Part shown: positions 1 through 64,000 of the stretch, in pieces
Position numbering within the stretch: position 1 is the stretch's first letter
Layout: each line of letters starts with the position of its first letter
Assembly (NCBI GenBank): GCA_964612055.1
Contig: CAZTBI010000001.1
Coordinates: 5,688-69,687 of the forward strand
Direction of reading: 5' to 3'
DNA length: 64,000 nucleotides
From: an uncultured Bdellovibrionales bacterium
Lineage (GTDB): Bacteria; Patescibacteriota; Minisyncoccia; Moranbacterales; UBA1568
The notes under the pieces: model-generated
What the model was told of the DNA's origin: nothing
The model's database searches: none
Seen by the model: only the letters and a program-made list of their open reading frames with translations
Position numbers and translations under genes: made by a program

Positions 1-238
1 AAAAGTCCTCCACACCTGACCGTACCAGAGGTGCGAAAAGGAGGCAGATTTGTGTTCAACCAGGGGGAGCTCGCATCGTCGCAGCTCCCCTTAACCCTTT
101 TTAGGCTAAAATGAGTATCCAGCGGAAGCTGGTTTTTGTTTGACTTCGCCTCGCCTTTTTGCGATACTAGTTCTTCAGTTCTTTGGTGGTTTTCCTTTGG
201 GAAGGCTGGTGTGTGACGTTGTTTTGTAGGAGAGTGTC

Positions 239-748
239 ATGTCTGAGATGAAAGTGCCTGTGGGAAGCCTGGTCGGTGTTCCGAATGTGGCTCATTCCGG
301 CTATCGACTCGGGTTGGTCGTAGATCAAGGGGCTGGAGAGCGTTGGGCCGCAAAGGATCCCACCCCTCCCCACAAGCCTGAATCATCCAAGGTAATACTT
401 CTCGTCCGACTGTTGGGGCTGTGTCAAGAAGAGGCCTGGCATGACGACAGCGACAAGGTGTGGGGTCGGGAACCCCGACGGACCCAGACGGTCCGCTGGG
501 CCTATGTCCAGACCACCCCGAATCCTCCCTGGGTGATCGCTGGTCCAGACACGGGCTCCATCGAGGAGTTTTTCGGTGCTTGCAGGACTTGCGAAAAGCT
601 CGGTATGACCGGGGCAACGTTCATGGTCGACCTGTCGATCCTGCTCGGTCACCTCAAGCAAAACAAGCTGGTGGTGGACGATACGGGCATCTTTGAACGG
701 CGCTATCGGGCGATGCTTGCCGACATATTGCCCTTGCCGAGTGAATGA
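239..748 (+). CDS. hypothetical protein (169 aa) in high-GC islet
   Basis: ORF with AGGAG 8 nt upstream of ATG; GC3-rich codons unlike bulk genome; no recognisable domain. Confidence 0.4.
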   Translation: MSEMKVPVGSLVGVPNVAHSGYRLGLVVDQGAGERWAAKDPTPPHKPESSKVILLVRLLGLCQEEAWHDDSDKVWGREPRRTQTVRWAYVQTTPNPPWVIAGPDTGSIEEFFGACRTCEKLGMTGATFMVDLSILLGHLKQNKLVVDDTGIFERRYRAMLADILPLPSE

Positions 749-1217
749 ACATGAGAAGGTGTTGAGGTTTGCTGCGCTGCGCGCGGTGAGCCTTTTTTCT
801 TTTTACAGCTGTATCATCTTGACAGTAATGAGGAAATATGCGATTATAGAGTTCCTGAATAGAAAAAGGTAACTTCACAGAGTATCAAGACTTTTGAGAG
901 ATACGTTCTCAGAGGTGTCCTGCCAACATTATCCGAAGGCTATCTCCCTCCCTGGGTGGCCAAAGGAACGGCGGTGTAGCTGTCTTCGAGCAGCAACAAG
1001 ACGATCTTCTTTTGGCTGATCCCCACGAGAAACCATCTGCTTGTCCGAATGTTGGGGTAAGGGTCAGTGTCCAGTCGTTTAGCGAGTTCACTTGACCTAA
1101 GCCATGCTGAAGAGGAGGGTGGTCTACGTGCCATCCTCCTCTTCTCCCAAAAGTATTGATGGAAACATCTCTTTAGTAAGTGGTGTTTTTGTTTTATTTA
1201 AAGCCCATTTTGAACAA

Positions 1218-1246
1218 TTGACAAAATGGTAAAAATGTGCTAATAT
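1218..1246 (+). promoter_or_regulatory. sigma70-like promoter TTGACA-N17-TAATAT
   Basis: TTGACA 1218-1223, 17-nt spacer, TAATAT 1241-1246; about 100 nt upstream of ORF 1354. Confidence 0.4.
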
Positions 1247-1353
1247 AAAACGTTGATTTAAAAATGTGTTTTTGGAAGAAATGCTAAATATGGCTGGCTC
1301 AGAGAGCTTGTCATAGAGGCGTTTTTTCCAACCCTAAAGAGGAAGAGGCGAAG

Positions 1354-1611
1354 ATGACTGTCAAAACTGTCACCGTATGGCGCACCACTGGCGATGGCCG
1401 GCAGTGCAAGTCCCACGAGATCATCGGCTCCAAGGTTCGCACCTCGGTCGGCCAGGAAGGCACTAGCGAAAAGCCGCAAGGCCATCGGCCTTCCGGAAAG
1501 ACCCTGGCCGACTTCCTGATCAGGGATCCCGAACCGACGGCATCGTCTGTCCGTCGCGCCGGGTTCCGTTCCCGCGGTTCCTCGCTCTGCCTGCATCAGC
1601 ATTCGCTGTAA
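1354..1611 (+). CDS. hypothetical small basic protein (85 aa), GC3-rich
   Basis: AGGAAGAGG RBS before ATG; third-codon positions about 75% G/C; followed by hairpin 1631-1668. Confidence 0.3.
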   Translation: MTVKTVTVWRTTGDGRQCKSHEIIGSKVRTSVGQEGTSEKPQGHRPSGKTLADFLIRDPEPTASSVRRAGFRSRGSSLCLHQHSL

Positions 1612-1672
1612 GGCAGCCCCTCAACCCGAAGCTCCTGCTGTCCCTTGTGACACCAGGAGCTTTCAAATTTTA

Positions 1673-2065
1673 TTGACAAGTTCGGGGTGATTTTGCTATA
1701 TTCTCCCCAAGTTCGATTGACAACTTTTATTAGAATTCTTGAGAGAGATTTCTCCAAGGTTTTTCTAGCGCTTGTTTGCGGTAAGGCAGGGGATGACAGG
1801 GTTCCCCAAGGCTGATACCGCTCTTGTGATAGCGACACGGGGGTCGCCTTATCATAAGGCAGTCACTGGGATAGTGGCGGCAGAGAGTGTTGCGGGGTCG
1901 AGTCTGCATCCCGCACAACCTTTGTAAGCAGCATGCGCTGGGGGAGGCTCGGGTGTTCACATCCGGGTCGTCCTATTCGAGGGGAAGCAAGTGAATCACT
2001 TCGCTTCCTTCCTTCTCAAGAATTCTGATATCTCAAAAACACCTTTCGAGGTGTTTTTTGTTTTT
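1673..2065 (+). ncRNA. candidate non-coding transcript (promoter to intrinsic terminator, about 370 nt), identity unknown
   Basis: TTGACA at 1673-1678 with TATATT-like -10 at about 1698; no convincing ORF; terminator ACACCT-TTCG-AGGTGT plus T-run at 2036-2065; GTAAGGCAG motif repeated three times. Confidence 0.25.
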
Positions 2066-2205
2066 ATAAGTCTCGCAATCTGACACTTGCCTTTTTATGA
2101 AAGTGGGTGTAGAGCGGGTGTATAATAAAAACAGCAGGGAGTGCCGGTGGCACCAAGGTCGATCCCATATTTCTTTAGGGTGATAACTATTATCTTTACA
2201 ACACT

Positions 2206-2421
2206 ATGAATATGCATAAACTCGCTTTTGTGCTTTTGGTAGTCGGAGGTTTGAACTGGCTCTTGCAGGGTGTCTTGGGATGGGAAATTGGCTCTTTCAT
2301 CGGAGGCATGGACTCTATGCCAGCCCGTGTCATCTATGTCCTGGTGGGACTAGCCGCTATCTATGAGGTAGCGACCCACAAGGGAAACTGCAAGATGTGC
2401 GGGACGTCTCAGTCAATGTAA
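2206..2421 (+). CDS. DUF378 family small membrane protein
   Basis: KLAFVLLVVGGLNWLLQGV...ARVIYVLVGLAAIYE matches the DUF378 pattern. Confidence 0.65.
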   Translation: MNMHKLAFVLLVVGGLNWLLQGVLGWEIGSFIGGMDSMPARVIYVLVGLAAIYEVATHKGNCKMCGTSQSM

Positions 2422-2519
2422 AGAAAGTACATCTGGCCACCTCGCTTCCGTGGGGTGGCTTTTGTTTTGGTCGGAAAAAAGCGTTATACTGGAGTCAGAG
2501 TAATTTTTGAAATGCGGGT

Positions 2520-3281
2520 ATGCAAGAAAATATGGTAAAAATGATCAAAGCAGCAGCTCTTGTTTTGATAGCGGTGGCGGCAGTGATGGCATCGTATCAG
2601 TATAAACTTTCGGTTAGTGGCACCTATCCGACGAGGACATTCTCGGTGGATGGGACGGGTGAGATTGATGCTGTTCCAGACCTCGCTACTTTTTCAGTGA
2701 CCGTGACGACGGATGGTGGGAAGAATGTGACTGAGGTACAAACAGCGAATACGGAGAAGATGAATACGGTGACAGCATTTCTCAAAGAGCAGGGAATCGA
2801 TAAGAAAGATTTGAAGACGAGTCAGTATAACCTCTCGCCGCGGTATAGCTACGTACAGTGTTTTGCAGCAGGGAATTGCCCAGCCCCGACTATTACAGGT
2901 TACAATCTTACGCAGACTTTGGAAGTGAAGGTGCGCGAGAGCGATAAGCTCGGTGATTTACTCTCAGGCGTGGTGACGAGTGGTGCTAATAGTGTTTCGG
3001 AGGTGCGTTTTGTTGTAGATGATGACACAGAAGCTAAGGATGCAGCTCGCGAAGAAGCGATAGCGGATGCCAAGAAGAAGGCAAAAGCAACAGCCAAAGC
3101 TGCTGGGTTTCGTCTTGGGAAACTCGTAACGTTGTATGAAAATGCTACCCCAGTTATGCCGTATGGTATGGGTGGAGCTCTCGATATGGCGGCTACGAAG
3201 TCTGAGGCTGTCCCAGTAGTGGAGCCAGGGACGCAGTCGACCAAGGTGCAGGTGACTCTGACCTACGAAGTCAAAGACTAG
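2520..3281 (+). CDS. SIMPL domain (DUF541) periplasmic protein
   Basis: N-terminal TM/signal, SIMPL-like core; terminator follows. Confidence 0.65.
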   Translation: MQENMVKMIKAAALVLIAVAAVMASYQYKLSVSGTYPTRTFSVDGTGEIDAVPDLATFSVTVTTDGGKNVTEVQTANTEKMNTVTAFLKEQGIDKKDLKTSQYNLSPRYSYVQCFAAGNCPAPTITGYNLTQTLEVKVRESDKLGDLLSGVVTSGANSVSEVRFVVDDDTEAKDAAREEAIADAKKKAKATAKAAGFRLGKLVTLYENATPVMPYGMGGALDMAATKSEAVPVVEPGTQSTKVQVTLTYEVKD

Positions 3282-3291
3282 AAATCAAAAG

Positions 3292-3330
3292 AAAGAACCC
3301 GCCCTTTTCCGAGGGCGGGTTTTGTTTTAG
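3292..3330 (+). terminator. rho-independent terminator
   Basis: AACCCGCCC-loop-GGGCGGGTT followed by TTTTGTTTT. Confidence 0.7.
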
Positions 3331-3341
3331 GGAGGGATTTG

Positions 3342-3473
3342 ATCCCGCACCTTTTTAGCTTCAAAGTTTTAATTATCAAGGAGTAGTTTGTTGAGTGATG
3401 AACGCAAGCAGGTGGATAGAGGTTTTTTTAGGGCGCATACATCCGTTTTTGTTAAGCTAAAAAGGTGCGGGAT
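3342..3473. repeat. perfect 20-bp inverted repeat (ATCCCGCACCTTTTTAGCTT) with 92-bp spacer
   Basis: arms 3342-3361 and 3454-3473 are exact reverse complements; right arm abuts the lexA -35. Confidence 0.8.
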
Positions 3474-3500
3474 TGACAACTTAAAAATCAGTTGTATACT
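3473..3500 (+). promoter_or_regulatory. lexA promoter (TTGACA-N16/17-TATACT) with candidate operator just downstream
   Basis: TTGACA 3473-3478, TATACT 3495-3500; TAGTGTAA at 3505-3512 recurs at 4183-4190 before the next gene. Confidence 0.45.
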
Positions 3501-3530
3501 TCATAGTGTAATATAGATAAACAAAAAAGT

Positions 3531-4184
3531 ATGCAAATTTTAACACCCAAGCAGAAGATCGTACTCCAGGCGATTAAGGAGTTTTTCTCCGAAAATGGAG
3601 CTATGCCGACGGTTCGAGAGATCCAAGAGGTATCGGGAAAACTGGGACTGAAGCTAAAGAGTCTACGGAGCTTTTTTATCTACTTGAATGAGCTTGAAGA
3701 AAAGGGCTATATCGAACGTACCTCGGAGGATCGTGGGATTAAGTTGAAAGGGGTCACCCAGGATAGTTTCTTAGATGTACCGGTCTTTGGTATGGCCAAT
3801 GCTGGGGCGGCCACTATGTTTGCGGAGCAGTATATCGAAGGTTACCTGAAGGTTTCGAAGCGCATCGTCCGTGATAGCCGCAATGTTTTTGCAATACAGG
3901 TATCAGGGACTTCTATGAATAAAGCGCGGGTGAATAGTAAAACCATTCAAAACGGAGACTTTATTCTTGTGGATTCAACCTGGAAGCACTACGACAATGG
4001 TGACAAAGTGCTGGTGGTGATCAATGGTATGGCAACGGTAAAAACCTACCGCACGGTTGATGGGAAAAATATCGTTCTCTTGCCGGAATCTACCGACAAA
4101 AAGCATAAACCGATCTTTCTGACAGAAGAAGATGACTTCGTGATTAATGGCAAAGTTATCGATGTATTGAAGCTCGGTTCTTAG
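3531..4184 (+). CDS. lexA: LexA transcriptional repressor (S24 peptidase)
   Basis: N-terminal wHTH, Ala-Gly cleavage region, GTSM serine and VKTY lysine of the S24 dyad. Confidence 0.85.
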   Translation: MQILTPKQKIVLQAIKEFFSENGAMPTVREIQEVSGKLGLKLKSLRSFFIYLNELEEKGYIERTSEDRGIKLKGVTQDSFLDVPVFGMANAGAATMFAEQYIEGYLKVSKRIVRDSRNVFAIQVSGTSMNKARVNSKTIQNGDFILVDSTWKHYDNGDKVLVVINGMATVKTYRTVDGKNIVLLPESTDKKHKPIFLTEEDDFVINGKVIDVLKLGS

Positions 4185-4230
4185 TGTAAAGTGAGCGGAG
4201 AGCTTCGTCTAAGCATGATATAATAGGGGC

Positions 4231-5625
4231 ATGCGGAATATGTACGATATCCGCCGCTTGTGGTTGCGGCGAATGGTGAAACTCCATACGTTTCTTTTCA
4301 CTGTCTCCTTAGGAGTGTATTTTGTTTTGGCTTTTTTTGATCCAGGGCTTCTCTCCTACGACCTCCGTCAGAAATTTCATGCTCTGGCAGACGAGACGAT
4401 TGCGGTGACGGCGACTGTTCTCGGTCCACCGGCACAACCGGTCGTGACAGCAGTTGCGGATTGCGACGAAACAAGTGGCGTGCTGAGTGTCGAGCTTGAT
4501 TGGGCAGATGATACCAATACCTATACTTATGACATTGAGCGGGATAGCGCGCCTTTGGTGAGCGGTCTTTCGAGCTCTGCCTACAGTGATACAAATGTTG
4601 TCGTAAGTACAGCCTATGAGTATGAGGTGACCGCTAATGGTCCTATGGGATCGGGTCAGGCGACATCAGACCCCGTCTCGGTGACGACTCCGGCCCTATG
4701 CGAGATCACAGCTGCTACTCCGACTGTGACTATTGTCTCCTTCTCTGGGAAAAACGTCGATTCTTATGATGGAACACCGCGTGTCAGTAACCGGCGGCCT
4801 CTCTTTACTGGGACGACGAGTATGCCGGGCGCTACTATACTTGTAACGATTGGAAACAGCTTCATCGCGGAATTTTCTGCCAATGAGAATGGGTATTGGG
4901 AATGGCGGCCACCGTATAGTATCTCATCGGGGGCGCATACCTTTACTGTGACAGCGACTGATCCAGATGATGGTTCTCGGCAGGCAACAGCGACACTGCG
5001 TTTTGATACCTTGAAAGAGAGCGATGCTGCTCAGGATGGGAAGAAGAAAGATAATCCGCTCTTAGGGGGCGGAGTTGGACAGAGTTCTTCAAGTAGTGGT
5101 CCGGGGTCTATGAATATCTCACTTTCTTTTGAGAATGATGAGTCCTTGGTACTTCAGGGAAAAGAGCTGAAACTCCACATGATGATCAGGTCGCTTATCG
5201 AACGGTACACTCATATCACCATCCCTATTCGTTATAGTTTCATCGATCAGGATTATGAGATTATTTCTTCAGAGATGCGGGACTCCTATATCGTGAATGA
5301 AGGGGAGATCCGCGAATCCTTTCCTATTCCATCATATATGTTGCCGGGGAACTACTTCCTTCAGGTGGAACTTCTTTTTGATGACATGAATATCAGTCGT
5401 ATGATACCGTTTTCTGTACAAGAGCTTCCCTTGATACAGCTTTCTAGCGGCGAGGCTGTCACCTATGCGGATGTTATTCGCAATCTCGGTTGGATAGTTT
5501 TTTTCTTCCTATTTCTCTTTCTTTTCTGGTGCTTCCTTTTCATCCGTGAGTTTGCGTTGTCTCTTCGAAGGGATAAGGAAGTGACGGAATATGATTTGAA
5601 AAAAGCAGGGTTTATTCGTAAATAG
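4231..5625 (+). CDS. membrane-anchored protein with FN3 and Ig-like domains (464 aa)
   Basis: N- and C-terminal TM helices; FN3-like block (TYTYDIERDSAPLV...YEYEVTANG); TATAAT at 4217-4222. Confidence 0.5.
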   Translation: MRNMYDIRRLWLRRMVKLHTFLFTVSLGVYFVLAFFDPGLLSYDLRQKFHALADETIAVTATVLGPPAQPVVTAVADCDETSGVLSVELDWADDTNTYTYDIERDSAPLVSGLSSSAYSDTNVVVSTAYEYEVTANGPMGSGQATSDPVSVTTPALCEITAATPTVTIVSFSGKNVDSYDGTPRVSNRRPLFTGTTSMPGATILVTIGNSFIAEFSANENGYWEWRPPYSISSGAHTFTVTATDPDDGSRQATATLRFDTLKESDAAQDGKKKDNPLLGGGVGQSSSSSGPGSMNISLSFENDESLVLQGKELKLHMMIRSLIERYTHITIPIRYSFIDQDYEIISSEMRDSYIVNEGEIRESFPIPSYMLPGNYFLQVELLFDDMNISRMIPFSVQELPLIQLSSGEAVTYADVIRNLGWIVFFFLFLFLFWCFLFIREFALSLRRDKEVTEYDLKKAGFIRK

Positions 5626-5640
5626 AAAGGGGGTGTCACT

Positions 5641-5949
5641 ATGAATATGGATATGATATTTCTTGGAGTGGATATGTTGACTATCGGATTGTTTCTTCTG
5701 GTGTTAGTATTTTCGATCGGTATCGTCTGGCGCGTAGAGAAGGAACTCGACTGGTCGTACAAGTTTTTCGTAGTGGCCGCCACCAGTGTTATGCTGGCTG
5801 ATGTCTTTGGACTGTACGCTGTCGGGCAGGGATCTACGACGATCTTACTTGGCAAAGGCTTGCGCTTCGTCGGTGCGGTAGCCTTTCTCGTGAGCGTGCT
5901 TTTTATGCGCGACATTGTACGTCGGCTCGATCATGAAAAGAAGAATTAA
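5641..5949 (+). CDS. small integral membrane protein (102 aa)
   Basis: AAAGGGGGTG RBS; three predicted TM segments. Confidence 0.5.
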   Translation: MNMDMIFLGVDMLTIGLFLLVLVFSIGIVWRVEKELDWSYKFFVVAATSVMLADVFGLYAVGQGSTTILLGKGLRFVGAVAFLVSVLFMRDIVRRLDHEKKN

Positions 5950-5951
5950 TT

Positions 5952-6497
5952 ATGGCTTATCTCAGTACTCCAAAGGTTGTTTTCCCCATTGATCCATACC
6001 GGGTAAATGGTGCCTCTTTCGGAAAGCGCGCTGCTTATGAAGGGGTATTTTGGGGTGTGCACTTGGGAGAGGACTGTGTCGTACCAGCAGGTACTGATGT
6101 CCGGGCGATTGGGCGTGGAACAGTAGTGTACGCCGCTCTCCATGTTGGTTCAAGTGAAAAGGGTAACTGGGGGTATATCGTGATTATTCGTCACAAACGG
6201 CCTCGTTCTAAAGACGTGTTTTATTCCTTGTATGGACATTTAGGTGCGAGTTTCAAGCGGATCGGAGAAAAAGTAGATGCTGGTGAGCCGCTTGGGTTTG
6301 TTGGCGAGGCCTTTACTCCCGAGAATGGTTTCTGGGAAGCTCACCTTCATTTTGCTATCTATACTGGCCCCTGGAAGGATGAGGTGTTGCCTGGTTATTG
6401 GAAGGATGGTGAAACTCGTACTCGCCCCGAATGGTGGCAGGTACCAAGTGAATTCATCATCAATTACGGTAAAGATGCACAGAAAAAAACTGCCTAG
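5952..6497 (+). CDS. M23 family metallopeptidase (LytM domain)
   Basis: HLGED ... YGHL ... HLHFAIY motif order typical of M23. Confidence 0.7.
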   Translation: MAYLSTPKVVFPIDPYRVNGASFGKRAAYEGVFWGVHLGEDCVVPAGTDVRAIGRGTVVYAALHVGSSEKGNWGYIVIIRHKRPRSKDVFYSLYGHLGASFKRIGEKVDAGEPLGFVGEAFTPENGFWEAHLHFAIYTGPWKDEVLPGYWKDGETRTRPEWWQVPSEFIINYGKDAQKKTA

Positions 6498-6515
6498 AAG
6501 GCAGTTTTTTTTCGT
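6483..6515 (+). terminator. rho-independent terminator
   Basis: CTGCCT-AGAA-GGCAG followed by T8. Confidence 0.7.
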
Positions 6516-6531
6516 CAATTTGTGCGCTCGG
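6511..6531. repeat. 21-bp duplicate of tRNA-Arg(TCG) 3' end plus flank (TTCGTCAATTTGTGCGCTCGG)
   Basis: identical to 6760-6780, which overlaps the true tRNA 3' end. Confidence 0.8.
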
Positions 6532-6612
6532 CCTGCTTCGGCCCATGCCCTTGGGACGAGAGGGGATTGGTCACAGATTCGGAGGGGATCAGTCACAGCC
6601 GGCTTTAAATCG

Positions 6613-6741
6613 GAGGGAATCTCCCTCGACTAAACCTTTGTTGTCACAAAGGTTTGTCTGGGCACCGCCTCACGATTTCGTCTGCTGACGAAATAACGTT
6701 CCGGCGTTCGACCCCCTACGCAAGCCAAGCAGTTGGCTTGC
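6613..6741. other. ORF-free segment with four stem-loops and degenerate tandem GAGGGGAT(T/C)NGTCACAG
   Basis: hairpins at 6613-6627, 6632-6655, 6675-6694, 6720-6741 (8-9 bp stems). Confidence 0.5.
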
Positions 6742-6771
6742 TCCGAGGCGCAAATTTCCTTCGTCAATTTG

Positions 6772-6845
6772 TGCGCTCGGAGGGGATCGAACCCCCGACC
6801 CTCTGGTTCGAAGCCAGATGCTCTAATCCACTGAGCTACGAGCGC
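6772..6845 (-). tRNA. tRNA-Arg (anticodon TCG)
   Basis: cloverleaf resolved by hand; acceptor GCGCTCG/CGAGCGC, loop CTTCGAA; no encoded CCA. Confidence 0.85.
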
Positions 6846-7676
6846 TTAGATAGCTACTGTACCTGATTTTGGTTCCTTGGTCAATGGAAGGAGCTTCCAC
6901 AGAAAGCGTCGGTGAGTATAGAGATTTCCGATAAGAAGTGCGATCACATAGGCCTCAACGAAGTGGAAAAAGAGTCCAATGGCAACAAGGCTACCAACAA
7001 GCATGCCGTAGACGATTTGTTCTTTCTTTGTGTTCGGTGAGGTCTTTGGTTCTGGTACCATCACGAGAAGAAAGAAGAGAAGAGTACCTTCGAGAGCAAT
7101 GTAGAGTGGGTTCTGACCAAAGAGAATGGTATATACAAGGGAAAAGGCTACGAGGGCGGCGACACTGACGGCGAGTTTTCGGTAACGATAGGCGACGTAG
7201 CCAGCACAAGTGAGGGTGAAGAATGCGATGATACTGATCTCTTCGCCGAAGAGGGGTATACGTGGAGCTGGGTTCACGCCCCACCAAGAAGGGAAGAATC
7301 CAAAGACACTCAAAATGAGTGTGCCGAGAGCTGCTGGGTTCCACAGAGGACCGCCTGTGGTCCGGAAGAAGTATTGGCAGGCCTCTGTCACGACTCCAAG
7401 GGCGAAAAAGACCCACCAGGGAGAGAAAGAATCAAAGAGGAGGAAGAGGATAAGTGCGGTAATAATACGATGCTCAATGCGAAAGGTGGCTTGCGGGTCG
7501 ATGCCTTTGACGATGAGGAATCGAATCAGGAGACCGGAGGTGAAGAGAAGGGCGAGATTACGTATCTGGATAGCCCAGGATGATACGTCGGTACCGCTCC
7601 AGGCATAGGACGACCAGAGAGCAAGAACCTGGAGGAAGATAATGAGGATATTGATTGGAAGAAGTCTATTTTTCAT
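6846..7676 (-). CDS. polytopic membrane protein, possibly NqrB/RnfD-like
   Basis: about 8 TM; TGGPLWNPAALG resembles the RnfD GQNPFNPAM region; abuts the tRNA. Confidence 0.35.
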   Translation of the reverse strand: MKNRLLPINILIIFLQVLALWSSYAWSGTDVSSWAIQIRNLALLFTSGLLIRFLIVKGIDPQATFRIEHRIITALILFLLFDSFSPWWVFFALGVVTEACQYFFRTTGGPLWNPAALGTLILSVFGFFPSWWGVNPAPRIPLFGEEISIIAFFTLTCAGYVAYRYRKLAVSVAALVAFSLVYTILFGQNPLYIALEGTLLFFLLVMVPEPKTSPNTKKEQIVYGMLVGSLVAIGLFFHFVEAYVIALLIGNLYTHRRFLWKLLPLTKEPKSGTVAI

Positions 7677-7715
7677 GTTATTATTCTACAGGGTTAATAA
7701 TTTTTTTCCAAATAT

Positions 7716-8195
7716 ATGGCTATTATCAGCAAGAAGACCGCTCTCGTGTGGGTACTCATTGTGGCGGGAGCGGTGACGCTCTGGAAGTTCGTTTGGAAAT
7801 CGGAGAACGATGATGCTATGATGGCCCCTGCTACCACGCGTACTACGGAGCCGGTGTCGGGAAATGGCGCGATGATGGAGAGTCGGAATCCAGCCATGAT
7901 GGCCGATAAGAAGATTGTCACAACTCGGACAAGTTACAAGAATCCAGCCGGAGAGGACGAGGTGGCATTTTCTCTGACGGTAGACGATAACGGTGTCATC
8001 ACGGATGCTGCTACTGAAGTATTGGCTATCCATGATATTTCAAAGATGCGCCAAGTCGCTTTTTCGGATGGGTTGCTAGCGGTTCTCAAGGGAAAGAAAT
8101 TGAACGAGTTATCCTCCATCGATAGAGTTGGTGGGTCTTCGCTGACGACGACCGCTTTCAACAAGGCGCTTCCAGAATTGAAGGCGCAGCTCTAA
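7716..8195 (+). CDS. FMN-binding domain protein (NqrC/RnfG-like), membrane-anchored
   Basis: N-terminal TM; C-terminal DRVGGSSLTTTAF resembles the flavinylation motif region. Confidence 0.5.
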   Translation: MAIISKKTALVWVLIVAGAVTLWKFVWKSENDDAMMAPATTRTTEPVSGNGAMMESRNPAMMADKKIVTTRTSYKNPAGEDEVAFSLTVDDNGVITDAATEVLAIHDISKMRQVAFSDGLLAVLKGKKLNELSSIDRVGGSSLTTTAFNKALPELKAQL

Positions 8196-8204
8196 TTTCC
8201 AGAC

Positions 8205-9071
8205 ATGGAAACTTTTGCTTTTTCTGCGCTCGGCACGCAGTGGAGTATTCTCGTCGACCACGAACATTTTTTGGAGTCACATAAAAAAGCGATGCTCGAT
8301 GCTGTAGCGGTATTTGAGCGTCGCTTTTCTCGTTTTCTTCCAGAAAGTGAAGTGAATCAATTCCGAGAAGCATCAGCCGGAACGTACGTTGTTTCGGATG
8401 AATTTGCTTCGCTTTTGACTGCGGCTGATCGACTGCGGACACTGACTGGCGGTGTCTACGATCCAGCGGTGGGCGGATTGCTGGAACATGCTGGTTATGA
8501 TAAAGAGTACCGCATGGAACCGGACGAGGAAGTGGAGAACTACGCGCTGCCTCAGTGGTCACTGTCTGAAAAGAAAATCACGATCGGTGGTCCGGTTGTT
8601 TTCGATTTCGGTGGTATCGGCAAAGGATACTGTATCGATCTCGTAGCCGAACTTCTGAAAAAACAGGGGTACACATATTTTCTGGTGGAGGGAGGGGGTG
8701 ATATGTATGGCACGACCAAGCGTGATGGCAGTGCGTATCGGATCGCTCTGGAGTGGCCAGGGAAGCCCGATACGGCCTTTGGGGTAGTCGAGCTTAGGAA
8801 TCAGGGCGTGGCGGTCTCAGATAGCTTCAAACGACGTTGGCCCGCTTCGGCGAAGGCCGGCCGAGACGAGAAGAACTGGCATCATATTATCGATCCCCAA
8901 TCAAAAAAACCGATCGAACAAGTCGTCGGTTGCACAGCGCTGGCTCAGACAGCCTTTGCGGCAGATTGTATGACTTCTGCTTTGTTCCTCTCTTCTTTTG
9001 AGAAATACCCTGGACTTTCAGAACAGCTCCAGGCAGAGTATGTGGTCTTCAGGCAGGATGGTGTGGTGTAG
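8205..9071 (+). CDS. apbE: FAD:protein FMN transferase (ApbE family)
   Basis: GGIGKGY, GGGD, HHIIDPQS motifs. Confidence 0.8.
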   Translation: METFAFSALGTQWSILVDHEHFLESHKKAMLDAVAVFERRFSRFLPESEVNQFREASAGTYVVSDEFASLLTAADRLRTLTGGVYDPAVGGLLEHAGYDKEYRMEPDEEVENYALPQWSLSEKKITIGGPVVFDFGGIGKGYCIDLVAELLKKQGYTYFLVEGGGDMYGTTKRDGSAYRIALEWPGKPDTAFGVVELRNQGVAVSDSFKRRWPASAKAGRDEKNWHHIIDPQSKKPIEQVVGCTALAQTAFAADCMTSALFLSSFEKYPGLSEQLQAEYVVFRQDGVV

Positions 9072-9127
9072 AGGTCAGCCGAAACTGGCTAGGAGAGCTT
9101 TTTTAGACATAAAAAAAGACCCACAGG

Positions 9128-9199
9128 GGTGGCCAGAGGGAATCGAACCCTCATTCATGGTACCACAAACCATTGTCCTGCCATTGAACGATGGCCACC
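9128..9199 (-). tRNA. tRNA-His (anticodon GTG) with genomically encoded G-1
   Basis: acceptor GTGGCCA/TGGCCAC, extra 5' G, discriminator C, loop TTGTGGT. Confidence 0.8.
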
Positions 9200-9222
9200 C
9201 CTCTAAGTCTTTTTATCCTCTG

Positions 9223-9294
9223 TGCCCTCGGTTGGAATCGAACCAACATCAACGGCTTAGAAGTCCGCGGCTCTATCCATTGAGCTACAAGGGC
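9223..9294 (-). tRNA. tRNA-Arg (anticodon TCT)
   Basis: acceptor GCCCTTG/CGAGGGC, loop CTTCTAA; one 31-39 mismatch. Confidence 0.65.
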
Positions 9295-9313
9295 GTCTCC
9301 AAATTTCTGAGGG

Positions 9314-9386
9314 TGGGTGTAGCAGGATTCGAACCTGCGACCGTTGGCTTAAGAGGCCACTGCTCTACCAACTGAGCTATACACCC
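9314..9386 (-). tRNA. tRNA-Lys (anticodon CTT)
   Basis: acceptor GGGTGTA/TACACCC, loop CTCTTAA, T-arm GCAGG-TTCGAAT-CCTGC. Confidence 0.8.
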
Positions 9387-9450
9387 TCTATTCAAAGCAA
9401 AAAACGTCGCTTTGGAACGTGTGTCGATTGTAACAAAAAGGCAAGAGTGA

Positions 9451-9495
9451 GTCAATAAAAATGGAAGGGGCTCGCAAGTGGTGTTCTTGCGAGCC
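9451..9495 (-). terminator. intrinsic terminator on minus strand
   Basis: 10-bp stem GGCTCGCAAG/CTTGCGAGCC; on minus strand followed by TTCCATTTTTATT. Confidence 0.55.
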
Positions 9496-9499
9496 CGGT

Positions 9500-9903
9500 T
9501 GAGAACCGACACGAGGTCGGGTGAATGGAAGGCGAGGTTCTTCCTCGCGGTCCGTCAGGTGACGCCGGTCGAAGCAGCGTTCTGGCGGTCCAGCGGCTGG
9601 ATTGCCGCAGGCTTCATCTTGGCCATGGCCCAGCGCGGGTTAGGCCGGCGCCGCGGTGGCCGTGCCCTGGTGCGGGCCGGCGCCGATCAGCGTGTTGTCG
9701 AAGTTCATGGCGGCCATCGGCACGCCCAGCAGGTCGATCGTGGAGCAGTTCACCGAAGCGGTATGGACAGGGGAGGTCCTTAGAGTCCGGTTGGAGCGCA
9801 TAGCGCACCTCACTTTCTTTGCAAAGTTGATGACACCACAACGAATACCACGAGGGTCTATCAGTGACCAATGCGGTTCCCGAAGCGGCAGGGTAGACAC
9901 CAA
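9500..9903 (-). pseudogene. high-GC (about 68%) foreign gene remnant with GC3-saturated reading frame
   Basis: frame ...IDLLGVPMAAMNFDNTLIGAGPHQGTATAAPA* has G/C at essentially every third position; followed by a second GC3-rich mini-ORF MAKMKPAAIQPLDRQNAASTGVT. Confidence 0.4.
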
Positions 9904-9970
9904 ACATGATATCCATTCTGCCGCCTAGGAATCTAAAAACCTCTGAAATCGTCTTAAAGAGCTAAATACT

Positions 9971-9999
9971 TTTATACACCCAAAGAGTATTTTTGTCAA
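9971..9999 (-). promoter_or_regulatory. sigma70-like promoter TTGACA-N17-TATAAA reading leftward into the high-GC islet
   Basis: reverse complement of 9971-9999 gives TTGACA-aaaatactctttgggtg-TATAAA. Confidence 0.5.
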
Positions 10000-11339
10000 G
10001 GGTGGATAGCCTTGTAATCTTTCCACTGTTTTTCGGACCAATCTTTGGGTTTAGTGGTGTAGATAGTCTCTTGGCCTGGGTGCGGGAAGAGGCTTGGAGA
10101 CTTATAGTTACTCCAGAAGCTGTCACGGATGAAGTTTTGGCCGGTAGCGTTGTTTACTTCTTGGGTGAAGACGGTTTTCATGCTGCCATCTGGGTTCCAG
10201 GCGAGGATATGGGGACCATCGACAGCAACGGTACGACCATCTCTTGTTCCGAAGAAGCGGAAAGTGAGGTCATAGCCATCAATACTCGATTGCATGAGGA
10301 TATAACCAGGAGTGTTATTCATGAATGCTAGGTCAGGCTTCGGGATATAGATGGTGGCGTCCATGCCGTAGGGTTTGTAGTACTGGACCGGGTAGGCATG
10401 ATTGCGGCGCTCGGTGATCTTGAGGCCGCTATAAATAGCGGCACGAAAAACAGTGCTTGAGACTTGGCAGATACCGCCACCGAATTCTGGAGTGGTCTGA
10501 TTGTTCTTGATGACGAGCTCTGGCAGGTAGCCATGTTCGCCGTCGACTTCGCCCAGGTAGTCAACAAAAGAGAATTCTTGGCCGGGAGCGATCAGGATAT
10601 TTTGAAATTGCTGTAAAGCACGATTGATATTGTAGATACGGTTCTTCGGGGAGCCTTTGAAGTTGGTTTTCCCCTCGCCGACCAATTCTTTCAGGCCCAA
10701 ACGTTCCCGGTCAGTGCTGACGATGGTCGGTTTGGCGACTTCGGTCGGAAGTGTCAGGGATAGCGAGAGGTTGTTTGTATTTTCTCCGAGGAGGGTATGG
10801 AGGATAAGGGCTGTGCTTTCGTTTTCATCAAGCAAGCGACCGAGTTTTTCTGGCTCGCTCACGATAATCTGATTCTCTGGTCCGACTCCAAAGATGGCAT
10901 CTTTTGGTTCTTGGTTGATCTGTGGAGCGAGCGTGGCAACAAAGCTGCGGATATTCTCTTCATTTACGGTTTTCACCGAGCGGATCGCCATGTGTTCTCG
11001 AGCTCCGCGAGAAAGAGAGAAGACGCAGTACAGAGCGTCGGTCGGACAGTAGCTGGTATCCTCTATTTCTGAAGGAACTGTATTCCCCGCGACCAGTTGT
11101 GTATCGGTTTGAAACCAAGAAGCAAAATCAGAAGCAGCCAGAGTTTGCTTGTAGTCAGAAGCAATGATTTCTATAGACAGGGGACCGCGATCAATGGCTC
11201 CGTGCGCAGCAGGAGAGAATGAAAAAGCTCCCGCGGCCAGACCGAGGAATGTCAAGGAGAGTAAAGAAGTAGAACGAAAAGAGGTCATAGAGAGAAAAAG
11301 GAACGCCGACCCCATCGAAACGGAACCGGCGAAAGACAT
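9996..11339 (-). CDS. VanW family protein with signal peptide
   Basis: GGGICQVSSTVFRAAIYSGL; start moved from the TTG extension to ATG 11339 (MSFAG...) to avoid overlap with the hsp20 gene. Confidence 0.65.
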   Translation of the reverse strand: MSFAGSVSMGSAFLFLSMTSFRSTSLLSLTFLGLAAGAFSFSPAAHGAIDRGPLSIEIIASDYKQTLAASDFASWFQTDTQLVAGNTVPSEIEDTSYCPTDALYCVFSLSRGAREHMAIRSVKTVNEENIRSFVATLAPQINQEPKDAIFGVGPENQIIVSEPEKLGRLLDENESTALILHTLLGENTNNLSLSLTLPTEVAKPTIVSTDRERLGLKELVGEGKTNFKGSPKNRIYNINRALQQFQNILIAPGQEFSFVDYLGEVDGEHGYLPELVIKNNQTTPEFGGGICQVSSTVFRAAIYSGLKITERRNHAYPVQYYKPYGMDATIYIPKPDLAFMNNTPGYILMQSSIDGYDLTFRFFGTRDGRTVAVDGPHILAWNPDGSMKTVFTQEVNNATGQNFIRDSFWSNYKSPSLFPHPGQETIYTTKPKDWSEKQWKDYKAIHP

Positions 11340-11361
11340 ATCCCGCAGAAGATGGGCCGCT

Positions 11362-11892
11362 TTAGAATCCGCGTACCTGTATTTTTTTAGTCTTGGTGGT
11401 GTCAGCTTTCGGGAGACGAATCGTGAGAATACCGTTTTTGAGAGAGGCGTCAGCCTTTTCTGGAATAACATCGACTGGCAGGAGGACGGAGCGGGAGAAA
11501 GATCCCCAGTAACATTCTTGATAGTAATAGTTTCCATTTTCTACCACTTCCTCGTTCTTGCGCTCGCCTTTGACGGTCACCATATCATTGTTGATCGAAA
11601 CATCGAGATCTTCTGGTTTTACTCCAGCGATAGTCGACTTGATGACGATATCGTTTTCGGTCTGGTAGACATCGATGGTCAGTTGTCCTTCGGCGCCATC
11701 GCTATCGTTTTGAGGGAAGGATGATTGAGCCCAGGACTCTTCTTCTCGGACAGCAAAAGATGTCGGTTCCTCTCGCATAACAACAGGAGACTCCTCTTCT
11801 TCGGTATAGACAGGGACCTCATTGAAATCGCTCCCTTCGACACTATTGGCGCCAGTCAGGCGTTCGAAGAAGGACTTTTTTTGTTTTGTCAT
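11362..11892 (-). CDS. Hsp20/alpha-crystallin small heat-shock protein
   Basis: alpha-crystallin domain (IAGVKPEDLDVSINNDMVTVKGERK...GSFSRSVLLP...GILTIRLPK). Confidence 0.8.
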   Translation of the reverse strand: MTKQKKSFFERLTGANSVEGSDFNEVPVYTEEEESPVVMREEPTSFAVREEESWAQSSFPQNDSDGAEGQLTIDVYQTENDIVIKSTIAGVKPEDLDVSINNDMVTVKGERKNEEVVENGNYYYQECYWGSFSRSVLLPVDVIPEKADASLKNGILTIRLPKADTTKTKKIQVRGF

Positions 11893-11968
11893 AAGGTCAT
11901 CAATTTAGGAATAATCGTCTTTAGTATAGAGTATTTCCGGGGATGGCGCAAGAAAGAGAAAATATGCC

Positions 11969-12457
11969 CTACCACAGGCCAAAAGAGAGAGTGATATTGT
12001 AGATCAAGTGGAGGGCAAAGGCGAGGCCAAGAGGAAGAAAAAACCTTCCCAAAGGGCGGCCAGCCTCGTTTTTCAGGAAGAAAAGAATGATCAGGCTGGT
12101 TGCGATATGGAGGAGGGCGGTGGCGAGGATACGTAAGAGGTCACTTTGGGCAGGGTTTCCAGAAAGGGCAAAAGCTACTTCGATAGTAGCAAAGCCAGCT
12201 CCAAAAAAGAATCCGATGACAAGAAGCTTGAGGGTGTCGAGAGTGATGCCTGCGAAGAAGCGGGCGAGGTATTTTCTGACAAAAAGATATTTCGACCCTT
12301 CTTCGATGAGGGCGGCGGTAGCTAGAATACCGAGATTGGAAAAGTCAAAAGCAAGAGAAGAATAGTCATGGAGACTGGAAAGATTGAGCACGACCAGTTC
12401 TACGACGAGCGCAAAGCTTGCGGCGAGTAGTCCGAAAATGAACACGGTTAGGGGCAT
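11969..12457 (-). CDS. CPBP family intramembrane metalloprotease (CAAX protease-like)
   Basis: EE...R, H and HLIYN motifs in TM helices. Confidence 0.5.
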   Translation of the reverse strand: MPLTVFIFGLLAASFALVVELVVLNLSSLHDYSSLAFDFSNLGILATAALIEEGSKYLFVRKYLARFFAGITLDTLKLLVIGFFFGAGFATIEVAFALSGNPAQSDLLRILATALLHIATSLIILFFLKNEAGRPLGRFFLPLGLAFALHLIYNITLSFGLW

Positions 12458-12461
12458 ATTT

Positions 12462-15059
12462 TTATGAGACGAGAGCGTCTAAGTACTTGCCAAGCTCAGT
12501 GATCTTTTGTTCGGTTTCAGTCAGGCTCGCGCGGTTTTGTTCCAGGATATGGGCCGGTGCTTTGGCGGTGAAGTTTTCATCTCCGAGACGTTTCTCGATA
12601 CCAGATTTGTATTTTTCAGCCGATTCTTTTTCTTTGGTCAGGCGGATACGTTCTTTCTCGATATCAATCAGGCCACTCAAGTGGACGAAGACCGAAGTCG
12701 CGCCACTTCCGATGCGGGCGGTTTCTTTCGGTTGTGTCTCATCATCAGTGATCACGACTTCTTCGATACGGGCGAGACGTTCGATGAGAGGGACGTATGA
12801 CTCCCAGTCGGATTTTTTACCGACAATGGTGAGCCATGGTTTTTCTCCTGGATCGACGTGGTAAATAGCTCGGACGTTTCTGATTTTCTGGATCAGTTCG
12901 ATGATTGATTGGAAGGCGGTATCCGTTTCGATCTTTTCTTCACTCTTTGGCCAAGGCGCTACCATGAGCAGTGTTTTCTCATTCGGGTAGAGCGACTGGA
13001 AGAGGGCTTCGGTCACAAAGGGCATGAAGGGGTGCCAGAGCTTCAAAAGCTCATTCCAGACAGCGATCAAGACGGCGTCATTTTTCTCAATCTTGTGAAT
13101 CTCGACGTACCAATCGGCATATTCGTTCCAGGTGAAATCGCGAAGGGTTTCTGCGGCGAGGGAAACATTGAAACTTTCGAGATGACGGGTCACTTCAGCA
13201 CGTGTCGCAGCGAGGCGTGACAGAATCCATTGATCAGCTGGTGAGAGTACTTCCTTTCTGAGAGCGACCTTTTCCCATACTACATTTTCTTCGGCGGAGG
13301 CAGTAGTGACGTAGCGGCCGATATTCCAAAGTTTGTTGGCAAAGTTGCGGAACGATTCTACTTTCTTGAAGGAAAGGGGAATATTGTTGCCTGGAGCATT
13401 GCCGGTGATGAGGGCCATACGGAGAGCATCGGTGCCGTACTGTTCGATCAGGTCATTTGGACTGATGACGTTGCCTTTGCTCTTACTCATCTTTTGGCCG
13501 TGTTCGTCATTGACGAGGCCGTGGAGATAAACATGTCGAAAAGGAATTTCTTTCTTGAGATACAAACTGAAGATGACCATGCGAGGAACCCACTTGAAAA
13601 TGAGATCATGTCCTGTTTCCATGACGGTGGTTGGGTGGTAGGTGGCAACATCAGAGGAATCTGGATAGCCAAGTGACAGAAGCGGCCACTGTCCGGAAGA
13701 GAACCAGGTATCAAAGGTATCAGTCTCAGCGACGATTTCGCCACCACAGCTGCAGGTGTCTCCGGCTTTGGCATCGATATAGCCAATGTTACAGGTGGTG
13801 CAGTACTGGGCCGGAATCGGAATACCCCAAACAATCTGACGGGAGATGTTCCAGTCGATAGTGTTTTCCATCCAGTAGGTAAAAATCTTTTCGTAGTTCT
13901 TGGGATGAAACTCGATTTCCTTGTTATCACGTACGGCCTGGAGCGCGAGTTCGGCGAGCGGCTTCATTTTCACGAACCACTGGTCGCGAGCTTGCGGCTC
14001 GATGACGGTCTCGCACTTGTAACAGACCTTCTTGGTGTTCGTATAATTTTCGTCGATTTTTACGAGGAGACCTTTCTTTTCGAGCTTTGCCACGATTTTT
14101 TCGCGTGCTTCATCGATGCTCATACCAGAAAATTCTTCGGCAATAGGGAGGAGCTTCCCTTGTTCATCGATGATCTGCTCGCTCTCGAGATGGTATTTTT
14201 GCGCTAATTCATAGTCGACTTGGGAATGCCAGGGAGTGATAGTCATGACACCGGTGCCGAAAGTCATATCCATGACTGGATCTTTGATGATGGTAGCTTC
14301 GATCGGACCATTGATCCATTCGACTGTCAGTTTGTCACCATGTTTGTAGGCAGCATAGCGCTCGTCATCGGGATGCGTGACGACATACTTATCGCCAAAT
14401 TTTGTTTCAGGGCGAACAGTGGCGATATCGAAAGGGCCATACTTGAAGTAGTAGAGTTTGGAGACAGCCTCCTTAGTTTCGGTCTCGACATCAGAAAGTC
14501 CGGTTTGGTGCTTCGAACACCAGTTGACGATACGCTTTCCTCGATAGACCAAGCCGTCTTGGAACATCTTGTGGAAGGTCTCTTGTACGACGGCGACAAT
14601 CTTTGGATCAAGGGTAAAAGCATTACGGCTCCAATCACAACTGGCGCCGAGCTTACGGAGATCACTTTCCATGTACTTTTTATTTTCCATGGTGAAGTCG
14701 TAGATCTCCTGATAGAGGTCTTCACGTGAGAGATCGAAGCGGGATCGGCCTTCTTTCTCGAGTTTCTTTTCGTATACTACTTGGGTTTCGAAACCAGCAT
14801 GGTCAGCGCCTGGCACCCAGAGCGCCTTTTTCCCGTTCATACGATGAAAACGAGTGAAGATATCTTCGATGGTGACGAAAAGGGCGTGACCAGCGTGCAA
14901 ACGGCCGTTGGCGTTTGGCGGCGGCATGATAATCGAAAAGGCCTCGGTGCGATCACCGGGCAGATTGTCTGGATTGAAAAAACCGCTCTTCTCCCACTGG
15001 GCGTAGAGTTTTTCTTCCCAATCTTTGGCAGTGTAGGTTTTTGGGATTTCTTTGTCCAT
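12462..15059 (-). CDS. valS: valine--tRNA ligase
   Basis: HAGH (HIGH) and KMSKS motifs; ValRS editing and anticodon-binding regions. Track start 15095 is TTG; ATG at 15059 has GAGAGG RBS. Confidence 0.9.
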   Translation of the reverse strand: MDKEIPKTYTAKDWEEKLYAQWEKSGFFNPDNLPGDRTEAFSIIMPPPNANGRLHAGHALFVTIEDIFTRFHRMNGKKALWVPGADHAGFETQVVYEKKLEKEGRSRFDLSREDLYQEIYDFTMENKKYMESDLRKLGASCDWSRNAFTLDPKIVAVVQETFHKMFQDGLVYRGKRIVNWCSKHQTGLSDVETETKEAVSKLYYFKYGPFDIATVRPETKFGDKYVVTHPDDERYAAYKHGDKLTVEWINGPIEATIIKDPVMDMTFGTGVMTITPWHSQVDYELAQKYHLESEQIIDEQGKLLPIAEEFSGMSIDEAREKIVAKLEKKGLLVKIDENYTNTKKVCYKCETVIEPQARDQWFVKMKPLAELALQAVRDNKEIEFHPKNYEKIFTYWMENTIDWNISRQIVWGIPIPAQYCTTCNIGYIDAKAGDTCSCGGEIVAETDTFDTWFSSGQWPLLSLGYPDSSDVATYHPTTVMETGHDLIFKWVPRMVIFSLYLKKEIPFRHVYLHGLVNDEHGQKMSKSKGNVISPNDLIEQYGTDALRMALITGNAPGNNIPLSFKKVESFRNFANKLWNIGRYVTTASAEENVVWEKVALRKEVLSPADQWILSRLAATRAEVTRHLESFNVSLAAETLRDFTWNEYADWYVEIHKIEKNDAVLIAVWNELLKLWHPFMPFVTEALFQSLYPNEKTLLMVAPWPKSEEKIETDTAFQSIIELIQKIRNVRAIYHVDPGEKPWLTIVGKKSDWESYVPLIERLARIEEVVITDDETQPKETARIGSGATSVFVHLSGLIDIEKERIRLTKEKESAEKYKSGIEKRLGDENFTAKAPAHILEQNRASLTETEQKITELGKYLDALVS

Positions 15060-15100
15060 GCCTCTCACGATAGCAGAGAAAAGCCTGAGATTCAAGGACT

Positions 15101-15844
15101 TTAGCCCCTCTTTGTGCCCTTTTTCAGTTTTTTGAAGTTGAAGAGCGGGGCGAAAAGATCGTCTCCGAGGGCGGGCTTGAAATAGGTAAGTTCTTTCTTT
15201 GTTGGAGAGCTTGGTGAAAATTTTACGAAGGGGATATCATTTACGAGAGCGAGCGGTGTCTGCTCATCACCCTCGCCCATAGTCAGGGAGGCAGCGGTCG
15301 CGAGCGCATCGACGTGGTTGGCGTGTGAAGTAAAGAGTGTGCCAAAGATATCAGGGACATGTTCGTAGCCTTTGAGTCCCTCGAAACCGCTCCAGCCAAT
15401 AGCGACCCCAGTGACACCGCGCCGTAGGGGACTGGAATGGCTGTCGACGATAACAACACCGGCTTGTTTAGTGCCAAAACGTTTCACGAGATAGGAGCGA
15501 ACTTTTCTGGCAGTAGCGTAACTATCTTTGGGAAGGAGAGAATAGTAGCCTCCAGTATTGGAAGCGTCCATGCCAGCGCGTGCGATGAAGGCGTTATCTT
15601 TGATGGTGAGAGCAACGCCGTAGCGACTCGCTTGTTTCGGTAAGTAGTAGTCAGCTTCTTGTTTCAGGGTGCCTTCGCTTATTTTTTCGAGCGGGACAAT
15701 GCGTCCTTCACAGAGCGCAACAATTTTTGAGGTGATGACCAAAATTGATCGCTCGGGAAATTTCTTGAGACTGCGATCAAGGAGCGCGGTCAGTGTTGTT
15801 GAGCGTGGCAAGACCTTTTCAGTTTTGATGGGCGTTATCTTCAT
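15101..15844 (-). CDS. CofE-like gamma-glutamyl ligase family protein
   Basis: ITSKIVALCEGR core typical of the F420-0:gamma-glutamyl ligase fold. Confidence 0.5.
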   Translation of the reverse strand: MKITPIKTEKVLPRSTTLTALLDRSLKKFPERSILVITSKIVALCEGRIVPLEKISEGTLKQEADYYLPKQASRYGVALTIKDNAFIARAGMDASNTGGYYSLLPKDSYATARKVRSYLVKRFGTKQAGVVIVDSHSSPLRRGVTGVAIGWSGFEGLKGYEHVPDIFGTLFTSHANHVDALATAASLTMGEGDEQTPLALVNDIPFVKFSPSSPTKKELTYFKPALGDDLFAPLFNFKKLKKGTKRG

Positions 15845-16938
15845 ATCAGATCTTGCAGGGGGAGGTTAGCGTTTGGTTCGAGGGCGGCATAGGATTCTTT
15901 GAGCGCTGCACGATCATTTTCGTTCATGCGTTCGTAGCGGAGCGCAGCCGCGATAGCGATCATAGCGGCATTGTCGAGTGAGTAAGAGAATTCTGGAGTG
16001 AGGAATTGGGTGTTCGGAAACTGTTCGTTGATCAAGCCCTGGAGTCTTTCGCGTAGCCTTACATTGGCGGAGACGCCGCCAGCGATGACAAAAGTTTCTG
16101 GCGAATAGAGTGCGATAGCCTTTTTTGTTTTGCCAGCCAAGACATCGACGACAGCTTCCTGGAATTCGTGGCAGACTTGGTCAATGAATGTTTCATCTTT
16201 CTTTTGTTCTTCGTGTTTTTTGAGAAAGTAGAGGACGGAAGTTTTCAATCCTGAGAAAGAAAAATCAAAATTGTCGGCATCGAGCATCGGGCGAGGAAAG
16301 GAAAATGTTGATGCAGTGCCAGGGTGTTGTAATCGGAAGCTGTCAGCTCTCTTGGCAACGATGGGTCCGCCAGGATAATCGAGACCGAGCATTTTGGCGA
16401 CTTTGTCGAACGCCTCACCGGAAGCGTCATCTTGCGTTTCGCCGAGGATCTCGTAGGTGAAATGATTGTTCATGAGAACGAGTTCGGTGTGGCCACCAGA
16501 AACGACCAAAGCGAGAAGTGGAAAACGCAGTTCAGCATTTTCTTTGAGTAAGTTAGCATAGATGTGGCCTTCCAAGTGCTGGATGCCGATGAGGGGTTTT
16601 TCCCAGAGAAGCGCCAGGAGTTTGGAAGCTGTGACTCCGATGACGAGGGCTGGCATGAGACCAGGGCCTTCGGTGACTGCGATGAGATCAATGTCGGCTG
16701 GAGAGAGCTTGGCTCGATCCAGGGTTTCTTCGACGACGGGGACGATGTTCCGGATATGTTCCCGTGAAGCCAAATCAGGCACGACCCCGCCCCATTTGGC
16801 ATGGAGAGAGGCTTGGGAGGAAACGGTATTGGCGAGGACGGTAGCTTGTGTGCCGCCCGCCTCGGCTTGAGACGGGTTCCAGTCGACGATAGCCGCTGCT
16901 GTCTCATCGCAGGATGTCTCGATGGAGAGGACTTTCAT
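15841..16938 (-). CDS. tsaD: tRNA N6-adenosine threonylcarbamoyltransferase
   Basis: MKVLSIETSCDETAAAIV N-terminus and Kae1/Gcp metal-binding histidines. Confidence 0.9.
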   Translation of the reverse strand: MKVLSIETSCDETAAAIVDWNPSQAEAGGTQATVLANTVSSQASLHAKWGGVVPDLASREHIRNIVPVVEETLDRAKLSPADIDLIAVTEGPGLMPALVIGVTASKLLALLWEKPLIGIQHLEGHIYANLLKENAELRFPLLALVVSGGHTELVLMNNHFTYEILGETQDDASGEAFDKVAKMLGLDYPGGPIVAKRADSFRLQHPGTASTFSFPRPMLDADNFDFSFSGLKTSVLYFLKKHEEQKKDETFIDQVCHEFQEAVVDVLAGKTKKAIALYSPETFVIAGGVSANVRLRERLQGLINEQFPNTQFLTPEFSYSLDNAAMIAIAAALRYERMNENDRAALKESYAALEPNANLPLQDLI

Positions 16939-16985
16939 AGTGTTCTTACTCTACCGAGAGTGGGGGAAAATGGCAAGAATTGAGT

Positions 16986-17810
16986 CTAACCGAGAGAAGC
17001 TTTTTTCACTGTGATCCTTTGTCCGAAGAACTGACTGCCGAGATGCTGAAATTTTTCGGTACGATCAGTAGAATAGAAGGTGCGGGTATGATTTTTACCA
17101 AGTTTTATTTCTATCTCAGGATGGCGTTTCAAATAATCTCGAAGTTTTCTCGCTACCACCGATGTCTCAGAGATGATGGCGATATTTTTCCCAACAATGT
17201 CTCTGATCTTTTTTTCGAGGATACCGTAGTGAGTGCAACCAAGAATGAGAGCATCAATCTTTTTCTTGAGGAGAGGTGTGAGATATTTTTGCAGAACAGC
17301 CCCTACTACCTCTCCACGATGTTCGCCAGCTTCTACTATGGGGACGAGGAGGGGACAGGGATTCTGGAAGACCTGAATTTTTGGATCGAGTTTTCGGAGT
17401 TCTCGGACGAAGGCTTTGGAGGCGACAGTTTGTTCGGTAGCGATGACACCGATTTTCTGATTCCTTGTTTTGGTGACAGCTGCTTCTGCGGCTGGAATAA
17501 TGACCCCAAGGACTTTTTTGTTGGGGTGAAAATTTGGGAGATATTCTTGTTGGATGCGACGGAGCGCCTCACTGGAAGCTGTGTTGCAGGCAAGAATGAC
17601 GAGATCGCAATCTTTTGAAAAAAGAAAATCAACCGCTTGGCGCGTGAATTCGTAAATGACTTCTTGAGAACGCGAACCATACGGAGTACGAGCCGTGTCT
17701 CCGAGATAGGTATAGTTGTACTCGGGTAATTCTTTCACCAGCCCGCGCAGGATAGTCAGTCCGCCGAACCCCGAATCAAACACCCCGATAGATTTCTTTT
17801 TCTTGGACAT
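16986..17810 (-). CDS. murI: glutamate racemase
   Basis: IGVFDSGFGGLT and ILACNTAS motifs; track start is TTG, ATG at 17810 (MSKKKKSIGVFDSG). Confidence 0.85.
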   Translation of the reverse strand: MSKKKKSIGVFDSGFGGLTILRGLVKELPEYNYTYLGDTARTPYGSRSQEVIYEFTRQAVDFLFSKDCDLVILACNTASSEALRRIQQEYLPNFHPNKKVLGVIIPAAEAAVTKTRNQKIGVIATEQTVASKAFVRELRKLDPKIQVFQNPCPLLVPIVEAGEHRGEVVGAVLQKYLTPLLKKKIDALILGCTHYGILEKKIRDIVGKNIAIISETSVVARKLRDYLKRHPEIEIKLGKNHTRTFYSTDRTEKFQHLGSQFFGQRITVKKASLG

Positions 17811-17903
17811 AGTAGGTTTCAGTAGTTCTTTCTTAGAGTATCGTACATCAGGAAAAAACAAAAATCCCTGCCTCTCGCAGGGATTTTGTAAGGACTTGTG
17901 GTA

Positions 17904-18152
17904 CTAGCGGAGGGCCTTGAGGATGGCGATAAGCACGACGGCACCAATTAAGGCGACGACGAAGCTGCCGAGGTTAAAGCCGCTGACGCTGCCACCGAGA
18001 CCGAGAAGACTAAAGATCCAGCTTCCAAGGACAGCTCCAACAATGCCGACAACGACATTGAGAAGGATGCCTTGTTGTCCATCGGTACCCATAAGCATTG
18101 ATGCTACCCAACCGACGAGACCTCCGAAGATGATATAAACGAGAAAACTCAT
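17904..18152 (-). CDS. GlsB/YeaQ/YmgE family stress-response membrane protein
   Basis: 82 aa, glycine-zipper TM pattern typical of the transglycosylase-associated family. Confidence 0.65.
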   Translation of the reverse strand: MSFLVYIIFGGLVGWVASMLMGTDGQQGILLNVVVGIVGAVLGSWIFSLLGLGGSVSGFNLGSFVVALIGAVVLIAILKALR

Positions 18153-18170
18153 AAGTGTGTGTTTTACAAA

Positions 18171-18527
18171 TTATTGATCCTGGCGATCAAGTTTGACTGC
18201 GGCCTCTGGTGTGGAAACCGTCTTGCCCATGACAAGCATCTTGATGATGCCCCAGGCGACAATGTAGTAAACCAACATAGCGAGGAGAGTCGTCCATTCG
18301 AAGACGCTACCTTGAGCCTTGGAGACTTTGAAGACAGTGACGAAAGGCGCGGCAAAGGGCGCCGTGATCATGTAGATGAAGTTGGTGAATCCAGCTCCGG
18401 CATTGGCACCGAGGAGTTTCAGAACAAACCGAAAGGCAAGGGCAACTTCGACGAGACCGAGGATATACCAGACAATCTGTGTCCCACGATAGAGGGGCTG
18501 GGTGCTGCTAGATGATTGCGCATCCAT
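18171..18527 (-). CDS. YggT family membrane protein
   Basis: FRFVLKLLGANAGAGFTNFIYMITAPF resembles the YggT/Ycf19 core. Confidence 0.45.
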   Translation of the reverse strand: MDAQSSSSTQPLYRGTQIVWYILGLVEVALAFRFVLKLLGANAGAGFTNFIYMITAPFAAPFVTVFKVSKAQGSVFEWTTLLAMLVYYIVAWGIIKMLVMGKTVSTPEAAVKLDRQDQ

Positions 18528-18714
18528 AGAGTTAAAATTAACAATTACAACGCTGTTCCCAAAGAACGAGGTAGAACCATACGCGTATGTAGTTATGAAT
18601 TTTCACTCTCCCTATCTGTATTTTTAGTATACTCCTCTTAGTCAAGAATAGCGAATTTGTGTATGAAAATTGGGGAAACAAAAACCACCATTGGGAGATG
18701 GTAGTTTTCTTTGG

Positions 18715-18789
18715 TGGTAGCCCCAAGGGGAGTCGAACCCCTCTTACCAGGATGAAAACCTGGTGTCCTAACCGATAGACGATGGGGCC
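18715..18789 (-). tRNA. tRNA-Glu (anticodon TTC), CCA encoded
   Basis: GGCCCCA-TC-GTC...TTTTCAT...TTCGACT...TGGGGCT-A-CCA parallels E. coli tRNA-Glu; G1:U72 wobble. Confidence 0.75.
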
Positions 18790-19104
18790 ATATTATTGGC
18801 CAAGTGAATACAAAAAAAGCAGACCAAACTGCGTGGCTAGTATAGCACAAAAACTCATTCTGGCAAGACTAGCGGTCATCGCCTCTTTCGTAGCCTTCTA
18901 CATCTATATTTGCAGCGCGTTCACGACCCAAAAGGCGGGCAATTTCTTGCTCTCTCGTTTCTTGAGTATTCTTTACTACTTTTCTATCACTATCTGGTCG
19001 TCCGCTATCTGTCCATATAGAGTGAGCTCCGAGTTCGCCTGTCAGTTCTTTATCTTTGGGTAACTCTGGGAGTCGTCTCAAAGGCATTTCCATAGCTTTC
19101 TGTA

Positions 19105-20391
19105 TTAGGATTGAATTTTTGGACTCTTCTCTATTTCTATCTCCAAAGCGTTTTCTTGGCAAATCTGAGCATAGAAGAGGGCGGCCTTTCGGACAATGCG
19201 TTCCTGGTCTTCATAGTCAACAGCGATCAGGCCAAAACGTGGCCAAAAGCCTTTATCCCATTCGAAATTGTCGAGGAGTGACCAGTAAAAGTAGCCACGG
19301 ACATCAACGCCTTCCTCGATGGCCTGGTGGATCCAGAGCAAGTGATCGCGGATGAAATCGATACGGTAATCGTCGAAAGCATCGGCCAAACCGTTTTCGG
19401 TGATATAGATAGGGAGGTTGTACTGATGGAGTTCTTTCAAGACATTGTAAATGCCTTTGGGATAAATTTCCCAACCAAGATCGTTGATTGGTTTATCGCC
19501 CAAGTGGACCTTGCGGGGGAATTTGAAACGGTTGTGGAAATAATACTGAGCAGTGAGGAAGTCATGGGTGCCGCGGGTTAAACGGAGGAAGTATTCATTG
19601 GTGAAGAAATGTGAGAAACGAATCATGAGCGTGTCGAAGAACGAGTGCTCGTGGTAGGGCTCAAAGGAGTGAAGGAGATTGGCCAAACCGACTTGGGCGT
19701 TTGGATTGATCTCGTGAATGACGTGGTAGGCTCGCTTGTGGGAGTCGGCCAAAATTTTGTAGACACGATGTGCGACGAAGTAACTTTTCTTTTGTGGTGG
19801 CCACTGGCCGGTAGTATAAGAGCCAGCGATGACGGAGGTCGGTTCATTGAGAGGAATCCAAAACGTCACCAAATCATTGAGTCGGGAAACAACGAAGTGG
19901 GTATAGCGTTCAAAGTAAACTGGAAATTCTTTTGAAGACACTCCGCCTTTGTCACGAAGCCATAGAGGCATAGTCCAATGCCAGAGAGTGACGAAAGGAG
20001 TGAGGCCACGCTCATGGAGGGCGAGTAAAACATCGCGGTAGTGATTGAGAGCCTGCTCGTCGAACTGGCCTTCGACCGGTTCGATGCGTGACCATTCAAT
20101 AGAAAATCGGTGGGCGTTGTGGTGGAGTGATTTGGCCAGGTCGAAGTCTTCCTTGAATCGGTTGTAGTGATCGCAGGCGATGCCAGAGATGTAGTTTTTT
20201 GGATCTTCGGCTTCGGGGCGGAGGCGCTCCCAGTATTTGATATGGCCGAATTTCTTATGAGCTTCTTTGGCGAGGCGTTCGGCGTTTTCTTTTTCCCATT
20301 CAGACCAATCGTTGGTAGTATTTCCCTCAACTTGGTGGGCAGAAGTGGCCGCGCCCCAGAGAAAGCCTTTTGGAAATTGCAATTTGGACAT
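19105..20391 (-). CDS. glycoside hydrolase family 1 (beta-glucosidase)
   Basis: FLWGAATSAHQVEG, LNEP and ITENG catalytic motifs; start moved to ATG 20391 (MSKLQFPKGF). Confidence 0.85.
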   Translation of the reverse strand: MSKLQFPKGFLWGAATSAHQVEGNTTNDWSEWEKENAERLAKEAHKKFGHIKYWERLRPEAEDPKNYISGIACDHYNRFKEDFDLAKSLHHNAHRFSIEWSRIEPVEGQFDEQALNHYRDVLLALHERGLTPFVTLWHWTMPLWLRDKGGVSSKEFPVYFERYTHFVVSRLNDLVTFWIPLNEPTSVIAGSYTTGQWPPQKKSYFVAHRVYKILADSHKRAYHVIHEINPNAQVGLANLLHSFEPYHEHSFFDTLMIRFSHFFTNEYFLRLTRGTHDFLTAQYYFHNRFKFPRKVHLGDKPINDLGWEIYPKGIYNVLKELHQYNLPIYITENGLADAFDDYRIDFIRDHLLWIHQAIEEGVDVRGYFYWSLLDNFEWDKGFWPRFGLIAVDYEDQERIVRKAALFYAQICQENALEIEIEKSPKIQS

Positions 20392-20789
20392 ACGGAAAAA
20401 GAAAATGTATCTGAGGTGAATTGTAGCGTAGATTGAAGGAAAAAGAAAAAGCTGCAGGCACGTTGTGCTGCAGCAGAAATTAGTAGGGGTTGGTTTAGCC
20501 AAGATGCTTCGCGAGATTGGTCAGGCTTTCACTTGCGCTTATTGCCCTGACGTTGTAACACCTCACCAGCCACCTGCGTTGTGAGACTTAGATCCATAAG
20601 GCGCATTACGCCTAACTTCAGATTCCCACTGGCCCCTCCTTCCACCCAGGCTATTCACCTGAGTAAAGGAATCTCGGTTGATTTCTTCCAACGCCCTTAA
20701 CTTTAACTACTGCATATTTTAATGGATAAGTTTTTCTTTGGCAAGTGTTGACTTTTTACTCAAAAATAGGTATGGTATAAGATGTACTT

Positions 20790-22484
20790 ATGAGTGATTT
20801 TTCCTTTCCTGATCCAAAAACTACCGAGCCGAAAAAACGGCGCGTTCAGCGGGCGATTGAGATGATCCCGGGTCTTTTGACGTGGACGACTCTTTTGGGG
20901 ATGTTGGCGCTCTCTTTCTTCTTGCCGGTGTGGGCGGCGGTGCTCGTCATTGTCTTTGATATTTACTGGATTCACAAGGCGTTCTATATCTCACTTTTCT
21001 CGGTGGCGGGGAATATAGATGTGGAAGAGGGGAAGCGCATCAACTGGTGGGAGCGTTGCCAGAACGTTGCTCATCCGGAAGCCTATAGCGAACTGCTCGA
21101 GGAGCGAATCAAAAGTATCTACGACGGCGCGAAGGAAATCCCATTTTTTCACTTTCGAGAGCGTCGCACCGTGAGGAAAGAAATTGCTCGCCTCAAAAAG
21201 ATTCGCAAAGAAACGCGAGAACTTATCCCAATTCAGGATCAAATCATGGATTGGCGCGAGGTGCTCCACGTCGTTTTGCTTCCGACAGCAGGGGAACCAG
21301 CGGACGTTATCGAGCCGGCACTGCAATCCTTGGCTGACAATAATTTTCCGAAGGAGCAGATGATTATTCTTTTGGCGACAGAAGAGCGTGAGGATCCGGA
21401 GACGCGTTTGCCAAAGGTGGAATATTTGAAGAAAAAGTTTGATGGTGTGTTTCGTGATTTTCTGGTGACGACCCACATCGTCGAAGGCGGCGAGATGAAG
21501 TGTAAGGCATCGAATGCGAAGTTTGCTGCCCGGGAACTCCAGAAGTATCTTGACGAACGAGCGATTGATTACAAGCGCGTCATTTTTTCGAACTTTGACT
21601 GTGATAGCGTGGCGCATCCAGAGTACTTTGCGGCGCTCACTTATGAATACATCATCGATCCCAAGCGTTTGCAGCGTGCGTACCAGCCGCTTCCGATGTA
21701 TCACAACAACATCTGGGATACGAATGCTTTTGTGCGCCTGGTGGTGACTGGTTCGTCATTTTGGCATCTGTACCAGAGTACGCGCAAAGAGATGGTGACG
21801 TTCTCATCGCACTCGGAGCCGTTTGATACGTTGGTCAAGGTGGGTTTCTGGCCGGTGAATATGATCAGTGAAGACTCAGTGATTTACTGGAAGTGTCTGG
21901 CGTATTTCCATGGCGACTATCGGGTGCAGCCAATCCATCTGCCGATATCACTTGATGCGGTACTTGCTGAGACGTATTGGAAGACGCTCAAGAATCAGTA
22001 CAAACAGAAACGGCGCTGGGCCTATGGTATCGAGAACTTCCCGGTGACGATGCGGGCTATTTGGCCAGACAAAGTCATCGCGCTTCGCACCAAACTGCGC
22101 ATTACCTTTGAGATGCTTGAAGGTCACTATTCCTGGGCTACGACCTCGTTCATCCTGACGTTCCTCGGATGGTTGCCACTTGTTTTGGGCGGATCAGCTT
22201 TCCGAGAAAGCGTCTTGGCACACAATCTACCTTTTATTACCAAAACTCTCATGACGCTCGGTATGATGGGGCTTCTTATCTCGATTCCGATGTCACTTCT
22301 GTCGTTACCACCGCGACCAAAACGCTATCATTGGAGCCGACACTTTCTCATGGTTTTTCAGTGGGTGTTGATCCCCTTGGTTGGTTTCCTTTCGGCACTC
22401 CCGGCTATTGATTCGCAGACGCGTATCTTGCTTGGGAAATACTTTGGTGAATTCTGGGTCACAGAAAAAATGCGCAAAAACTAG
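20790..22484 (+). CDS. processive family-2 glycosyltransferase (cellulose/chitin-synthase-like), membrane
   Basis: N-terminal TM, D,D,D spacing and QKRRW (QxxRW) motif, C-terminal TM bundle. Confidence 0.65.
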   Translation: MSDFSFPDPKTTEPKKRRVQRAIEMIPGLLTWTTLLGMLALSFFLPVWAAVLVIVFDIYWIHKAFYISLFSVAGNIDVEEGKRINWWERCQNVAHPEAYSELLEERIKSIYDGAKEIPFFHFRERRTVRKEIARLKKIRKETRELIPIQDQIMDWREVLHVVLLPTAGEPADVIEPALQSLADNNFPKEQMIILLATEEREDPETRLPKVEYLKKKFDGVFRDFLVTTHIVEGGEMKCKASNAKFAARELQKYLDERAIDYKRVIFSNFDCDSVAHPEYFAALTYEYIIDPKRLQRAYQPLPMYHNNIWDTNAFVRLVVTGSSFWHLYQSTRKEMVTFSSHSEPFDTLVKVGFWPVNMISEDSVIYWKCLAYFHGDYRVQPIHLPISLDAVLAETYWKTLKNQYKQKRRWAYGIENFPVTMRAIWPDKVIALRTKLRITFEMLEGHYSWATTSFILTFLGWLPLVLGGSAFRESVLAHNLPFITKTLMTLGMMGLLISIPMSLLSLPPRPKRYHWSRHFLMVFQWVLIPLVGFLSALPAIDSQTRILLGKYFGEFWVTEKMRKN

Positions 22485-22581
22485 ATTAGAAACAGAGAAA
22501 AAAGCAGGCGCCTCGTGAAAACTTGGCGCCTTTTTTATCGTAGTAACAGTGTAGGTATCTCTCAAATTGCAACACTATTCT

Positions 22582-23199
22582 ATGAAATTCATTCTTTTTT
22601 TGCAGAACATAGTCATCGGTATCTCCTTATTTTTACTGGGGCTTATACCGGTATATTCTCAAGTTTTTGGGATGGATTTTACCGTGCGAGGTATCTTGTA
22701 TACGATCTCGTTTGCAGCAGTGTTTGCGGTTATGGTGGTTCGGCCGCTGGCAGACATTACGAACTGGTCTTTTCTGCGTCGCCTGGTAATCTTGCGCAAG
22801 GGTTTTGGCATCTTGTCCTCATCGATCATTGTCGGTTTCATGATTGATGCTATTGTCACGCCAGGCTCTCCTTACATCGCGTCGCTTCTTGCGGGGACAT
22901 TCTTCTCCTTTAGTCACCTGGTATTCTTCGCTCATCTTGGCGATATTTCTGGGCTGATCCTGCTCCTCACCTCGAACACTTTTTCCCAGAAACTCCTCAA
23001 ACAAAACTGGAAGCGAGTTCAGCGTCTCTCCTATGTGTATTTCTATGCCGGTGGCATTTACGAGGCGTTCACACTTGATAGCATGTTCGCGCTGTATGCT
23101 ATTTTGCTGGTGACGAATCTGACGGTTCTGGCCTGGGCAATCAAGATATATCGTCGATCAGGGATTACCAAACAAAATCCTGTCATGTCCGTGGCCTAG
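22582..23199 (+). CDS. polytopic membrane protein, ferric-reductase/MsrQ-like?
   Basis: 6 TM with conserved His residues; track start is TTG, ATG at 22582. Confidence 0.3.
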   Translation: MKFILFLQNIVIGISLFLLGLIPVYSQVFGMDFTVRGILYTISFAAVFAVMVVRPLADITNWSFLRRLVILRKGFGILSSSIIVGFMIDAIVTPGSPYIASLLAGTFFSFSHLVFFAHLGDISGLILLLTSNTFSQKLLKQNWKRVQRLSYVYFYAGGIYEAFTLDSMFALYAILLVTNLTVLAWAIKIYRRSGITKQNPVMSVA

Positions 23200-25284
23200 C
23201 TATTCGAGATGAATTTTTTCTTCGAAGATCCGCAGAGCCTTCTGAAGGAGTGGATGCTTGGTAAGGAGGGGATCAGAAACAAGAATATTCTTCGCCTCAT
23301 CACGAGCGATGGTGATGAGTTTCATATTGTTTAGGTTTTCCATAGCAATGTCTGGCAGACCTGACTGGCGACTGCCGAAAAAGGCTCCAGGGCCCCGGAT
23401 ACCGAGGTCCACCTCGGCAATTTCGAAGCCGTTATTGGTCTTCTCGAGAATCTTCAGACGTTCGTTGTTTACGCCAGATTCTTTCCCGGGAAGAAGAAAA
23501 CAGTACGACTGATGTTCGCCTCTTCCGACACGTCCACGGAATTGGTGCAGTTGGGCGAGACCGAAGCGCTCGGCTTCTTCGATCATCATGATGCTGGCGT
23601 TTGGTACATCGATTCCCACTTCGACGACAGCGGTCGCGACCAAGATATCATACTTCTTTTCTTTGAAATCACGCATCACTGATTCTTTTTCTTTTGCTTT
23701 CAGTTTGCCATGAAGCAGTCCAATCGAGAGGTGAGGAAAGATGCTTTCGGCCAAATGCTCACGCTCTGCGACAGCCGCTTTCACATCTTTGAGTGCCATG
23801 GATTCTTCGACTAATGGAAAGATGATAAATGCTTGGCGACCTTTGGTGATTTCGCTTCGGATGAATTCATAGATCTTCTCACGGTCTTTTCCGTTCCTCG
23901 CGATTTTAGTAATGATCGGCTTGCGATTTTTTGGGAGTTCATCCAAGAGTGAGAGGTCAAGGTTGCCGAAAAAAGCGAGCGTGAGCGTGCGCGGGATAGG
24001 AGTAGCGGTCATGGAGAGGAAGTGCGGCACAAACTCCTTCGATCCGTCCAAGCTATTGAAAGAAAGCTCTTGGAGTTTGGCGCGCTGAGAAACACCAAAG
24101 CGATGCTGTTCGTCGACAACGATGAGAGCCAGGTTGTCGAAAGCGACGTCATCTTGGATCAAGGCGTGGGTGCCGACGATGATCCTTGGGATGCCGGCCC
24201 GGATAGCTTTGAGGAGCGTCGGACGGGTGGTTGTTTGACCATCCAAGATCCGGTAGCTACCAGTGAAGAGGGCGATATCGTGGTTGGTAGCAGCAAAGAC
24301 TTTGGTAAGACTTTCAAAGTGTTGGCGCGCGAGAACTTCGGTTGGAGCAAGGATGGCAGTTTGGAATCCATTTTCTGCAGCCACAAAGGCGGCCAAGCCT
24401 GCGACAATGGTTTTGCCACTTCCCACGTCGCCGTTTAAGAGACGGTTCATTGGTCGTGCCTGCTTCATGTCTTGTAGGATTTCGGAACTTGCTTTGTGTT
24501 GGGCGTTGGTGAGGGTGAAGGGAAGTAAACTTACAAATTTTTTTACGAGATCGTCAGTATAGGGGAGTGCGGTAGCTTGGGCAGTTTCAAAGAGCGCCTT
24601 TACTTGCAAGGCTTTGAGTTGTACAAAGAGCATTTCGTCAAAAGCGAAACGTTTTCGAGCAAGAAGTTCGTGTGTGGCATCAACGGGAAAGTGAATATAG
24701 AAGAGTGCTTGTTTCAAAGAAGGGAGGTGAAGTTTTTTCAAGATATCTTCTGGAACGGGATCTGGAAAGTCGGTGAGTTTTTGAAAAATACCGGTGAGTT
24801 GCCAGCGGAAGAATTTTGAAGTAAGCCCTGCTGTTTCTGGGTAGACCGGAACCAGACGACCAGTGTGCGTGGCGTCACGCGCTGAACGTTCAAAAGCCGG
24901 ATTCTGCATGAGGATACCTTGTCTATCGCTGGTCACTTTGCCGCTGACGCGGATAGTCATGCCAGCTTTCAATGTCTGGGCGACGAAACGTTGATTGAAC
25001 CAGATGAGGCGAATTTTTCCGCTCGCATCCTCGAGTGTCACCTCGGTCAGAAACATTTTTTTCTTGAAAGTGCGCCCGGCTTCGATAGTAGTCACAGTTC
25101 CCTCGATGGTGCAGAGCTCATTTGGAACAAGGGCGTCGATGGTGAGGACAGAGGAGTAGTCTTCGTAGCGAAAAGGAAAGTGGTAGAGCAGGTCGCGCAC
25201 GGTCATAATACCCATGCGCTCAAGCTTGGCGAGGGTCAGTTTTTTGATTGAAGAAATGGTGGAAAGCGGAGTTTCGAAAGTCAT
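23200..25284 (-). CDS. recG: ATP-dependent DNA helicase RecG
   Basis: wedge domain; GDVGSGKT Walker A; DEQHRFGV. Confidence 0.9.
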   Translation of the reverse strand: MTFETPLSTISSIKKLTLAKLERMGIMTVRDLLYHFPFRYEDYSSVLTIDALVPNELCTIEGTVTTIEAGRTFKKKMFLTEVTLEDASGKIRLIWFNQRFVAQTLKAGMTIRVSGKVTSDRQGILMQNPAFERSARDATHTGRLVPVYPETAGLTSKFFRWQLTGIFQKLTDFPDPVPEDILKKLHLPSLKQALFYIHFPVDATHELLARKRFAFDEMLFVQLKALQVKALFETAQATALPYTDDLVKKFVSLLPFTLTNAQHKASSEILQDMKQARPMNRLLNGDVGSGKTIVAGLAAFVAAENGFQTAILAPTEVLARQHFESLTKVFAATNHDIALFTGSYRILDGQTTTRPTLLKAIRAGIPRIIVGTHALIQDDVAFDNLALIVVDEQHRFGVSQRAKLQELSFNSLDGSKEFVPHFLSMTATPIPRTLTLAFFGNLDLSLLDELPKNRKPIITKIARNGKDREKIYEFIRSEITKGRQAFIIFPLVEESMALKDVKAAVAEREHLAESIFPHLSIGLLHGKLKAKEKESVMRDFKEKKYDILVATAVVEVGIDVPNASIMMIEEAERFGLAQLHQFRGRVGRGEHQSYCFLLPGKESGVNNERLKILEKTNNGFEIAEVDLGIRGPGAFFGSRQSGLPDIAMENLNNMKLITIARDEAKNILVSDPLLTKHPLLQKALRIFEEKIHLE

Positions 25285-25329
25285 GTTTCCAGTATATCAT
25301 CCTGGAGTCCTGAGAAAAAAAGCAGACCT

Positions 25330-25375
25330 GCCACACGTGAGAGCATGGCAGGTCTAAAAGATCCGCATTTACGTC
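25330..25375 (-). terminator. intrinsic terminator
   Basis: AGACCTGCC/GGCAGGTCT stem with T7 on minus strand. Confidence 0.6.
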
Positions 25376-25407
25376 GCGGACCGAGGAGGGCAAGGAACAG
25401 GGTGATG

Positions 25408-25854
25408 TCAGGCCGTAAGCTGCTGGGAAGCAGTTGCGGTCACGGTATAGCTGAGGGGCAGGGAACGTTGTCGGCGTTCCTGTTTCTTCGGTTCTTCATA
25501 GTGGAACCCGATGCTCTCCAGATAGAGCAGAAGCTCTTCCTGGAGTTTCTCGGGAGCGTCGGTTGTTGTGGTGGCTGGACGGAAGTACAACCCGTTCAGA
25601 GCTGTGGTCATGTCGAAAGGTGTTCGCCCAGCGTGTTTTTGTTCGCGCTTGGCGTAGCCAATGACAGTGCCCAGTGACCTGATCGGGGGAATTCCCTCGG
25701 TAAAGGTCACGGAAAACCCGGTTCCATCGAAGGAGACGGAGGAAAAGGTAGCGATTCTCATTGAGTCCTCATTGATTGTTGGTCTTTCCTTGTCCTTCTC
25801 GTTGGTATTGTTAAGTAGCTTTCTTAAAGTACTGAAGAAGAGATCTTTTGTCAA
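25408..25854 (-). CDS. hypothetical protein (148 aa)
   Basis: ORF with terminator; no recognisable motif. Confidence 0.4.
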   Translation of the reverse strand: MTKDLFFSTLRKLLNNTNEKDKERPTINEDSMRIATFSSVSFDGTGFSVTFTEGIPPIRSLGTVIGYAKREQKHAGRTPFDMTTALNGLYFRPATTTTDAPEKLQEELLLYLESIGFHYEEPKKQERRQRSLPLSYTVTATASQQLTA

Positions 25855-25864
25855 CTAAAAAATG

Positions 25865-25936
25865 TGTCCTCGCGTGGAATCGAACCACGATTTCATCCTT
25901 CGGAGGGATGTGTCTTATCCGTTATACGACGAGGAC
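25865..25936 (-). tRNA. tRNA-Arg (anticodon CCG)
   Basis: acceptor GTCCTCG/CGAGGAC, stem CATCC/GGATG, loop CTCCGAA; one D-stem mismatch. Confidence 0.7.
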
Positions 25937-25985
25937 GTAGCTTTCCTATACTACTGAAAGACAAGGTAAATGGCAAAACCTCAAG

Positions 25986-26031
25986 CGGGCAACTCCCGTT
26001 TCCCGACCCCTTCCTATCCGATTCTTGCCGG
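25986..26031 (-). repeat. tRNA-associated repeat, copy C
   Basis: reverse complement reads CCGGCAAGAATCGGA-TAGGAAGGGGTCGGGAAACGGGAGTTGCCCG; first 15 nt are antisense to the T-arm of the adjacent tRNA-Arg(GCG). Confidence 0.75.
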
Positions 26032-26039
26032 ACACAAAC

Positions 26040-26075
26040 AAAAAAAAGAATCCCATAAAGGAATTCTTTTTTGTT
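26040..26075. terminator. bidirectional hairpin terminator
   Basis: AAAAAAGAAT/ATTCTTTTTT stem flanked by A- and T-runs, downstream of tRNA-Arg(GCG). Confidence 0.55.
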
Positions 26076-26081
26076 TCATTG

Positions 26082-26154
26082 TGCGCCCGGCAAGAATCGG
26101 ACTTACGACCTTCTGGACCGCAACCAGACGCTCTATCCACTGAGCTACGGGCGC
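26082..26154 (-). tRNA. tRNA-Arg (anticodon GCG)
   Basis: acceptor GCGCCCG/CGGGCGC, stem TCTGG/CCAGA, loop TTGCGGT; T-loop TCCGATT. Confidence 0.75.
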
Positions 26155-26166
26155 AACGCGGCACCC

Positions 26167-26736
26167 TTAAATATGCAGCAATTTCTCAATACTGTCAACC
26201 AGTCCTGGTTCATGTTTGTCCTCGGGTACAAATTGCACCAAGACCTGGTAGAGCTCTTCAACCGGCAAAGTAGTGATAGGAATATGAACATGAGAGACGA
26301 GATGACCGTTCGTTTTGATGGAAAGAAGATTGTCAAAAGGGGGTTCATCGTAGAGATGAAAGGACTCGATATCCTCGTATTCGTAGAATTCTTTGGCGGC
26401 CACAATACCTTTGGTGGTCAGGTAAAAAGGTAGGATACGTGGTTCATGACCAAGCGCCAGATAGCCCGTCATGCCGATGAGAATAAAAGTGATGGCCATG
26501 AGGGGGCTGTTGGTATAGAGCGCCCAGGCGATAATAGCAATAAGAAGAAACAGCACGACGATGCGGGACTTGGGTCCGAGTTCCAAGGGTTCGTGTTCTG
26601 GCGCATCCCAGTGAAGGAGGATTTGGCCATACTGCGGGGCAAGGGTGTGCGTGTCGCGAGGTGTCTGAGGCACCGGTGTTGGTTGAGAAGTCTTGTTTAC
26701 TTTTCCACCGTCGTGAAACGAGTGATGAGCGTTCAT
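26167..26736 (-). CDS. hypothetical membrane protein (189 aa)
   Basis: two TM helices; no recognisable motif. Confidence 0.45.
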   Translation of the reverse strand: MNAHHSFHDGGKVNKTSQPTPVPQTPRDTHTLAPQYGQILLHWDAPEHEPLELGPKSRIVVLFLLIAIIAWALYTNSPLMAITFILIGMTGYLALGHEPRILPFYLTTKGIVAAKEFYEYEDIESFHLYDEPPFDNLLSIKTNGHLVSHVHIPITTLPVEELYQVLVQFVPEDKHEPGLVDSIEKLLHI

Positions 26737-26836
26737 AGGGTAATATTGATTTTCTTTACTATACCATATTTTTACTGAAAACAGATACTCTTCACAAAGG
26801 CAGGCATGCCTGATACCATGACGAGGTAGAAAATTT

Positions 26837-26923
26837 GGAAGCGTGGCCGAGTGGTTGAAGGCAACAGTCTTGAAAACTGTCGTACCCGAAAGGGTATCGT
26901 GAGTTCGAATCTCACCGCTTCCG
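26837..26923 (+). tRNA. tRNA-Ser (anticodon TGA)
   Basis: GGAAGCG-TG-GCC-GAGTGGTTGAAGGC...CTTGAAA...long variable arm...GTGAG-TTCGAAT-CTCAC-CGCTTCC-G. Confidence 0.85.
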
Positions 26924-26930
26924 CTGTTGA

Positions 26931-26975
26931 AGTAAAGAAGGAACTACCTTGTGCAGTTCCTTCTTTACTTTTATG
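26931..26975 (+). terminator. 14-bp-stem terminator
   Basis: GTAAAGAAGGAACT/AGTTCCTTCTTTAC plus TTTTAT. Confidence 0.7.
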
Positions 26976-26977
26976 AT

Positions 26978-27025
26978 GGAGGTGAGATTCGAACAGGGAA
27001 GGGGTCGGGAAACGGGAGTTGCCCG
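26978..27025 (+). repeat. tRNA-associated repeat, copy A
   Basis: GGAGGTGAGATTCGAAC (antisense of tRNA-Ser(TGA) T-arm) + AGGGAAGGGGTCGGGAAACGGGAGTTGCCCG. Confidence 0.75.
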
Positions 27026-27136
27026 TTCGGGGTGACCCAGACTTGTTCTGGGACTAGAGGGCGGCCCGTCTCGACGAGGCAAGCCGAGGTGGAAAGCCCT
27101 ATAGAACGCAGTCCGCTTCTGCATTTGTAGTTTGTT

Positions 27137-27760
27137 ATGTCAAAAAAAGCTCTTCTTTTTGTGAGTGTAGGAGCGGTTCTTATCGGACTTCTTGTGTTTT
27201 GGTATTTTTCTCGAGACTGGGAGATCAAGAACTATCCTTCTTCGAAGAGCGGGCCGGTACTGATGTTCGGTGATAGCTTGGTAGAGGGGGTTGGCGCGAC
27301 AGCGGGCAATACATTGCCAGATCAGCTTGGGAAATCCATCGGCATCTCTATTTTGAATTACGGTGTCAGTGGCGACACGACCCGTGATGGACTAGCGCGA
27401 CTCAGTCCGGCGCTCAAAGAAAATCCCAAAGTTGCAATCATTCTTCTTGGAGGGAATGATTTCTTGAAAAAGATTCCTCGCGAGGAAACCTTTCAGAATT
27501 TAGAAAAAATTGTTGTTGCTTTTCAGGCACAAGGATCGATCACGGTAGTTGTCGGAGTACGGAGTGGTATCGTCAGCGGGGGAGCGGACGAAGAATATGA
27601 AGCTCTGGCCGAGCGTACTGGATCGATCTATGTATCAGATGTCCTTTCCGGTGTTTTCGCTCACTCAGATCTGATGAGCGATGCCCTTCATCCGAATGAT
27701 CGTGGCTATCAGCAGATTGCGGAGCGTTTGACTCCATTACTCTCGAAATACTTGAAATAG
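27137..27760 (+). CDS. SGNH/GDSL hydrolase
   Basis: GDSL block I (VLMFGDSLVEG), block III (GGNDF), block V (DALHPN). Confidence 0.75.
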   Translation: MSKKALLFVSVGAVLIGLLVFWYFSRDWEIKNYPSSKSGPVLMFGDSLVEGVGATAGNTLPDQLGKSIGISILNYGVSGDTTRDGLARLSPALKENPKVAIILLGGNDFLKKIPREETFQNLEKIVVAFQAQGSITVVVGVRSGIVSGGADEEYEALAERTGSIYVSDVLSGVFAHSDLMSDALHPNDRGYQQIAERLTPLLSKYLK

Positions 27761-27853
27761 TCGCTTACTCTAGAGTTAGCACTCTCATTGGTAGTTTGCT
27801 AGTTTTCTGGTATTTGAGTATACTGGGAGAATACTAATATTTTTTATAACACT

Positions 27854-28381
27854 ATGGCAAAGATATCGATGTACAATGCAACTGTTCCGGAGTTCAAGCG
27901 TTCGCTTTTGGCGCTTCAGGCTATTTTGGTCAAAGCGGAAGCATTTGTGGCAGAGAAGAAGATCGCTGACAGCGTGCTTCTCGGAGCCTATCTCGCTCTT
28001 GATCAATTCCCCTTTGTGAAACAAGTGCAGGTTGTCTGCGATACTGCCAAGGGAACAGCGGGGCGATTGGCTGGAGTGGAGTTGCCAAAGATGGAAGATA
28101 ACGAAGTGACTCTCAAGGAATTGGAAGCACGTATCGACAAGACCATAGCATTTCTTGATTCACTCAAGCCAGAGCAGTTCGAAGGCGCTGAAGATCGAGA
28201 GATCCCTATTTACTACTTTCCCGGTAAAGCGCTTTCTGGTCTCGAATATGTCAATGCTCAGGGGCTACCGAATTTTTATTTCCATCTGACGACCGCTTAT
28301 TCGATCCTGCGTCACAATGGGATGAATATCGGTAAGGCTGACTACATGGGGCAGGTAGCCTTTCATGATGAAAAGAAATAA
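27854..28381 (+). CDS. DUF1993 domain protein
   Basis: FYFHLTTAYSILRHNG C-terminal signature as I recall for DUF1993. Confidence 0.5.
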   Translation: MAKISMYNATVPEFKRSLLALQAILVKAEAFVAEKKIADSVLLGAYLALDQFPFVKQVQVVCDTAKGTAGRLAGVELPKMEDNEVTLKELEARIDKTIAFLDSLKPEQFEGAEDREIPIYYFPGKALSGLEYVNAQGLPNFYFHLTTAYSILRHNGMNIGKADYMGQVAFHDEKK

Positions 28382-28582
28382 ATGATTTCTTTGGTTCCTT
28401 GGATAGACGTTCATTGAAAAAATTCCTTTTGCGACCCACTCGTTTGCCCAGCGGCAAACTTGCTCTGTGAAAGTCTCGTGATTCTGTCTGTTACAGAAAC
28501 CATGCTCACAAGCCTTTCAGCGGTCTCAAAAGAAATATTTTTCTAATGAACGAGTTAGAATAGAGGATAGTTTTATGAGTAA

Positions 28583-29512
28583 ATGATATTTATGGCGAAT
28601 GCACTTGAGATAAAAAATTTGAAGAAGATATATGGGAATGGTGTGGAGGCACTGAAGGGCGTGAACCTGACAGTGGCCGCCGGTGATTTCTTTGCGCTCC
28701 TCGGTCCCAATGGTGCCGGTAAGAGTACGACGATCAACGTCATTTGCGGGCTGGTGAATAAAACAAGCGGGGAGGTCTGGATCGAAGGACTGTCTATTGA
28801 TGATGATTATCAGAAAGCCAAGATGCATGTGGGAATTGTCCCGCAGGAGTTTAACTTTGGTATTTTCGAAAAGGTGATTGATATCATTCTTGATCAAGCG
28901 GGATACTACGGCATTCCTCGTCGTGAAGCATTACCGAAAGCTGAGAAATTATTGAAGCAGCTCGGGTTGTACGAAAAGCGCAATGAAAAATCGATGACCC
29001 TTTCTGGTGGTATGAAGCGACGGTTGATGATCGCGCGGGGATTGGTGCATGATCCAAAGGTACTTATCTTGGATGAGCCGACGGCCGGTGTTGATATTGA
29101 GATTCGCCGTGAGATGTGGGATTTTCTCCGTGAGCTGAATCAGAACGGGACGACTATCATCCTGACGACGCACTATCTGGAAGAAGCAGAGCAACTCTGT
29201 AACAATATGGCTATCATCAATAAGGGTGAGGTGGTAGAGCAGGGGTCGGTAAAGGAGTTATTGGGCAAGATGGATAAAGAAACATTTATCTTTGATCTTG
29301 AGCAGCCACTACCAGAAAAAACTGAAACTCTCGTGGCGCAGTTTGGGGTCAAAAAAATTGATACTGATACCATAGAGATGACGGTCAATCAGGGTGAATC
29401 GATCAATGATGCTATCAGCGCCTTGAATCGTCTCGATATCCGGGTACGAAGCATGCGCAATAAATCAAACCGTCTGGAAGAATTTTTCCTCCAGAAAATC
29501 AATAAAGCTTAA
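28583..29512 (+). CDS. ABC transporter ATP-binding protein (ABC-2 type)
   Basis: Walker A GPNGAGKST, signature LSGGMKRRL, Walker B ILDEPT. Confidence 0.85.
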   Translation: MIFMANALEIKNLKKIYGNGVEALKGVNLTVAAGDFFALLGPNGAGKSTTINVICGLVNKTSGEVWIEGLSIDDDYQKAKMHVGIVPQEFNFGIFEKVIDIILDQAGYYGIPRREALPKAEKLLKQLGLYEKRNEKSMTLSGGMKRRLMIARGLVHDPKVLILDEPTAGVDIEIRREMWDFLRELNQNGTTIILTTHYLEEAEQLCNNMAIINKGEVVEQGSVKELLGKMDKETFIFDLEQPLPEKTETLVAQFGVKKIDTDTIEMTVNQGESINDAISALNRLDIRVRSMRNKSNRLEEFFLQKINKA

Positions 29513-29516
29513 AGGT

Positions 29517-30290
29517 ATGAATGGAAAACAAATGTGGGCAGCGTATATGACGATCGTGCGGAAGGAATTCCTCCGTATGTTTCGTGTATGGGTGCAGGCG
29601 CTCTTACCACCAGCAGTGACTACGGTACTTTACTTCCTCGTCTTCGGGAAGTTCATCGGGGCGCAGGTCGCGCCGATCAACGGGATGAGCTACATGGAGT
29701 TTATCGTGCCAGGCATCATCATGATGTCGGTGATCACGCAGTCGTTTATGCACTCGGCTTTCGGTTATTATATGGCCAAGTTCCAGAAATCGATCGAAGA
29801 AATTCAAGTCTCACCAACCCCGTATTGGGTAATGATTTTGGGGTATGTGACTGGGGGTGTTCTTCGTGGGCTGGTGACGGGGGCGATCTTGCTTGTTATC
29901 TCTCTCTTCTTCACACCGATTGCTATTCATAATCCGCTTCATGTCGTAGCCTTTGCCTTTCTGACGGCAGTCGTTTTCTCTCTAGCAGGGCTCATCAATG
30001 CTATCTTTGCCAAGAACTTCGACAGTATCTCCATCTTCCCGACATTCATCCTGACGCCACTGACGTATCTCGCTGGGACGTTCTACTCGCTTTCGATGTT
30101 GCCAGCTATTTGGCACCAGATATCGCTTTGGAATCCGCTTCTCTATATGGTCAATGGTTTCCGCTACGGCCTGATCGGTGCGACCGACGTGAGTATCGTA
30201 ACGGCGTATGTCATCCTTATTGTCTTAGCATCCACGCTCTCATTTGTGGTTTGGTATTTGTTTTACTCCGGTCGCGGTGTTCGCACCTAG
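29517..30290 (+). CDS. ABC-2 type transporter permease
   Basis: 6-TM ABC-2 fold; translationally coupled to the ATPase. Confidence 0.8.
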
Positions 30291-30307
30291 AGGTGTATAC
30301 TGGAGAT

Positions 30308-30817
30308 ATGTATAATATTTCCTCACGTACCATGTTGTTCGTAACAGTCCCACTTGCTGTGTTGGGGATGTTTGCTTATTACTTTTTTCAAACCCGTATG
30401 GAAGAAAAAAATGTTGCTAGTGAAGGCGCGGCGTGTGGGATCGATGGCTGTGTCGAAATGACACCGGAGCAGGCGCGGATTCTCCGTGACAAAGGCACTG
30501 AGCCGCCGTTTAGCAGTCCACTCTATAACGAACATCGCAAAGGGGTGTACGTTTCAGCTGATAATAACGAGCCAGTATTTCGCTCCGAAGATAAGTTTGA
30601 TTCCGGGACTGGTTGGCCCAGTTTTACACAGCCAATCAAGCCGGATGCTATTAAAACTGATACTGACGCAACGTTTGGAATGACCCGGACCGAAGTGCTC
30701 TCCAAAGACGGTGGCCACCTGGGCCATGTCTTTAACGACGGCCCGGAACCGACTGGTCTGCGCTACTGTATCAACGGTGATGCTTTGAAGTTTATTCCAG
30801 ACGAAGAGGGTGAATAA
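30308..30817 (+). CDS. msrB: peptide methionine sulfoxide reductase MsrB with N-terminal TM anchor
   Basis: GTGWPSF ... [10 protein letters not shown] ... RYCIN; GGAG RBS before ATG 30308 (track ORF 30110 is an upstream read-through). Confidence 0.8.
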
Positions 30818-31072
30818 TTCCTTTCTCCCAAACAACTCTCTTGTGCCGTCAAAACTCCAGCGTAGTTTTTACTGACGTGTGAGCGAACTTTTTTGCTTAC
30901 GCAAAAACCATGCAAGTTCGCTCCCAAGTCGCCCAAGAGAATTTTTGGAAGAAGGTAAAGAGTATATAAAGTTTGGAAAAAGTTCCCTAAAAATGATTCA
31001 AGGCAGCGAACGCGGATGCGTTGCTGCCCTGTGTGTTGAAAAAGTGGTATTGAAAGACGACGAGTGCCCGCT

Positions 31073-31267
31073 TCAGAGCCGGCAGCGAATCACCACGAGG
31101 CTCTCCGGCATGGACACGAATTCGCCAGCATGCACACAGCATGGCTGGCCATCTGCCTCCCGCACCTTCTGGATTACGTCGAGCGGTACTCCTGGTACCT
31201 GGAGGTTGAGCGCGGTGATGAAGTGACAGTCCACTGGCAGGTCGGCAATGGTCTCTCTGTTTTCCAT
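31073..31267 (-). CDS. hypothetical 64-aa protein, GC3-rich, with textbook promoter and RBS
   Basis: on minus strand TTGACT-N17-TATCAT (31317-31345) then GAAAGGAG-N5-ATG; nearly all third positions G/C. Confidence 0.45.
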   Translation of the reverse strand: MENRETIADLPVDCHFITALNLQVPGVPLDVIQKVREADGQPCCVHAGEFVSMPESLVVIRCRL

Positions 31268-31380
31268 GACTACTCCTTTCGAGCGATTGTTGGTGAGAGG
31301 AACTACTTAACCGTATATGATAGCATAAAAAAGAGAAAAAGTCAATATTAGAGTATAAAAATGGCTTAAAAAAGGGAAAA

Positions 31381-31405
31381 TAAAAAACCCGGCGCGTTGC
31401 GTCGG
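31381..31405 (-). terminator. intrinsic terminator
   Basis: CCCGACG-CAACG-CGCCGGG stem then TTTTTTATTTT on minus strand. Confidence 0.55.
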
Positions 31406-31426
31406 GCAGTGTGGTTCTGAAGACCT

Positions 31427-31753
31427 TCAGAACTTCTTGGGTGGGTTGGCAAGTAGGTGGTGACCAAAGCCAGCCATGACGATGGCGGCGTGGAGTTCGT
31501 TGATGTTGATGTCGAGATCGACGGGACAGACTTTCTTGTTTCTTTCGCCTTCTCCGATGACAGGAACGAGGGACTCCGCATCTTTGGGTATGGGCCACGT
31601 GAAGCGTAAGGCATGGTCCTCGTTCAGTTTCACCAGGATACGCAGCCCCTTGTTTCCGCGATAGCCGAGAGGTGTCGAGACGGCCTTCTCGATCTCATCG
31701 GTGAAGATGAAGCCTTGGAGCTGGGAGAGACTGGAGTAAGGAGGAGGTGACAT
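31427..31753 (-). CDS. hypothetical protein (about 108 aa), GC3-rich
   Basis: start placed at ATG 31753 (MSPPPY...), track first ATG 31834; terminator downstream. Confidence 0.4.
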   Translation of the reverse strand: MSPPPYSSLSQLQGFIFTDEIEKAVSTPLGYRGNKGLRILVKLNEDHALRFTWPIPKDAESLVPVIGEGERNKKVCPVDLDININELHAAIVMAGFGHHLLANPPKKF

Positions 31754-31845
31754 AGGCGTCTTTCTGCAGTGTGACTGCTTTGGTTGGAGGAAGGAACAGG
31801 TGTATACTATTACAGAAATATCAATAAAAGTCAAGAGAGCACGCT

Positions 31846-32328
31846 ATGACAATTTTGAAAAAAGCGACATTTGGGGCGGGGTGTTTCTGGGGTGTGGAGG
31901 CACTGTTTCGGAAAGTGTCTGGAGTTATTGATGCTGTTTCTGGTTATACTGGTGGGACACTGAAAAATCCGACCTATGAAGATGTCTGTAACAGTGAGAC
32001 GGGTCATGCGGAAGCTGTGGAAGTGACCTATGATGGAGATAAGGTGAGTTATGAGCGCCTACTTGAAGTGTTCTGGATGAATCATAATCCAACGACGCCA
32101 AATCAGCAGGGACCAGATCGTGGTTCACAATATCGTTCCGTCATCTTTTATCATGATGAAGAGCAGAAGAAACTGGCCGAAGCTTCAAAAGAGACATTGG
32201 CGCAGTCAGGGAAATGGCAGAAACCAATCGTGACGGAAATTACTCCAGCCGAGACCTTTTATAAGGCCGAAGAGTATCACCAACGCTATTTTGAAAAGCT
32301 CGGTATTGAGCCGACCTGCCATCTTTGA
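31846..32328 (+). CDS. msrA: peptide methionine sulfoxide reductase MsrA
   Basis: GAGCFWGVE active-site motif. Confidence 0.9.
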   Translation: MTILKKATFGAGCFWGVEALFRKVSGVIDAVSGYTGGTLKNPTYEDVCNSETGHAEAVEVTYDGDKVSYERLLEVFWMNHNPTTPNQQGPDRGSQYRSVIFYHDEEQKKLAEASKETLAQSGKWQKPIVTEITPAETFYKAEEYHQRYFEKLGIEPTCHL

Positions 32329-32538
32329 TTTGGGAAAAAGGATCTAGATTCGCAGTGAAAGTCTTGCTTTTTTCGCTTAACCATGCTATGGTAGGGGTGT
32401 TGTAAGTTTTCTCTCTGGAAGCCACTTAGACGAGACATTCGGTTGCCAAACTTGAATTCCGTGAAGTAGAGCCAGAAAAAGAGCGCAAGCTCGCAGGGAA
32501 AGGTCCACTTACACGGTAATTCAGTCAGTAGATTCGAT

Positions 32539-32856
32539 ATGGCAACCAAATTGTATGTTGGTGGCGTTTCCTACGGTACAACCGAGGACGGTCTCCGCGA
32601 TGCTTTCGCGCAGGCTGGGAATGTCACTTCTGCCAAGATCATCATCGACAAGATGACAGGCCGCTCTCGCGGTTTCGCCTTTGTTGAGATGGCTACAGAC
32701 GACGAAGCCCAAAAGGCTATTGAACTCTGGAATGGTAAGGAGTTAGACGGACGAACGCTGACTGTCAACGAAGCTCGTCCTCTGGAAGAGCGCGCTCCTC
32801 GCACCGGCAACGGTGGCGGATACCGCGATCAGAACCAGGGTGGCAGCCGTTGGTAA
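32539..32856 (+). CDS. RRM-type RNA-binding protein
   Basis: RNP-2 LYVGGV and RNP-1 RGFAFVEM; Gly-rich C-terminal tail. Confidence 0.8.
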   Translation: MATKLYVGGVSYGTTEDGLRDAFAQAGNVTSAKIIIDKMTGRSRGFAFVEMATDDEAQKAIELWNGKELDGRTLTVNEARPLEERAPRTGNGGGYRDQNQGGSRW

Positions 32857-32941
32857 TTGATTTTCGAGCATCATTCGTGATGTTCGAAATGACACCAAAA
32901 AACAGCTCTGAGTAATCGGAGCTGTTTTTGTTTTACTTCTT

Positions 32942-33541
32942 TTAGATTGATGAGGGGAGTTTCTTCACTTCTTGGTAACGGAAACAATCAGTGGTGTGAT
33001 CATTGACCATGCCGATAGCTTGCATGTAGGCGTAGCCGATGATGGGACCAAAAAATTTGAAACCACGTGCTTTCAGGTCACTGGCCAATTGTTCGGATTG
33101 TTCGGTGAGTACAGGGACCTCTGAGAGAGAGCGGCGTTTCCCATCGAGCGTCTTGCCATTTACGAATTGAGAGAGATATTTGGCAAAAGAACCGTATTCA
33201 CGCTGGACTTCAAGAAAAAGGCGGGCGTTACTAATAGCCGCTTCGATTTTCAAACGATGCCGAATGATCCCGCTATTTTTCATGAGCCGGTCAATATCGC
33301 GTCTATTGAAGCGGGCAATTTTCTCCGGGTCAAAATGGGCAAAGGCCTCTCTGTACGCGTGACGTTTCTTGAGAATAGTTTCCCAGGAGAGTCCTGCCTG
33401 AGCACTTTCGAGAAGAAGAAATTCAAACAGTCGTCGATCGTCATAGGTTCGTACGCCCCATTCGGTATCGTGATACTGTTCGTACAGTGTATTGCCAGGA
33501 CGTACCCAGCCACAGCGTTTTGGTGATGAAGTTTTTGGCAT
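32942..33541 (-). CDS. tag: DNA-3-methyladenine glycosylase I
   Basis: YHDTEWGV ... LLESAQAGLSWETILKKR ... Tag family. Confidence 0.85.
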   Translation of the reverse strand: MPKTSSPKRCGWVRPGNTLYEQYHDTEWGVRTYDDRRLFEFLLLESAQAGLSWETILKKRHAYREAFAHFDPEKIARFNRRDIDRLMKNSGIIRHRLKIEAAISNARLFLEVQREYGSFAKYLSQFVNGKTLDGKRRSLSEVPVLTEQSEQLASDLKARGFKFFGPIIGYAYMQAIGMVNDHTTDCFRYQEVKKLPSSI

Positions 33542-33638
33542 GTTATTGACAGTGTACCATGATATGATCCGTTTTCTCTGTGAAAATTCTTTTTAATGGT
33601 ATAATGTTATCTGTAGATAAAAATAAAAATTTACCATC

Positions 33639-35060
33639 ATGTTTTTTCCTCTGTATCGAGGCAAGATAGCGTTTGTGGTTATCGTAGGATCACTGGTAAC
33701 AGTGGGTCTGGTGGCCGCTACCGGACTGTATTTTCTCGAGAATCGTGCTTCGGATCAGGCATTGAAACAAGAGGTTGATACGAAGCAGGGCGAGACCCCG
33801 ATTACGTTCAGTGAGCCACTTTCTGGAAGCGGCGTGTTTAACTCTGATATGATCGATGTCGTGAGGGAAGAAAGGATAGAGGAGGGTGATGCGAGCAGCG
33901 CTGACTCCGAGTCTGGTTCTCAGAGTTTGTCCTATGTACTCCCCGAGGCTACAGATTGGAACGAAGTACCATCGACTCCTGCAGCAACAGTAGTGGACGA
34001 CAACACTACCTCTGATGGTTCGAGTACTGTGAGTCCTGATCATAATACCGTGTATCGTCTGAGGACGCAGGGGGATAAAATATACTATCCTTCTGGAAAA
34101 GAAGCGATGCTTCGCGGTTTTACTTGGGGAGCATGGGATACTACGCGGTTTCATGACGCCGACCGTAATGCGGGAGAAGGAGCAAACACAGTGCGTATTG
34201 TACTGCGCTGGTGGGGAAAATATTTTGACGATAGCGTCGATAGTCGTGACGATGATGCTCCTGGAAACATAGATCGAGAACATTTAGCGGAGCTTGATCG
34301 TATGATTGAACAGGCTTCGGAGAAAGGGTTATGGATAGACTTGGCTATTGATTCTGATTGCGGACAGAGTGGTTTGCAGCAAGACCCGATTGGTACCCAG
34401 GCCTATTGTGATCCGAGCGGAAAATATGGTTCTGCGGGACATAATTTTTGGACGGATCCAGAGGCTCGTGCCCGCTTCGTAGAGACCTGGAAATTCGTTG
34501 CTGATCGCTACAAAGACACCCCGTATATCGGTATGTTCGAGCTTTTGCCTGAGCCGAATCCTATTGCTTTTCCTGCAGCCAAAATATCGGAATTTTATCA
34601 GGAGCTTATAGCAGTGGTTCACCCGATTGATTTGCGCACCCCGTTTCTCATCGGTAGTCGAGTCTACATGATTAAGCTAGTGGAATCGGCATACCTGAAT
34701 ACGGGAGTGCCTATCATTTATACTGGGAACTTGTTTGCTCATCCAGAAATAGGGGCCTATGAGGATGTCATGTACGACTTGGAGTATCGACTCGGGCATC
34801 TGACTGATTTTCGAGAGAAGTACAATGTCCCGATCTTCGTCCAGCAGACCGGAGTTCGTTCTGTGGATGATCCTGGGGAAGTCTATACGAATGCTGTTTT
34901 GGCGCTTCTCAATAAAAACAGTGTTGGTTGGGATTGGTGGGAGTACCGACAGCAGGGTCCCTACCCGGGTGGCTACGGTATCTGGTATGCGAAAGGCGAT
35001 GGAACATGGATAAAGAAGGATGCTGTGCTGAAGGTCATTTCTAAATATTTCAAGGAGTAG
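33639..35060 (+). CDS. glycoside hydrolase family 5 (cellulase-like), N-terminal TM anchor
   Basis: GH5 (beta/alpha)8 pattern with NEP catalytic acid (FELLPEPN); acidic S/T-rich linker. Confidence 0.65.
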   Translation: MFFPLYRGKIAFVVIVGSLVTVGLVAATGLYFLENRASDQALKQEVDTKQGETPITFSEPLSGSGVFNSDMIDVVREERIEEGDASSADSESGSQSLSYVLPEATDWNEVPSTPAATVVDDNTTSDGSSTVSPDHNTVYRLRTQGDKIYYPSGKEAMLRGFTWGAWDTTRFHDADRNAGEGANTVRIVLRWWGKYFDDSVDSRDDDAPGNIDREHLAELDRMIEQASEKGLWIDLAIDSDCGQSGLQQDPIGTQAYCDPSGKYGSAGHNFWTDPEARARFVETWKFVADRYKDTPYIGMFELLPEPNPIAFPAAKISEFYQELIAVVHPIDLRTPFLIGSRVYMIKLVESAYLNTGVPIIYTGNLFAHPEIGAYEDVMYDLEYRLGHLTDFREKYNVPIFVQQTGVRSVDDPGEVYTNAVLALLNKNSVGWDWWEYRQQGPYPGGYGIWYAKGDGTWIKKDAVLKVISKYFKE

Positions 35061-35072
35061 AAATATCTTACG

Positions 35073-36488
35073 ATGTTTCCTTTTTACCAAAGTAGAACAA
35101 TCTTTGTTGTAGTTGTTGGGTCCCTGGTCACGATCAGTCTTGTTGCGGCTGCCGGTTTTTATTTTCTCGAGAATAAAAAAGCAGAAGAGGCGATCAAAGA
35201 GCAGCAGGTTGCCAATGAAGAAATGCAAAAATATATTCGAAACGGAAGCGTCCTTCCTGGAGGTCAGCAGCCGAATTTTGGATCGACTGGTGACGGCACC
35301 TCTTCGGATGGGAGTAGTGGTACTCTGGGAACTGATGGTTTACCGTATACGTTGCCCGAAGCGACTGATTGGACCGAAGTAGGAAGTGGAACAGATACGC
35401 TCACAGACGACTTGTTGACTGATCCTGACTCTGATACTGACACTGATTCTGAAACAGACTCGAATCGGTTAACAGTGAAAGGGGATAAACTTTACGATCC
35501 TTCTGGGCATCAAGTAACGCTCCGTGGATTTAACTGGGGTTGGTGGGGAACGGCTCAGGAGCAAGATGGAGCTGCTAACAAGGATCAAGGAGCGACGGCT
35601 GTTCGTATGCCTATTCGTTGGTATTTTGAAGGGACAAAGAATGATATCCGAGAAACCGGCGGTACCTGCAATATCTCAGCTGATGGTTTAAAAGCGATTG
35701 ATGCCAATATCGCTTGGGCTACAAAAGAGCATCTTTGGGTGGTGTTGTTTATGGGGTCAGATCTCGGTGCTGGAAATTCAGATGATAATTATTGGACAAA
35801 TCCGGAACTCAAGGCGGAATTTAAGGCCACGTGGTTGTGTTTGGCGCAGCGCTACAAGAATGTGCCGTACATTGCTGCCTACGAAATCCTTTCCGAGCCG
35901 CATCCTAAAAAATCATACACTAACAATGACCCAGAGGGCGCTGTCAAAGCTTTCTATGAAGAAATGATTCAGGCTATTCGGACAGTGGACGAGGACACGC
36001 CGCTTATGATTGGGCCAAATGATCATTATGAAATTTTACAGCTTCCTGGTCTCTATACAACGGTAGATAAAAAGATTATCTACACCTTTAACTTTTACTA
36101 CCCAGCAGAATACGTGAAAGAGACGAAGGATGGGAGTGGTCATACGTACCGTTACCCAGGCAGTCTCACTCTGAAGGATGGCCAGGTCGTGACGAATGAC
36201 AAAGCCTATCTCGAAGATATGCTCAAAAATGGTACTGATTTTCGAGATGATCACGATGTCCCGATTTTTATCAATCAGGTAGGTATTGCCTCAGATGTCC
36301 CAGATGCCAAGGCTTATATCACTGATACGCTTGATCTCTTTGAAAGCTATGGTATCGGTTTTGCTTATTGGACATATCGAGTGAGAGGGACTATCAATGA
36401 CATGGGCATCTATTACCAAGATCCGAAAACCAATGTTTGGAGCGTGAAGTCTGACTGGCTGACGCTGATCTCGGACTATTTCGATTAG
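35073..36488 (+). CDS. glycoside hydrolase family 5 paralog, N-terminal TM anchor
   Basis: tandem paralog of the previous gene; YEILSEPH (NEP motif). Confidence 0.65.
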   Translation: MFPFYQSRTIFVVVVGSLVTISLVAAAGFYFLENKKAEEAIKEQQVANEEMQKYIRNGSVLPGGQQPNFGSTGDGTSSDGSSGTLGTDGLPYTLPEATDWTEVGSGTDTLTDDLLTDPDSDTDTDSETDSNRLTVKGDKLYDPSGHQVTLRGFNWGWWGTAQEQDGAANKDQGATAVRMPIRWYFEGTKNDIRETGGTCNISADGLKAIDANIAWATKEHLWVVLFMGSDLGAGNSDDNYWTNPELKAEFKATWLCLAQRYKNVPYIAAYEILSEPHPKKSYTNNDPEGAVKAFYEEMIQAIRTVDEDTPLMIGPNDHYEILQLPGLYTTVDKKIIYTFNFYYPAEYVKETKDGSGHTYRYPGSLTLKDGQVVTNDKAYLEDMLKNGTDFRDDHDVPIFINQVGIASDVPDAKAYITDTLDLFESYGIGFAYWTYRVRGTINDMGIYYQDPKTNVWSVKSDWLTLISDYFD

Positions 36489-36507
36489 GAGAGTGCTTTT
36501 GCGATAA

Positions 36508-36540
36508 AAATCCCTGTGAGGTTCAGGGGTTTTATCTTTT
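36508..36540 (+). terminator. intrinsic terminator
   Basis: CCCTG-TGAGGTT-CAGGG followed by GTTTTATCTTTT. Confidence 0.6.
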
Positions 36541-36604
36541 CTGGGAGGAGTCTTGATTTTGGGGTAAAAAGTTGATAGGCTGAGTATTGTAGCGTAAAAA
36601 CCCT

Positions 36605-36691
36605 GGAGAGGTGGCCGAGTGGCTGAAGGCACCACACTGCTAACGTGGCGGGGCGTTAAAACCCTCGAGAGTTCGAATCTCTCCCTCTCCG
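36605..36691 (+). tRNA. tRNA-Ser (anticodon GCT)
   Basis: GGAGAGG-TG-GCC-GAGTGGCTGAAGGC...CTGCTAA...long variable arm...GAGAG-TTCGAAT-CTCTC-CCTCTCC-G. Confidence 0.85.
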
Positions 36692-36739
36692 CAAAGTAAA
36701 GAATGATGCTCTTGTGGCATCATTTTTGCTTTTGAGCTA

Positions 36740-36784
36740 GAGTAGATTCGAACGGGGAAAGGGTCGGAAAACGGGAGTTTTCCG
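36740..36784 (+). repeat. tRNA-associated repeat, copy B
   Basis: GAGTAGATTCGAAC + GGGGAAAGGGTCGGAAAACGGGAGTTTTCCG, homologous to copies A and C. Confidence 0.7.
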
Positions 36785-36843
36785 TGAGAGGAAAGCAGCG
36801 AAGTGCTGAGAACCGTGGGTTCTTAGAAGGAGCAAAGCGACGC

Positions 36844-36902
36844 GTTCAATCTCTCCCTCTCCGCAGTAGTAAAAAGGAATCATCTTGCGTGGTTCCTTTT
36901 TT
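36844..36902 (+). repeat. direct duplicate of tRNA-Ser(GCT) 3' end plus terminator
   Basis: GTTCAATCTCTCCCTCTCCGCA + hairpin + T-run parallels 36671-36735 with about 80% identity. Confidence 0.7.
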
Positions 36903-36960
36903 GCTTCTACCATAGACTTATAGTGACCGTGGGATTCTAGGGACTATTTTTTCAAACTTT

Positions 36961-37365
36961 ATGACTACGGGTTATTCGGGCACACCGCTGAAACAAAAAC
37001 TGGGTATGAAGGAGGGGATGAAAATCGCCCTGGTTCATCAACCGAAGAATTACGCGGCTTTACTCGATGGGCTACCGGAGGGTGTGCGACCGGGTCGTAA
37101 AGATATTGATTTTGTTCATATCTTTTCAAAAGACGAGCGCAGTCTCAGGCAGGATATCGAGCGGTACAAGGATCTCATCCGCAAAAATGGCATCATCTGG
37201 ATTTCTTGGCCAAAAAAATCTGCCAAAGTCGAAACGGATATTACGGAACAGACTATCCGAGACATCGCTCTGCCTCTAGGGCTGGTTGATATCAAAGTAT
37301 GCGCTGTTGATGAGATATGGTCTGGTTTGAAGCTTATGTGGCGAAAAGAATTGAGAGGGCTATGA
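36961..37365 (+). CDS. DUF3052-like hypothetical protein
   Basis: YSGTPL..KLG N-terminal pattern. Confidence 0.4.
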   Translation: MTTGYSGTPLKQKLGMKEGMKIALVHQPKNYAALLDGLPEGVRPGRKDIDFVHIFSKDERSLRQDIERYKDLIRKNGIIWISWPKKSAKVETDITEQTIRDIALPLGLVDIKVCAVDEIWSGLKLMWRKELRGL

Positions 37366-37374
37366 TGAGCATCT

Positions 37375-38490
37375 TTAATCAAAAGAAAAGAAGCGTTTGA
37401 TTTTTGCAAACACTGCCCCAATACTTTCTTTTACATGATCAGTCTTGCTTTTGACGTCGTTGCTAGATCCTGTTTCCGTGTCTGAAACTCTTTTTTTATT
37501 ATCAGCACTTGCAGTATCTTTCTTTGGATTACTCGTAGTGAGTTCGGTCATATTTCGACTTTCCTGGCACTCAGGAGCCAGAGTTTCTCTGCAGGAGAGG
37601 GATAAATCAATAAAGCGTGTGACGTGGTCGAAAACAGTGAGCCCGGTCTCCTTCACCTTCCAGTTGTATACTCCATCACCAGCGAGGCCGTGACCAGAAC
37701 CAATAGCCGTTATTCTCTGGTAAGGGATATTGACGGCGGTTGCTTGGCTTACCAATCGATCCGACATTTCATAGGGTACGGTGGTGTCAGTTGTTCCATG
37801 AATGATGAGAACGTTGGCATCACCACGACTCATGTGCTGCTTGTTCCCTGGTATACCACCCGATATTTCAATGATACCGATCGGGTTTTCCTTTTTGTTG
37901 AAGACATAGTCAGCAAGATAGGCCATGTTGATAGCCGTGAAAGCACCAGCTGAACCGCCCTGGATAAACCAGCGGGTGTCAATTTTCCCTGCAAACTGTT
38001 TCTGTACAAATTCCTTGGCTTTGATGGTATCTTCCAGAGCGACCAGTGCGCCATACGTCTGTTCCGGTCTCCCGCCTTCCTCTGTGAATTCGGTGACGAA
38101 TGCCTGTGCTGCATCTTCGCTCAATGACTCGATTACGGGTTTTTTGTTTTTCTCTACAAGTCGATAATCTATAGCAAAGACAGCGTAACCTGCCTCTGCA
38201 AAGCGAATCTTGTTTTCCACGCCGGACGATCTGCTTCCATGAAGAAAGCCTCCTCCGTGAATCTGACCTATAGGAATAGGGAGCTTATCGGAGCCGTTTT
38301 TACAGTTTGTTGGTAAGTAGGCGTCTAAGTACAAAGGTACTGTTGTAGTATTGTTTCCCTCTTGAATAACCCCATCACCATACTTGATGTCTTTTGTAAT
38401 GGTGTAAGAGCATTCGTCGCTCGCATGAGCGGCTCTCAAGGGAAGGAGTGCTGCGATAATAAGAAGAAAAAAGACCTTTTTCATACACAA
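37375..38490 (-). CDS. secreted alpha/beta hydrolase (carboxylesterase/lipase)
   Basis: signal peptide; HGGGF oxyanion hole; GGSAGA nucleophile elbow. Confidence 0.7.
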   Translation of the reverse strand: MCMKKVFFLLIIAALLPLRAAHASDECSYTITKDIKYGDGVIQEGNNTTTVPLYLDAYLPTNCKNGSDKLPIPIGQIHGGGFLHGSRSSGVENKIRFAEAGYAVFAIDYRLVEKNKKPVIESLSEDAAQAFVTEFTEEGGRPEQTYGALVALEDTIKAKEFVQKQFAGKIDTRWFIQGGSAGAFTAINMAYLADYVFNKKENPIGIIEISGGIPGNKQHMSRGDANVLIIHGTTDTTVPYEMSDRLVSQATAVNIPYQRITAIGSGHGLAGDGVYNWKVKETGLTVFDHVTRFIDLSLSCRETLAPECQESRNMTELTTSNPKKDTASADNKKRVSDTETGSSNDVKSKTDHVKESIGAVFAKIKRFFSFD

Positions 38491-38543
38491 ATTATATAAA
38501 ATTTAGTTCTCCTATAGAAAACGACGGAGATCGGTTTTTGTGA

Positions 38544-39293
38544 CTAGCGGGCCAAAACAATGCCAAAAACAGCCTTGGCACCATGTCTCTTAAGAAGGGT
38601 AGCACACTCTTCGAGGGTCGTGCCAGTGGTGGCGACGTCATCGATGAGCCACAGGTATTTTCCTCGAATGAGGGCTTCTTTTCCTGCTGCGAGAGCAAAG
38701 GCGCCTTTCAGATTCATCAGACGTTCTTCACGAGAGGTTGTTTTCATTTGTGGCTTGGTGTAACGAATGCGTAGGAGAATATCATTGGAGAGCGGAATTT
38801 CTAGACCCGGCGTCAGACCTAAGGAGAGTTCTCGAGCGATCAGTTCAGATTGGTTGAAACCACGGAAACGTAAGCGTTTTTTATGGAGCGGAACAGGAAT
38901 GAGCAAGTCGGGGAGTCGCAGAGGACTTTTCTCCAGAGCGTTCTTCAGGATATTTCCGAATGGAACCGAGAGGTGAGGGATAAAACGGTACTTGTACGTG
39001 TGGAGGGCATGCGCAAAGAGCGGTTCCTTGTAGTAGGAAGCGACGAAGATGCCATCGAGCGCTGGTTTCCTTTTGTCACGACAAGCAAAACAAACCTCTC
39101 CAGTGGGAGTGATATGCCGGAGGCAGACAGGACAGTACTGCTCGGTTCGAAGCATGATTCGGTGTTCGCAGACGCTACATATCCAGGCGCCTTTGGTACG
39201 GCAACCCAAGCAACGGAGCGGAAAGAGGGTATCGAGAATCTGTTTCTCGACCCCTTGGAGAAAAGAGGAAAATGTTTCGTGATTTAGGCGCAC
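38544..39293 (-). CDS. comF: ComF family protein (PRTase domain with Zn-finger)
   Basis: CxxC...CxxC N-terminus and LIDDVATTGTT PRPP motif; GTG start. Confidence 0.75.
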   Translation of the reverse strand: MRLNHETFSSFLQGVEKQILDTLFPLRCLGCRTKGAWICSVCEHRIMLRTEQYCPVCLRHITPTGEVCFACRDKRKPALDGIFVASYYKEPLFAHALHTYKYRFIPHLSVPFGNILKNALEKSPLRLPDLLIPVPLHKKRLRFRGFNQSELIARELSLGLTPGLEIPLSNDILLRIRYTKPQMKTTSREERLMNLKGAFALAAGKEALIRGKYLWLIDDVATTGTTLEECATLLKRHGAKAVFGIVLAR

Positions 39294-41764
39294 AAAACGG
39301 TATCACCTTTGAGAGAGAGACGGAGAGACTTCTTTTTCGGGAGAGTGAGGAGCTTCTTGGCGATTGGTTTTTCGACAAGGTCCTGAACATTTTTTCGTAC
39401 CAAGCGAGCGCCTTGTTCTGGGGCAAAGCTTTTCTTTCCGATGAAGGAGGGGATATTTTTTCCGTAAGTGAGGGCGATACCTTTCTCTTTGAGTCTTTTC
39501 TTCAAAGTATCGAGTTCGAGGGTGGCAATATGCTCGATAGCTGTGGCAGAGAGAGGATTGAAGACGATCACTTGGTCGAGTCGAGCCAGGAGTTCTGGGC
39601 GGATTTCTTTCTTCAATTCTCCCAAGACTTCACGTTTGATATTTTCAAATTGTTCGCTCATATTTTTCTTCCCCAGTTCTTTCTCGAAGCCGATGCGGGC
39701 TTCTCTGGTGAAAGCGGCGGTACCGATGTTTGAGGTGAGAATGATAAGCGTGTTTTTGAAGCTGACACTGCGCCCTTCGGCGTCAGTCAGCGTGCCTTCA
39801 TCCAAGATTTGTAGGAGAATATTCCAGACATCGGGGTGTGCTTTCTCAATTTCATCAAAGAGAACGACGCTATAGGGTTTGCGGCGGATGATTTCGGTCA
39901 ACTTGCCACCTTCACCATGGCCGACATAGCCTGCTGGAGCGCCCAAGATCTGGGCGACACTGTGGCGCTCCATGAATTCACTCATATCGAGACGAACGAG
40001 TGCTTGTTTACTTCCGAAAAACTCTTCGGCCAGCAGTTTCCCGATGAAGGTCTTGCCGACGCCGGTCGGTCCGAGGAAGAGGAAAGAGCCTAAGGGGCGA
40101 TCAGGGTCCCCGATATTACTGACCGAGCGGATCAGCGTCTCTTCGAGTGCGGTAGCGGCCTCTTGTTGTCCGACTAAGCGCTTTTCGAAGGCTTCATGGA
40201 GTCGGGTTAGTTTTTCCCCTGGATTTTCTGCCGAGAGTTTCTCAAAAGGAATGCCCGTCATGTGGGAAATGGTGCGGTAGATATGCTCCTCAGTCACTAC
40301 CTTGGTATCGAGGAGTGATTCTTCGTGATGCTTCTTTTTCAGCTGGGCGATCTTTTTCTCAAGCTCCTTTTCTCGAGCGTACCATTTGGCGGCATCATCG
40401 TAATTCTCGTGCTTCGTCAAGGATTCTTTCAGTGAGACACTCGCGCGGAGCTCTTCTTCGAGTTGGAAGAGAGCGGTAGCAAAGGGTGACTTATTTTTGC
40501 CTTGTTTCGCCAGAGCCGAGGCTTCATCGATGATATCAAAGGCTTTGTCAGGAAAGAAGCGGTCAGGAATGTGACGGAGAGAAAGGTCAACAGCGAGATC
40601 GATGATGGTGCCTGAGAGCGTGACATTGTGGAAGGTTTCGTAGCTTGCTTTGACCTGAGAGAGAATATGCTTGGTTTCTTCGAGGGTTGGTTCGGCAACG
40701 AGGAGCGACTGGAAACGTCGATCAAGGGCCGGATCCTTCTCTATGTGGCGTTTGTACTCGGAAAGGGTGGTGGCACCAATACACTGGATATCGCCACGGG
40801 AGAGGGCTGGTTTCAGGATATTGGCTGCATCCAGACCGCCGCTCGTGTTGCCTGCGCCGACGATCGTGTGAATTTCATCAATAAAGAGGATGACATCGGT
40901 ATTTTGTGTGGCTTCTTTGATGATTTCCTTCAGGCGAGCTTCGAATTCGCCACGGAAATTGGTGCCAGCAACAACCAGAGTAAGATCAAGTGACAAAATG
41001 CGCTTCCCAAAAAGGGTATGTGGGACATCGCCACGGGAAATTTTCTTGGCCAGCGCCGCTACCAGGGCCGTCTTGCCGACACCAGGCTCACCAATCAAAA
41101 GCGGATTGTTCTTATTTTTTCTGGTCAGTATTTGTACCATGCGGTCGAGCTCGGCCTTGCGTCCGACAAGAACATTTTCTTTGACAGAAGCATCTTTTCC
41201 CATATCGAGGGTAAATTGATCGAGCGAAGGCGTCGCTTTGCCGCCTTTTTTAGGATTTTCTTCAGTCAGGATATCTGGTGCGTCGAACATTTTGGAAAGT
41301 TGTGGAAAATGATCAAAGTTGAGGTGAGCTTCGATAACAGACTGAATCTTCTTTTCTTTGATTTTGAGTGCCAAGAGAATGTCATCGAGTCGATCACTCC
41401 TCATTTCGAGGAGGGCATAGACGAGATGTTCGGTGCCGACGTAAGGATAGTGGAATTCACTGGCGAGGGAGTAGGCGCGGCGTAAACTGTCCTTCAAAAG
41501 GGGTGAGAGGGGAAGAGGGTGAGTTTTTGGGAGAATCTTGCCGCCGACTTTTTTCTTGAGACACGATTTGGCGAGGGTTTCTTTTTCAAAACCAATATTT
41601 TCGAGCAAAATACTCCCGAGACTGCCATTTTCGAGGAAAATAGCGAGGAGCAAGTGCTCAGGCTCGATGGTAGTGTGCCGAGTATAGTGAGCAATTTCAC
41701 GAGCCTCTTTCAGGCTATGACGGGCGTGGAGGGTCAATTTCTGGCTAAAAGTAGTTTCGAGCAT
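39284..41764 (-). CDS. Clp/Hsp100 AAA+ chaperone (ClpC/ClpB-like)
   Basis: Clp_N repeats and two AAA modules (GEPGVGKT and GPTGVGKT Walker A). Confidence 0.85.
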
Positions 41765-41927
41765 ACAGGATTTCAGGTGGGTAATCTATGCTTCATTCTA
41801 TGGTTTTTTTCTATGTACTGTCAATCATGCTTTTCCGTGTATATTGATGCCGTATTTTTTTGAAAAAATGGCGAAGGCATGCTATACTTCGTAGGAAGAA
41901 AGATAAACAAAATACAAACACACAAGA

Positions 41928-43046
41928 ATGTTTCTTGGTCTACGAAAACCTTATTTTCTGGGCGTTGATTTCGGTACTGCTTCGATCAAAGTTGTTGAGT
42001 TGACCCTTGAGAATGGAAAACCGAAGCTTACGAACTACGGTCAGGCTGATTTGATGAAGCTGGAAAAGGATCGCACCCCAGGCGTTGGTCTCGGTGGTGA
42101 TGATTCGGTAGTCTATCTGCGGGCGCTTCTCGAGCAGTTACATCCAAAGAGCCAGTCAGCCTACGTTGCTATGCCGGCTTTTATTGGTCTGGTCTCTCTG
42201 ATCGAGCTTCCGGAGATGGATGAGTCTGATCTCGGTGATGCTATCAAGTTTGAAGCCCACAAATATATCCCGTCTCCGCTCGAAGAGGTGGCACTGAGCT
42301 ATGAAGTGGTAGGGATACGTCAAGGGGAAGATGGTTCACAGAAGATGGAGGTGCTTTTGGTTGCAGCGCTCAACAAGGAAGTGGATCGTTACAAACAATG
42401 TATCACTGATGCTCATCTCAAGTTGGAATTTTTGGAACTGGAAACTTTTTCTCTAGCGCGATCCCTGGTTCAGAAACAAGAAGGCTTGTATTTGATAGCT
42501 GATATCGGTTCTCGGGCTACTAATCTCATTTTGGTTGATAACGGTTTGGTGAAAGTGAGTCGTAATCTCGATGCGGGCGGGAAGGACATTACTCGCACTC
42601 TTCATGAAAGTCTTAATATTGCTGTAGAGCGAGCGGAGACTTTGAAAAAGAGTGACAAGGACTTTCTTAATGTGCCTGAGTCAGCCATGGTGTTTCCGAC
42701 CTTGGAGATGGTAGCGAGTGAAGCACAGAGGATGCTCGATACTTACCTCGCGAAATATCCAGAAAAAGAGTGCCAGGAGATGATCCTTTCTGGCGGTACG
42801 GCTCATATGGCTGGTTTGGTGGAGTACTACAAGCGGGTGCTTGGCCTCTCGGTGCGTGTTGGTGACCCGTGGCAAGGAATACAGCACGATGCCAATCGAG
42901 CGGAGGATATCAAGCAACTCGGGACTTCATTTTCTGTGGCGATTGGTCTGGCACTCGCTGGCACCGAGGCTATCACCAAAAAAGAGAAGCCCATTACTTC
43001 GAAAAAGTCTTTTTCCCTGAAAGAGCTGCTCAATAAAAAACTTTAA
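41928..43046 (+). CDS. pilM: type IV pilus assembly ATPase-like protein PilM
   Basis: actin-like fold; FLGVDFGTASIKVVEL. Confidence 0.8.
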   Translation: MFLGLRKPYFLGVDFGTASIKVVELTLENGKPKLTNYGQADLMKLEKDRTPGVGLGGDDSVVYLRALLEQLHPKSQSAYVAMPAFIGLVSLIELPEMDESDLGDAIKFEAHKYIPSPLEEVALSYEVVGIRQGEDGSQKMEVLLVAALNKEVDRYKQCITDAHLKLEFLELETFSLARSLVQKQEGLYLIADIGSRATNLILVDNGLVKVSRNLDAGGKDITRTLHESLNIAVERAETLKKSDKDFLNVPESAMVFPTLEMVASEAQRMLDTYLAKYPEKECQEMILSGGTAHMAGLVEYYKRVLGLSVRVGDPWQGIQHDANRAEDIKQLGTSFSVAIGLALAGTEAITKKEKPITSKKSFSLKELLNKKL

Positions 43047-43063
43047 CCCTTTAAAACAAAAAC

Positions 43064-43597
43064 ATGGCTGGTGTTAATCTCTCACAATCGATGACGGCTC
43101 CGGAGGGAAGATTGAAGAAAAGCGCTTCAATGTCCTTTGGTTTTCCTATCAGTATTGTCTTATTCGTGCTGACGCTCCTCGGTTGGGGAGGATTGCGTTG
43201 GTACATGTCGAGTCTCGATGGCAAGATCGCCCGTCTTGATGTCGAAATTGCTGCCAATAGCGCTGAGTTTCATAGTGAACGTGTGGAGCGAGTCGAAAAT
43301 TTCGATGACCGGCTTTCTCTCTTGAATGTTGACCCAGCGGAATCGATTGATCCGGAAAGTATTTTTCTTAAACTTGAAAGTGTCATGGTGCCTCAGGTGG
43401 TTTTGACGGAATATGAATACAATGGCGGGGAGAAACAAGTGACCGTGTCTGGAAAGACGGATAATTTCCGCTATGTTGCTGAGCAGATCATCAGTCTCAA
43501 GTCGGATCCGATGTTTTCTCAGGTTGTCGTGAGTGCTATTTCCCGGGACAAAGATGGGAAAATAACATTCACACTCGTCTCTCAATTTTTAAATTAA
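43064..43597 (+). CDS. PilN-like pilus assembly protein
   Basis: single N-terminal TM plus coiled-coil; position after pilM. Confidence 0.55.
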   Translation: MAGVNLSQSMTAPEGRLKKSASMSFGFPISIVLFVLTLLGWGGLRWYMSSLDGKIARLDVEIAANSAEFHSERVERVENFDDRLSLLNVDPAESIDPESIFLKLESVMVPQVVLTEYEYNGGEKQVTVSGKTDNFRYVAEQIISLKSDPMFSQVVVSAISRDKDGKITFTLVSQFLN

Positions 43598-43613
43598 AAG
43601 AAGTTCTTTTCCT

Positions 43614-44357
43614 ATGAGCCTGAAAATTTTGATGATTCCATTTTCGATTCTCATGATACTGGTGCTCGGTATCGGTTTTATCAAGCCGGATTTTAGCTTG
43701 ATGCAGGAGAAAAAAGTTATCTATGCGACCAAATTGCAGCAGCAGCAGAATGCTCAGATGCTGCTCGATAACATCGGAGCCCTCACGAGTTCTGTGGAAA
43801 GTCAGAAAGAAGCGGAGAAGTTTTTGGAGGACTATGTGCCAAAGGATCTCGACCAAGACAGAGTGATTGATATGCTCAACTTTTTGGCTGGTCAATCTGG
43901 GGTCGTAGCGGATGGTATCGCGCTCGAAAAAGCGGAGAAGGAGGAGGTTGTTGACGAGTCAATGCTTCTCGATGAGGCGGGGGTGCCAATCGTTCCTCCG
44001 TACACGGTCAAGACCGGCACTTATTCGGCGAAAGTGACCGTCAGGGGGCATTATGAAAATATCAAGGAGTTTTTTGGTCGCGTGGCTCATATGAATCGAT
44101 TGCACAAAACGCGAGATTTCTCTATCAATACTTCAGAAAAGAGTGAAGAGACTGCTGATGCGAGTATCTTGGAGGGGAGTTTTCGGGCAGATTTTGACTA
44201 TCTCGCACCGCGGCCAGTAGAAAGCGCGCTTAATGTGCCGGTCTTCAGTCGTGGCACATTTGATACCAATCCTTTGGGCGTTGTCTCTCAATGGGTGACC
44301 AATACGGTGCCGCTGCTTGAAAAACCAGGTACCGGCCGAGCCAATCCTTTTCAGTGA
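43614..44357 (+). CDS. PilO-like pilus assembly protein
   Basis: single TM plus coiled-coil; synteny. Confidence 0.5.
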   Translation: MSLKILMIPFSILMILVLGIGFIKPDFSLMQEKKVIYATKLQQQQNAQMLLDNIGALTSSVESQKEAEKFLEDYVPKDLDQDRVIDMLNFLAGQSGVVADGIALEKAEKEEVVDESMLLDEAGVPIVPPYTVKTGTYSAKVTVRGHYENIKEFFGRVAHMNRLHKTRDFSINTSEKSEETADASILEGSFRADFDYLAPRPVESALNVPVFSRGTFDTNPLGVVSQWVTNTVPLLEKPGTGRANPFQ

Positions 44358-44407
44358 GAGGGCACGTGATGGGTAGATGTTGATTCTCTCTATATCTTGT
44401 TTCTCTC

Positions 44408-46072
44408 TTGGGCAATATGGCAGACCAGAAAGTGACGGTAAAAAATACGAGTGATATTGAGGCTCAGGCCAAGGCTCTGGGGCTGCCGTTTTTGGAAGTG
44501 GTTCCCGAGAAAATCGACAAAACTATCCTGTCTATTATTCCTGAAGATGCTGCCAAGAAATATCACATGGCGGTCTTCCAAAGGGAGGGCGAGAGTTTGT
44601 CGGTAGCTATGGTGAATCCCCAGGACTTTGAGGCGCTGAACGTACTTCGTTTTCTGGCTGAAAAAGAGCGTTTGGATATTCAGGTGTTTCTGGTTTCCGA
44701 CAAAGTTTTTGACGAAATACTAAAAGCCTATGCTGGAACTGATCGGGCTTTGAATGAAGCTATTCTGTCCCTGAAAAAAGATGACCTGGTGATTTCCGAA
44801 AGAGAGAGTGAGGTGAAGAAGGCGTCTGAAGAAGCTGATGTCTTTCAGGATGCGCCGATAGCCAAATTGGTAGAAGTCGTTGTGAAGCACGCTCTCGATA
44901 CCCGGGCCAGCGATATCCATATTGAACCGATAGATGGTAATTACCGGGTGCGCTTTCGGGTCGATGGTTTGCTTCGTGCTGACCTGGTCTTTCCACGAGA
45001 TGTCGGACGGGCAGTTATTTCTCGTATCAAGATTCTTTCTAATCTGAAAATTGACGAAAATCGTAAACCACAGGACGGACGTTTCCGTTTTGAGACCAAG
45101 GATAGTTTCATTGACTTACGTGTTTCGAGCTTGCCGGTCATGGAGGGGGAAAAAGTCGTTATGCGTGTGCTCGAAAAAAATTCTGACGTCAGTGACTTAG
45201 AAAAACTCGGTCTCTGGGGACGGAATCGCTCGGTTCTCGAGAAAAAGATTCGCGAACCTTTTGGTATCATCTTGATTACCGGGCCGACGGGCTCTGGAAA
45301 GTCGACATCGCTCTACGCCTTTCTTCAGATTTTGAATAAAGAGGATCGAAATATCATTACCCTCGAAGACCCGGTAGAGTATTATATGGACGGTATCAAC
45401 CAGAGTCAGGTGCGTCCAGAGATTGGCTATACCTTTGCGGCGGGACTGCGCTCCGTCTTGCGTCAGGATCCAAACGTCATCATGGTGGGTGAAATCCGCG
45501 ATGGTGAGACGGCGGAACTAGCTATTCACGCGGCTCTTACGGGACACTTGGTACTCTCGACCCTTCACACCAATGACGCTATCGGAGCTATTCCTCGGCT
45601 GGTTGATATGGGCATTGAGCCGTTTCTTCTTTCTTCATCGCTTCAGGCCGTGGCGGCACAGCGTTTGGTGCGTCGTATCTGTGATGCTTGCAAAGAAGAC
45701 TTTTCGGTGACCGAAATACAGATGGGAAGAATCAAAACGCTTTTTCAGACCATTCCAAAAGTAGAGGTCGAGGCGTATGGGCTGGATGAGAATATGAAGC
45801 TCACCTTTTTCCATGGCAAGGGATGTGATAAGTGTGGCATGACCGGATATAAAGGGAGAATCGCTCTGTATGAAACGATCGAAATTGATGACGCCTTTCA
45901 CGACATCATCGCGGATCAGAAAGGAAATGAAGGGGCAGTTGGAAAAGCGGCGATAGCTCAGGGGATGCTGTTTATGAAACAGGATGGTTTACTCAAAGTA
46001 TTGAAAGGAATTACGACACTTTCCGAAGTAGAGCGTGTCACGGAAGGAAAGCTGCTTATCGATGAGGAGTAA
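44408..46072 (+). CDS. pilB: type IV pilus extension ATPase PilB/GspE
   Basis: N-terminal T2SSE_N domain, Walker A GPTGSGKST, Asp/His boxes, C-terminal CxxC...CxxC. Confidence 0.9.
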   Translation: MGNMADQKVTVKNTSDIEAQAKALGLPFLEVVPEKIDKTILSIIPEDAAKKYHMAVFQREGESLSVAMVNPQDFEALNVLRFLAEKERLDIQVFLVSDKVFDEILKAYAGTDRALNEAILSLKKDDLVISERESEVKKASEEADVFQDAPIAKLVEVVVKHALDTRASDIHIEPIDGNYRVRFRVDGLLRADLVFPRDVGRAVISRIKILSNLKIDENRKPQDGRFRFETKDSFIDLRVSSLPVMEGEKVVMRVLEKNSDVSDLEKLGLWGRNRSVLEKKIREPFGIILITGPTGSGKSTSLYAFLQILNKEDRNIITLEDPVEYYMDGINQSQVRPEIGYTFAAGLRSVLRQDPNVIMVGEIRDGETAELAIHAALTGHLVLSTLHTNDAIGAIPRLVDMGIEPFLLSSSLQAVAAQRLVRRICDACKEDFSVTEIQMGRIKTLFQTIPKVEVEAYGLDENMKLTFFHGKGCDKCGMTGYKGRIALYETIEIDDAFHDIIADQKGNEGAVGKAAIAQGMLFMKQDGLLKVLKGITTLSEVERVTEGKLLIDEE

Positions 46073-46162
46073 GAGGGTTTAATCAATAGAGGAAATCTGG
46101 TATTCTGAAGGAGATATCTTCCGAGCGTTCGAAATTCTTCGAACCTTTGGTTTAAAATAAAT

Positions 46163-47242
46163 ATGGAAACATTGCAAGTAGAGCAACGCCTGAAGAATCT
46201 GCTCCTCCTCGTGGGTCAGCAGGGGGCATCTGATCTTCACTTGGTAGTAGGGCGTTACCCGACGCTGCGTATCGATGGCAAGCTTCATCCGATTCTGCAA
46301 GAAAAGATTTTGACGCCGGCTGATACCAAGGCTTTGAGTGATGTTCTTCTGACCAATGAAAAGAAAGAAGAGCTTCTCGCGGTGGGACAAACAGACTTTT
46401 CGTATAATTTTGATGACAAGGCGCGTTTTCGTACGAACGTGTTTTTCCAAAAGGGCTACATCAGTGTCACTATGCGCTTTATCATGGATAAACTGCGCAA
46501 TTTGGAGGAGTTAAACGTCCCTAAGGCACTCTATGACTTTGCTGGGCATTCTCAGGGGCTAGTGCTCGTGACTGGGCCGGTGGGTCATGGGAAGTCGACG
46601 ACCTTGGCGGCTATCATCGACTATATCAATCACAACCAGGAGAAGCACATCGTTACTATCGAGGATCCGATCGAATTTGTGTACAATCAGGATCGCTGTA
46701 TCATCAATCAGCGTGAGATCGGTCGTGATGCCAAGACCTTTCCGGATGCTCTGCGCGCCATCTTTCGTGAAGACGTGAACGTGGTGCTTTTGGGAGAGCT
46801 TCGTGACCTCGAGACGATCAGTACCGCGATGACAGCTGCGGAAACAGGGCATCTCATTTTTGCTACTCTCCATACCAACGACAGTTCTCAGACCATCGAT
46901 CGTATCGTCGATGTTTTCCCAGCGTATCAGCAAAACCAGATTCGCTCTCAACTGGCGAGCGTGCTTCTCGGGGTTATCTCGCAGCGTCTTTTGCCGCAAA
47001 CGAGTGGTGGACGTGTGCCCGCGGTGGAAATCATGATCAAGAACCACGCTATTGAGAACCTTATTCGGGAGAACAAGGATCATCAGCTTGATTCCGTGAT
47101 TGAAACGAGTTTGAAAGAAGGGATGGTGTCTTTGGATCGATCCTTAGCTGACCTGGTGCTCCGTGGCCTGGTATCGGTCAATGATGCCTTTGTTTACGCC
47201 AAGAATCGTGATTATCTCCAGATGCTTCTTTCAAAAAAATAA
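46163..47242 (+). CDS. pilT: twitching-motility retraction ATPase PilT
   Basis: GPVGHGKSTT Walker A; AIRHLIRE-like C-terminal region (AIENLIRE). Confidence 0.9.
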   Translation: METLQVEQRLKNLLLLVGQQGASDLHLVVGRYPTLRIDGKLHPILQEKILTPADTKALSDVLLTNEKKEELLAVGQTDFSYNFDDKARFRTNVFFQKGYISVTMRFIMDKLRNLEELNVPKALYDFAGHSQGLVLVTGPVGHGKSTTLAAIIDYINHNQEKHIVTIEDPIEFVYNQDRCIINQREIGRDAKTFPDALRAIFREDVNVVLLGELRDLETISTAMTAAETGHLIFATLHTNDSSQTIDRIVDVFPAYQQNQIRSQLASVLLGVISQRLLPQTSGGRVPAVEIMIKNHAIENLIRENKDHQLDSVIETSLKEGMVSLDRSLADLVLRGLVSVNDAFVYAKNRDYLQMLLSKK

Positions 47243-47275
47243 AGAGAATATTATCAAAAAGTGAGCTGAATACCT

Positions 47276-48484
47276 ATGAAGTTTGTTTTCAAGGCAAAAA
47301 ATAGTCAGGGCAAGGTACGCGAAGGCATGGTAGAGTCTCTCAATGCTGAGTCGGCCGCTACCATATTGGAACGCAACAACCTAGTGCCGATTTCGATAGT
47401 CGAAGAAAAGCAGGTGCCAACTATCGTGAAGCAAGTCCAAAAGCTGTGGGAGGGCGTAAAGCAGAAAGAGCTTATGGTGTTCTTTCAGCAGCTTTCGACG
47501 CTCATTGGGGCGCATGTACCCGTGGTTTCGGCCCTCCGCACTATTGAAGAGCAGGTAGCTAACCGCTATTTCAAGATCGTGATCAAGGAAATGGCCGATG
47601 ATGTCGAAGATGGGTTACAGTTCTCATCAGCGATCGAAAAACATGCAGACGTTTTTTCGCCACTCACTGTCAGTATGCTCCGCGCTGGGGAGGTCTCCGG
47701 AGAGCTTCAGCGGGCCATCGATGTGGTTTCTCAGAATATTGAGAAAAACTACCAGTTGAGTGCCAAGATCAAAGGTGCCTTGTACTACCCGATCTTCGTC
47801 ATCACGGTGGCTCTTATCATTGGTTTTTTGGTGGTGACCTTTATCTTGCCGAGAATTACTGTCATGATCAAGGACCTCCATGTTCCTATCCCATGGTATA
47901 CGGCAGTGCTCATTTGGGTGGGAGATTTCATGAGTGTCTATTGGTGGGCAGTACTCCTGGCGATTATCGCCATGGTAGGAGGAGTTCTGTATTATGCTCG
48001 GACTCCGGTGGGGAAGAGAGAGTGGGAGCAGCTTCTCCTCAAGATTCCGGTTGTTGGGGCACTCTCGCGCAATATCTATATCACGCGTTTTTCAGAAAAT
48101 CTTGCTGCTTTGCTTGATGGTGGCATTCCGGTAGTACGGGCTCTGACTATCGCCAGTGAAGTAGTGGGCAATAATGTCTACGAAAAAATTATTTTGAAGG
48201 CGGCTGATGAGGTGAAGTCAGGCGGTACTATGAGTACAGTCTTTCTTCGTTCCAATGAATTCCCCCCAATTGTTTCGCAGATGGTACGGATTGGTGAGGA
48301 AACAGGGTCGCTTGCTTCGGTACTGATGAGTGTTGCCAAGTTTTATAATCAGGAGGTAGAAACTATGACGCGAAGCTTGACCGCTTTGATCGAGCCAATT
48401 CTTATTGTCTTTCTGGGTATCGGTGTCGGTATACTGGTGGTTGGGGTACTGCTTCCAATTTACAATATCGCTTCGCAGTTGTAA
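47276..48484 (+). CDS. pilC: type IV pilus platform protein PilC (two T2SS-F domains)
   Basis: duplicated GspF domains, three TM. Confidence 0.85.
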   Translation: MKFVFKAKNSQGKVREGMVESLNAESAATILERNNLVPISIVEEKQVPTIVKQVQKLWEGVKQKELMVFFQQLSTLIGAHVPVVSALRTIEEQVANRYFKIVIKEMADDVEDGLQFSSAIEKHADVFSPLTVSMLRAGEVSGELQRAIDVVSQNIEKNYQLSAKIKGALYYPIFVITVALIIGFLVVTFILPRITVMIKDLHVPIPWYTAVLIWVGDFMSVYWWAVLLAIIAMVGGVLYYARTPVGKREWEQLLLKIPVVGALSRNIYITRFSENLAALLDGGIPVVRALTIASEVVGNNVYEKIILKAADEVKSGGTMSTVFLRSNEFPPIVSQMVRIGEETGSLASVLMSVAKFYNQEVETMTRSLTALIEPILIVFLGIGVGILVVGVLLPIYNIASQL

Positions 48485-48584
48485 CTGTAACGGTTGTGGT
48501 CTGAAGGGGAAATATATGTTATACTAAAAAAAGAAAAGAAGAGTAAAAATAAAAATTAAAAACAAAAAAGAAGGAGGTGAGCAT

Positions 48585-48965
48585 ATGAAAAAAACATTGA
48601 AAGGATTTACGCTGATTGAACTTTTGATCGTTATCGCCATTATTGGTATTTTGGCATCGATCGTGTTGGTAAGTTTGAGCGGTGCTCGTGTAAAGGCTCA
48701 AAAAGCAGCATTTAAAGCTGAAGTAGCTGGCGCGACTGCTGGTCTTAATATCGGGTGTGATGATGCTGATACTGTTACATTTGTAGAACCGGCTGATACT
48801 GCAACAACAGACTGGGCTGCTTTTACGGGCACTCCAAGCTGTGGAGCGGCAGGTGATGGTACGTTCTCTATCGACGCTGTGCCTTTGGCAGCTGGTGTTA
48901 TTGCGGATGGCTGTACTGGAGCAACAGTAACAGAAACAGGTGCTGATTTTACAAATTGTCCATAA
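48585..48965 (+). CDS. type IV major pilin
   Basis: AAGGAGGTGA RBS; class III signal MKKTLKG|[17 protein letters not shown]; two Cys near C-terminus. Confidence 0.8.
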
Positions 48966-49002
48966 TCTCTCGTATCATTTAAATCAAAGGGAGGTGAATC
49001 TT

Positions 49003-49362
49003 ATGAAAAAAACATTAAAAGGATTTACGCTGATTGAACTCTTGATCGTTATCGCGATCATCGGTATTTTGGCGTCGATCGTGTTGGTAAGCTTGAGCAG
49101 CGCTCGAGGTAAGGCTCAGTTGGCAGCATTTAAAGCTGAAACAGCTGGTGCTGTGGCTGGACTTCTTATTGTATGTGATACAGGCAATATTACGCTCCCA
49201 AACGATACTACAACTACGAATTGGGGGGCAATAACTAACCAGAGTTGTGGTCCAACAAGAGGTGGTGGATTTAACGTTACAGCAACCCCGATTAATGCGG
49301 GTATTGTCTGTAATGCTACAGTGAGTGGTACTGGAACCACGTACGTTGGAGCAGGATGTTAG
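49003..49362 (+). CDS. type IV major pilin paralog
   Basis: AAAGGGAGGTGA RBS; N-terminal about 50 aa nearly identical to the upstream pilin, C-terminal divergent. Confidence 0.8.
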
Positions 49363-49380
49363 TGTCTTGCAATAAAGCTT

Positions 49381-49415
49381 TTAAAACAAGGGCGTAATGC
49401 CCTTGTTTTATCTTA
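49381..49415 (+). terminator. intrinsic terminator after pilin pair
   Basis: ACAAGGGC-GTAAT-GCCCTTGT followed by TTTATCTT. Confidence 0.7.
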
Positions 49416-49517
49416 TAGATCACGCTTCAGTACTTAATGTTCGTTGTTCAAGAGACGGGTCTATGGTATTCTAAGAGTACTAATACTCCCTTTAACGGGT
49501 AGTTTATTTTTAGTATT

Positions 49518-51191
49518 ATGACCATACCAAGGGTACTCTCCCAGAGTCTGGGAAGAATTTATCGGCTGTTCGTATCGAGTACTGCCCTTAGGTTTTTTTT
49601 TGTTTTTATTTTTTTCTGCCTCTTTTTTTCGTTTTACCTCTTTTTCTATACTTTCACCTCTACTGATGACCAATTCTTCAATGTAAGATTGGCGCAAAAA
49701 ATCAGCGTCGAGGGGCTTAGTATTCTTCAAAACTTCAATGAATTTTCTGAAGTAACTGCCCGTCCATGGGTTTTTAATATTCTTTTTTATTATCTCCTTA
49801 TTCCTTTTACGTGGTTTTATCCTCTTGAACTAGGGATTAAGGTCTTTGCTGTAACTAGCTTGGCGTTTACATTTACCGTCATCTTCTTTTTTCTTGAAAA
49901 AAATAATATTAAAAAGTCGTTTCTTTGGTTGTTATTAGCTGTTGGTTTTTTCTTTACCCCTCCTGATCTCTGGCATTTTTTAATGGCACGTGCCTTTGTA
50001 TTGGTGCCAGCTTTACTTATCCTCCTTCTCTATTTTTTACAAATAAAGAATTATGGAGCTCTTTTTTTTCTATCCTTCCTTTCTTTTTTTCTCCACACAG
50101 CAACTTTCTTTTTGCCGCTGGTAGTAGGAATAATCTTTTGCGTTTTTTCTTGGCAAAGTACAAGACGTTCAGTATTGTTTTCGTTGTTGAGTGTTGTAGG
50201 CGGAACTGCCGCAGCGCTTCTTCTTGGCGCTCTTTTTATCCCGGGTTTTCTTCCCATTGTGTGGAATTTCTGGGATTCTCTTTATAGAATTGTAGTATCT
50301 TTTCATGTATCAAGTTTCGTGCAAATTGATGAAGGAATGGAAAGTTATCCGACGACGTTGTTTGATATTTTTTCACAGCACGCGATTTTGATCGCGCTTC
50401 TTATCATGTTCACCGGTTCGTACGTAGCACGTATTTTTGAGGCGAATCGAAGAAGGGTATCTTTTGGAAATCCTGTGCAGCTCACCTTGATGGCGCTTTC
50501 CATTCTTTTTTTATTGGGATCATTTATTACTAAGCGTAACCTGGATTTTTTCTTCGTCTTTTCTAGTCTATTTCTGCTGCTGGCTCTCTCTGAATTCTTT
50601 GAAACTATAAAATTCAATGTAAAAAGAATACATATTTTTTCTTTAGGGGTGGTTATTTTCGTGGCTCTCGCCTCTCAATTGTTGGCTATTATGGATATGC
50701 TTGCTGTCTCTTCTGATTATGCAAGTATCAAAGGAGCCGCTCAATGGGCGAAAGAGCATACAGAAAAAGGCAGCGTGGTCTTCAATCCTACGATGAATTT
50801 TTTTCCAACATTTTATTTCTATAATGAGGGTCATAATAAGATGATTGTCGGTATTGAGCCGCGAGATTTTTATCAGACCAATTCAAGGAAATACTGGCTC
50901 TGGTATAACCTCTCTGCTTATGGAGTGATTTGCGGAGAGCAAAAGTGCGCTAGAGAAACTGCTTTGCGTGACGCGATGCTACAATCTTATAAAGACCAAT
51001 GGTACAAGGAAAACGGAGAAAGAGTGAGGGATCTTCTTCTGAATGAATTTTCAACGAACTTGATACTTGTAAGGCCTGATTTTATTGCTTTACAGCCATT
51101 GTTGCAAAACAGTCCTTCATTTGAAGAGGTCTACGCTACGCCGATAACGAAAACATATACTCTGTATCGTATAAAAGAAATTGATAAATAA
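49518..51191 (+). CDS. GT-C-fold-like polytopic membrane protein (ArnT/PMT/TfpW-like glycosyltransferase candidate)
   Basis: about 12-13 TM N-terminal domain plus about 130-aa soluble C-terminal domain. Confidence 0.4.
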   Translation: MTIPRVLSQSLGRIYRLFVSSTALRFFFVFIFFCLFFSFYLFFYTFTSTDDQFFNVRLAQKISVEGLSILQNFNEFSEVTARPWVFNILFYYLLIPFTWFYPLELGIKVFAVTSLAFTFTVIFFFLEKNNIKKSFLWLLLAVGFFFTPPDLWHFLMARAFVLVPALLILLLYFLQIKNYGALFFLSFLSFFLHTATFFLPLVVGIIFCVFSWQSTRRSVLFSLLSVVGGTAAALLLGALFIPGFLPIVWNFWDSLYRIVVSFHVSSFVQIDEGMESYPTTLFDIFSQHAILIALLIMFTGSYVARIFEANRRRVSFGNPVQLTLMALSILFLLGSFITKRNLDFFFVFSSLFLLLALSEFFETIKFNVKRIHIFSLGVVIFVALASQLLAIMDMLAVSSDYASIKGAAQWAKEHTEKGSVVFNPTMNFFPTFYFYNEGHNKMIVGIEPRDFYQTNSRKYWLWYNLSAYGVICGEQKCARETALRDAMLQSYKDQWYKENGERVRDLLLNEFSTNLILVRPDFIALQPLLQNSPSFEEVYATPITKTYTLYRIKEIDK

Positions 51192-51194
51192 TGT

Positions 51195-52235
51195 ATGGAT
51201 TCTCAGTTACGTATTATCGTGATTGGAGGTGGATGGGTAACCGAGAATAGGCATTTGCCTGCTTTAAGAAAAGAGAGGCGTATCTTGCTTCAGTCTGTAA
51301 TAAGCAAGAATGTCGATCGGGCTGAATTTCTCAAAAAGAAATTTTCTGCCAAGACATATTTTGGCGGGGATGGAGTGGATTTCTCACAGGTACTCCAAGG
51401 TTGTGATGCGGTAGTGATAGGATCGGACCCATTTTCTCATTATGAAATTGCCAAACAAGCCATTGCTTTAGGTAAGCATGTTTTAATGGAAAAACCGCTG
51501 ACGTTGTCGGTGGTAGAGTCGGCCGAATTGGTAGGGTTAGCTAAAGAGAAAAAGATACGTTTTGCGGTGGTGCATAATTTCCAGTTTTCCCAATCAGCCT
51601 CTGCTCTGAAAGAAGATATAGAGAAGGGCAAACTCGGAGAGATCCGGTCTTTGGAGGCAAAGCAATATAGTAACGAGAAAAGAAGACTGCCAGTTTGGTA
51701 TGAGGATTTGCCCTGGGGTCTTTTTTATGATGAATCGCCGCATCTTTTGTATCTTCTTGAGATGGTAGGAGGAAAACAAAGCCTTCAACATTCTCAGGTG
51801 CTGTTTCGATCAGGGGTCACTACGCCTGTGTTGGTGGAAGGTCTTTTAATAGGTGAAACAGGAATACCTTCGGTGCTGAGTATGAACTTTTCTGCTTCAC
51901 TTTCTGAATGGTTCCTTATTGTTCATGGATCAAAACGCACCGGTATACTTGATATTTTCCGGGATACTTACTTTTCTCTCCCAAATGACGGTAAACACAC
52001 GCCCAAGGATATTTTCCGGACTTCATGGCTCGTCTTTTTTGGGCATTTTACGGGAGTTGTAAAAAGTGGAATCAAGGTATTGAGAGGGGGCTATCTTTGC
52101 GGTAATGAAGAAGTGGTCAAGAGATTTGTTGATGCTGTTTTGGATAACAGGCCGCTGGGGACTCTGGATGCTGAAAACGGACTGCGGATAAACGCTTTGC
52201 AACATGAAATAATGGAGCGCTCATTTCATCTATAG
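51195..52235 (+). CDS. Gfo/Idh/MocA family NAD(P)-dependent oxidoreductase
   Basis: Rossmann IVIGGGWVTENRHLPAL and EKP motif. Confidence 0.8.
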   Translation: MDSQLRIIVIGGGWVTENRHLPALRKERRILLQSVISKNVDRAEFLKKKFSAKTYFGGDGVDFSQVLQGCDAVVIGSDPFSHYEIAKQAIALGKHVLMEKPLTLSVVESAELVGLAKEKKIRFAVVHNFQFSQSASALKEDIEKGKLGEIRSLEAKQYSNEKRRLPVWYEDLPWGLFYDESPHLLYLLEMVGGKQSLQHSQVLFRSGVTTPVLVEGLLIGETGIPSVLSMNFSASLSEWFLIVHGSKRTGILDIFRDTYFSLPNDGKHTPKDIFRTSWLVFFGHFTGVVKSGIKVLRGGYLCGNEEVVKRFVDAVLDNRPLGTLDAENGLRINALQHEIMERSFHL

Positions 52236-53380
52236 TGTCTATGCTTGCAACGAAAAAGAAGGTGTTGGTAGTGGCTACTCATTTTCCTCCCCACACAGGG
52301 GGAGTAGAAAAATACACCCTCGACTTTTTTTCAGTATTAGGACAGGAATATCGAAATCTCGACATCAGTATTCTTTCCCTGCAAACCGCCAAAGCACCAA
52401 AGCGTGAAAGGATAGGGGTGCTAAATGTGGTGAGGGTTCCATGTTTTGGATCAGATATTAATCCATTTTTTTCTCCTAAAAAAGTCCAGGGAGCTTTAGA
52501 GGACATGGATTTTTCTTCTTTCGATCTCGTCATTACCCAATGCCGGTATTATCTTTTCACTGGATACATGGTCTTTACAGCGCGGCGTAAAGGAATGCCT
52601 GTGTTGCACATCGAGCATAATGCCGGATACATGCTTCACAAGAACCCCCTCATTACTTTGATAGCGAGACTGTACGATGTTTTTATTGGTAGAAAAGTTT
52701 TGAGTAAGGCGACGTCTATTGTTGCGATTTCTGAGAGCGTGAAAAAATTTCTTAAAGAAAATTTCAAGATAACGGGTGCTATTGAAGTGATTCCTGGCGG
52801 CATACAGACAAAAGAGTGGGTCGGTTCAGAATCTCTTTCTGATACAAAAACGTTTGTGTATTGCGGAAGGCTTATTCGTGAAAAGGGCGTTTCGATCCTT
52901 TTGGAAGCATTCGAAATGTTGCAAAATAAGTATCCGGAAACTTCTCTCAAGATTCTGGGAGATGGTCCTGAGATGGGGCTTCTAAAAAGACAAGTTTTAG
53001 AAAAAAAATTGGAGAAACGGGTGGAGTTCTTTGGTGTAGTATCAAGCGATTTTATAAAGAATCTTTATAAAATAAAACCCGTCTTTGTCAATCCTTCATT
53101 CTATGCAGAAGGTTTTCAAATCGCTCTCTTAGAAGCAGTAGCGAGTGGATTACCGATTATTACTACTTCAGTCGGCGGGGCAGGGGAATTGCTCGAAGCA
53201 AATAGGAGTGCCCTTTTTGTTGTTTCTCGGGATAAAAAATCTCTTTTTTATGCCATGGAAGAGTATTTGCTTTTTCCACAAAAAGCAGATACGTATAGCT
53301 CTGTCGCTTCACGGAAGGTGAAGGAATATTTTTCGCAAGAGAAAATGGTTGAAAAGTTCTACCGATATGTTTTTTCATAG
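52235..53380 (+). CDS. family-4 glycosyltransferase (GT-B)
   Basis: EGFQIALLEAVASGLPIITTSVGG (E-X7-E motif). Confidence 0.8.
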   Translation: MSMLATKKKVLVVATHFPPHTGGVEKYTLDFFSVLGQEYRNLDISILSLQTAKAPKRERIGVLNVVRVPCFGSDINPFFSPKKVQGALEDMDFSSFDLVITQCRYYLFTGYMVFTARRKGMPVLHIEHNAGYMLHKNPLITLIARLYDVFIGRKVLSKATSIVAISESVKKFLKENFKITGAIEVIPGGIQTKEWVGSESLSDTKTFVYCGRLIREKGVSILLEAFEMLQNKYPETSLKILGDGPEMGLLKRQVLEKKLEKRVEFFGVVSSDFIKNLYKIKPVFVNPSFYAEGFQIALLEAVASGLPIITTSVGGAGELLEANRSALFVVSRDKKSLFYAMEEYLLFPQKADTYSSVASRKVKEYFSQEKMVEKFYRYVFS

Positions 53381-53756
53381 AAATCTTCAATTTTTTCGTT
53401 TTGTTGTAATCGGAGGTTTTTCTTATGGATTAAGTCTTCTCTTTTTGATATTTTTGATAGAAATTCTTGCCCTTCCTTACCTTGTAGCAACAGCACTTGT
53501 CTTTTTTGGTATCAACGGTTTAAGCTTTTTTATGAATAAGAGGTATACTTTTTTATTAACAGGGGGTCTTTTCCAAACAGAGCTTCTTCGATATTATGGA
53601 ATCATGCTTCTCAGCTTGATTCTGAATTTGGCTGGAATGTATATGTTGGTAGGGATTCTGCAGTTTTCTATAGTCGTAGCGAGTATAATTGTGTCAGGCG
53701 TTCTTTTATTTTTTAACTATTTTTTTCATAAAAATTTTACTTTTCGTACCAAATAA
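53367..53756 (+). CDS. GtrA family protein
   Basis: four TM; FFRFVVIGGFSYGLSL; overlaps the GT4 stop. Confidence 0.6.
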   Translation: MFFHRNLQFFRFVVIGGFSYGLSLLFLIFLIEILALPYLVATALVFFGINGLSFFMNKRYTFLLTGGLFQTELLRYYGIMLLSLILNLAGMYMLVGILQFSIVVASIIVSGVLLFFNYFFHKNFTFRTK

Positions 53757-53760
53757 TTTT

Positions 53761-54510
53761 ATGGCTCAGTACGATATTTTCTTTCAGAACGAACATCCAA
53801 AAATAGCTCAGAGATTTTTAACCTGGCTGAATTTTTCTTTGTTTCAGTTTCTTAAAAGGAACATTGTTTCTAAAGAAGCAAGCAAGGTGCGTATCTTGGA
53901 GATCGGTCCTGGGAAAGGATACTTTTACCAAGCAATATCGAAAGCAAAAAATGTTTCTTATGTGGCATGTGACCGAAACATTTCTTTCCGTCAATCTTTT
54001 CCAGAAGCTGAATTTTACCTTGCTACAGCGCCTTCCTTTCCTGAAAACATCGGTACTTTCGACATGATTTACGCATCTTATGTAGTGGAGCATCTGAGTG
54101 ATGGATTGGCTGTGGCAGAACTTCTCCGCGGTTGTCTGAAACACCTCAATCCTGGTGGGATTGTAGTTATAACTTGTCCAAATGCTTTGGCGCAGAAGTT
54201 TGAATTTTGGAATATGGATTATACCCATCGATATCCTACAACCGCACGAAATATACACATGGCTTTTTTAGAAGCCGGATTTTCTAGCACGGAGATATAT
54301 GAAATATCTGGATTGTTGACGTTCCCAGGCTTTACTTTCAGGCCATTTCAGTGGTGTCTCAAAGTGGTATTGTTTTTTTATCGTTACAGAGTGATGCATT
54401 TTTTCTTTGGCTGGATTTTGAAAAAGAAATTATACGAATTGAATAACTCTTTCTACCGATTATATTGTCTAGTAAAGCAGGAAAATTTACTGTGTATTGG
54501 TAAGAAATAA
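53761..54510 (+). CDS. class I SAM-dependent methyltransferase
   Basis: motif I LEIGPGKGY; ATG 53761 follows the GtrA stop. Confidence 0.7.
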   Translation: MAQYDIFFQNEHPKIAQRFLTWLNFSLFQFLKRNIVSKEASKVRILEIGPGKGYFYQAISKAKNVSYVACDRNISFRQSFPEAEFYLATAPSFPENIGTFDMIYASYVVEHLSDGLAVAELLRGCLKHLNPGGIVVITCPNALAQKFEFWNMDYTHRYPTTARNIHMAFLEAGFSSTEIYEISGLLTFPGFTFRPFQWCLKVVLFFYRYRVMHFFFGWILKKKLYELNNSFYRLYCLVKQENLLCIGKK

Positions 54511-54514
54511 AACT

Positions 54515-55660
54515 ATGACAGAAGTTTCTGTTGTTATTCCTTGCTTGAATGAGGCAAAAACTTTGCCTATCGTTATTGATATGGCCAAAAGCGGCCTGTC
54601 GAAAGTTTCGCTTTCTGGAGAAATAATGATCGCTGATAACGGTTCAGATGATGGTTCTCAGGTTTTGGCGGAATCACTTGGTGCCCGGGTGGTTCCTGTG
54701 AAGAACAGGGGGTATGGCAATGCTCTTGCCACGGGAATTCTTGCTGCAGAAGGAAAGTATATTATCTTTGCTGATGCCGATGGTTCATATGACTTCAGTC
54801 AGCTTCCTGTCTTTATTGAGGCTTTACGAAAGGGCGCCGATCTTGTTATTGGCAATCGCTTTGCAAGGAAGATGGAGAGAGGTGCTATGCCAGCGCTTCA
54901 TCGTTATCTTGGAACTCCTGTGCTTACTGCGCTTATCAATTTCTTTTTCAAAACAAAAATCTCTGATTGTAATTGTGGCATGCGGGGGATAAAAAAAGAG
55001 TCTTTTGAAAAAATGCAGATTCTTTCGACAGGCATGGAATTTGCTTCAGAAATGGTTATTAAGGCTGGATTACTCGGTATGAAAGTGGTAGAGGCACCGA
55101 TTTATTTTATGAAAGATAAAAGAGATAGAGAACCTCATCTGCGTACTTGGCATGATGGGTGGAGGCATCTGCGTCTCATTCTTATCTACGCCCCTAACTA
55201 CCTATTTATTTATCCAGGAAGCATCCTTTTTATTTCGGGAAGCATCCTACTTTTTATGCAGCTTTTTGGGCCGGTGATTATCGGACCGATGTATATGGAT
55301 CTTCATTTTATGATTCTTGGGCTTATGCTGAGTGTTCTAGGTCTTTCTATTTTTCTTATGGGAGCTACTATCAAGCAATTTTCTTATCAACACGACTACT
55401 ATTTGGAGGATTTTACCGTCACTTTTTTTGAAAGAAGTTCTTTTGAAAAGAAGCTTGTTCCAGGAACTCTTTTTTTCGCTATCGGGACAGGGTTGGCCGT
55501 GGGGATCTTTATTCGTTGGATTGGCGGTCATTTTGCCAATCCTAACATGCTGCGAGGAGCACTTTTTAGTCTCTACTTTATGTCTACTGGTTTGCTTGTT
55601 TCCCTTTTCTCTTTTCTTGAGCTTGTGATGAGAATACAGAACAAAGAAAAAAATAAATGA
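54515..55660 (+). CDS. polyprenyl-phosphate sugar synthase-like GT2 (DPM1/ArnC-like) with C-terminal TM domain
   Basis: VVIPCLNE, DNGSDDGS, D-x-D and four C-terminal TM helices. Confidence 0.8.
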   Translation: MTEVSVVIPCLNEAKTLPIVIDMAKSGLSKVSLSGEIMIADNGSDDGSQVLAESLGARVVPVKNRGYGNALATGILAAEGKYIIFADADGSYDFSQLPVFIEALRKGADLVIGNRFARKMERGAMPALHRYLGTPVLTALINFFFKTKISDCNCGMRGIKKESFEKMQILSTGMEFASEMVIKAGLLGMKVVEAPIYFMKDKRDREPHLRTWHDGWRHLRLILIYAPNYLFIYPGSILFISGSILLFMQLFGPVIIGPMYMDLHFMILGLMLSVLGLSIFLMGATIKQFSYQHDYYLEDFTVTFFERSSFEKKLVPGTLFFAIGTGLAVGIFIRWIGGHFANPNMLRGALFSLYFMSTGLLVSLFSFLELVMRIQNKEKNK

Positions 55661-55939
55661 TTTTTTCTTTGTTGCCGCTGGGGCCCTGCTCTAGGAGTCG
55701 CGTGCCTACAGAACATTGTTGATTTCGGTCTCCCTAGGGATTTCGAACCTAATCGGAACCGATCTTTTTAGAGGCTTCTTGGTGCAGGTGATAGCCATTT
55801 GGCGCTTTTTTTTCTAATGTTGGCAATACGCATCTGTGGTAACGGTATTTTGAACGTAACCGAGCTTTCTTTTGGATTTTTCTTAGTATATACTATGGAT
55901 GTATTTTATCTTTTTTAACCAATAACCTTTCAGAACGGT

Positions 55940-58900
55940 ATGTTGTACTCAGCGTTCGTTTCCCGCGCTGTTCTTGTTGTAACGTTTTCCTTGTTCGCCT
56001 TCTTTGCTGCTCCTTTTTTGGTATCTGCGGCTACCGAAGTATCTGGTCCTATCGATACAAATACCACGTGGACCAAAGCTAATGGTCCGTATGTGGTCAC
56101 TGGTCTGGTGACGGTGGAGAAGGGCGTGACGCTTACTATTAAACCGGGCGCGGTGGTGAAAGTGCAACAAGCAGGCGGAGGCTTTTACAACGGCCTTACT
56201 GTTAAAGGGAAATTGAATGCTACGGGTACCGCTACGGCCCGTATTTCTTTTACTGCTTATACTGATGATTCCGTAGGGGGCGATACGAACGGTGACGGAT
56301 CAGGAACGTCCCCAGCGCCTGGTTATTGGACAGAAATCCGTGTAGCGAGCAAGGGCATAGCGAATTTGCGCTATGCCAATGTCCGTTATGCAGGGAGTAC
56401 ATCAGAAGATGGAAAATCAAACGGCCTGCGTAATGATGGAGGGACGCTATTGTTTGAAAATGGAACCTTGGAATATAACGAGAATTACAGTCTTTATCAC
56501 TCGGGCGGTACGAGTACTGTTGCATCAAGTAAGGTACGCAATCATAATATAGCTATCTCTGTGCAGAATCCCTTTGTTTCCGTGACGGGATCGGAGTTTT
56601 CTGGAAACCAACAGGTGTTCGATATCGGTCCTGGTGGAAATGCTTGGATTTCTGAATCAGGTAACACTATTGTAGATGGTCAAAGGGGATATATATCTAT
56701 CCCCGGAGCCAATATTACGAGTGATACGACCTGGCAAGGAAGTAGCTTTCCCTATGTCATTTCCGGTACTGTCGTTGTCAATCAAGGCGCTACTCTTACC
56801 ATGAACCCGGGCGTGATTATCAAGGGAAGAATCAACAACTCCCTTTTCATGATACAAGGTACCCTTCTGGCTCTCGGGACTGCCGAAGCCCCTATCATTT
56901 TTACTGCTGCCAATGATGATGCCGCTGGAGGGGATACGGATGGCGACGGCGGCATTCCGGAAGCGGGATACTGGAAAGGGATTCGCGTGGAACCCACCGG
57001 TACTGCTAGGTTCGATCATACAGCTGTTCGTTACGCGGGAGGGTATGAGTACGCATATACTGAATTCTCGAACCTTATCAATCAGGGCGGTACCCTTGAG
57101 TTTACCAACTCAGAGACTTCTTTTGCTAGTCAAAATGGTATCAAGCACAATGCTGGAACGACGACGGTGGCGGGGAGTAACCTGGCACATACTCCAGTAG
57201 GTGTTTATATCACTGCTCCTTTTGTTTCCGTGACTGACTCGGTATTTGATACTACTCCAACAGCCATAAGTGTTGCTGGCGGTGATTACTCCTCAGATAT
57301 TTTTACAGCATCGGGTAATACATATGTCGGGAACCAGGTTCCTATTATTGAGATATCTAGCATGAATGTTGTCGGGAATGTTACATGGGGAAGTAGCTTT
57401 CCCTATGTCATTTCCGGTACTGTCGTTGTCAATCAAGGCGCTACTCTTACCATGAACCCGGGCGTGATTATCAAGGGAAGAATCAACAACTCCCTTTTCA
57501 TGATACAAGGTACCCTTCTGGCTCTCGGGACTGCCGAAGCCCCTATCATTTTTACTGCTGCCAATGATGATGCCGCTGGAGGGGATACGGATGGCGACGG
57601 CGGCATTCCGGAAGCGGGATACTGGAAAGGGATTCGCGTGGAACCCACCGGTACTGCTAGGTTCGATCATACAGCTGTTCGTTACGCGGGAGGGTATGAG
57701 TACGCATATACTGAATTCTCGAACCTTATCAATCAGGGCGGTACCCTTGAGTTTACCAACTCAGAGACTTCTTTTGCTAGTCAAAATGGTATCAAGCACA
57801 ATGCTGGAACGACGACGGTGGCGGGGAGTAATTTAACCAATAACGGCGCTTACGGGATAGAGAGTTCTTTGTTCTCATCTAATATCGATGCGCGTAATAA
57901 CTGGTGGGGAAGTCCGTCCGGACCATATCATGCAACAAAAAATCCTGATGGTACTGGTAATGGAATATCGGGTCGTGTCAGTTTTCAGCCTTGGGCTATG
58001 GCACCATTTGATATCGGCTTGTCTTGCGTTGTTGGTACTAAGGGCTGTTACTCCAATGTTCTCTTTCTTCCAGGTATTATGGGGAGCAATCTGTATCAGT
58101 CAGATGAAGAGAAGTGTTGGTTACAGGATATGAACCATGTTGGAGATACTGACTATGATTGTGTAAGGATGAGTAGCGCTGACACTCCGAACACTTCCGG
58201 GCTGCGTACGAAAAATTTAGTATCTTACGATGGGTTGGCGGCTCCCTATCAAGCGATAGAAGATGCTATGAAGGGGTGGCAAACGGAATTGGGTATCGCG
58301 GCGATTACCACTCCGTATGATTGGCGTTATGATTTCGATCACACTGTACGAAGTGGTACCGTGGAGGGTAATGGATATATTTCCTATGAAGACACGGTCA
58401 GTAAGGGGTATATCGAAAAAGAACTTCGGGCGCTGGCAGCGAATTCAAAAACTGGAAAAGTAACAGTAGTAGCGCATTCCATGGGTGGACTAGTAGCCAA
58501 AGAGCTGTTTTCAAAGATCGGGAGTAGTGAGACGGCTCGTCTAGTTGATAAGTTTATTTTGATTGCTTCGCCGCAACTTGGAACCCCCAAGGCAGTAGCT
58601 GCGCTGCTTCATGGTACGGACATGGCGTTAGGGAGTATTTTTTGGACTCTTGTTACGGACGCTCAAGCGCGAGGACTTTCTCATGACATGCAAAGCGCTT
58701 ATAATCTACTTCCCTCACAGGAGTATCTGGATTCTCTGGAGCGTGATGGGAATGGCGTACCATATGATCCGGCAGTGAGATTCTCGAATGAAAACGGTTA
58801 TTTCGACCGTATGATCGGAGATTATGGTGACAATATTGTTGATCGGACGAAACTTGCTGGGTTTATGTCGGATGGCCAGTGGAGCGGTACATCATTCAAT

Positions 58901-59725
58901 GATACGAAAACTCCATGGCAAGCGATACGGACGATGTCTGATGATGCGGAAGTTACACATAGCGCACTTGATAGTTGGAAGCCGCCAAAAGGAGTGAAGT
59001 TTACAACTCTTGCTGGGTGGGGGATGGATACGATATCTACCTTACAGTACGCAGAACATGAGGAAGATAATGAAGAGGTAATTGAAATGAGTCCTCAGCA
59101 TGTCGTTGATGGTGACGAGACCGTGGTGACTGGAAGTGCCTTGTATTCGAGCAACAGGAGTGATGTAGAACGGTATTGGTTGGATCTTCCGAGTGCTGGT
59201 GGTCAGACTCACTCAAAAATTTTTGATGTCCCGTCACTTCGTACCTTCATCCACAACAAAATTACTGGCGAGCCTGTGAACTCTCTCGATTACATCTATA
59301 CTTCCCGGCCGTCAGATTCTCAGATCAAACGTCTTCATTTCGTTCTGCATTCGCCACTGACACTCGGGTTCCGTGATGATCAAGGTCGCTATACCGGTAA
59401 GACAATCGATGGTAAAGTAAAGCTAGAGATTCCCGGATCTCAATATGAACGCTATGGTGAAGTGCAATGGCTCTCTCTTCCGGTACAGACTATTGGTCAG
59501 CTTGAGCTTGTCGGGACGGCTGATGGAAAATTCACCCTTGAGGTAAGAGAGAAGCAGGGTAATACTCTCAAGAAACAGATCGATTTCGAACGAATTGCTT
59601 CGAGGAAGGATACGTTTGTCCGGATGCGTTTCGATGGAAAATCTGGGCCGGTCGTGACTGATGATCTGAAGCTGGAAATTGACCTGGATCATAATGGGGA
59701 ATTCCAATCTATTGGAGCAAATTAG
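55940..59725 (+). CDS. giant secreted beta-helix repeat protein with C-terminal alpha/beta-hydrolase (lipase-like) domain
   Basis: signal peptide; parallel beta-helix-like repeats (NxGxxxxF... pattern); AHSMGG nucleophile elbow. Confidence 0.6.
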   Translation: MLYSAFVSRAVLVVTFSLFAFFAAPFLVSAATEVSGPIDTNTTWTKANGPYVVTGLVTVEKGVTLTIKPGAVVKVQQAGGGFYNGLTVKGKLNATGTATARISFTAYTDDSVGGDTNGDGSGTSPAPGYWTEIRVASKGIANLRYANVRYAGSTSEDGKSNGLRNDGGTLLFENGTLEYNENYSLYHSGGTSTVASSKVRNHNIAISVQNPFVSVTGSEFSGNQQVFDIGPGGNAWISESGNTIVDGQRGYISIPGANITSDTTWQGSSFPYVISGTVVVNQGATLTMNPGVIIKGRINNSLFMIQGTLLALGTAEAPIIFTAANDDAAGGDTDGDGGIPEAGYWKGIRVEPTGTARFDHTAVRYAGGYEYAYTEFSNLINQGGTLEFTNSETSFASQNGIKHNAGTTTVAGSNLAHTPVGVYITAPFVSVTDSVFDTTPTAISVAGGDYSSDIFTASGNTYVGNQVPIIEISSMNVVGNVTWGSSFPYVISGTVVVNQGATLTMNPGVIIKGRINNSLFMIQGTLLALGTAEAPIIFTAANDDAAGGDTDGDGGIPEAGYWKGIRVEPTGTARFDHTAVRYAGGYEYAYTEFSNLINQGGTLEFTNSETSFASQNGIKHNAGTTTVAGSNLTNNGAYGIESSLFSSNIDARNNWWGSPSGPYHATKNPDGTGNGISGRVSFQPWAMAPFDIGLSCVVGTKGCYSNVLFLPGIMGSNLYQSDEEKCWLQDMNHVGDTDYDCVRMSSADTPNTSGLRTKNLVSYDGLAAPYQAIEDAMKGWQTELGIAAITTPYDWRYDFDHTVRSGTVEGNGYISYEDTVSKGYIEKELRALAANSKTGKVTVVAHSMGGLVAKELFSKIGSSETARLVDKFILIASPQLGTPKAVAALLHGTDMALGSIFWTLVTDAQARGLSHDMQSAYNLLPSQEYLDSLERDGNGVPYDPAVRFSNENGYFDRMIGDYGDNIVDRTKLAGFMSDGQWSGTSFNDTKTPWQAIRTMSDDAEVTHSALDSWKPPKGVKFTTLAGWGMDTISTLQYAEHEEDNEEVIEMSPQHVVDGDETVVTGSALYSSNRSDVERYWLDLPSAGGQTHSKIFDVPSLRTFIHNKITGEPVNSLDYIYTSRPSDSQIKRLHFVLHSPLTLGFRDDQGRYTGKTIDGKVKLEIPGSQYERYGEVQWLSLPVQTIGQLELVGTADGKFTLEVREKQGNTLKKQIDFERIASRKDTFVRMRFDGKSGPVVTDDLKLEIDLDHNGEFQSIGAN
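56741..57833 (+). repeat. 442-bp perfect direct repeat (56741-57182 and 57392-57833), period 651 bp, in frame inside the giant gene
   Basis: identical nucleotide strings including GGAAGTAGCTTTCCCTATGTCATTTCC...GTGGCGGGGAGTAA. Confidence 0.85.
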
Positions 59726-59760
59726 GCCTTCCTCTCCTCTTTTTGTGATATACTAGAGGT

Positions 59761-60558
59761 ATGCATATATTTCTTTTTTTCATTCTCGGACTGGCAGTCG
59801 GGAGTTTTCTCAATGTTTTAGTCTATCGTTTGAAGGATGGTGAGACATTGGGTGGGCGTTCCTACTGTCGACACTGCAAGCATCAGATTCGCTGGTATGA
59901 TAACGTGCCGCTTCTGAGTTTTCTTGTTCTTGGGGGAAAGTGTCGTGATTGCAAAGAGCGACTTTCTTGGCAGTATCCACTCCTTGAGGCAGCGACAGGT
60001 ATTGGTTTTGTATTGGTAGGAAACTTCTTCTTTGTGCTTGAGGATCAAATGACGTGGATTGAAACTGGGTGGCTTCTGGGTATTGTCGCCTTGTTTCTGG
60101 CTATTGCGGCTTATGACCTCATCAATATGGAAATCCCGCTGTCACTTCTGGTGGCGAGCGCTTTGTGGACAGGGGCATTTCTTCTTATGACGTTGTATAT
60201 GGAGCCATTGCCGAGAGAGTTGTGGTGGGAAGCTCGTCTGGCGCAAGGTGTGCTTGGTGGTGGTGTGATAGCGCTTTTTTTCTTTGCTCTGGTGTACGCT
60301 TCCAAGGAAACATGGATGGGATGGGGAGATGTCTGGCTCGGTGGGGTGGCAGGGATGATTGTAGGACTACCGGCAGCACTTCTCATGCTGACGCTTTCTT
60401 TTGGCTTCGGTGCACTTTTTGGTCTCGGTATGATTGCGTTTCATAAGAAGGGGATGAAAAGTCAGATTCCTTTTGCTCCGTATTTGGTACTTGGTACTCT
60501 TCTGACGCTTTTTCTCCCGAAGATGCTTCCTCAATTGATAGGACAGATTTTGCTGTAG
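59761..60558 (+). CDS. pilD: prepilin peptidase/N-methyltransferase (A24 family)
   Basis: CxxC...CxxC zinc-binding tetracysteine and A24 TM core. Confidence 0.85.
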   Translation: MHIFLFFILGLAVGSFLNVLVYRLKDGETLGGRSYCRHCKHQIRWYDNVPLLSFLVLGGKCRDCKERLSWQYPLLEAATGIGFVLVGNFFFVLEDQMTWIETGWLLGIVALFLAIAAYDLINMEIPLSLLVASALWTGAFLLMTLYMEPLPRELWWEARLAQGVLGGGVIALFFFALVYASKETWMGWGDVWLGGVAGMIVGLPAALLMLTLSFGFGALFGLGMIAFHKKGMKSQIPFAPYLVLGTLLTLFLPKMLPQLIGQILL

Positions 60559-60576
60559 TCATTTGCTCGTGACGAT

Positions 60577-61119
60577 TTGGAAAAACAAAAAGAAGCTATG
60601 CAAAAAACATCAAAAACTCTCAAAGCCTTTACCTTGATTGAAATACTGATCGTGATCGCTATTATCATGATCATGTCTGCGGTAATCTTGACGAACTATA
60701 GCAGTAGTCGTTCAGCAGAGCAGCTGGAAAGCGCGGCGAGAGAAGTGGAGGCAGCCGTGAGAGAGGCGCAGAGCTACGCTTTAACTGGCTACCAGGGAGT
60801 GGTCGCTACCGACCCCTGTCGCTTTGAGGTTCGATGGAGTGGGTCTACTTACTCAGTGACGTACTGGTATAAGAATGCGAGTGATGTTTGTGATCAGCGA
60901 CTGGTTTTGGGATCATACGCAGTTAGAAATGGCGTCACCTTTAATTCAGGTAGCAGTTTTTATTACACGCCGCCGTATGCCACAGCAGTTTTCTCCCCTC
61001 CGCCACCACCACCGACGGGTCTGCCCATTGTTTTGAGACAAGCGAGTACCTATCACACGGTCTGTGTGTATGCGAGGGGTGTCATTAATAATCGTACTGG
61101 GCAGTCAACTTGTCCGTAG
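60577..61119 (+). CDS. minor pilin / pseudopilin
   Basis: KAFTLIEILIVIAIIMI prepilin motif; true start may be ATG 60598. Confidence 0.6.
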   Translation: MEKQKEAMQKTSKTLKAFTLIEILIVIAIIMIMSAVILTNYSSSRSAEQLESAAREVEAAVREAQSYALTGYQGVVATDPCRFEVRWSGSTYSVTYWYKNASDVCDQRLVLGSYAVRNGVTFNSGSSFYYTPPYATAVFSPPPPPPTGLPIVLRQASTYHTVCVYARGVINNRTGQSTCP

Positions 61120-61125
61120 TCTTAT

Positions 61126-61695
61126 ATGAGTATCATGCGGTTAAAACAAAAGACGACATTGAAAGCGTTCTCGATTCCTGAGGTGCTGCTTTCTATGTTT
61201 GTACTGTCGATTGGTCTCGTTACTATCGTAGCGGTGATGGCGGGATCACTCCGTCATTCGTATGATACGAGTGAGCTGATTGTAGCGACCGGCTTGGCCC
61301 AGGAGGGCGTGGAACTGATCCGTAATGCCCGTGACAGTGGGTTTACTTTGGGATCTGGTAGAGGCTTCGATTATTTTTCTGATACTAATAAATATTGCCG
61401 AGCGCGGTATAATAGTTCTCAAACTGCTAATATCGACTGTTTTTCCAACCCGGACCCAGCGAATCGTTATTACCTCCAATACAGTGGCGGATTGTATGGT
61501 CACTTTAATGCCACGAAGGAGCGTTACTCCCGTTTCATTTATGTAGATTATGATGCGACCAACAAGACGGCCTTGGTGCGGAGTTTCGTCTATTGGGATA
61601 CCGCTGATATTCGACCAGCCGATGGTGATCCGGCGACTTGCAATGCTTCTTCGTCTTGTGTCTATACCGAGATATTTTTGACCGCTTGGAAATAG
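61126..61695 (+). CDS. minor pilin-like protein (PilV-like?)
   Basis: degenerate prepilin motif KAFSIPEVLLSMFVL with Glu+5. Confidence 0.45.
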   Translation: MSIMRLKQKTTLKAFSIPEVLLSMFVLSIGLVTIVAVMAGSLRHSYDTSELIVATGLAQEGVELIRNARDSGFTLGSGRGFDYFSDTNKYCRARYNSSQTANIDCFSNPDPANRYYLQYSGGLYGHFNATKERYSRFIYVDYDATNKTALVRSFVYWDTADIRPADGDPATCNASSSCVYTEIFLTAWK

Positions 61696-61699
61696 TTGT

Positions 61700-62290
61700 A
61701 TGAAAATTTTTTTGAGAAAATCATATAAGGGACTGACACTCATAGAAGTGCTGGTTTCGCTGTTTATTTTTTCGATCATGATGGCGGCGACAGCGCAAAT
61801 TTTTACCAAGGCTTTTTCTGGGTATCGGAATACTCGAGCCATACAGCGTGATGTGGAAAATGCTCAGTATGCTCTAAACCTTATTTCCAAAGAGCTTCGG
61901 ACGAGTACGGTCGTCGCGCCACTTACTGGTCCTTTTCCGAAACCTTTCGCTTCTGTAAAATTCTATGACCATTCACAAGGGCGCTGTTTTTACTATCGTA
62001 TTGATACTACTGCTAAAGCTCTTCAGGTGGCGTCAGCGCTTTCCACAGGACCTGCTGATTGTACGACGAAGAATGTTGGGACCCCTGCCACGATTAGTAC
62101 TGGTACGGTTTCTGGATCATTTCAGGTGACGCCATCGTGTAGTAGCGTGGTAACGTCTGGGTGTACTGGAGCGAAACGGGCAGGTAAGGTAACCATAAGT
62201 CTCGATATCTCAGAAGGAGCTGGTTCTACTCATAAAGCTCAAATTCAAACGACCTCCTCGCTGCGCGATTTCGGATACATTGGCTTTTAA
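61700..62290 (+). CDS. minor pilin-like protein (PilW-like?)
   Basis: KGLTLIEVLVSLFIF prepilin motif. Confidence 0.55.
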   Translation: MKIFLRKSYKGLTLIEVLVSLFIFSIMMAATAQIFTKAFSGYRNTRAIQRDVENAQYALNLISKELRTSTVVAPLTGPFPKPFASVKFYDHSQGRCFYYRIDTTAKALQVASALSTGPADCTTKNVGTPATISTGTVSGSFQVTPSCSSVVTSGCTGAKRAGKVTISLDISEGAGSTHKAQIQTTSSLRDFGYIGF

Positions 62291-62299
62291 CGTTATTGT

Positions 62300-64000
<1,701 letters not shown>

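Follow-up and report, generated by a model that had tools for sequence, protein, structure and literature searches.

A duplicated tRNA-Ser(GCT) 3' end, best read as the distal boundary of a small structured-RNA cassette widespread in CPR bacteria

The tRNA-Ser(GCT) locus and its repeats

The window (the whole 64-kb stretch of DNA that was analyzed) carries nine tRNA genes, one of which, tRNA-Ser(GCT), is followed on the same strand by a second copy of its own 3' end. The initial annotation had described a downstream duplication of this tRNA end together with its terminator, and both elements were confirmed. An exact 18-nt direct repeat, AATCTCTCCCTCTCCGCA, is present at 36676-36693 and 36848-36865 (18/18), with a spacing of 172 bp. 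When the preceding GTTC is included, the two copies match at 22/23 positions, copy 2 lacking G57. A scan of the 64-kb window for AATCTCTCCCTCTCCGCA, allowing up to three mismatches, returned these two copies and one unrelated match with three mismatches, against a chance expectation of 0.04. Downstream of either repeat copy lie a hairpin and a T-run, the hairpin arms being at 36692-36709/36717-36734 and 36871-36882/36890-36901, respectively. The features of the locus, hereafter cassette B and its host gene, are as follows.

36605-36692, plus strand: intact tRNA-Ser(GCT), host gene of cassette B (ARAGORN 36605-36692; Rfam RF00005 36605-36691, 53.8 bits)
36671-36693, plus strand: X1, the tRNA from G53 to its 3' end, GTTCGAATCTCTCCCTCTCCGCA; partner of the anti-arm and proximal direct repeat
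36694-36739, plus strand: terminator 1 (apex hairpin), AAGTAAAGAATGATGC-TCTTGTG-GCATCATTTTTGCTTTTG, with a short linker; an inverted repeat homologous to the single terminator of the related locus L134
36740-36753, plus strand: anti-arm, GAGTAGATTCGAAC; antisense to its own tRNA over the T-loop and the 3' side of the T-stem, its end opposite G53
36754-36843, plus strand: conserved, predicted structured core, type 1 (22-mer at 36758-36779; nhmmer E = 5e-14; fold; compensatory and G·U changes)
within the core, start: GGGG-AAAGGGU
within the core, 36765-36784: hairpin Pa, CGGAAAAC-GGGA-GUUUUCCG
within the core, junction: UGAGAGGAAA
within the core, ~36796-36808: small hairpin
within the core, ~36808-36826: hairpin Pb, ...GAGAACC-GUG-GGUUCUU...
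within the core, 3' region: AAGGAGCAAAGCGACGC
36844-36865, plus strand: X2, the far-side copy of the tRNA 3' end, GTTC-AATCTCTCCCTCTCCGCA, without G57; direct repeat, with the same loss of G57 in the orthologous cassette of locus L133
36866-36905, plus strand: terminator 2, aligning to terminator 1 at ~68% with differences that preserve the stems
36906-36950, plus strand: apparent relic of an earlier second unit, degenerate, CTACCATAGACTTATAGTGACCGTGGGATTCTAGGGAC; direct repeat alignable with unit 1 over its anti-arm and the start of its core

The imperfect terminal inverted repeats noted earlier at the ends of the insert are real. The anti-arm GAGTAGATTCGAAC is complementary to the tRNA segment GTTCGAATCT over 10 bp exactly, and it also pairs, with two bulges, with GTTC-AATCT-CTC at 36844. 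Terminator 2 is probably the older or native one of the two. No promoter-like site was found upstream of module B.

The earlier description of the locus stopped at terminator 2; the unit-to-unit homology actually runs on to 36950. The segment 36906-36950 corresponds to a degenerate second anti-arm and core start (z about 3), with an alignment score of 67.1 compared to 52.6 ± 4.6 for shuffled sequences (maximum 66.3), and a weak profile match to the core was obtained at 36925-36944. Since homology continues past terminator 2, locus B was taken to consist of two successive units, of which the distal one has decayed.

In appearance the locus amounts to about 1.6 tandem units. This arrangement might be the product of local rearrangement only, in which replication slippage, fold-back template switching or unequal crossing-over would have duplicated the tRNA 3' end and its terminator with no mobile element involved; the combination of inverted and direct repeats would indeed resemble a fold-back template-switch product. 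Such an origin would leave unexplained both the conserved core at 120 or more unrelated loci and genomes and the differing cassette types found at one tRNA among relatives (described below), and we give it very little credence. Unequal crossing-over may well have amplified the units after a first insertion.

The cassette family, its tailored arms and its RNA structure

The repeat family proposed in the initial annotation also proved to be real. BLAST and profile searches placed three core copies in the window, at 36753-36828(+), 26993-27038(+) and 26017-25983(-), each directly 3' of a tRNA gene. Altogether four of the nine window tRNAs bear a cassette, three with the shared core family and one with a different core. 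The three cassettes other than B are the following.

26837-27125, plus strand: cassette A; tRNA-Ser(TGA) at 26837-26924, terminator hairpin, anti-arm, type-2 core from 26995
25979-26154, minus strand: cassette C; tRNA-Arg(GCG) at 26081-26154, strong terminator at 26042-26072, anti-arm, 5' fragment of a type-2 core
6511-6845, minus strand: cassette D; tRNA-Arg(TCG) at 6771-6845, same architecture, different core at 6575-6722 (fold z = -5.4)

The anti-arm of cassette A, GGTGAGATTCGAAC (26981-26994), matches its own tRNA over 14 bp exactly, and that of cassette C, CCGGCAAGAATCGGA (26017-26031), over 15 bp exactly. The T-arm of tRNA-Arg(GCG) is unusual (TCCGATTCTTGCCGG), and the anti-arm downstream of it is altered to match. 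Together with the 10 nt of cassette B, these exact matches lie at offsets of 50-57 nt, while downstream of the remaining six window tRNAs the longest reverse-complement match is at most 7 nt and the null rarely exceeds 9. Cassette A extends into the next gene, with an ATG at 27137, and has no significant X2. Cassette C stops short before a promoter-like site of tRNA-Arg(CCG), with no significant far-side tRNA copy. In cassette D the anti-arm GUAGGGGGUCG closes on UGAUCCCCUCC, and the far-side copies are fragmented and nested, ending in a 21-nt repeat, CCGAGCGCACAAATTGACGAA (6780-6760 and 6531-6511), that comprises the tRNA end plus trailer and is followed by a terminator. Thus, cassette B has the core, the complementary arm preceding it and the direct copy following it; A and C have the first two of these, and D shares the architecture with a different core type. 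Since A and C have no X2 and D has only fragmented, nested copies, cassettes can evidently decay.

The 22-mer common to the three window copies, AARGGGTCGGRAAACGGGAGTT, for which less than one match is expected by chance in the genome collection, was found there at no fewer than 120 places. Among the matches listed, the labels of the metagenome-assembled genomes are mostly of the Patescibacteria/CPR lineage (Saccharibacteria, Paceibacteria/Parcubacteria, Moranbacteria, Kaiser-, Uhr-, Berkel- and Falkowbacteria, and others), the rest being a generic 'bacterium', apart from about nine TPA bins labelled Bdellovibrionales or Gammaproteobacteria, which are probably mislabelled. A same-strand tRNA gene, of essentially any identity, lies 20-123 nt upstream in 86 of the 124 copies listed, and the same core type occurs at more than 20 tRNA species among them. 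Most genomes are low-copy, with about five extra cores on 136 non-seed tRNAs. In core sequence, the nearest neighbour was located at another tRNA in 46 cases and at the same one in 12, and the type-2 core was found at Ser, Arg (twice), Gly, Thr, Asn and Phe tRNAs. As traced by these comparisons, core lineage does not follow tRNA identity.

The anti-arms, by contrast, follow the local tRNA. Among the matches listed, the longest exact match had a mean length of 10.9 nt (maximum 22) with the local tRNA and 5.7 nt with other tRNAs. The 3' terminus of the anti-arm is nearly always GAAC, opposite G53-C56. When 44 modules were aligned on G53, 81.9% of the cells were paired with the module's own tRNA compared to 67.0 ± 1.2% with shuffled partners (0/500); the register of the pair counts was picked by best match, which inflates the absolute pairing and leaves the shuffle contrast unaffected. 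For the same modules the covariation score was 0.426, compared to 0.165 with shuffled partners, and sliding the register reduced pairing to at most 54%. The anti-arm is complementary to tRNA positions 53 to ~72, and X2 supplies positions 58-76.

A partial tRNA duplicate on the far side, for which the initial annotation had suggested checking other copies, is frequent elsewhere and not significant at A and C in the window. Among the matches listed, X2 is present in 66 of the 86 tRNA-linked copies, as an exact repeat no shorter than 9 nt, most often 14-19 nt, that terminates at the tRNA 3' end. The start of X2 falls on position 58, 59 or 60 in 42/52 modules, behind an altered T-loop-like motif, e.g. 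GUUC-AAUC or GUGAGAU; an intact T-loop is never recreated by X2. A terminator separates the tRNA from the module in 29/52 modules. Where the trailers could be aligned, the tRNA-derived X2 was identical to X1 at 171/176 positions and the trailers at 226/330, i.e. X1-side and X2-side trailers diverge like orthologues.

Cassettes are also found at protein-coding genes, namely after rplK-like, rplL-like and uvrB C-termini, and at terminators, with arms that match the local sequence and direct repeats of up to >55 nt. The repeat architecture is therefore a property of the element and not of tRNA attachment sites. Across all copies the direct repeats range from 13 to >55 nt, and the cassette measures about 110-180 nt plus repeats, roughly 170 bp overall. 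The alignments show a common anatomy of X1, usually a terminator hairpin, anti-arm, core and X2, in which the anti-arm is the reverse complement of X1; in the case of tRNAs, the anti-arm covers the stretch between the 3' strand of the acceptor stem and G53.

The family core has the consensus GGGAARGGGUCGGRAAACGGGAGUU... and contains the hairpins Pa and Pb, with the anti-arm directly before it and the target copy after it. The predicted fold comprises a closing stem (anti-arm with X2), Pa, Pb and optional hairpins, and the core itself is predicted to form a multi-way junction with purine-rich joiners and optional extra hairpins. Pa is an invariant hairpin of GNRA type, CGGGAAAC-GGGA-GUUUCCCG, in which 16 G:C to A:U double changes were counted, that of cassette B included, along with 11 G·U and 3 A·C combinations. 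Pb carries an AACC-GNG-GGUU apex on a variable stem that is retained in all 48 distinct sequences. The modules gave fold z-scores of -2.7 to -5.5. RNAalifold on a MAFFT alignment recovered Pa only, because the variable stems were misaligned, and register-anchored pseudo-alignments were used instead. At non-Watson-Crick positions between anti-arm and X1, G·U outnumbered A·C by 86 to 43 (p = 2e-4), a bias that is absent between anti-arm and X2. Where X1 and X2 differ, the anti-arm agrees with X1, i.e. the real tRNA, in 271 columns and with X2 in 45. By this substitution pattern, the cassette appears as a structured RNA on the tRNA-sense strand.

Several RNA classes were considered and set aside. 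A G-quadruplex core was rejected, as the G:C to A:U double change preserves Pa and disrupts a G-run. The G·U excess relative to A·C speaks against an RNA on the opposite strand and against a TnpB-like scaffold carrying a 3' guide. For C/D-box and H/ACA RNAs, T-boxes and retrons, no characteristic box or gene was observed, and Rfam gave no match. A search of the whole window with the 4227 covariance models of Rfam 15 returned tRNA models only at the gathering threshold; at E ≤ 10, both regions yielded only noise besides tRNA, with no ribozyme, Intron_gpI or group II match. A literature search found no description of the cassette family. The cassette matches no described RNA or mobile-element family and is of a previously undescribed kind.

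Constraint of this type might reflect an RNA device useful to the host, acting in cis or in trans, in which the anti-arm would serve as a guide by pairing with the 3' half of a tRNA or mRNA, the core would be catalytic or protein-binding, and X2 would be a spare 3' segment for the replacement, repair or processing of 3' ends. Such an order of parts, with a guide complementary to ligated junction sequence followed by the core and a 3' exon, would correspond to a trans-splicing ribozyme of the 3'-replacement type or to a T-loop intron. Consistent with such a device are the G·U excess and covariation of the anti-arm with the tRNA, which indicate constraint at the RNA level, the fixed start of X2 in the T-loop at 58-60, the 97% identity of the tRNA-derived X2 compared to 68% for the adjacent trailers, and a core conservation that far exceeds that of flanking coding DNA. 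So is the invariance of the 22-mer across deep CPR lineages at few copies in most genomes, a pattern equally compatible with a selfish RNA. However, the contrast between X2 and trailers is equally explained by a donor-lineage origin of the cassette trailer. Moreover, the upstream tRNA is complete and a terminator usually follows it, so splicing is not needed and much transcription should end before the module, and module B is not preceded by its own promoter-like site. The lack of X2 in A and C, the state of the far-side copies in D, and a core of only about 80-100 nt with no match to ribozyme or intron families likewise speak against a host device, and we regard this reading as rather doubtful. 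A related, still less probable proposal is a new guide-bearing class of RNA, in which the antisense arm would be programmable, the small conserved core would be catalytic or recruit proteins, and the 3' segment would be a spare. It would serve in exchange, repair or splicing at the 3' ends of tRNAs and of some mRNAs in CPR bacteria, or in its own insertion by the same chemistry; by analogy, it would be a natural counterpart of engineered 3'-replacement trans-splicing ribozymes.

Orthologous sites and turnover

Orthologous sites in relatives were located via homologues of the GH5 gene upstream of the tRNA. In L134 (GH5 70% identical), only one terminator lies between tRNA-Ser(GCT) and the neighbouring gene. 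This is the unoccupied site that the initial annotation had suggested seeking in relatives, and it could reflect loss of a cassette instead of the ancestral state. L133 (GH5 79% identical) carries an orthologous cassette at tRNA-Ser(GCT), and L130 has a different cassette type at this tRNA with its own far-side copy, ending TCTCCCTCTCCGCA. Different inserts were also found on the same Ser and Arg tRNAs of the syntenic relatives L023 and L106. A duplicated structure identical in all relatives, which would have made an integrative origin less likely, was not what we observed, L134 being without an insert and L130 carrying another one. These comparisons show insertion at tRNA-Ser(GCT), with the older units apparently distal and decayed.

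Between the window and L133, terminator 1 is identical at 39/41 positions, the core at 41/45 and Pb at 18/19; core and terminator 1 are better conserved than the flanking GH5 gene, which is 74% identical in this comparison, and the terminator appears to travel together with the unit. A strain at 98% identity has the same arrangement with a module 100% identical to that of the window, showing no polymorphism, and its contigs break inside the tRNA. A scan of metagenomes for the unoccupied allele, TCGAATCTCTCCCTCTCCGCAGTA, returned two non-orthologous tRNA-Ser loci, which are uninformative.

Two ways of generating X2 were considered and rejected. RNA-templated synthesis from mature tRNA does not agree with X2 lacking CCA where the gene lacks CCA, nor with a duplication that often enters the trailer. 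An obligatory T-loop intron, suggested by locus L052, was dismissed because the interrupted copy there is a fossil with an intact tRNA upstream.

The initial annotation had interpreted the locus as a canonical footprint of integration into a tRNA 3' end, with the repeat core as the only cargo left, and had tied the repeat family to site-specific recombination. The insertion signature and its link to the family stand, whereas the integrase-type footprint does not. The core is not a residue of larger cargo either: its size and structure are stereotyped in copies spread widely across CPR lineages, and it is therefore not a random deletion remnant.

The corresponding explanation is that X1 and X2 are the attL/attR scar of an island that was integrated by a tyrosine or serine integrase and later deleted to about 150 bp, as in a CIME. 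A direct repeat of 18-23 bp reaching from the T-loop to the tRNA 3' end is the classical geometry of tRNA-integrating islands, and the existence of an unoccupied site would agree with such an event, as would a variable islet downstream of the tRNA in some relatives only. That islet lies outside the X1-X2 interval, however, and what lies between the repeats is uniform in layout and conserved in structure across CPR lineages. The anti-arm is tailored tRNA by tRNA, and X2 has no intact T-loop. Among the matches listed, one core serves more than 20 tRNA species and protein-gene ends besides, which a fixed-att integrase does not do.

No integrase was detected nearby, and recombinases, which the initial annotation had proposed to look for, were absent from the window ORFs scanned and not recurrent near other copies. 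In a Pfam scan the 20 window ORFs were assigned to housekeeping and glycan-synthesis genes only, with no recombinase, reverse transcriptase or transposase. Protein clusters within 2.5 kb of 121 copies (among the matches listed) included no recurrent recombinase, reverse transcriptase or transposase; the recurrent neighbours in this range were L11, NusG, GTPases and RF2. The core had no match in 2.9 million viral contigs, nor in phage and plasmid records. We therefore consider an island scar very improbable.

As a separate observation, the variable islet downstream of tRNA-Ser(GCT) in some relatives consists of a DUF3052 gene and a hydrolase gene. The downstream DUF3052 homologues showed no synteny with the window locus.

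Mode of entry and comparison with known elements

The duplicated tRNA end is best read as the distal boundary of a small structured-RNA cassette that is widespread in CPR bacteria. With moderate confidence, we favour a mobile, non-autonomous cassette that encodes no protein and enters by recombination in the tRNA 3' segment. The mobile unit would consist of X, terminator, anti-arm and core, in this order, and would enter through one crossover located in the shared X, on the 3' side of T-loop position ~58. The crossover would regenerate an intact tRNA equipped with the cassette's terminator and would leave the old copy of X, with the native terminator, farther downstream. Further units would come to lie adjacent to the tRNA, because X2 has no intact T-loop and the tRNA keeps one. 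This crossover model would account for the regenerated tRNA, the displaced X and native terminator, the orthologue-like trailers accompanying an identical X, the lack of a T-loop in X2 and the proximal position of new units.

A tRNA-sense transcript would fold in one of two ways, the anti-arm pairing either with the tRNA 3' half or with X2, which would close the core. In the linear order anti-arm - core - X - terminator, the unit would give an RNA closed by a stem and provided with its own terminator, and an RNA intermediate is therefore conceivable. It should be noted that a carried pair of X and anti-arm fails to explain how one core lineage comes to reside at dozens of targets, including arbitrary protein-gene ends.

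The cassette resembles tRNA-targeting integrative elements and CIMEs in that a direct repeat of the tRNA 3' segment, from the T-loop region, flanks the insert, the tRNA is regenerated, and the site is reused with older copies distal. Unlike these elements, it has no integrase, its content is constant, tiny, structured and non-coding, and its anti-arm is tailored to the target. It further differs in that one core type serves many targets, protein genes included, in the span of its repeats (13 to >55 nt) and in the absence of the T-loop overlap region from X2.

With group I introns and trans-splicing (3'-replacement) ribozymes it would share a putative junction-spanning guide beside a conserved core (cf. 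P1/P10 on the internal guide sequence), a '3' exon' downstream, mobility and presence in tRNA genes; T-loops of tmRNA host group I introns (bioRxiv 10.1101/2020.01.27.920355). In contrast to group I introns, the cassette core is only about 80-100 nt long with no Intron_gpI match at E ≤ 10, the host tRNA is uninterrupted, its '3' exon' being duplicated, and the tRNA and the putative guide usually have a terminator between them. The cassette showed no U·G at a defined splice site.

Bacterial class C group II introns also insert just downstream of intrinsic terminator hairpins and recognise upstream sequence by base pairing (EBS/IBS in the introns). Unlike them, the cassette has no domain V/VI, no Rfam match and no reverse transcriptase, and is 10-20 times smaller; group II insertion, for its part, leaves no target duplication.

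MITE-like elements (Correia/NEMIS, Rickettsia RPE, REP/BIME) are similarly small, non-coding and multi-copy, with ends able to pair, are located at gene 3' ends or within genes, and may have roles as RNA hairpins or terminators. They have fixed terminal inverted repeats and short, fixed target duplications, whereas the ends of the cassette are copies of the target and its duplication is long and variable. The inverted ends of the cassette covary with the host tRNA, i.e. they are not the fixed, element-owned ends by which MITEs are defined. Moreover, MITE-like families are restricted to the genus level, while the cassette core is conserved across a whole superphylum.

The RNAs of tRNA 3' external transcribed spacers offer a further parallel, being likewise lodged in a tRNA 3' trailer. 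In E. coli, the 3'ETS-leuZ sponge is a functional RNA produced from a tRNA transcript. Unlike the cassette as read here, such RNAs carry no antisense arm tailored to their own tRNA, lack a duplicated tRNA end and a conserved mobile core, and do not spread from gene to gene.

The CPR/Patescibacteria account for a considerable part of bacterial diversity and have tiny genomes thought to be poor in mobile elements and regulatory RNAs. A non-coding module conserved across this superphylum appears to be attached to the 3' ends of tRNA genes and of highly expressed protein genes. If mobile, it would represent a new mode of targeting and regenerating essential genes with no protein encoded. If functional, it would point to new biology of tRNA and mRNA 3' ends, such as guide-directed processing, repair or exchange. 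In either case, the cassette would explain many 'partial tRNA' fragments and spurious small ORFs beside CPR tRNA genes, and such fragments should not be taken as scars of integrated islands.

Surroundings of cassette B at tRNA-Ser(GCT)

The region downstream of cassette B, the structured-RNA module that follows tRNA-Ser(GCT), was compared with loci L121, L130 and L134 of other genomes, L134 having the unoccupied site and L130 another cassette type at the same tRNA.

36961-38490: DUF3052 gene and BD-FAE/alpha-beta-hydrolase gene, downstream of cassette B

Both genes are absent from L134 and from the P0124 contig, in which a phosphoribosyltransferase gene directly adjoins tRNA-Ser(GCT). The DUF3052 protein of L121 is identical to that of the window and its gene stands behind an MFS transporter gene; the similarity to L121 starts exactly at window position 36960. 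The segment 36961-38490 beside tRNA-Ser(GCT) looks like a variable islet as well as a rearrangement breakpoint.

The orientation of the tRNA-Ser(GCT) segment relative to the GH5 gene was compared in the window, L134 and L133, which carries the orthologous cassette.

Window 36552-36712: tRNA-Ser(GCT) segment
L133 2745-2960: corresponding segment
L134 2557-2718: corresponding segment

The segment is inverted in L133 and L134 compared with the window, and in L133 the inverted part includes the cassette. All Logan contigs of near-identical strains (L122, L123, L125, L126 and L127) break inside tRNA-Ser(GCT), at window positions 36634-36666, which probably reflects a branch of the assembly graph that arises either from sequence common to other tRNA-Ser genes or from structural variants.

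A mini-hairpin motif, GCGAAGC / AGCGAAGCG, recurs close to the 3' ends of cassettes at many loci (e.g., L009, L019, L020, L039, L058 and L085).

36796-36808: mini-hairpin copy of cassette B

Cassettes C and D and a fossil tRNA

The cassettes at two tRNA-Arg genes and a tRNA-Gln locus of another genome (L052) have the following features.

6511-6845, minus strand: cassette D, i.e. tRNA-Arg(TCG) and its module, with the architecture of the other cassettes and a different core
25948-25976, minus strand: promoter-like site TTGCCA-17-TAGTAT for tRNA-Arg(CCG), at the cut-off point of cassette C
L052 60-460, minus strand: intact tRNA-Gln, then a fossil tRNA-Gln 3' half, then a type-1 cassette (core type of cassette B)

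The far-side tRNA copy of cassette D is nested and in fragments, in the order GATCCCCTCCGA, then CTGTGACC directly followed by AATCCCCTC, then the 21-nt CCGAGCGCACAAATTGACGAA with a strong terminator, which suggests multiple rounds of insertion at tRNA-Arg(TCG). The distal part of cassette C was apparently supplanted by the promoter of the following tRNA, tRNA-Arg(CCG). The L052 fossil is the 3' half of another tRNA-Gln, beginning in the anticodon arm, and carries a GC-rich hairpin of 32 nt within its T-loop, which is thereby split at position 57/58.

Bin labels and window composition

The cassette of the candidate phyla radiation (CPR) is also present in TPA bins labelled Bdellovibrionales or Gammaproteobacteria (L023, L024, L025, L029, L031, L047, L065, L091 and L106), two of which, L023 and L106, share synteny and 72-79% nucleotide identity with the window. 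These labels are probably wrong.

The GC content of 48000-56000 is low (0.39-0.41 vs about 0.48). The genes of this region, for GT1 and GT2 glycosyltransferases, a methyltransferase and a GFO/IDH oxidoreductase, probably make up an acquired cluster for surface glycans. Independently of gene orientation, all 2-kb intervals across 1-64000 show positive GC skew, mostly +0.09 to +0.20, with a single near-zero value at 22-24 kb.

Follow-up and report, generated by a model that had tools for sequence, protein, structure and literature searches.

A Patescibacteria type IV pilus locus carrying a six-gene sugar-building operon, a probable pilin glycosylation module with an STT3-related GT-C enzyme

Introduction

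Type IV pili are thought to be used by ultrasmall, host-dependent Patescibacteria to find and bind their hosts and to take up material from them, with experiments so far in Saccharibacteria (PMC12206443). Our literature search brought up no account of an enzyme dedicated to pilin modification in this group. The window studied here, a 64,000-nucleotide stretch of DNA, holds a Patescibacteria type IV pilus locus carrying a six-gene sugar-building operon. What does this operon make, and what receives the product? A preliminary description, made from the sequence alone, had proposed that a modified sugar is built on a polyprenyl carrier and transferred to the pilins, to a giant secreted neighbour, or to both.

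Results

Six genes lie between the major pilins and pilD

The locus opens with PilO, PilB, PilT and PilC, followed by two pilins bearing the N_methyl motif and a terminator hairpin. Six tightly packed genes come next (49518-55660, + strand), then a 1261-aa secreted protein, PilD and the minor pilins. The features are as follows.

48585..48965, +, major pilin 1, 126 aa, class III signal peptide (PF07963 N_methyl, E 6e-9)
49003..49362, +, major pilin 2, 119 aa (PF07963, E 5e-9)
49382..49410, +, intrinsic-terminator-like hairpin 3' of pilin 2, 12-bp stem with a U-rich 3' side
49518..51191, +, GT-C-fold glycosyltransferase, 557 aa, 13 TM helices and an extracytoplasmic C-terminal domain (AF2 model, profile alignment)
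51195..52235, +, Gfo/Idh/MocA NAD(P)-dependent sugar oxidoreductase, 346 aa (PF01408, E 1.6e-21)
52235..53380, +, GT4 (GT-B fold) cytoplasmic glycosyltransferase, 381 aa (PF00534, E 2.4e-31; PF13439, E 2e-14)
53349..53756, +, GtrA-family small membrane protein, 135-aa ORF (PF04138 GtrA_DPMS_TM, E 7.7e-12)
53761..54510, +, class I SAM-dependent methyltransferase, 249 aa from ATG (PF13489, E 6e-16)
54497..55660, +, GT2 polyprenyl-phosphate glycosyltransferase of the DPMS/ArnC/GtrB/AglJ type with C-terminal TM helices, 387 aa (PF00535, E 3.4e-27)
55940..59725, +, secreted protein, 1261 aa, repeat region and LCAT-like lipase domain at the C-terminus (PF02450 LCAT, E 6e-14)
59761..60558, +, prepilin peptidase PilD, the downstream edge of the inserted block (PF06750, E 5.5e-30; PF01478)

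Junctions within the block measure +3, -1, -32, +4 and -14 nt, an operon-like spacing. The GT-C gene starts 155 nt past the end of pilin 2, beyond the hairpin, whose predicted RNA fold (-18.1 kcal/mol, z -3.8) was equalled in stability by 0 of 200 shuffles. An ORF check placed all six genes on the + strand at the coordinates given earlier, after the pilin terminator and before the giant protein, pilD and the minor pilins. The methyltransferase ORF opens at TTG 53689, but its orthologue in the closest relative (L001) has 249 aa and starts 5 nt past GtrA, and ATG 53761 is most likely the true start. The six-gene cluster is lower in G+C than its flanks.

Five genes encode enzymes of donor-sugar synthesis

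Pfam and NCBIfam confirmed all five families assigned in the preliminary description to the genes after the GT-C. The GT2 has AglJ as its top NCBIfam match (E 9e-37, under the cut-off) and P. furiosus Dol-P-Man synthase (1e-13) and ArnC (4e-11) as solved relatives; its orthologues bear PF26629 GT2_TM_C. The oxidoreductase weakly matches UDP-GlcNAc 3-dehydrogenase and glycoside 3-dehydrogenases, with DgpA and the sugar 3-ketoreductase KijD10 among its solved relatives. Only generic GT4 matches were obtained for the GT4 protein. The GtrA protein is a candidate flippase or partner for a polyprenyl-phosphate-linked glycan, and the roles given below to the GT4, oxidoreductase and methyltransferase are guesses from family membership. 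Pfam detected no phosphoglycosyl transferase in the cluster. The cluster also contains no aminotransferase, so the suggestion of an aminated sugar is unsupported.

The GT-C enzyme belongs to an unannotated family related to STT3/PglB

By sequence, the 557-aa protein matched nothing in Pfam, NCBIfam or the PDB. Its AlphaFold (AF2) model (pLDDT 88.5) has a GT-C fold, with a globular domain at the C-terminus after 13 hydrophobic helices, bearing out the architecture first read from the sequence. Juxtamembrane helices lie at residues 52-71 and the C-terminal domain is mixed alpha/beta. The model shows the features of the GT-C_A superfamily, namely a multi-TM core, a long first external loop with a presumed catalytic acidic residue, an N-terminus inside and an extracytoplasmic C-terminal domain. 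ArnT, PMT and TfpW had been named as sharing this architecture, but STT3, PglB and AglB are nearer. The best structural matches were STT3, DPY19, Pmt4, AglB and PglB whilst ArnT ranked lower, and the TPR domain and proline motif of TfpW are absent. The structure search returned no WaaL/PglL-type match. An O-antigen ligase or lipid A modifier would have spoken against the original proposal; instead, the top structural matches act on proteins. The protein is a member of an unannotated membrane GT-C family, distantly related to STT3/PglB, that spans Acidobacteriota and other phyla and numbers 3,087 clusters at 50% identity. Four members are natural GT2-GT-C fusions.

Aligned with PglB by hhalign, a 78-member family profile gave E 1.8e-5 and a probability of 78%, over the TM part only. 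Three residues pair with those of the PglB active site. D51, immediately after TM1, pairs with D56, the catalytic Asp in EL1 of GT66 enzymes. E275, within a G-x-E-x-Y-P motif, pairs with E319, the glutamate of the EL5 TIXE/SVSE motif, and R340 pairs with R375. All of 139 diverse family members have D51 and R340, and at least 90% of them have E275. Judged by this alignment and conservation, D51, E275 and R340 are candidate catalytic residues.

Other GT66 hallmarks were not found. No acidic residues of the family align with the second DXD/DXXK of EL2 (PglB D154 and D156, with D154 opposite a gap), and the family has R/H153...R158 in that region instead. The window protein contains neither WWD nor WD[YF] of the WWDYG motif, which in PglB we take to lie about 25 residues after TM13. 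At a similar distance past TM13, outside the hhalign alignment, the window protein reads FNPTMNFFP and the wider family FNTDWDDFP; the latter may possibly be a WWDYG relic. Pfam STT3 (PF02516) matched none of the 78 family members, and the window protein has no STT3 match in Pfam or NCBIfam. TIGR04154 (archaeo_STT3) weakly matched 15 of the 78, at best with E 8.4e-8 and about 28 bits against a cut-off of 450.

The absence of WWDYG and the second DXD would suit an inactive GT-C-fold scaffold, a pilin chaperone or assembly accessory comparable to PIG-U and GAB1 in GPI transamidase, with the sugar genes serving another pathway. Two relatives (L002 and L019) that have the GT-C but no sugar genes detected nearby also fit this explanation. 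We nevertheless regard it as highly improbable: the three candidate residues are retained across divergent members and all pair with catalytic residues of PglB, the GT-C of some members is naturally fused to a polyprenyl-phosphate-type GT2, and a GT2 of this type sits beside it in most loci.

The GT-C gene stays with the pilins whilst the sugar genes change

The GT-C gene always adjoins the major pilins downstream of PilC, both in the window and in 13 distinct relatives with 30-78% identity, and it lies upstream of PilD wherever the fetched stretch includes PilD. The sugar genes beside it vary: they are exchanged, cut down to a single GT2 or missing. Some relatives carry an alternative cassette built on the same principle, of a PpgS-like GT2, a DUF2304 protein, a methyltransferase and a second GT2, others a lone GT2 directly upstream of the GT-C, and L002 and L019 have no sugar genes detected near the pilin-linked GT-C. 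A polyprenyl-phosphate-type GT2 accompanies the GT-C in most loci. The constant pilin-linked part is the GT-C only, and the other five genes are one of several interchangeable donor cassettes. The linkage to pilins, on which the preliminary description had staked its proposal, holds without exception in relatives at or above 30% identity, including those whose sugar genes are different or missing.

In 36 related pilus loci without the GT-C, pilD directly follows the pilins. It lies 0.6-4.1 kb past pilC in these loci (within 2.9 kb in 34 of the 36), compared with 11.3 kb in the window. The pilin-pilD junction of other loci holds unrelated inserts, among them a PKD protein and an IS200-like transposase. 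No pilus gene was found within 8 kb of the distant family members (at most 29% identity, mostly Acidobacteriota), and the GT-C family as a whole is therefore not pilin-specific.

These observations bear on whether the target is a protein at all. The enzyme could glycosylate a non-protein envelope component (a wall polymer, a peptidoglycan-linked glycan or a glycolipid), as Gtr-type O-antigen, LTA and WTA modifiers or ArnT do, its place in the pilus locus being an accident of insertion into a variable region. Glycan-modifying systems of the classic three-component type consist of GtrA, a GtrB-like GT2 and a GT-C, and the low G+C of the cluster, the unrelated inserts at this junction and the distant members without pilus linkage all agree with such an origin. 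We consider it unlikely, however. Linkage to pilins persists over 30-78% identity despite exchange and loss of the sugar genes, and the sole sequence-level links of the family are to STT3 and PglB, both protein-acting enzymes. The pilin sequon excess, confined to loci carrying the GT-C, also argues against it.

Pilins next to the GT-C gene are enriched in sequons

The two major pilins of the window share identical residues 1-32 but differ sharply in N-x-S/T sequons. Pilin 1 has none, whilst pilin 2 has five against 1.4 expected, at mature N55, N60, N72, N84 and N97. Alignment with the pilins of other GT-C-positive loci shows sequons recurring at these positions. Pilin 2 also diverges like the glycosylation genes and far more than the pilus machinery and pilin 1: identity to the closest relative is 76% for pilin 2 and 58-82% for the glycosylation genes, compared with 93-98% for PilB, PilT, PilC and pilin 1 (94% for pilin 1 itself).

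Across GT-C-positive loci, pilins contained 64 sequons where composition predicts 43.2 (1.5-fold), whereas those of GT-C-negative loci contained 61 against 62.1 (1.0-fold). A reverse-motif control in the GT-C-positive pilins showed no enrichment. The excess in GT-C-positive over GT-C-negative loci gave a Mann-Whitney p of 0.0025. The sequences in the sequon test are related by descent, and a non-redundant subset of them gave p = 0.012. Longer minor-pilin-like proteins of the same loci were sequon-poor (17 against 25.4 expected). The sequon-rich pilin 2 is the likeliest candidate acceptor. As to the linkage, we slightly favour Asn in N-x-S/T over the alternative, Ser/Thr; N-linkage at the pilins is a real possibility, for which the sequon enrichment is a statistical hint rather than chemistry.

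The giant neighbour fared differently as a proposed target. PglB, AglB and PglL-type systems are typically broad-spectrum, and the GT-C could likewise be a general protein glycosyltransferase acting mainly on the 1261-aa lipase-like protein or on many surface proteins, with pilins incidental or not substrates. The 1261-aa protein does have a signal peptide, read in translation, lies directly downstream and is present in the closest relative too. However, that is the sole GT-C-positive relative in which it was detected, and the gene tables of L002, L004/L005, L006 and L009 lack it downstream. Its sequons are at expectation (12 against 12.4) and 279 nt separate its gene from the operon. It is thus not a conserved partner of the GT-C and is not supported as its target. 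Together with the sequon-poor minor-pilin-like proteins, this makes a general transferase quite unlikely. Of the targets first proposed, the pilins are supported, through persistent linkage and sequon excess, and the giant protein is not.

Proposed mechanism

Taken together, these results make it probable that the six-gene block is a dedicated type IV pilin glycosylation module. Its donor is most likely a short, probably methylated glycan linked to polyprenyl phosphate. The GT2, with its C-terminal TM helices, would transfer the first sugar from a nucleotide sugar to polyprenyl (undecaprenyl) monophosphate at the cytoplasmic face, and the GT4 would probably add a second. The oxidoreductase and methyltransferase would tailor the glycan, and GtrA would aid its movement across the membrane on the lipid. 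At the outer face, the 13-TM GT-C enzyme would pass the glycan to major pilins whilst they are membrane-anchored before assembly, via an STT3/PglB-like active site formed by R340 together with D51 and E275, which lie in the first and in a long external loop, respectively. We infer the acceptor, step order, lipid carrier, glycan composition and linkage type from computational evidence.

A more specific version, which we offer tentatively and think may well be wrong, is that Patescibacteria N-glycosylate type IV pilins at N-x-S/T. The enzyme would be an unrecognised, streamlined STT3-like oligosaccharyltransferase lacking WWDYG and the second DXD, and its donor a short methylated glycan, which an AglJ-like GT2 would assemble on polyprenyl monophosphate.

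Discussion

A glycosylation module that can be exchanged beside the pilins would readily supply surface variation, with possible effects on host range, evasion of phages and stability of the pilus. Through the GT-C enzyme, its large unannotated family also acquires a name, and an active site that can be tested. Were the linkage to Asn, STT3-type oligosaccharyltransferases in bacteria would have a wider known distribution and broader minimal requirements, and a compact enzyme would be available for glycoengineering. In that case the family, with its roughly 3,000 clusters, would form a new branch of protein glycosyltransferases.

Several known systems resemble this one in part. TfpW, which arabinosylates the group IV pilins of Pseudomonas, is predicted to have 11 TM helices; it carries a TPR domain at the C-terminus, the motif YX6PFX7P and, in periplasmic loop 1, a DDX motif, and its best template is ArnT (bioRxiv 10.1101/2020.04.19.049825). 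As with TfpW, the GT-C gene lies immediately 3' of a major pilin, an arrangement kept in the 13 relatives, has DDX in its first external loop (D50-D51-Q52), and belongs to an accessory module of some pilus loci only, with a probable polyprenyl-phosphate-linked donor and a GtrA-like partner. Compared by published features, it differs in having no TPR (Pfam) and no YX6PFX7P (regular expression), in its best match to STT3 or DPY19, and in a cluster without DprE1/DprE2-type D-Araf genes.

Three-component GtrA/GtrB/GT-C systems modify O-antigen, LTA/WTA and, through PpgS-Rv3632-Rv3779, arabinogalactan with GalN (PMC11127046, PMC5836110). In them, too, a polyprenyl-phosphate GT2 and an extracytoplasmic GT-C are encoded together with a small membrane partner, a role taken here by GtrA and in relatives by DUF2304. 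These systems put single sugars on glycans, whereas the likely acceptor here is a protein and the GT-C is of a different, STT3-like family. The extra GT4, oxidoreductase and methyltransferase suggest a tailored oligosaccharide.

PglL/TfpO (PilO) enzymes also have type IV pilins as substrate, and tfpO directly follows pilA, but they form a different protein family: the window enzyme has no Wzy_C match in Pfam, nor a WaaL/PglL-type structural match. The DPY19 C-mannosyltransferase (GT98) acts on proteins with a Dol-P-monosaccharide donor. The window system would share that acceptor class and donor type, yet the WxxW/C acceptor motif (W..[WC]) occurs in neither pilin, and Pfam Dpy19 gave a single weak match (E 0.11) among 39 family members. 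The hallmarks of PMT (GT39), a PMT/PMT_2 sequence match and a luminal MIR domain, were not found.

Closest are STT3, PglB and AglB. The enzyme differs from them in being about 150-250 residues shorter, in lacking the second DXD, WWDYG and a Pfam STT3 match, in neighbouring genes that point to a monophosphate-linked donor, with no phosphoglycosyl transferase in the cluster, and in its place within a bacterial pilus locus, not a general glycosylation locus. It shares with them 13 TM helices and a C-terminal globular domain, and with archaeal STT3 systems a partner GT2 nearest to AglJ and Dol-P hexose transferases. The enrichment of N-x-S/T sequons in pilins adjoining its gene is a statistical hint at a further resemblance. 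In archaea, AglB N-glycosylates type IV pilins and archaellins. If the reading as N-glycosylation is true, Patescibacteria would follow an archaeal-style route, outside the Campylobacterota-type PglB systems.

Organisation of the glycosylation block

Reading of the ORFs placed six glycosylation genes between the major pilins and pilD, as the preliminary description had it, and Pfam and NCBIfam confirmed genes 2-6 as a Gfo/Idh/MocA oxidoreductase, a GT4, a GtrA protein, a class I SAM methyltransferase and a GT2 with C-terminal TM helices. The features of the junction are as follows.

Pilins, hairpin and glycosylation block (window positions)
48585-48965, major pilin 1, in tandem with pilin 2, N_methyl motif
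49003-49362, major pilin 2, in tandem with pilin 1, N_methyl motif
49382-49410, terminator-like hairpin with a 12-bp stem, between the pilins and the operon, -18.1 kcal/mol, z -3.8
49518-55660, + strand, six-ORF glycosylation block, from ORF reading

The ORF junctions within the block are +3, -1, -32, +4 and -14 nt, spacing as expected of one operon, which starts 155 nt after the end of pilin 2. The hairpin was scored by separate folding, as the terminator scan missed it; promoter and terminator scans gave no more matches than shuffled sequence. PilO-like, PilB, PilT and PilC genes lie 5' of the pilins. On the 3' side of the operon a 279-nt gap is followed by a secreted protein of 1261 aa that carries an LCAT-like lipase domain (the giant protein), and then by PilD and minor pilins.

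The closest solved structures to the GT2 are P. furiosus Dol-P-Man synthase (1e-13), ArnC (4e-11) and GtrB, and its top NCBIfam match, under cut-off, is archaeal AglJ. Neither an aminotransferase nor a phosphoglycosyl transferase is encoded in the six-gene cluster. For the methyltransferase, the most likely start codon is the ATG at 53761, in line with its orthologue in L001, the closest relative's locus. Its C-terminus (54300-54510) is a hydrophobic or amphipathic tail (…FQWCLKVVLFFYRYRVMHFFFGWIL…) that may be a membrane anchor, suiting action on a lipid-linked sugar.

G+C falls to 0.34-0.44 across 49600-55999, whereas the pil genes on either side have 0.45-0.51; this is consistent with a cassette that evolved separately or was acquired. 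The low G+C applies to the soluble-enzyme genes as much as to those for membrane proteins.

Fold and family of the GT-C protein

The 557-aa GT-C protein (49518-51191) had no real match in Pfam, NCBIfam or PDB sequences, whether searched alone or as 19- and 39-member profiles. The only PDB matches, uracil-DNA glycosylase at E 0.58 and sodium-channel beta-1 at E 0.017, were judged spurious. An AlphaFold2 model built with 19 homologues (pLDDT 88.5, pTM 0.87) has 13 hydrophobic helices to residue 397, then an alpha/beta C-terminal domain. Foldseek ranked STT3 first (E 2e-8, TM 0.6), followed by DPY19, PglB, AftA and ArnT, with no WaaL/PglL-type protein among the matches. Because of these helices, this domain and these matches, the 13-TM GT-C architecture with a C-terminal globular domain given in the preliminary description is right. 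The closest structures, however, belong to enzymes that modify proteins and not to ArnT.

An HMMER scan of 1.84 billion cluster representatives found 3,087 members, 1,178 of them under 1e-30; the family is therefore large and without annotation. NCBIfam TIGR04154, the archaeosortase-associated STT3, matched weakly in 15 of 78 diverse members (best E 8.4e-8), and neither the other NCBIfam GT-C models nor Pfam STT3 matched any of the 78.

PglB sequences were gathered with a C. jejuni PglB query, whose top match was 99% identical and annotated PF02516, and aligned as 13 sequences with C. lari PglB as the first. In hhalign, the GT-C family profile matched this alignment with a probability of 78% (E 1.8e-5) over 279 columns, window protein 48-363 against PglB 53-398. 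Invariant D51 pairs with PglB D56, E275 (part of the G-x-E-x-Y-P that the family conserves) with the TIXE residue E319 and invariant R340 with R375, whilst a conserved Arg of the family (His153 in the window) pairs with R147. PglB D154-T-D156 has no acidic counterparts in the family, D154 lying opposite a gap. Motif searches found no WWDYG, and no WWD in the window GT-C. About 25 residues past TM13 the pilin-linked clade carries FNPT(M/I)NFFP and the wider family FNTDWDDFP.

We treat the family as a distant GT66 relative that would work like GT66 enzymes but stands outside GT66 itself, because the catalytic residues align but the second DXD and WWDYG are missing. That the missing second DXD would suit a donor that has no pyrophosphate needing neutralisation is speculation, since to our knowledge archaeal AglBs using Dol-P donors keep this motif.

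Linkage to pilins in related loci

The adjacency to pilins stressed in the preliminary description held among relatives. At 30% identity or above, the GT-C gene lies beside the major pilins, 3' of PilC, in all 13 distinct loci, which come from Moraniibacteriota, Minisyncoccota and other Patescibacteria MAGs. It is upstream of PilD in every such locus whose retrieved stretch includes PilD. For relatives at 29% identity or below, mostly Acidobacteriota Blastocatellia, no pilus genes were found within 8 kb.

L022-L090 form a big distant branch, mainly Acidobacteriota (Blastocatellia, Pyrinomonadaceae), in which FNTDWDDFP is conserved and neither pilus nor glycosylation genes were found within 8 kb. 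One of these acidobacterial homologues, L042 (7740-9611), was rejected as a glycosylation or pilus locus, its neighbours holding neither gene type. Loci in several MAGs with third-party annotation labelled 'uncultured Bdellovibrionales' (L011, L013-L016, L020, L022) are syntenic with Moraniibacteriota/Patescibacteria-type pilus loci, at up to 93% protein identity, and these labels look wrong.

Scanning metagenomes with a PilC profile gave 80 related pilus loci, 37 of them informative. Of these 37, the GT-C is present in just L102; the other 36 have pilD directly after the pilins. The glycosylation module is thus an accessory insertion. The pilin-pilD junction also varies in other related loci (L147, 10194-10850; L143, 6292-7925), where the inserts are extra pilin-like genes, an IS200-like transposase and a protein with a PKD domain, none of them a glycosyltransferase.

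Pilin sequons and the candidate acceptor

We counted N-x-S/T sequons in the pilins against shuffles preserving each pilin's composition.

Sequons observed and expected in pilins of loci with and without the GT-C gene
Major pilins, GT-C-positive loci (n=25): 64 observed, 43.2 expected
24-pilin GT-C-positive set: 62 observed, 40.8 expected, p below 0.0005
12 non-redundant GT-C-positive pilins: 30 observed, 20.9 expected, p = 0.012
Reverse motif S/T-x-N, 24-pilin set: 36 observed, 40.5 expected, no enrichment
Longer minor-pilin-like proteins, same loci: 17 observed, 25.4 expected, depleted
Pilins of 36 GT-C-negative loci (n=50): 61 observed, 62.1 expected, at expectation

Sequon content differed between GT-C-positive and GT-C-negative pilins (Mann-Whitney p = 0.0025), and sequons recur at shared alignment positions, which follow the first Cys or surround the third. 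As the sequences share ancestry, these statistics are suggestive rather than proof.

Of the two pilins in the window, only pilin 2 has sequons, five in number, against none in pilin 1. The two paralogues (48584-48761, 49002-49179) are identical over their first 32 residues and 84% identical over the 5' 178 nt, and their globular parts, with these 0 and 5 sequons, differ sharply. Compared with L001, identity is 93-98% for PilB, PilT, PilC and pilin 1 but 76% for pilin 2 and 58-82% for the six glycosylation proteins. Such divergence of pilin 2 and the glycosylation proteins is what a surface feature under rapid evolution would show.

The GT-C could instead modify a wall glycan or a lipid, since its genes make up the classic three-component set and the pilin-pilD junction varies between loci. 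Such a target leaves both the persistent pilin linkage and the sequon bias unexplained. The giant protein, also named as a target in the preliminary description, lacks support and was set aside: among GT-C-positive relatives it was detected in L001 only, so it is not conserved along with the GT-C, and it shows no sequon excess, its count being at expectation. The pilins are our candidate acceptor.

The giant protein (55940-59725, 1261 aa) is secreted: it begins with a signal peptide, contains '...GATLTMNPGVIIKG...' repeats and has towards its C-terminus, at residues 725-1062, an LCAT-like lipase or alpha/beta-hydrolase domain. Such a protein could be an effector with which an episymbiont attacks its host's membrane. 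Its gene contains a perfect 443-nt direct repeat (56738-57180 and 57389-57831, 651 nt apart) that doubles one block of the repeat region and reflects either duplication in the very recent past or an artefact of assembly.

Donor-side genes

Among GT-C-positive loci the sugar genes take four forms.

Donor-side gene content of GT-C-positive loci
Same six genes: L001, L004/L005, L011, L014
Single GT2 directly 5' of the GT-C: L006, L018, L020, L021
Opposite-strand PpgS-like GT2 (E 2.8e-40), DUF2304, methyltransferase and second GT2: L007, L009/L012
No sugar genes detected nearby: L002/L013, L019, L017 (L017 apart from a 1.7-kb gap outside the comparison)

Two unrelated cassettes thus share one parts list (polyprenyl-P GT2, small membrane partner, second glycosyltransferase, methyltransferase), which suggests that the product may be a methylated di- or oligosaccharide linked to polyprenyl monophosphate. 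In L004 (a JGI contig; 4407-8534 and 15049-16181) PilB, PilC and the GT2 are each broken into several ORFs. L005 encodes an identical GT-C and has the GT2 as one intact ORF, its PilB/PilC region being off contig; the split ORFs are probably sequencing frameshifts, not pseudogenes.

Four family members (P0041, P0056, P0079, P0100) are natural fusions of 729-810 aa, with an N-terminal GT2 of AglJ/Dol-P-hexose/PpgS type and a GT-C module. A non-catalytic scaffold role for the GT-C is unlikely, because of these fusions and the strong conservation of the active-site residues. In a PDB search the match of P0056 was confined to its GT2 half. Two further long members, P0127 and P0154, have N-terminal extensions of ~265 residues without a Pfam match.

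Proposed pathway and comparison with known systems

In the pilin glycosylation pathway that we propose, the GT2 would put a sugar onto polyprenyl phosphate and the GT4 would lengthen it. The oxidoreductase and methyltransferase would tailor the glycan, and GtrA would aid its translocation across the membrane. At the outer face, the GT-C would move the glycan onto membrane-anchored pilins via D51, E275 and R340. The analysis shows the fold, the motif alignment, the domain identities, the synteny and the sequon bias, whereas acceptor, carrier, glycan and linkage are what we infer.

By function, the closest analogue would be TfpW, the arabinosyltransferase of Pseudomonas group IV pilins (bioRxiv 10.1101/2020.04.19.049825). 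Both systems have a GT-C encoded after the pilin gene (pilA for TfpW) and a DDX motif in loop 1, and TfpW uses a polyprenyl-P-sugar donor and a GtrA-like helper, as the window enzyme would. By contrast, the TPR domain, proline motif and D-Araf pathway of TfpW are absent from the window system; motif searches found neither the TfpW and Emb proline motifs nor a WxxW acceptor motif.

In our literature search no pilin glycosyltransferase was described for Patescibacteria, and in the one experimental pilus study found for the group, on Saccharibacteria, O-glycosylation is predicted in silico only (PMC12206443). By modelled structure and by sequence, STT3/PglB/AglB is the closest family, and archaeal AglB N-glycosylates type IV pilins and archaellins (PMC4390842, PMC4371748). 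We rate pilin glycosylation by a lipid-linked donor and a GT-C as known, and an unannotated STT3-like family as the probable enzyme as new here. If the linkage is N-linked, the interest of the system would be considerably higher.

Follow-up and report, generated by a model that had tools for sequence, protein, structure and literature searches.

Enzymes of the LCAT/LPLA2 family are the closest described counterparts of the protein analysed here. Both LCAT and lysosomal phospholipase A2 (LPLA2) can act as hydrolases and as transacylases, and the nucleophile of LCAT is Ser181, the counterpart of LPLA2 Ser165. The next closest by structure is the T6SS lipase Tle4, whose immunity protein, Tli4, is soluble and periplasmic. 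CPR bacteria lack lipid synthesis and are rich in lysolipids of the kind that a phospholipase A could make, and their route of lipid acquisition has yet to be identified (PMC7242380, PMC11665869). In the CPR predator Vampirococcus lugosii, the protein Vamp_34_196 has been put forward as a secreted phospholipase (PMC8080830). The gene described below lies in a 64,000-nucleotide stretch of DNA (the window) and encodes a lipase that appears to be exported and is carried on a long N-terminal beta-helix.

The gene and its probable export signal

The lipase ORF (Table 1) begins with ATG, and its 3,786 nt are open throughout in the ORF list. NCBI holds an identical protein (P0001) encoded on a 485,659-bp contig, and about 3,300 clusters of relatives at 50% identity (some 3,272) exist at E≤1e-30; the gene is real, well past chance. 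The N-terminus (MLYSAFVSRAVLVVTFSLFAFFAAPFLVSA, followed by ATEV) has a basic n-region, then a hydrophobic core, then a VSA cleavage-type motif; the core is the sole TM-like segment (hydrophobic 19-mer) of the whole protein, and the mature N-termini of homologs start at the matching ATEVSG/TPVSG. The lipase N-terminus has no lipobox Cys, and Pfam finds no N_methyl (class III prepilin) match in the protein; the adjacent pilins do match. These features suggest that the protein is exported by Sec and is extracellular or surface-exposed.

Table 1. Features of the lipase gene and its surroundings (window positions)
Feature	Coordinates	Strand	Basis
Whole gene, putatively secreted beta-helix/LCAT-like lipase, 1261 aa	55940..59725	+	ORF list; stop codon included
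Putative Sec-type signal peptide, aa 1-30, predicted cleavage between VSA and AT	55940..56029	+	Read from sequence; cleavage site predicted
Beta-helix region, three 651-nt (217-aa) modules	56030..58000	+	Repeat spacing, AF2 model, Foldseek, PF28492 on P0001
Beta-helix module 1	56048-56698	+	651-nt repeat spacing
Beta-helix module 2	56699-57349	+	651-nt repeat spacing
Beta-helix module 3	57350-58000	+	651-nt repeat spacing
Exact 443-nt repeat, copy 1, inside module 2	56738..57180	+	Identical to 57389-57831
Exact 443-nt repeat, copy 2, inside module 3	57389..57831	+	Identical to 56738-57180
NNWWGSPSGP...FQPW capping motif, aa 653-685, closing the beta-helix region	57896..57994	+	Homolog alignment A2
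LCAT/LPLA2-family alpha/beta-hydrolase domain, aa ~705-1122	58052..59305	+	Pfam, AF2, Foldseek, profile-PDB alignment
Ser847 codon, nucleophile	58478..58480	+	Aligns with LPLA2 Ser165; Ser in 84/84 aligned relatives
Asp1059 codon, triad acid	59114..59116	+	Aligns with second Asp of LPLA2 GDGDGTV; Asp in 84/84 relatives
His1091 codon, triad base	59210..59212	+	Invariant in 83/83 aligned relatives; 32 residues past Asp1059
Family-specific C-terminal beta-sandwich, aa ~1123-1261	59306..59722	+	AF2 strands E443-E572 of model
pilD (prepilin peptidase), 35 bp downstream of lipase	59761..60558	+	Pfam A24_N_bact + Peptidase_A24
~10.4 kb lineage-specific cargo, last pilin gene to pilD	49363..59760	+	Synteny with L086-L088, GC3

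The beta-helix region

Residues 37-687 consist of three tandem 217-aa (651-nt) units, each with one DDxxGGDT(N/D)GDG loop (aa 109-120, 326-337 and 543-554). Secreted proteins with this 217-aa module and its GGDTNGDG loops are numerous in Planctomycetota, Bacteroidota and Chloroflexota, and in the window modules no lyase-type or hydrolase-type catalytic residues were recognised. The AlphaFold2 (AF2) model of aa 31-692 (pLDDT 89.8, pTM 0.84) is all-beta with short strands, and the top 50 Foldseek matches in the PDB are, without exception, right-handed beta-helix proteins (Ag43, PL6 lyases, tailspikes, NosD). These matches are weak (E 2e-3 to 7e-2, TM about 0.2), as one would predict when each of the three modules has its own orientation. 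Pfam Beta_helix (PF13229) gives only E=0.2 (11.7 bits) against the protein; Beta_helix_4 (PF28492) is among the precomputed domains of P0001. At the end of the region homologs share a capping motif with the consensus NWWGxxxGPxxxxNxxGTG...P (alignment A2).

Modules 2 and 3 are identical over 443 nt. Three independent Logan assemblies (L090-L092) all begin at window position 57802, within the repeat and 30 nt from its end, where a k-mer graph is expected to break at a genuine repeat; this shows that the repeat is present in the reads. Short-read contigs of the window strain and of its relative L084 all end inside repeats. The L084 ortholog has an internal repeat of its own (95% identical, 660-nt period), homolog P0074 likewise contains exact internal repeats, and the number of modules varies among homologs, with 170-770 aa ahead of the enzyme module.

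The lipase domain and the C-terminal beta-sandwich

The motifs LFLPGxxGS (708-716), PYDWR (792-796), AHSMGG (845-850) and DGDETV (1057-1062) mark the enzyme domain, and Pfam LCAT (PF02450) matches aa 725-1062 with 52.5 bits, above its gathering cut-off of 21 (E=5.9e-14; model positions 19-351 of 392). In Foldseek searches of the PDB with the AF2 model of the C-terminal part (pLDDT 88.3, pTM 0.90), the closest structures are LPLA2, LCAT and then Tle4; the top five matches are all LPLA2 and LCAT (E 1e-14 to 1e-11, TM(target) 0.65-0.70, ~455 columns), with LPLA2 entry 4x92 at E=1.2e-14 and TM(target) 0.70.

In the profile-PDB alignment Ser847 stands opposite the AHSMG of LPLA2 chain 4x90, and opposite Ala (AHAMG) in the S165A mutant chain 4x92. 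The Asp1059 column is chain position 328 of 4x90; with the numbering shifted by one residue, we take this to be the catalytic Asp327. PYDWR is aligned with LPLA2 as well. The alignment ends short of His1091; this residue lies exactly 32 residues past Asp1059, and the Asp-to-His spacing is presumably also 32 in LPLA2 (Asp327/His359) and LCAT (345/His377). By sequence, then, this is a lipase of the LCAT/LPLA2 family with a complete predicted Ser847-Asp1059-His1091 triad.

The beta-sandwich that follows has no Pfam match; it carries an invariant HSP motif at 1137-1139 (H450/S451/P452 in alignment A1) and ends with a D-x-D-x-N-G loop. The window protein stops there, and the 68-467-aa C-terminal extension of other family members is missing.

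A preliminary description of this DNA had placed the ORF at the same coordinates and with the same length, and these were reproduced exactly. It had also read in the protein a signal peptide, a beta-helix N-terminal part and an alpha/beta-hydrolase with a GxSxG elbow and a downstream Asp and His, all of which agree with the n-region, core and VSA motif, the AF2 model and Foldseek matches, the AHSMGG motif with its LCAT match above cut-off, and the two residues invariant in 83-84 relatives. Its wording "PGAP1/LCAT-type" survives for LCAT (52.5 vs 21 bits) and fails for PGAP1 (PF07819), which scores 21.5 bits, below its cut-off of 24.3, over a match confined to 50 residues around the nucleophile elbow.

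Position in the type IV pilus locus

Upstream of the lipase gene lie pilM/N/O/B/T/C, two pilins and genes for a GT-C-like membrane protein (557 aa), a GFO oxidoreductase, a GT4, GtrA, a methyltransferase and a GT2; four minor-pilin-like genes come after pilD. Everything from the GT-C-like gene through the lipase gene belongs to the lineage-specific cargo. A terminator scan found no terminator-like site between the lipase gene and pilD, and with a gap this short the two may possibly be co-transcribed. The glycosylation-type cargo genes have a low GC3 (0.28-0.40) compared with that of the lipase gene (0.43), which suggests that they were acquired separately. The window additionally encodes GH5, GH1, GDSL and BD-FAE hydrolases, and no T6SS genes are present in it or in the inspected family loci.

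The two nearest relatives carry an ortholog upstream of pilD, with 72% aa identity in L084 and 59.5% in L085. In three Moranbacteria relatives (L086-L088) the lipase is absent from the pilin-pilD junction: in the more distant L087 and L088 (PilD 68-69% identical) the pilins abut pilD and the junction is empty, and in L086 (PilD 84% identical) it is filled by CHAP, DKNYY and M23 genes. Across the wider family, pilB/pilC lie within 10 kb in only 3 of 83 loci, about the chance level. The gene thus came recently, and in this lineage only, to occupy a slot whose cargo varies; it does not belong to the conserved components of the type IV pilus system.

The gene order given in the preliminary description, between pilins plus glycosylation genes and pilD, is as found here. 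Its term "pilus-associated" holds for position, which is kept in the window, L084 and L085, and not for a functional link, given the Sec signal, the three Moranbacteria junctions and the 3/83 count; co-occurrence with type IV pilus loci, which it had proposed as a check, breaks down beyond the closest strains, since the lipase is missing from the pilus loci of other relatives.

The wider family and its four-TM partner

At least 366 relatives were found among 600 pattern matches examined in species-representative genomes, and the best 80 of these are from Patescibacteria-type or unclassified MAGs; the family is large and Patescibacteria-specific. Its conserved neighbour is an unannotated four-TM protein of ~138 aa. 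The gene for this protein is the next one downstream in 72-73 of the 74 informative loci (median gap 11 bp) and at times occurs as 2-4 tandem paralogs. In L021 and L023 it stands in fragment-plus-partner arrays reminiscent of orphan toxin/immunity modules. Similarity among the partners goes with the enzyme module and with phylogeny (rho 0.50); nothing points to polymorphic pairing of the partner with the variable C-terminus of the lipase. The partner may serve in self-protection, docking or product uptake. No homolog of it was found in the window (best hmmsearch E=0.15), where pilD directly follows the lipase; the window copy, having neither partner nor C-terminal extension, may not act in the way usual for the family.

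Probable function and alternatives

The reading that best joins these observations, to which we give a probability of roughly 0.6, is that of an exported, beta-helix-carried LCAT/LPLA2-type enzyme from a Candidatus Moranbacteria cell, acting on the acyl chains of glycerophospholipids in foreign membranes. After removal of the signal peptide, the three modules, with their acidic and possibly Ca-binding DDxxGGDTxGDG loops and the NNWWG...PW cap, would form a rigid stalk or binding platform bearing the serine hydrolase and the family-specific beta-sandwich. The enzyme would bind the lipid interface and cleave or transfer glycerophospholipid acyl chains of a neighbouring or host cell, yielding lysolipids and fatty acids, so that the foreign membrane would be weakened and lipid delivered to a cell unable to synthesise its own. 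A secretion signal, a beta-helix and an LCAT-type hydrolase with a complete triad make such a (phospho)lipase role reasonable, and the envelope hydrolases (CHAP, M23) that occupy the same slot in a relative also count in its favour. Because LCAT-fold enzymes comprise hydrolases and acyltransferases, substrate specificity is not deducible from sequence; most likely the protein would act as an extracellular phospholipase A or acyltransferase on foreign membranes, and its target may be the membrane of a host. Such a role fits published ideas on CPR bacteria (PMC8080830, PMC11665869) and makes the lipase a concrete candidate for membrane attack or harvest by lipid-auxotrophic, ultrasmall CPR/Patescibacteria.

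A tentative and rather unlikely extension is that the LCAT-like enzyme and the four-TM protein constitute a long-sought two-gene lipid-acquisition system, spread throughout Patescibacteria, from which the partnerless window copy was recruited to a variable attack-enzyme slot in the pilus operon. If so, host membranes would be the source from which the enzyme draws acyl chains or lysolipids, and the partner would import these or shield the producer's membrane; the window lineage would have lost partner and C-terminal extension, and its slot would tie membrane attack to host contact made through the pilus.

Overlapping with the foreign-membrane reading is the idea of a Tle-type interbacterial toxin, which would kill competitors or hosts by membrane damage and be neutralised by the four-TM protein. 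Tle4 is among the top structural matches (E=1.3e-11), and the tight linkage, tandem paralogs and orphan-like arrays of the partner resemble immunity genes. However, the window gene keeps an intact triad with no such neighbour, which is odd for a self-toxic enzyme; T6SS or T7SS context is absent; Tli4 is soluble and periplasmic whereas the family neighbour has four TMs; and the partner tracks the enzyme module rather than the C-terminus. This alternative is unlikely.

An adhesin-lipase tied to the type IV pilus, as in the preliminary description, would be displayed by the pilus or use it for delivery, would carry sugars added by the products of neighbouring genes and would act at host contact; this seems quite unlikely. 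The close spacing to pilD with no terminator-like site between, the same position in the two nearest relatives, the envelope-degrading enzymes in the slot of L086 and the need of Saccharibacteria for type IV pili in episymbiosis (PMC11623550) all suit it, but the signal is of Sec type with no prepilin motif, L087 and L088 have nothing in the slot, pilus genes accompany few family members, and the GC3 contrast points to separate acquisition of the glycosylation genes.

An esterase or lipase on non-membrane substrates (PHB-like polyesters, waxes, acylated polysaccharides or lipoproteins), with the beta-helix binding the polymer, is very unlikely. Weaker structural matches include the PHB depolymerase PhaZ7 and true lipases, beta-helix modules are typical of polysaccharide-active enzymes, and other hydrolases are encoded in the window; LPLA2 and LCAT nevertheless match far better (E 1e-14 vs 1e-3, TM 0.70), and the LCAT-specific PYDWR and GDGTV motifs occur in the lipase. 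Still less probable is a self-directed acyltransferase that remodels the producer's own outer leaflet, for example by using scavenged acyl chains in an LCAT-like transfer or by producing lysolipids that curve the membrane: the transacylase activity of LCAT and LPLA2, the lysolipid-rich membranes of CPR bacteria (PMC7242380) and the coupling of the family to a membrane protein would suit it, but the window protein has no anchor, and a 650-aa rigid stalk between signal peptide and enzyme suggests action away from the producer's membrane. That the 443-nt duplication is a misassembly of a shorter or disrupted gene, as the stretch shared by two modules and the contig ends in repeats might hint, is extremely improbable in view of the open frame, the recurrent 57802 break, the diverged L084 repeat and the variable module number and exact repeats of homologs.

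Comparison with known systems

With beta-helix surface proteins (PF28492, NosD/CASH-type repeats, Ag43-type autotransporter passengers and phage tailspikes) the N-terminal part shares a rigid, often glycan-binding, extracellular scaffold; unlike in those proteins, its modules are tandem, partly identical and the N-terminal carrier of a lipase. Like Vamp_34_196, the lipase would be secreted and degrade host phospholipids to feed a CPR cell that lacks lipid synthesis, although, in a comparison by description and not by sequence, neither an LCAT-type/beta-helix architecture nor a four-TM partner is described for that protein (PMC8080830).

Tle4 (PA1510, a Pseudomonas aeruginosa T6SS effector; with Tli4 in PDB 4r1d) has the same fold class (profile E=1.1e-9, in addition to the Foldseek match) and is a bacterial lipase against the membranes of other cells, as is proposed for the window lipase. 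Both systems have a tightly linked gene, which in this family lies downstream; here, however, export would be by Sec and not by a T6SS, and the linked gene, which the window copy lacks, encodes a four-TM rather than a soluble periplasmic protein.

The closest likeness is to LPLA2 (PLA2G15, PDB 4x90-4x97) and LCAT (PDB 5bv7/5txf). With both, the window lipase shares an alpha/beta-hydrolase core with cap and membrane-binding subdomains and the PGxxGxxL, PYDWR, AHSxG and GDGTV motifs; the 32-residue Asp-to-His distance is presumably common to all three, and LPLA2 and LCAT are secreted interfacial enzymes, as is predicted for the window lipase. In contrast to them, the window lipase is bacterial (Patescibacteria) and just 15-17% identical, its Ser-to-Asp segment is ~50 residues longer, and it is fused to an N-terminal 650-aa beta-helix and a conserved C-terminal beta-sandwich.

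The lipase gene and its product

The preliminary description had placed the lipase gene exactly; it has an ATG start and a 1261 amino acid product. The N-terminus of this protein, MLYSAFVSRAVLVVTFSLFAFFAAPFLVSA|ATEV, is arranged like a Sec signal peptide, with n-, h- and c-regions, and is its sole TM-like hydrophobic segment; cleavage probably occurs before ATEV. No lipobox cysteine is present, nor does the N-terminus match the Pfam model of the prepilin N-methylation motif, which the adjoining pilins do match; with its Sec-type N-terminus the lipase is not itself a pilin. An identical protein is recorded in NCBI on a 485,659-bp contig, and the next full-length homologs are only 30–36% identical. 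No NCBIfam model matches the lipase, the four-TM partner of its relatives or a nearby 557-aa membrane protein (both discussed below). Promoter and terminator scans yielded no more matches than shuffled sequence did, and the 279-bp gap upstream of the lipase gene contained none.

Features of the window and of related loci (coordinates without a locus name are window positions)
Feature	Position	Strand	Remarks
Lipase gene	55940-59725	+	1261 aa
Exact 443-nt repeat	56738-57180; 57389-57831		units 2 and 3
Interval from last pilin to pilD	49363-59760		~10.4 kb
Glycosylation cassette	49518-55660		GC 0.31-0.43; GC3 0.28-0.40
Major-pilin-like ORFs	48585-48965; 48940-49362		second has GTG start
ComFC-like gene and clpB	38544-41764		opposite to pilus operon
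GDSL lipase/acylhydrolase	27137-27760
Two adjacent GH5 cellulase-family genes	33639-36488
GH1 gene	19105-20502
BD-FAE-type esterase	37375-38490
M23 peptidase	5952-6497
Nine tRNA genes	6771-9386; 25864-26924
tRNA His/Arg/Lys cluster	9126-9386
Two adjacent tRNA-Arg genes	25864-26154
Four-TM partner genes (examples)	L002:14581-14988; L003:14376-14756; L071:11933-12340
Fragment-plus-partner array	L021:13604-16369		same in L023
Y1_Tnp genes near the module	L002:9203-9898; L003:9089-9718; L055; L065; L067; L083; L054; L029; L080

The enzyme domain and its catalytic residues

Amino acids 725–1062 score 52.5 bits with the Pfam LCAT family model (PF02450), whose gathering score is 21. The enzyme had been likened to PGAP1/LCAT-type lipases, and of this the LCAT part holds but the PGAP1 part does not: PGAP1 membership falls below the Pfam cut-off, and the PGAP1, DUF676 and generic alpha/beta-hydrolase models align with no more than the ~50 residues surrounding AHSMGG, at or below their cut-offs. 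Lysosomal phospholipase A2 (LPLA2) and LCAT were reached only by family profile and fold search and not by single-sequence phmmer, in which the whole lipase had no match in the PDB (best E=0.88). In an alignment of amino acids 688–1261 with 25 homologs, the 574-aa stretch is conserved over its whole length as a single unit. The AlphaFold2 model of this part (pLDDT 88.3, pTM 0.90) has LPLA2 as its best PDB fold match (4x92; E=1.2e-14, target-normalised TM 0.70); human LCAT (E about 1e-11) and Tle4, a T6SS lipase effector of Pseudomonas (E=1.3e-11), are also matched, and ordinary lipases and PhaZ7 have far lower fold scores. The alignment profile searched against PDB sequences recovered LPLA2, Tle4 and LCAT again.

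In the profile alignment with LPLA2, PYDWR of the lipase lies opposite PYDWR, and AHS(847)MGG opposite AHSMG; the chain of the LPLA2 S165A mutant shows AHAMG there, which marks the Ser847 column as that of the nucleophile. Similarly, DGD(1059)ETV lies opposite GDGDGTV, whose second Asp we take to be the catalytic Asp327. The alignment ends short of the histidine. His1091 is invariant and lies 32 residues beyond Asp1059, presumably the same spacing as in LPLA2 (327/359) and LCAT (345/377), and it is probably the triad base in the equivalent position. The nucleophile elbow and the downstream Asp/His-containing stretch noted earlier are upheld, and Ser, Asp and His are invariant wherever the sequence is complete among 84 family members from species-representative genomes. 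By every sequence and fold comparison open to testing, the domain is an LCAT family member with predicted activity, and the protein is very probably an active secreted LCAT-type lipase/acyltransferase.

In the model the C-terminal ~140 residues form a beta-sandwich; they include an HSP motif that is invariant, and no Pfam family matches them. Other lipases have accessory membrane-binding beta-sandwiches; by analogy, such a role here is only a guess.

The beta-helix modules and the internal repeat

Amino acids 37–687 consist of three tandem 217-aa units (651-nt period; repeat search and offset scan); Tandem Repeats Finder gave nothing on this gene because the period exceeds its 500-nt limit. 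An acidic DDxxGGDT(N/D)GDG loop is present in each unit, and an NNWWG...FQPW cap closes the last. The preliminary view of this part as a beta-helix is supported by a confident all-beta AlphaFold2 model of amino acids 31–692 (15 homologs; pLDDT 89.8, pTM 0.84) and by Foldseek, in which the best 50 of 50 PDB matches are right-handed beta-helices (Ag43, PL6 alginate lyases, tailspikes and NosD), with weak E-values (2e-3 and above) and a TM of about 0.2, as expected if the three modules are independently oriented. In the local Pfam library Beta_helix reaches just E=0.2, and the precomputed annotation of the identical NCBI protein includes PF28492 (Beta_helix_4). The 217-aa module is also found in secreted proteins of many phyla. 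Its copy number varies among lipase homologs, and in family relatives 170–770 amino acids precede the enzyme module.

An exact 443-nt block is common to units 2 and 3, and unit 1 is at best ~74% identical to the others, over a 62-nt best-matching stretch. The exact block is bordered on both sides by diverged sequence, which suggests that it arose by gene conversion between modules rather than by simple tandem duplication. Three independent Logan short-read assemblies (L090–L092, from three SRA runs), which represent this strain or one 98% identical to it, all start at position 57802, 30 nt within the end of the exact repeat; this common break is a signature of k-mer graph branching and indicates that the repeat is present in the reads. 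In sample SRR16481186, one of those in which this strain is present, the contig is 100% identical. The ortholog in the close-relative locus L084 starts within its own 95%-identical repeat of 660-nt period. The internal repeat is genuine in the reads, and the module copy number rests on a single assembly.

The lipase family and its four-TM partner

Relatives of the lipase were found in at least 366 of the 600 pattern matches listed in a scan of one genome per species. In the scan of species-representative genomes the best 80 are all from Patescibacteria-type MAGs, labeled Kaiser-, Nomura-, Moran-, Zambryski-, Yonath- and Lloydbacteria or Paceibacterota, with some labeled "bacterium", Saccharibacteria or Bdellovibrionales. 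When 1.84 billion cluster representatives were searched exhaustively with a profile, 3,272 proteins scored E<=1e-30, and the best 150 of these span essentially the whole lipase-plus-sandwich module. Among the genomes sampled, the family is apparently confined to Patescibacteria-type MAGs. Every complete member examined has a C-terminal extension of 68–467 aa, which the window lipase lacks.

All-against-all clustering of flanking ORFs in 83 family loci identified a constant neighbor, a protein of ~138 aa. Four TM helices are predicted in it; its first loop carries a conserved Cys pair, and the Trp of an EVFxxW motif, located after TM2, is invariant. The gene for this protein directly follows the lipase gene on the same strand (median gap 11 bp) and, with a profile search added, is present in 72–73 of 74 informative loci, nine loci cut at a contig end being left out. 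Neither Pfam nor NCBIfam has a model for it, and among the database matches listed all are named "hypothetical" except one JGI "CsbA". Some loci have it as two to four tandem paralogs, and L021 and L023 have fragment-plus-partner arrays. In these two, the full-length gene and partner are followed by three short ORFs (193, 311 and 83 aa) that group with the large protein in the clustering, and an additional partner paralog comes after each of the first two; this arrangement resembles orphan module arrays at polymorphic toxin loci. About 9 of 83 loci have a Y1_Tnp (IS200/RAYT-like) gene no more than about 1.1 kb from the lipase/partner module, and 11 of 83 have one within 10 kb, a hint that the module may be mobile. 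In L003 a GDSL lipase gene is also close to the family gene.

The partner was not found in the window (best E=0.15), or in the close-relative loci L084–L089 by profile search, and none of the best 120 of 352 database matches lies on the 485,659-bp contig. The idea that extension and partner are a cognate co-varying pair, which would explain why both are missing from the window, was not supported (Spearman 0.12): partner divergence follows the enzyme module (rho 0.50) and not the variable extension, for which the partial correlation given the enzyme module is 0.04, with 33 of 300 permutations equally high. The conserved downstream gene favors, for the family, reading the enzyme as a Tle-like toxin, which overlaps with a phospholipase directed at foreign membranes; the window copy has no downstream partner, which weakens the toxin reading there, and the lipase is not strictly a Tle effector.

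The pilus locus and its cargo slot

The lipase had been described as part of a pilus locus. This is correct for the window and for L084 and L085, where it lies between the pilins and pilD, but it is absent there in L086–L088, and across the wider family pilB/pilC lie within 10 kb on either side in just 3 of 83 loci (L040, L072 and L080), roughly the frequency estimated for chance alone if a genome of 0.5–1 Mb has one or two such loci; linkage to type IV pili at the family level is thus rejected. PilD relatives are far closer (98, 94, 84, 71, 69 and 68% identity) than those of the lipase, and database names assign the organism to Candidatus Moranbacteria. The two nearest, L084 (PilD 98%) and L085 (94%), carry partial lipase orthologs (72% and 59.5% protein identity, respectively), cut by contig ends within or just past the repeats, upstream of pilD with an opposite-strand M23-peptidase-like gene in between. 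In L086 (84%) the interval from pilin to pilD holds genes for a CHAP/Lcl_C protein, a DKNYY protein and an M23-like protein, and no lipase. In L087 and L088 (68–69%) synteny is kept (clpB, pilMNOBTC, pilins, pilD, four minor pilins, ligA, gatCA) and the pilins directly abut pilD. Since the slot is empty in these two and differently filled in L086, the glycosylation cassette and lipase gene that occupy it in the window are lineage-specific cargo of a slot that is variable in Moranbacteria.

The cassette encodes a GT-C-like protein (557 aa, at least nine TM segments, no Pfam match; GT-C-like by topology), a GFO/IDH/MocA oxidoreductase, GT4, GtrA, a methyltransferase and a GT2 with a C-terminal membrane part, a layout that matches, by analogy, GtrA/GtrB/GT-C-type surface glycosylation systems. 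GC3 is 0.47–0.56 in the core pil genes, and the difference between the lipase gene (0.43) and the low-GC cassette suggests that these two have separate histories. A direct functional link between lipase and pilus would be lineage-specific at best; in its favor are the 35-bp gap to pilD, the lack of any terminator-like site separating lipase gene and pilD, and the presence of further attack enzymes in this slot.

As called, the two major-pilin-like ORFs share 26 nt, and their GC3 is very low (0.28 and 0.36); L087 and L088 carry three genes at this position. The pilus operon is directly preceded by clpB and a ComFC-like gene (double zinc ribbon plus phosphoribosyltransferase), and the clpB-pilM arrangement is common to the window, L087 and L088. 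Further hydrolase-family proteins and nine tRNA genes are encoded elsewhere in the window (see table), and an Rfam scan of the window found no other family at gathering score.

Proposed function and relation to known systems

LCAT and LPLA2 are interfacial phospholipases A that transfer acyl groups through an acyl-Ser intermediate. By extension from this enzymology, the putatively Sec-exported protein, with its rigid beta-helix region, LCAT/LPLA2-fold serine hydrolase and accessory beta-sandwich, would deacylate glycerophospholipids outside the cell or transfer their acyl chains. The substrate would be a foreign membrane and the benefit a supply of lipid. This seems likely because CPR (Patescibacteria) cannot make fatty acids or phospholipids and contain unusually many lysolipids, possible products of phospholipase A (PMC7242380), because a 2024 review reports no identified mechanism of lipid uptake or breakdown in them (PMC11665869), and because a secreted phospholipase has been proposed to supply lipid in Vampirococcus (PMC8080830). 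A secreted LCAT-type enzyme used against foreign membranes is the best overall explanation, with a probability of roughly 0.6; the narrower claim that it acts on host or neighbor membranes, damaging them and/or harvesting lipid, is tentative, at slightly under even odds.

A non-exhaustive literature search on LCAT/PF02450 and CPR found no paper on this lipase family, and no description was found of the beta-helix/LCAT/beta-sandwich architecture, the near-obligatory four-TM partner or the variable pilin-pilD cargo slot. CPR bacteria account for much of bacterial diversity. This widespread family of putatively secreted enzymes, which have an invariant triad and are almost always paired with the four-TM protein, is a concrete candidate for lipid acquisition or breakdown in these lipid auxotrophs. 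The Moranbacteria slot gathers a glycosylation cassette as well as putative secreted enzymes that degrade cell envelopes (lipase, CHAP, M23), and may help in finding host-interaction genes in uncultivated episymbionts. The general idea of secreted phospholipases in CPR has already been published, for Vampirococcus (PMC8080830).
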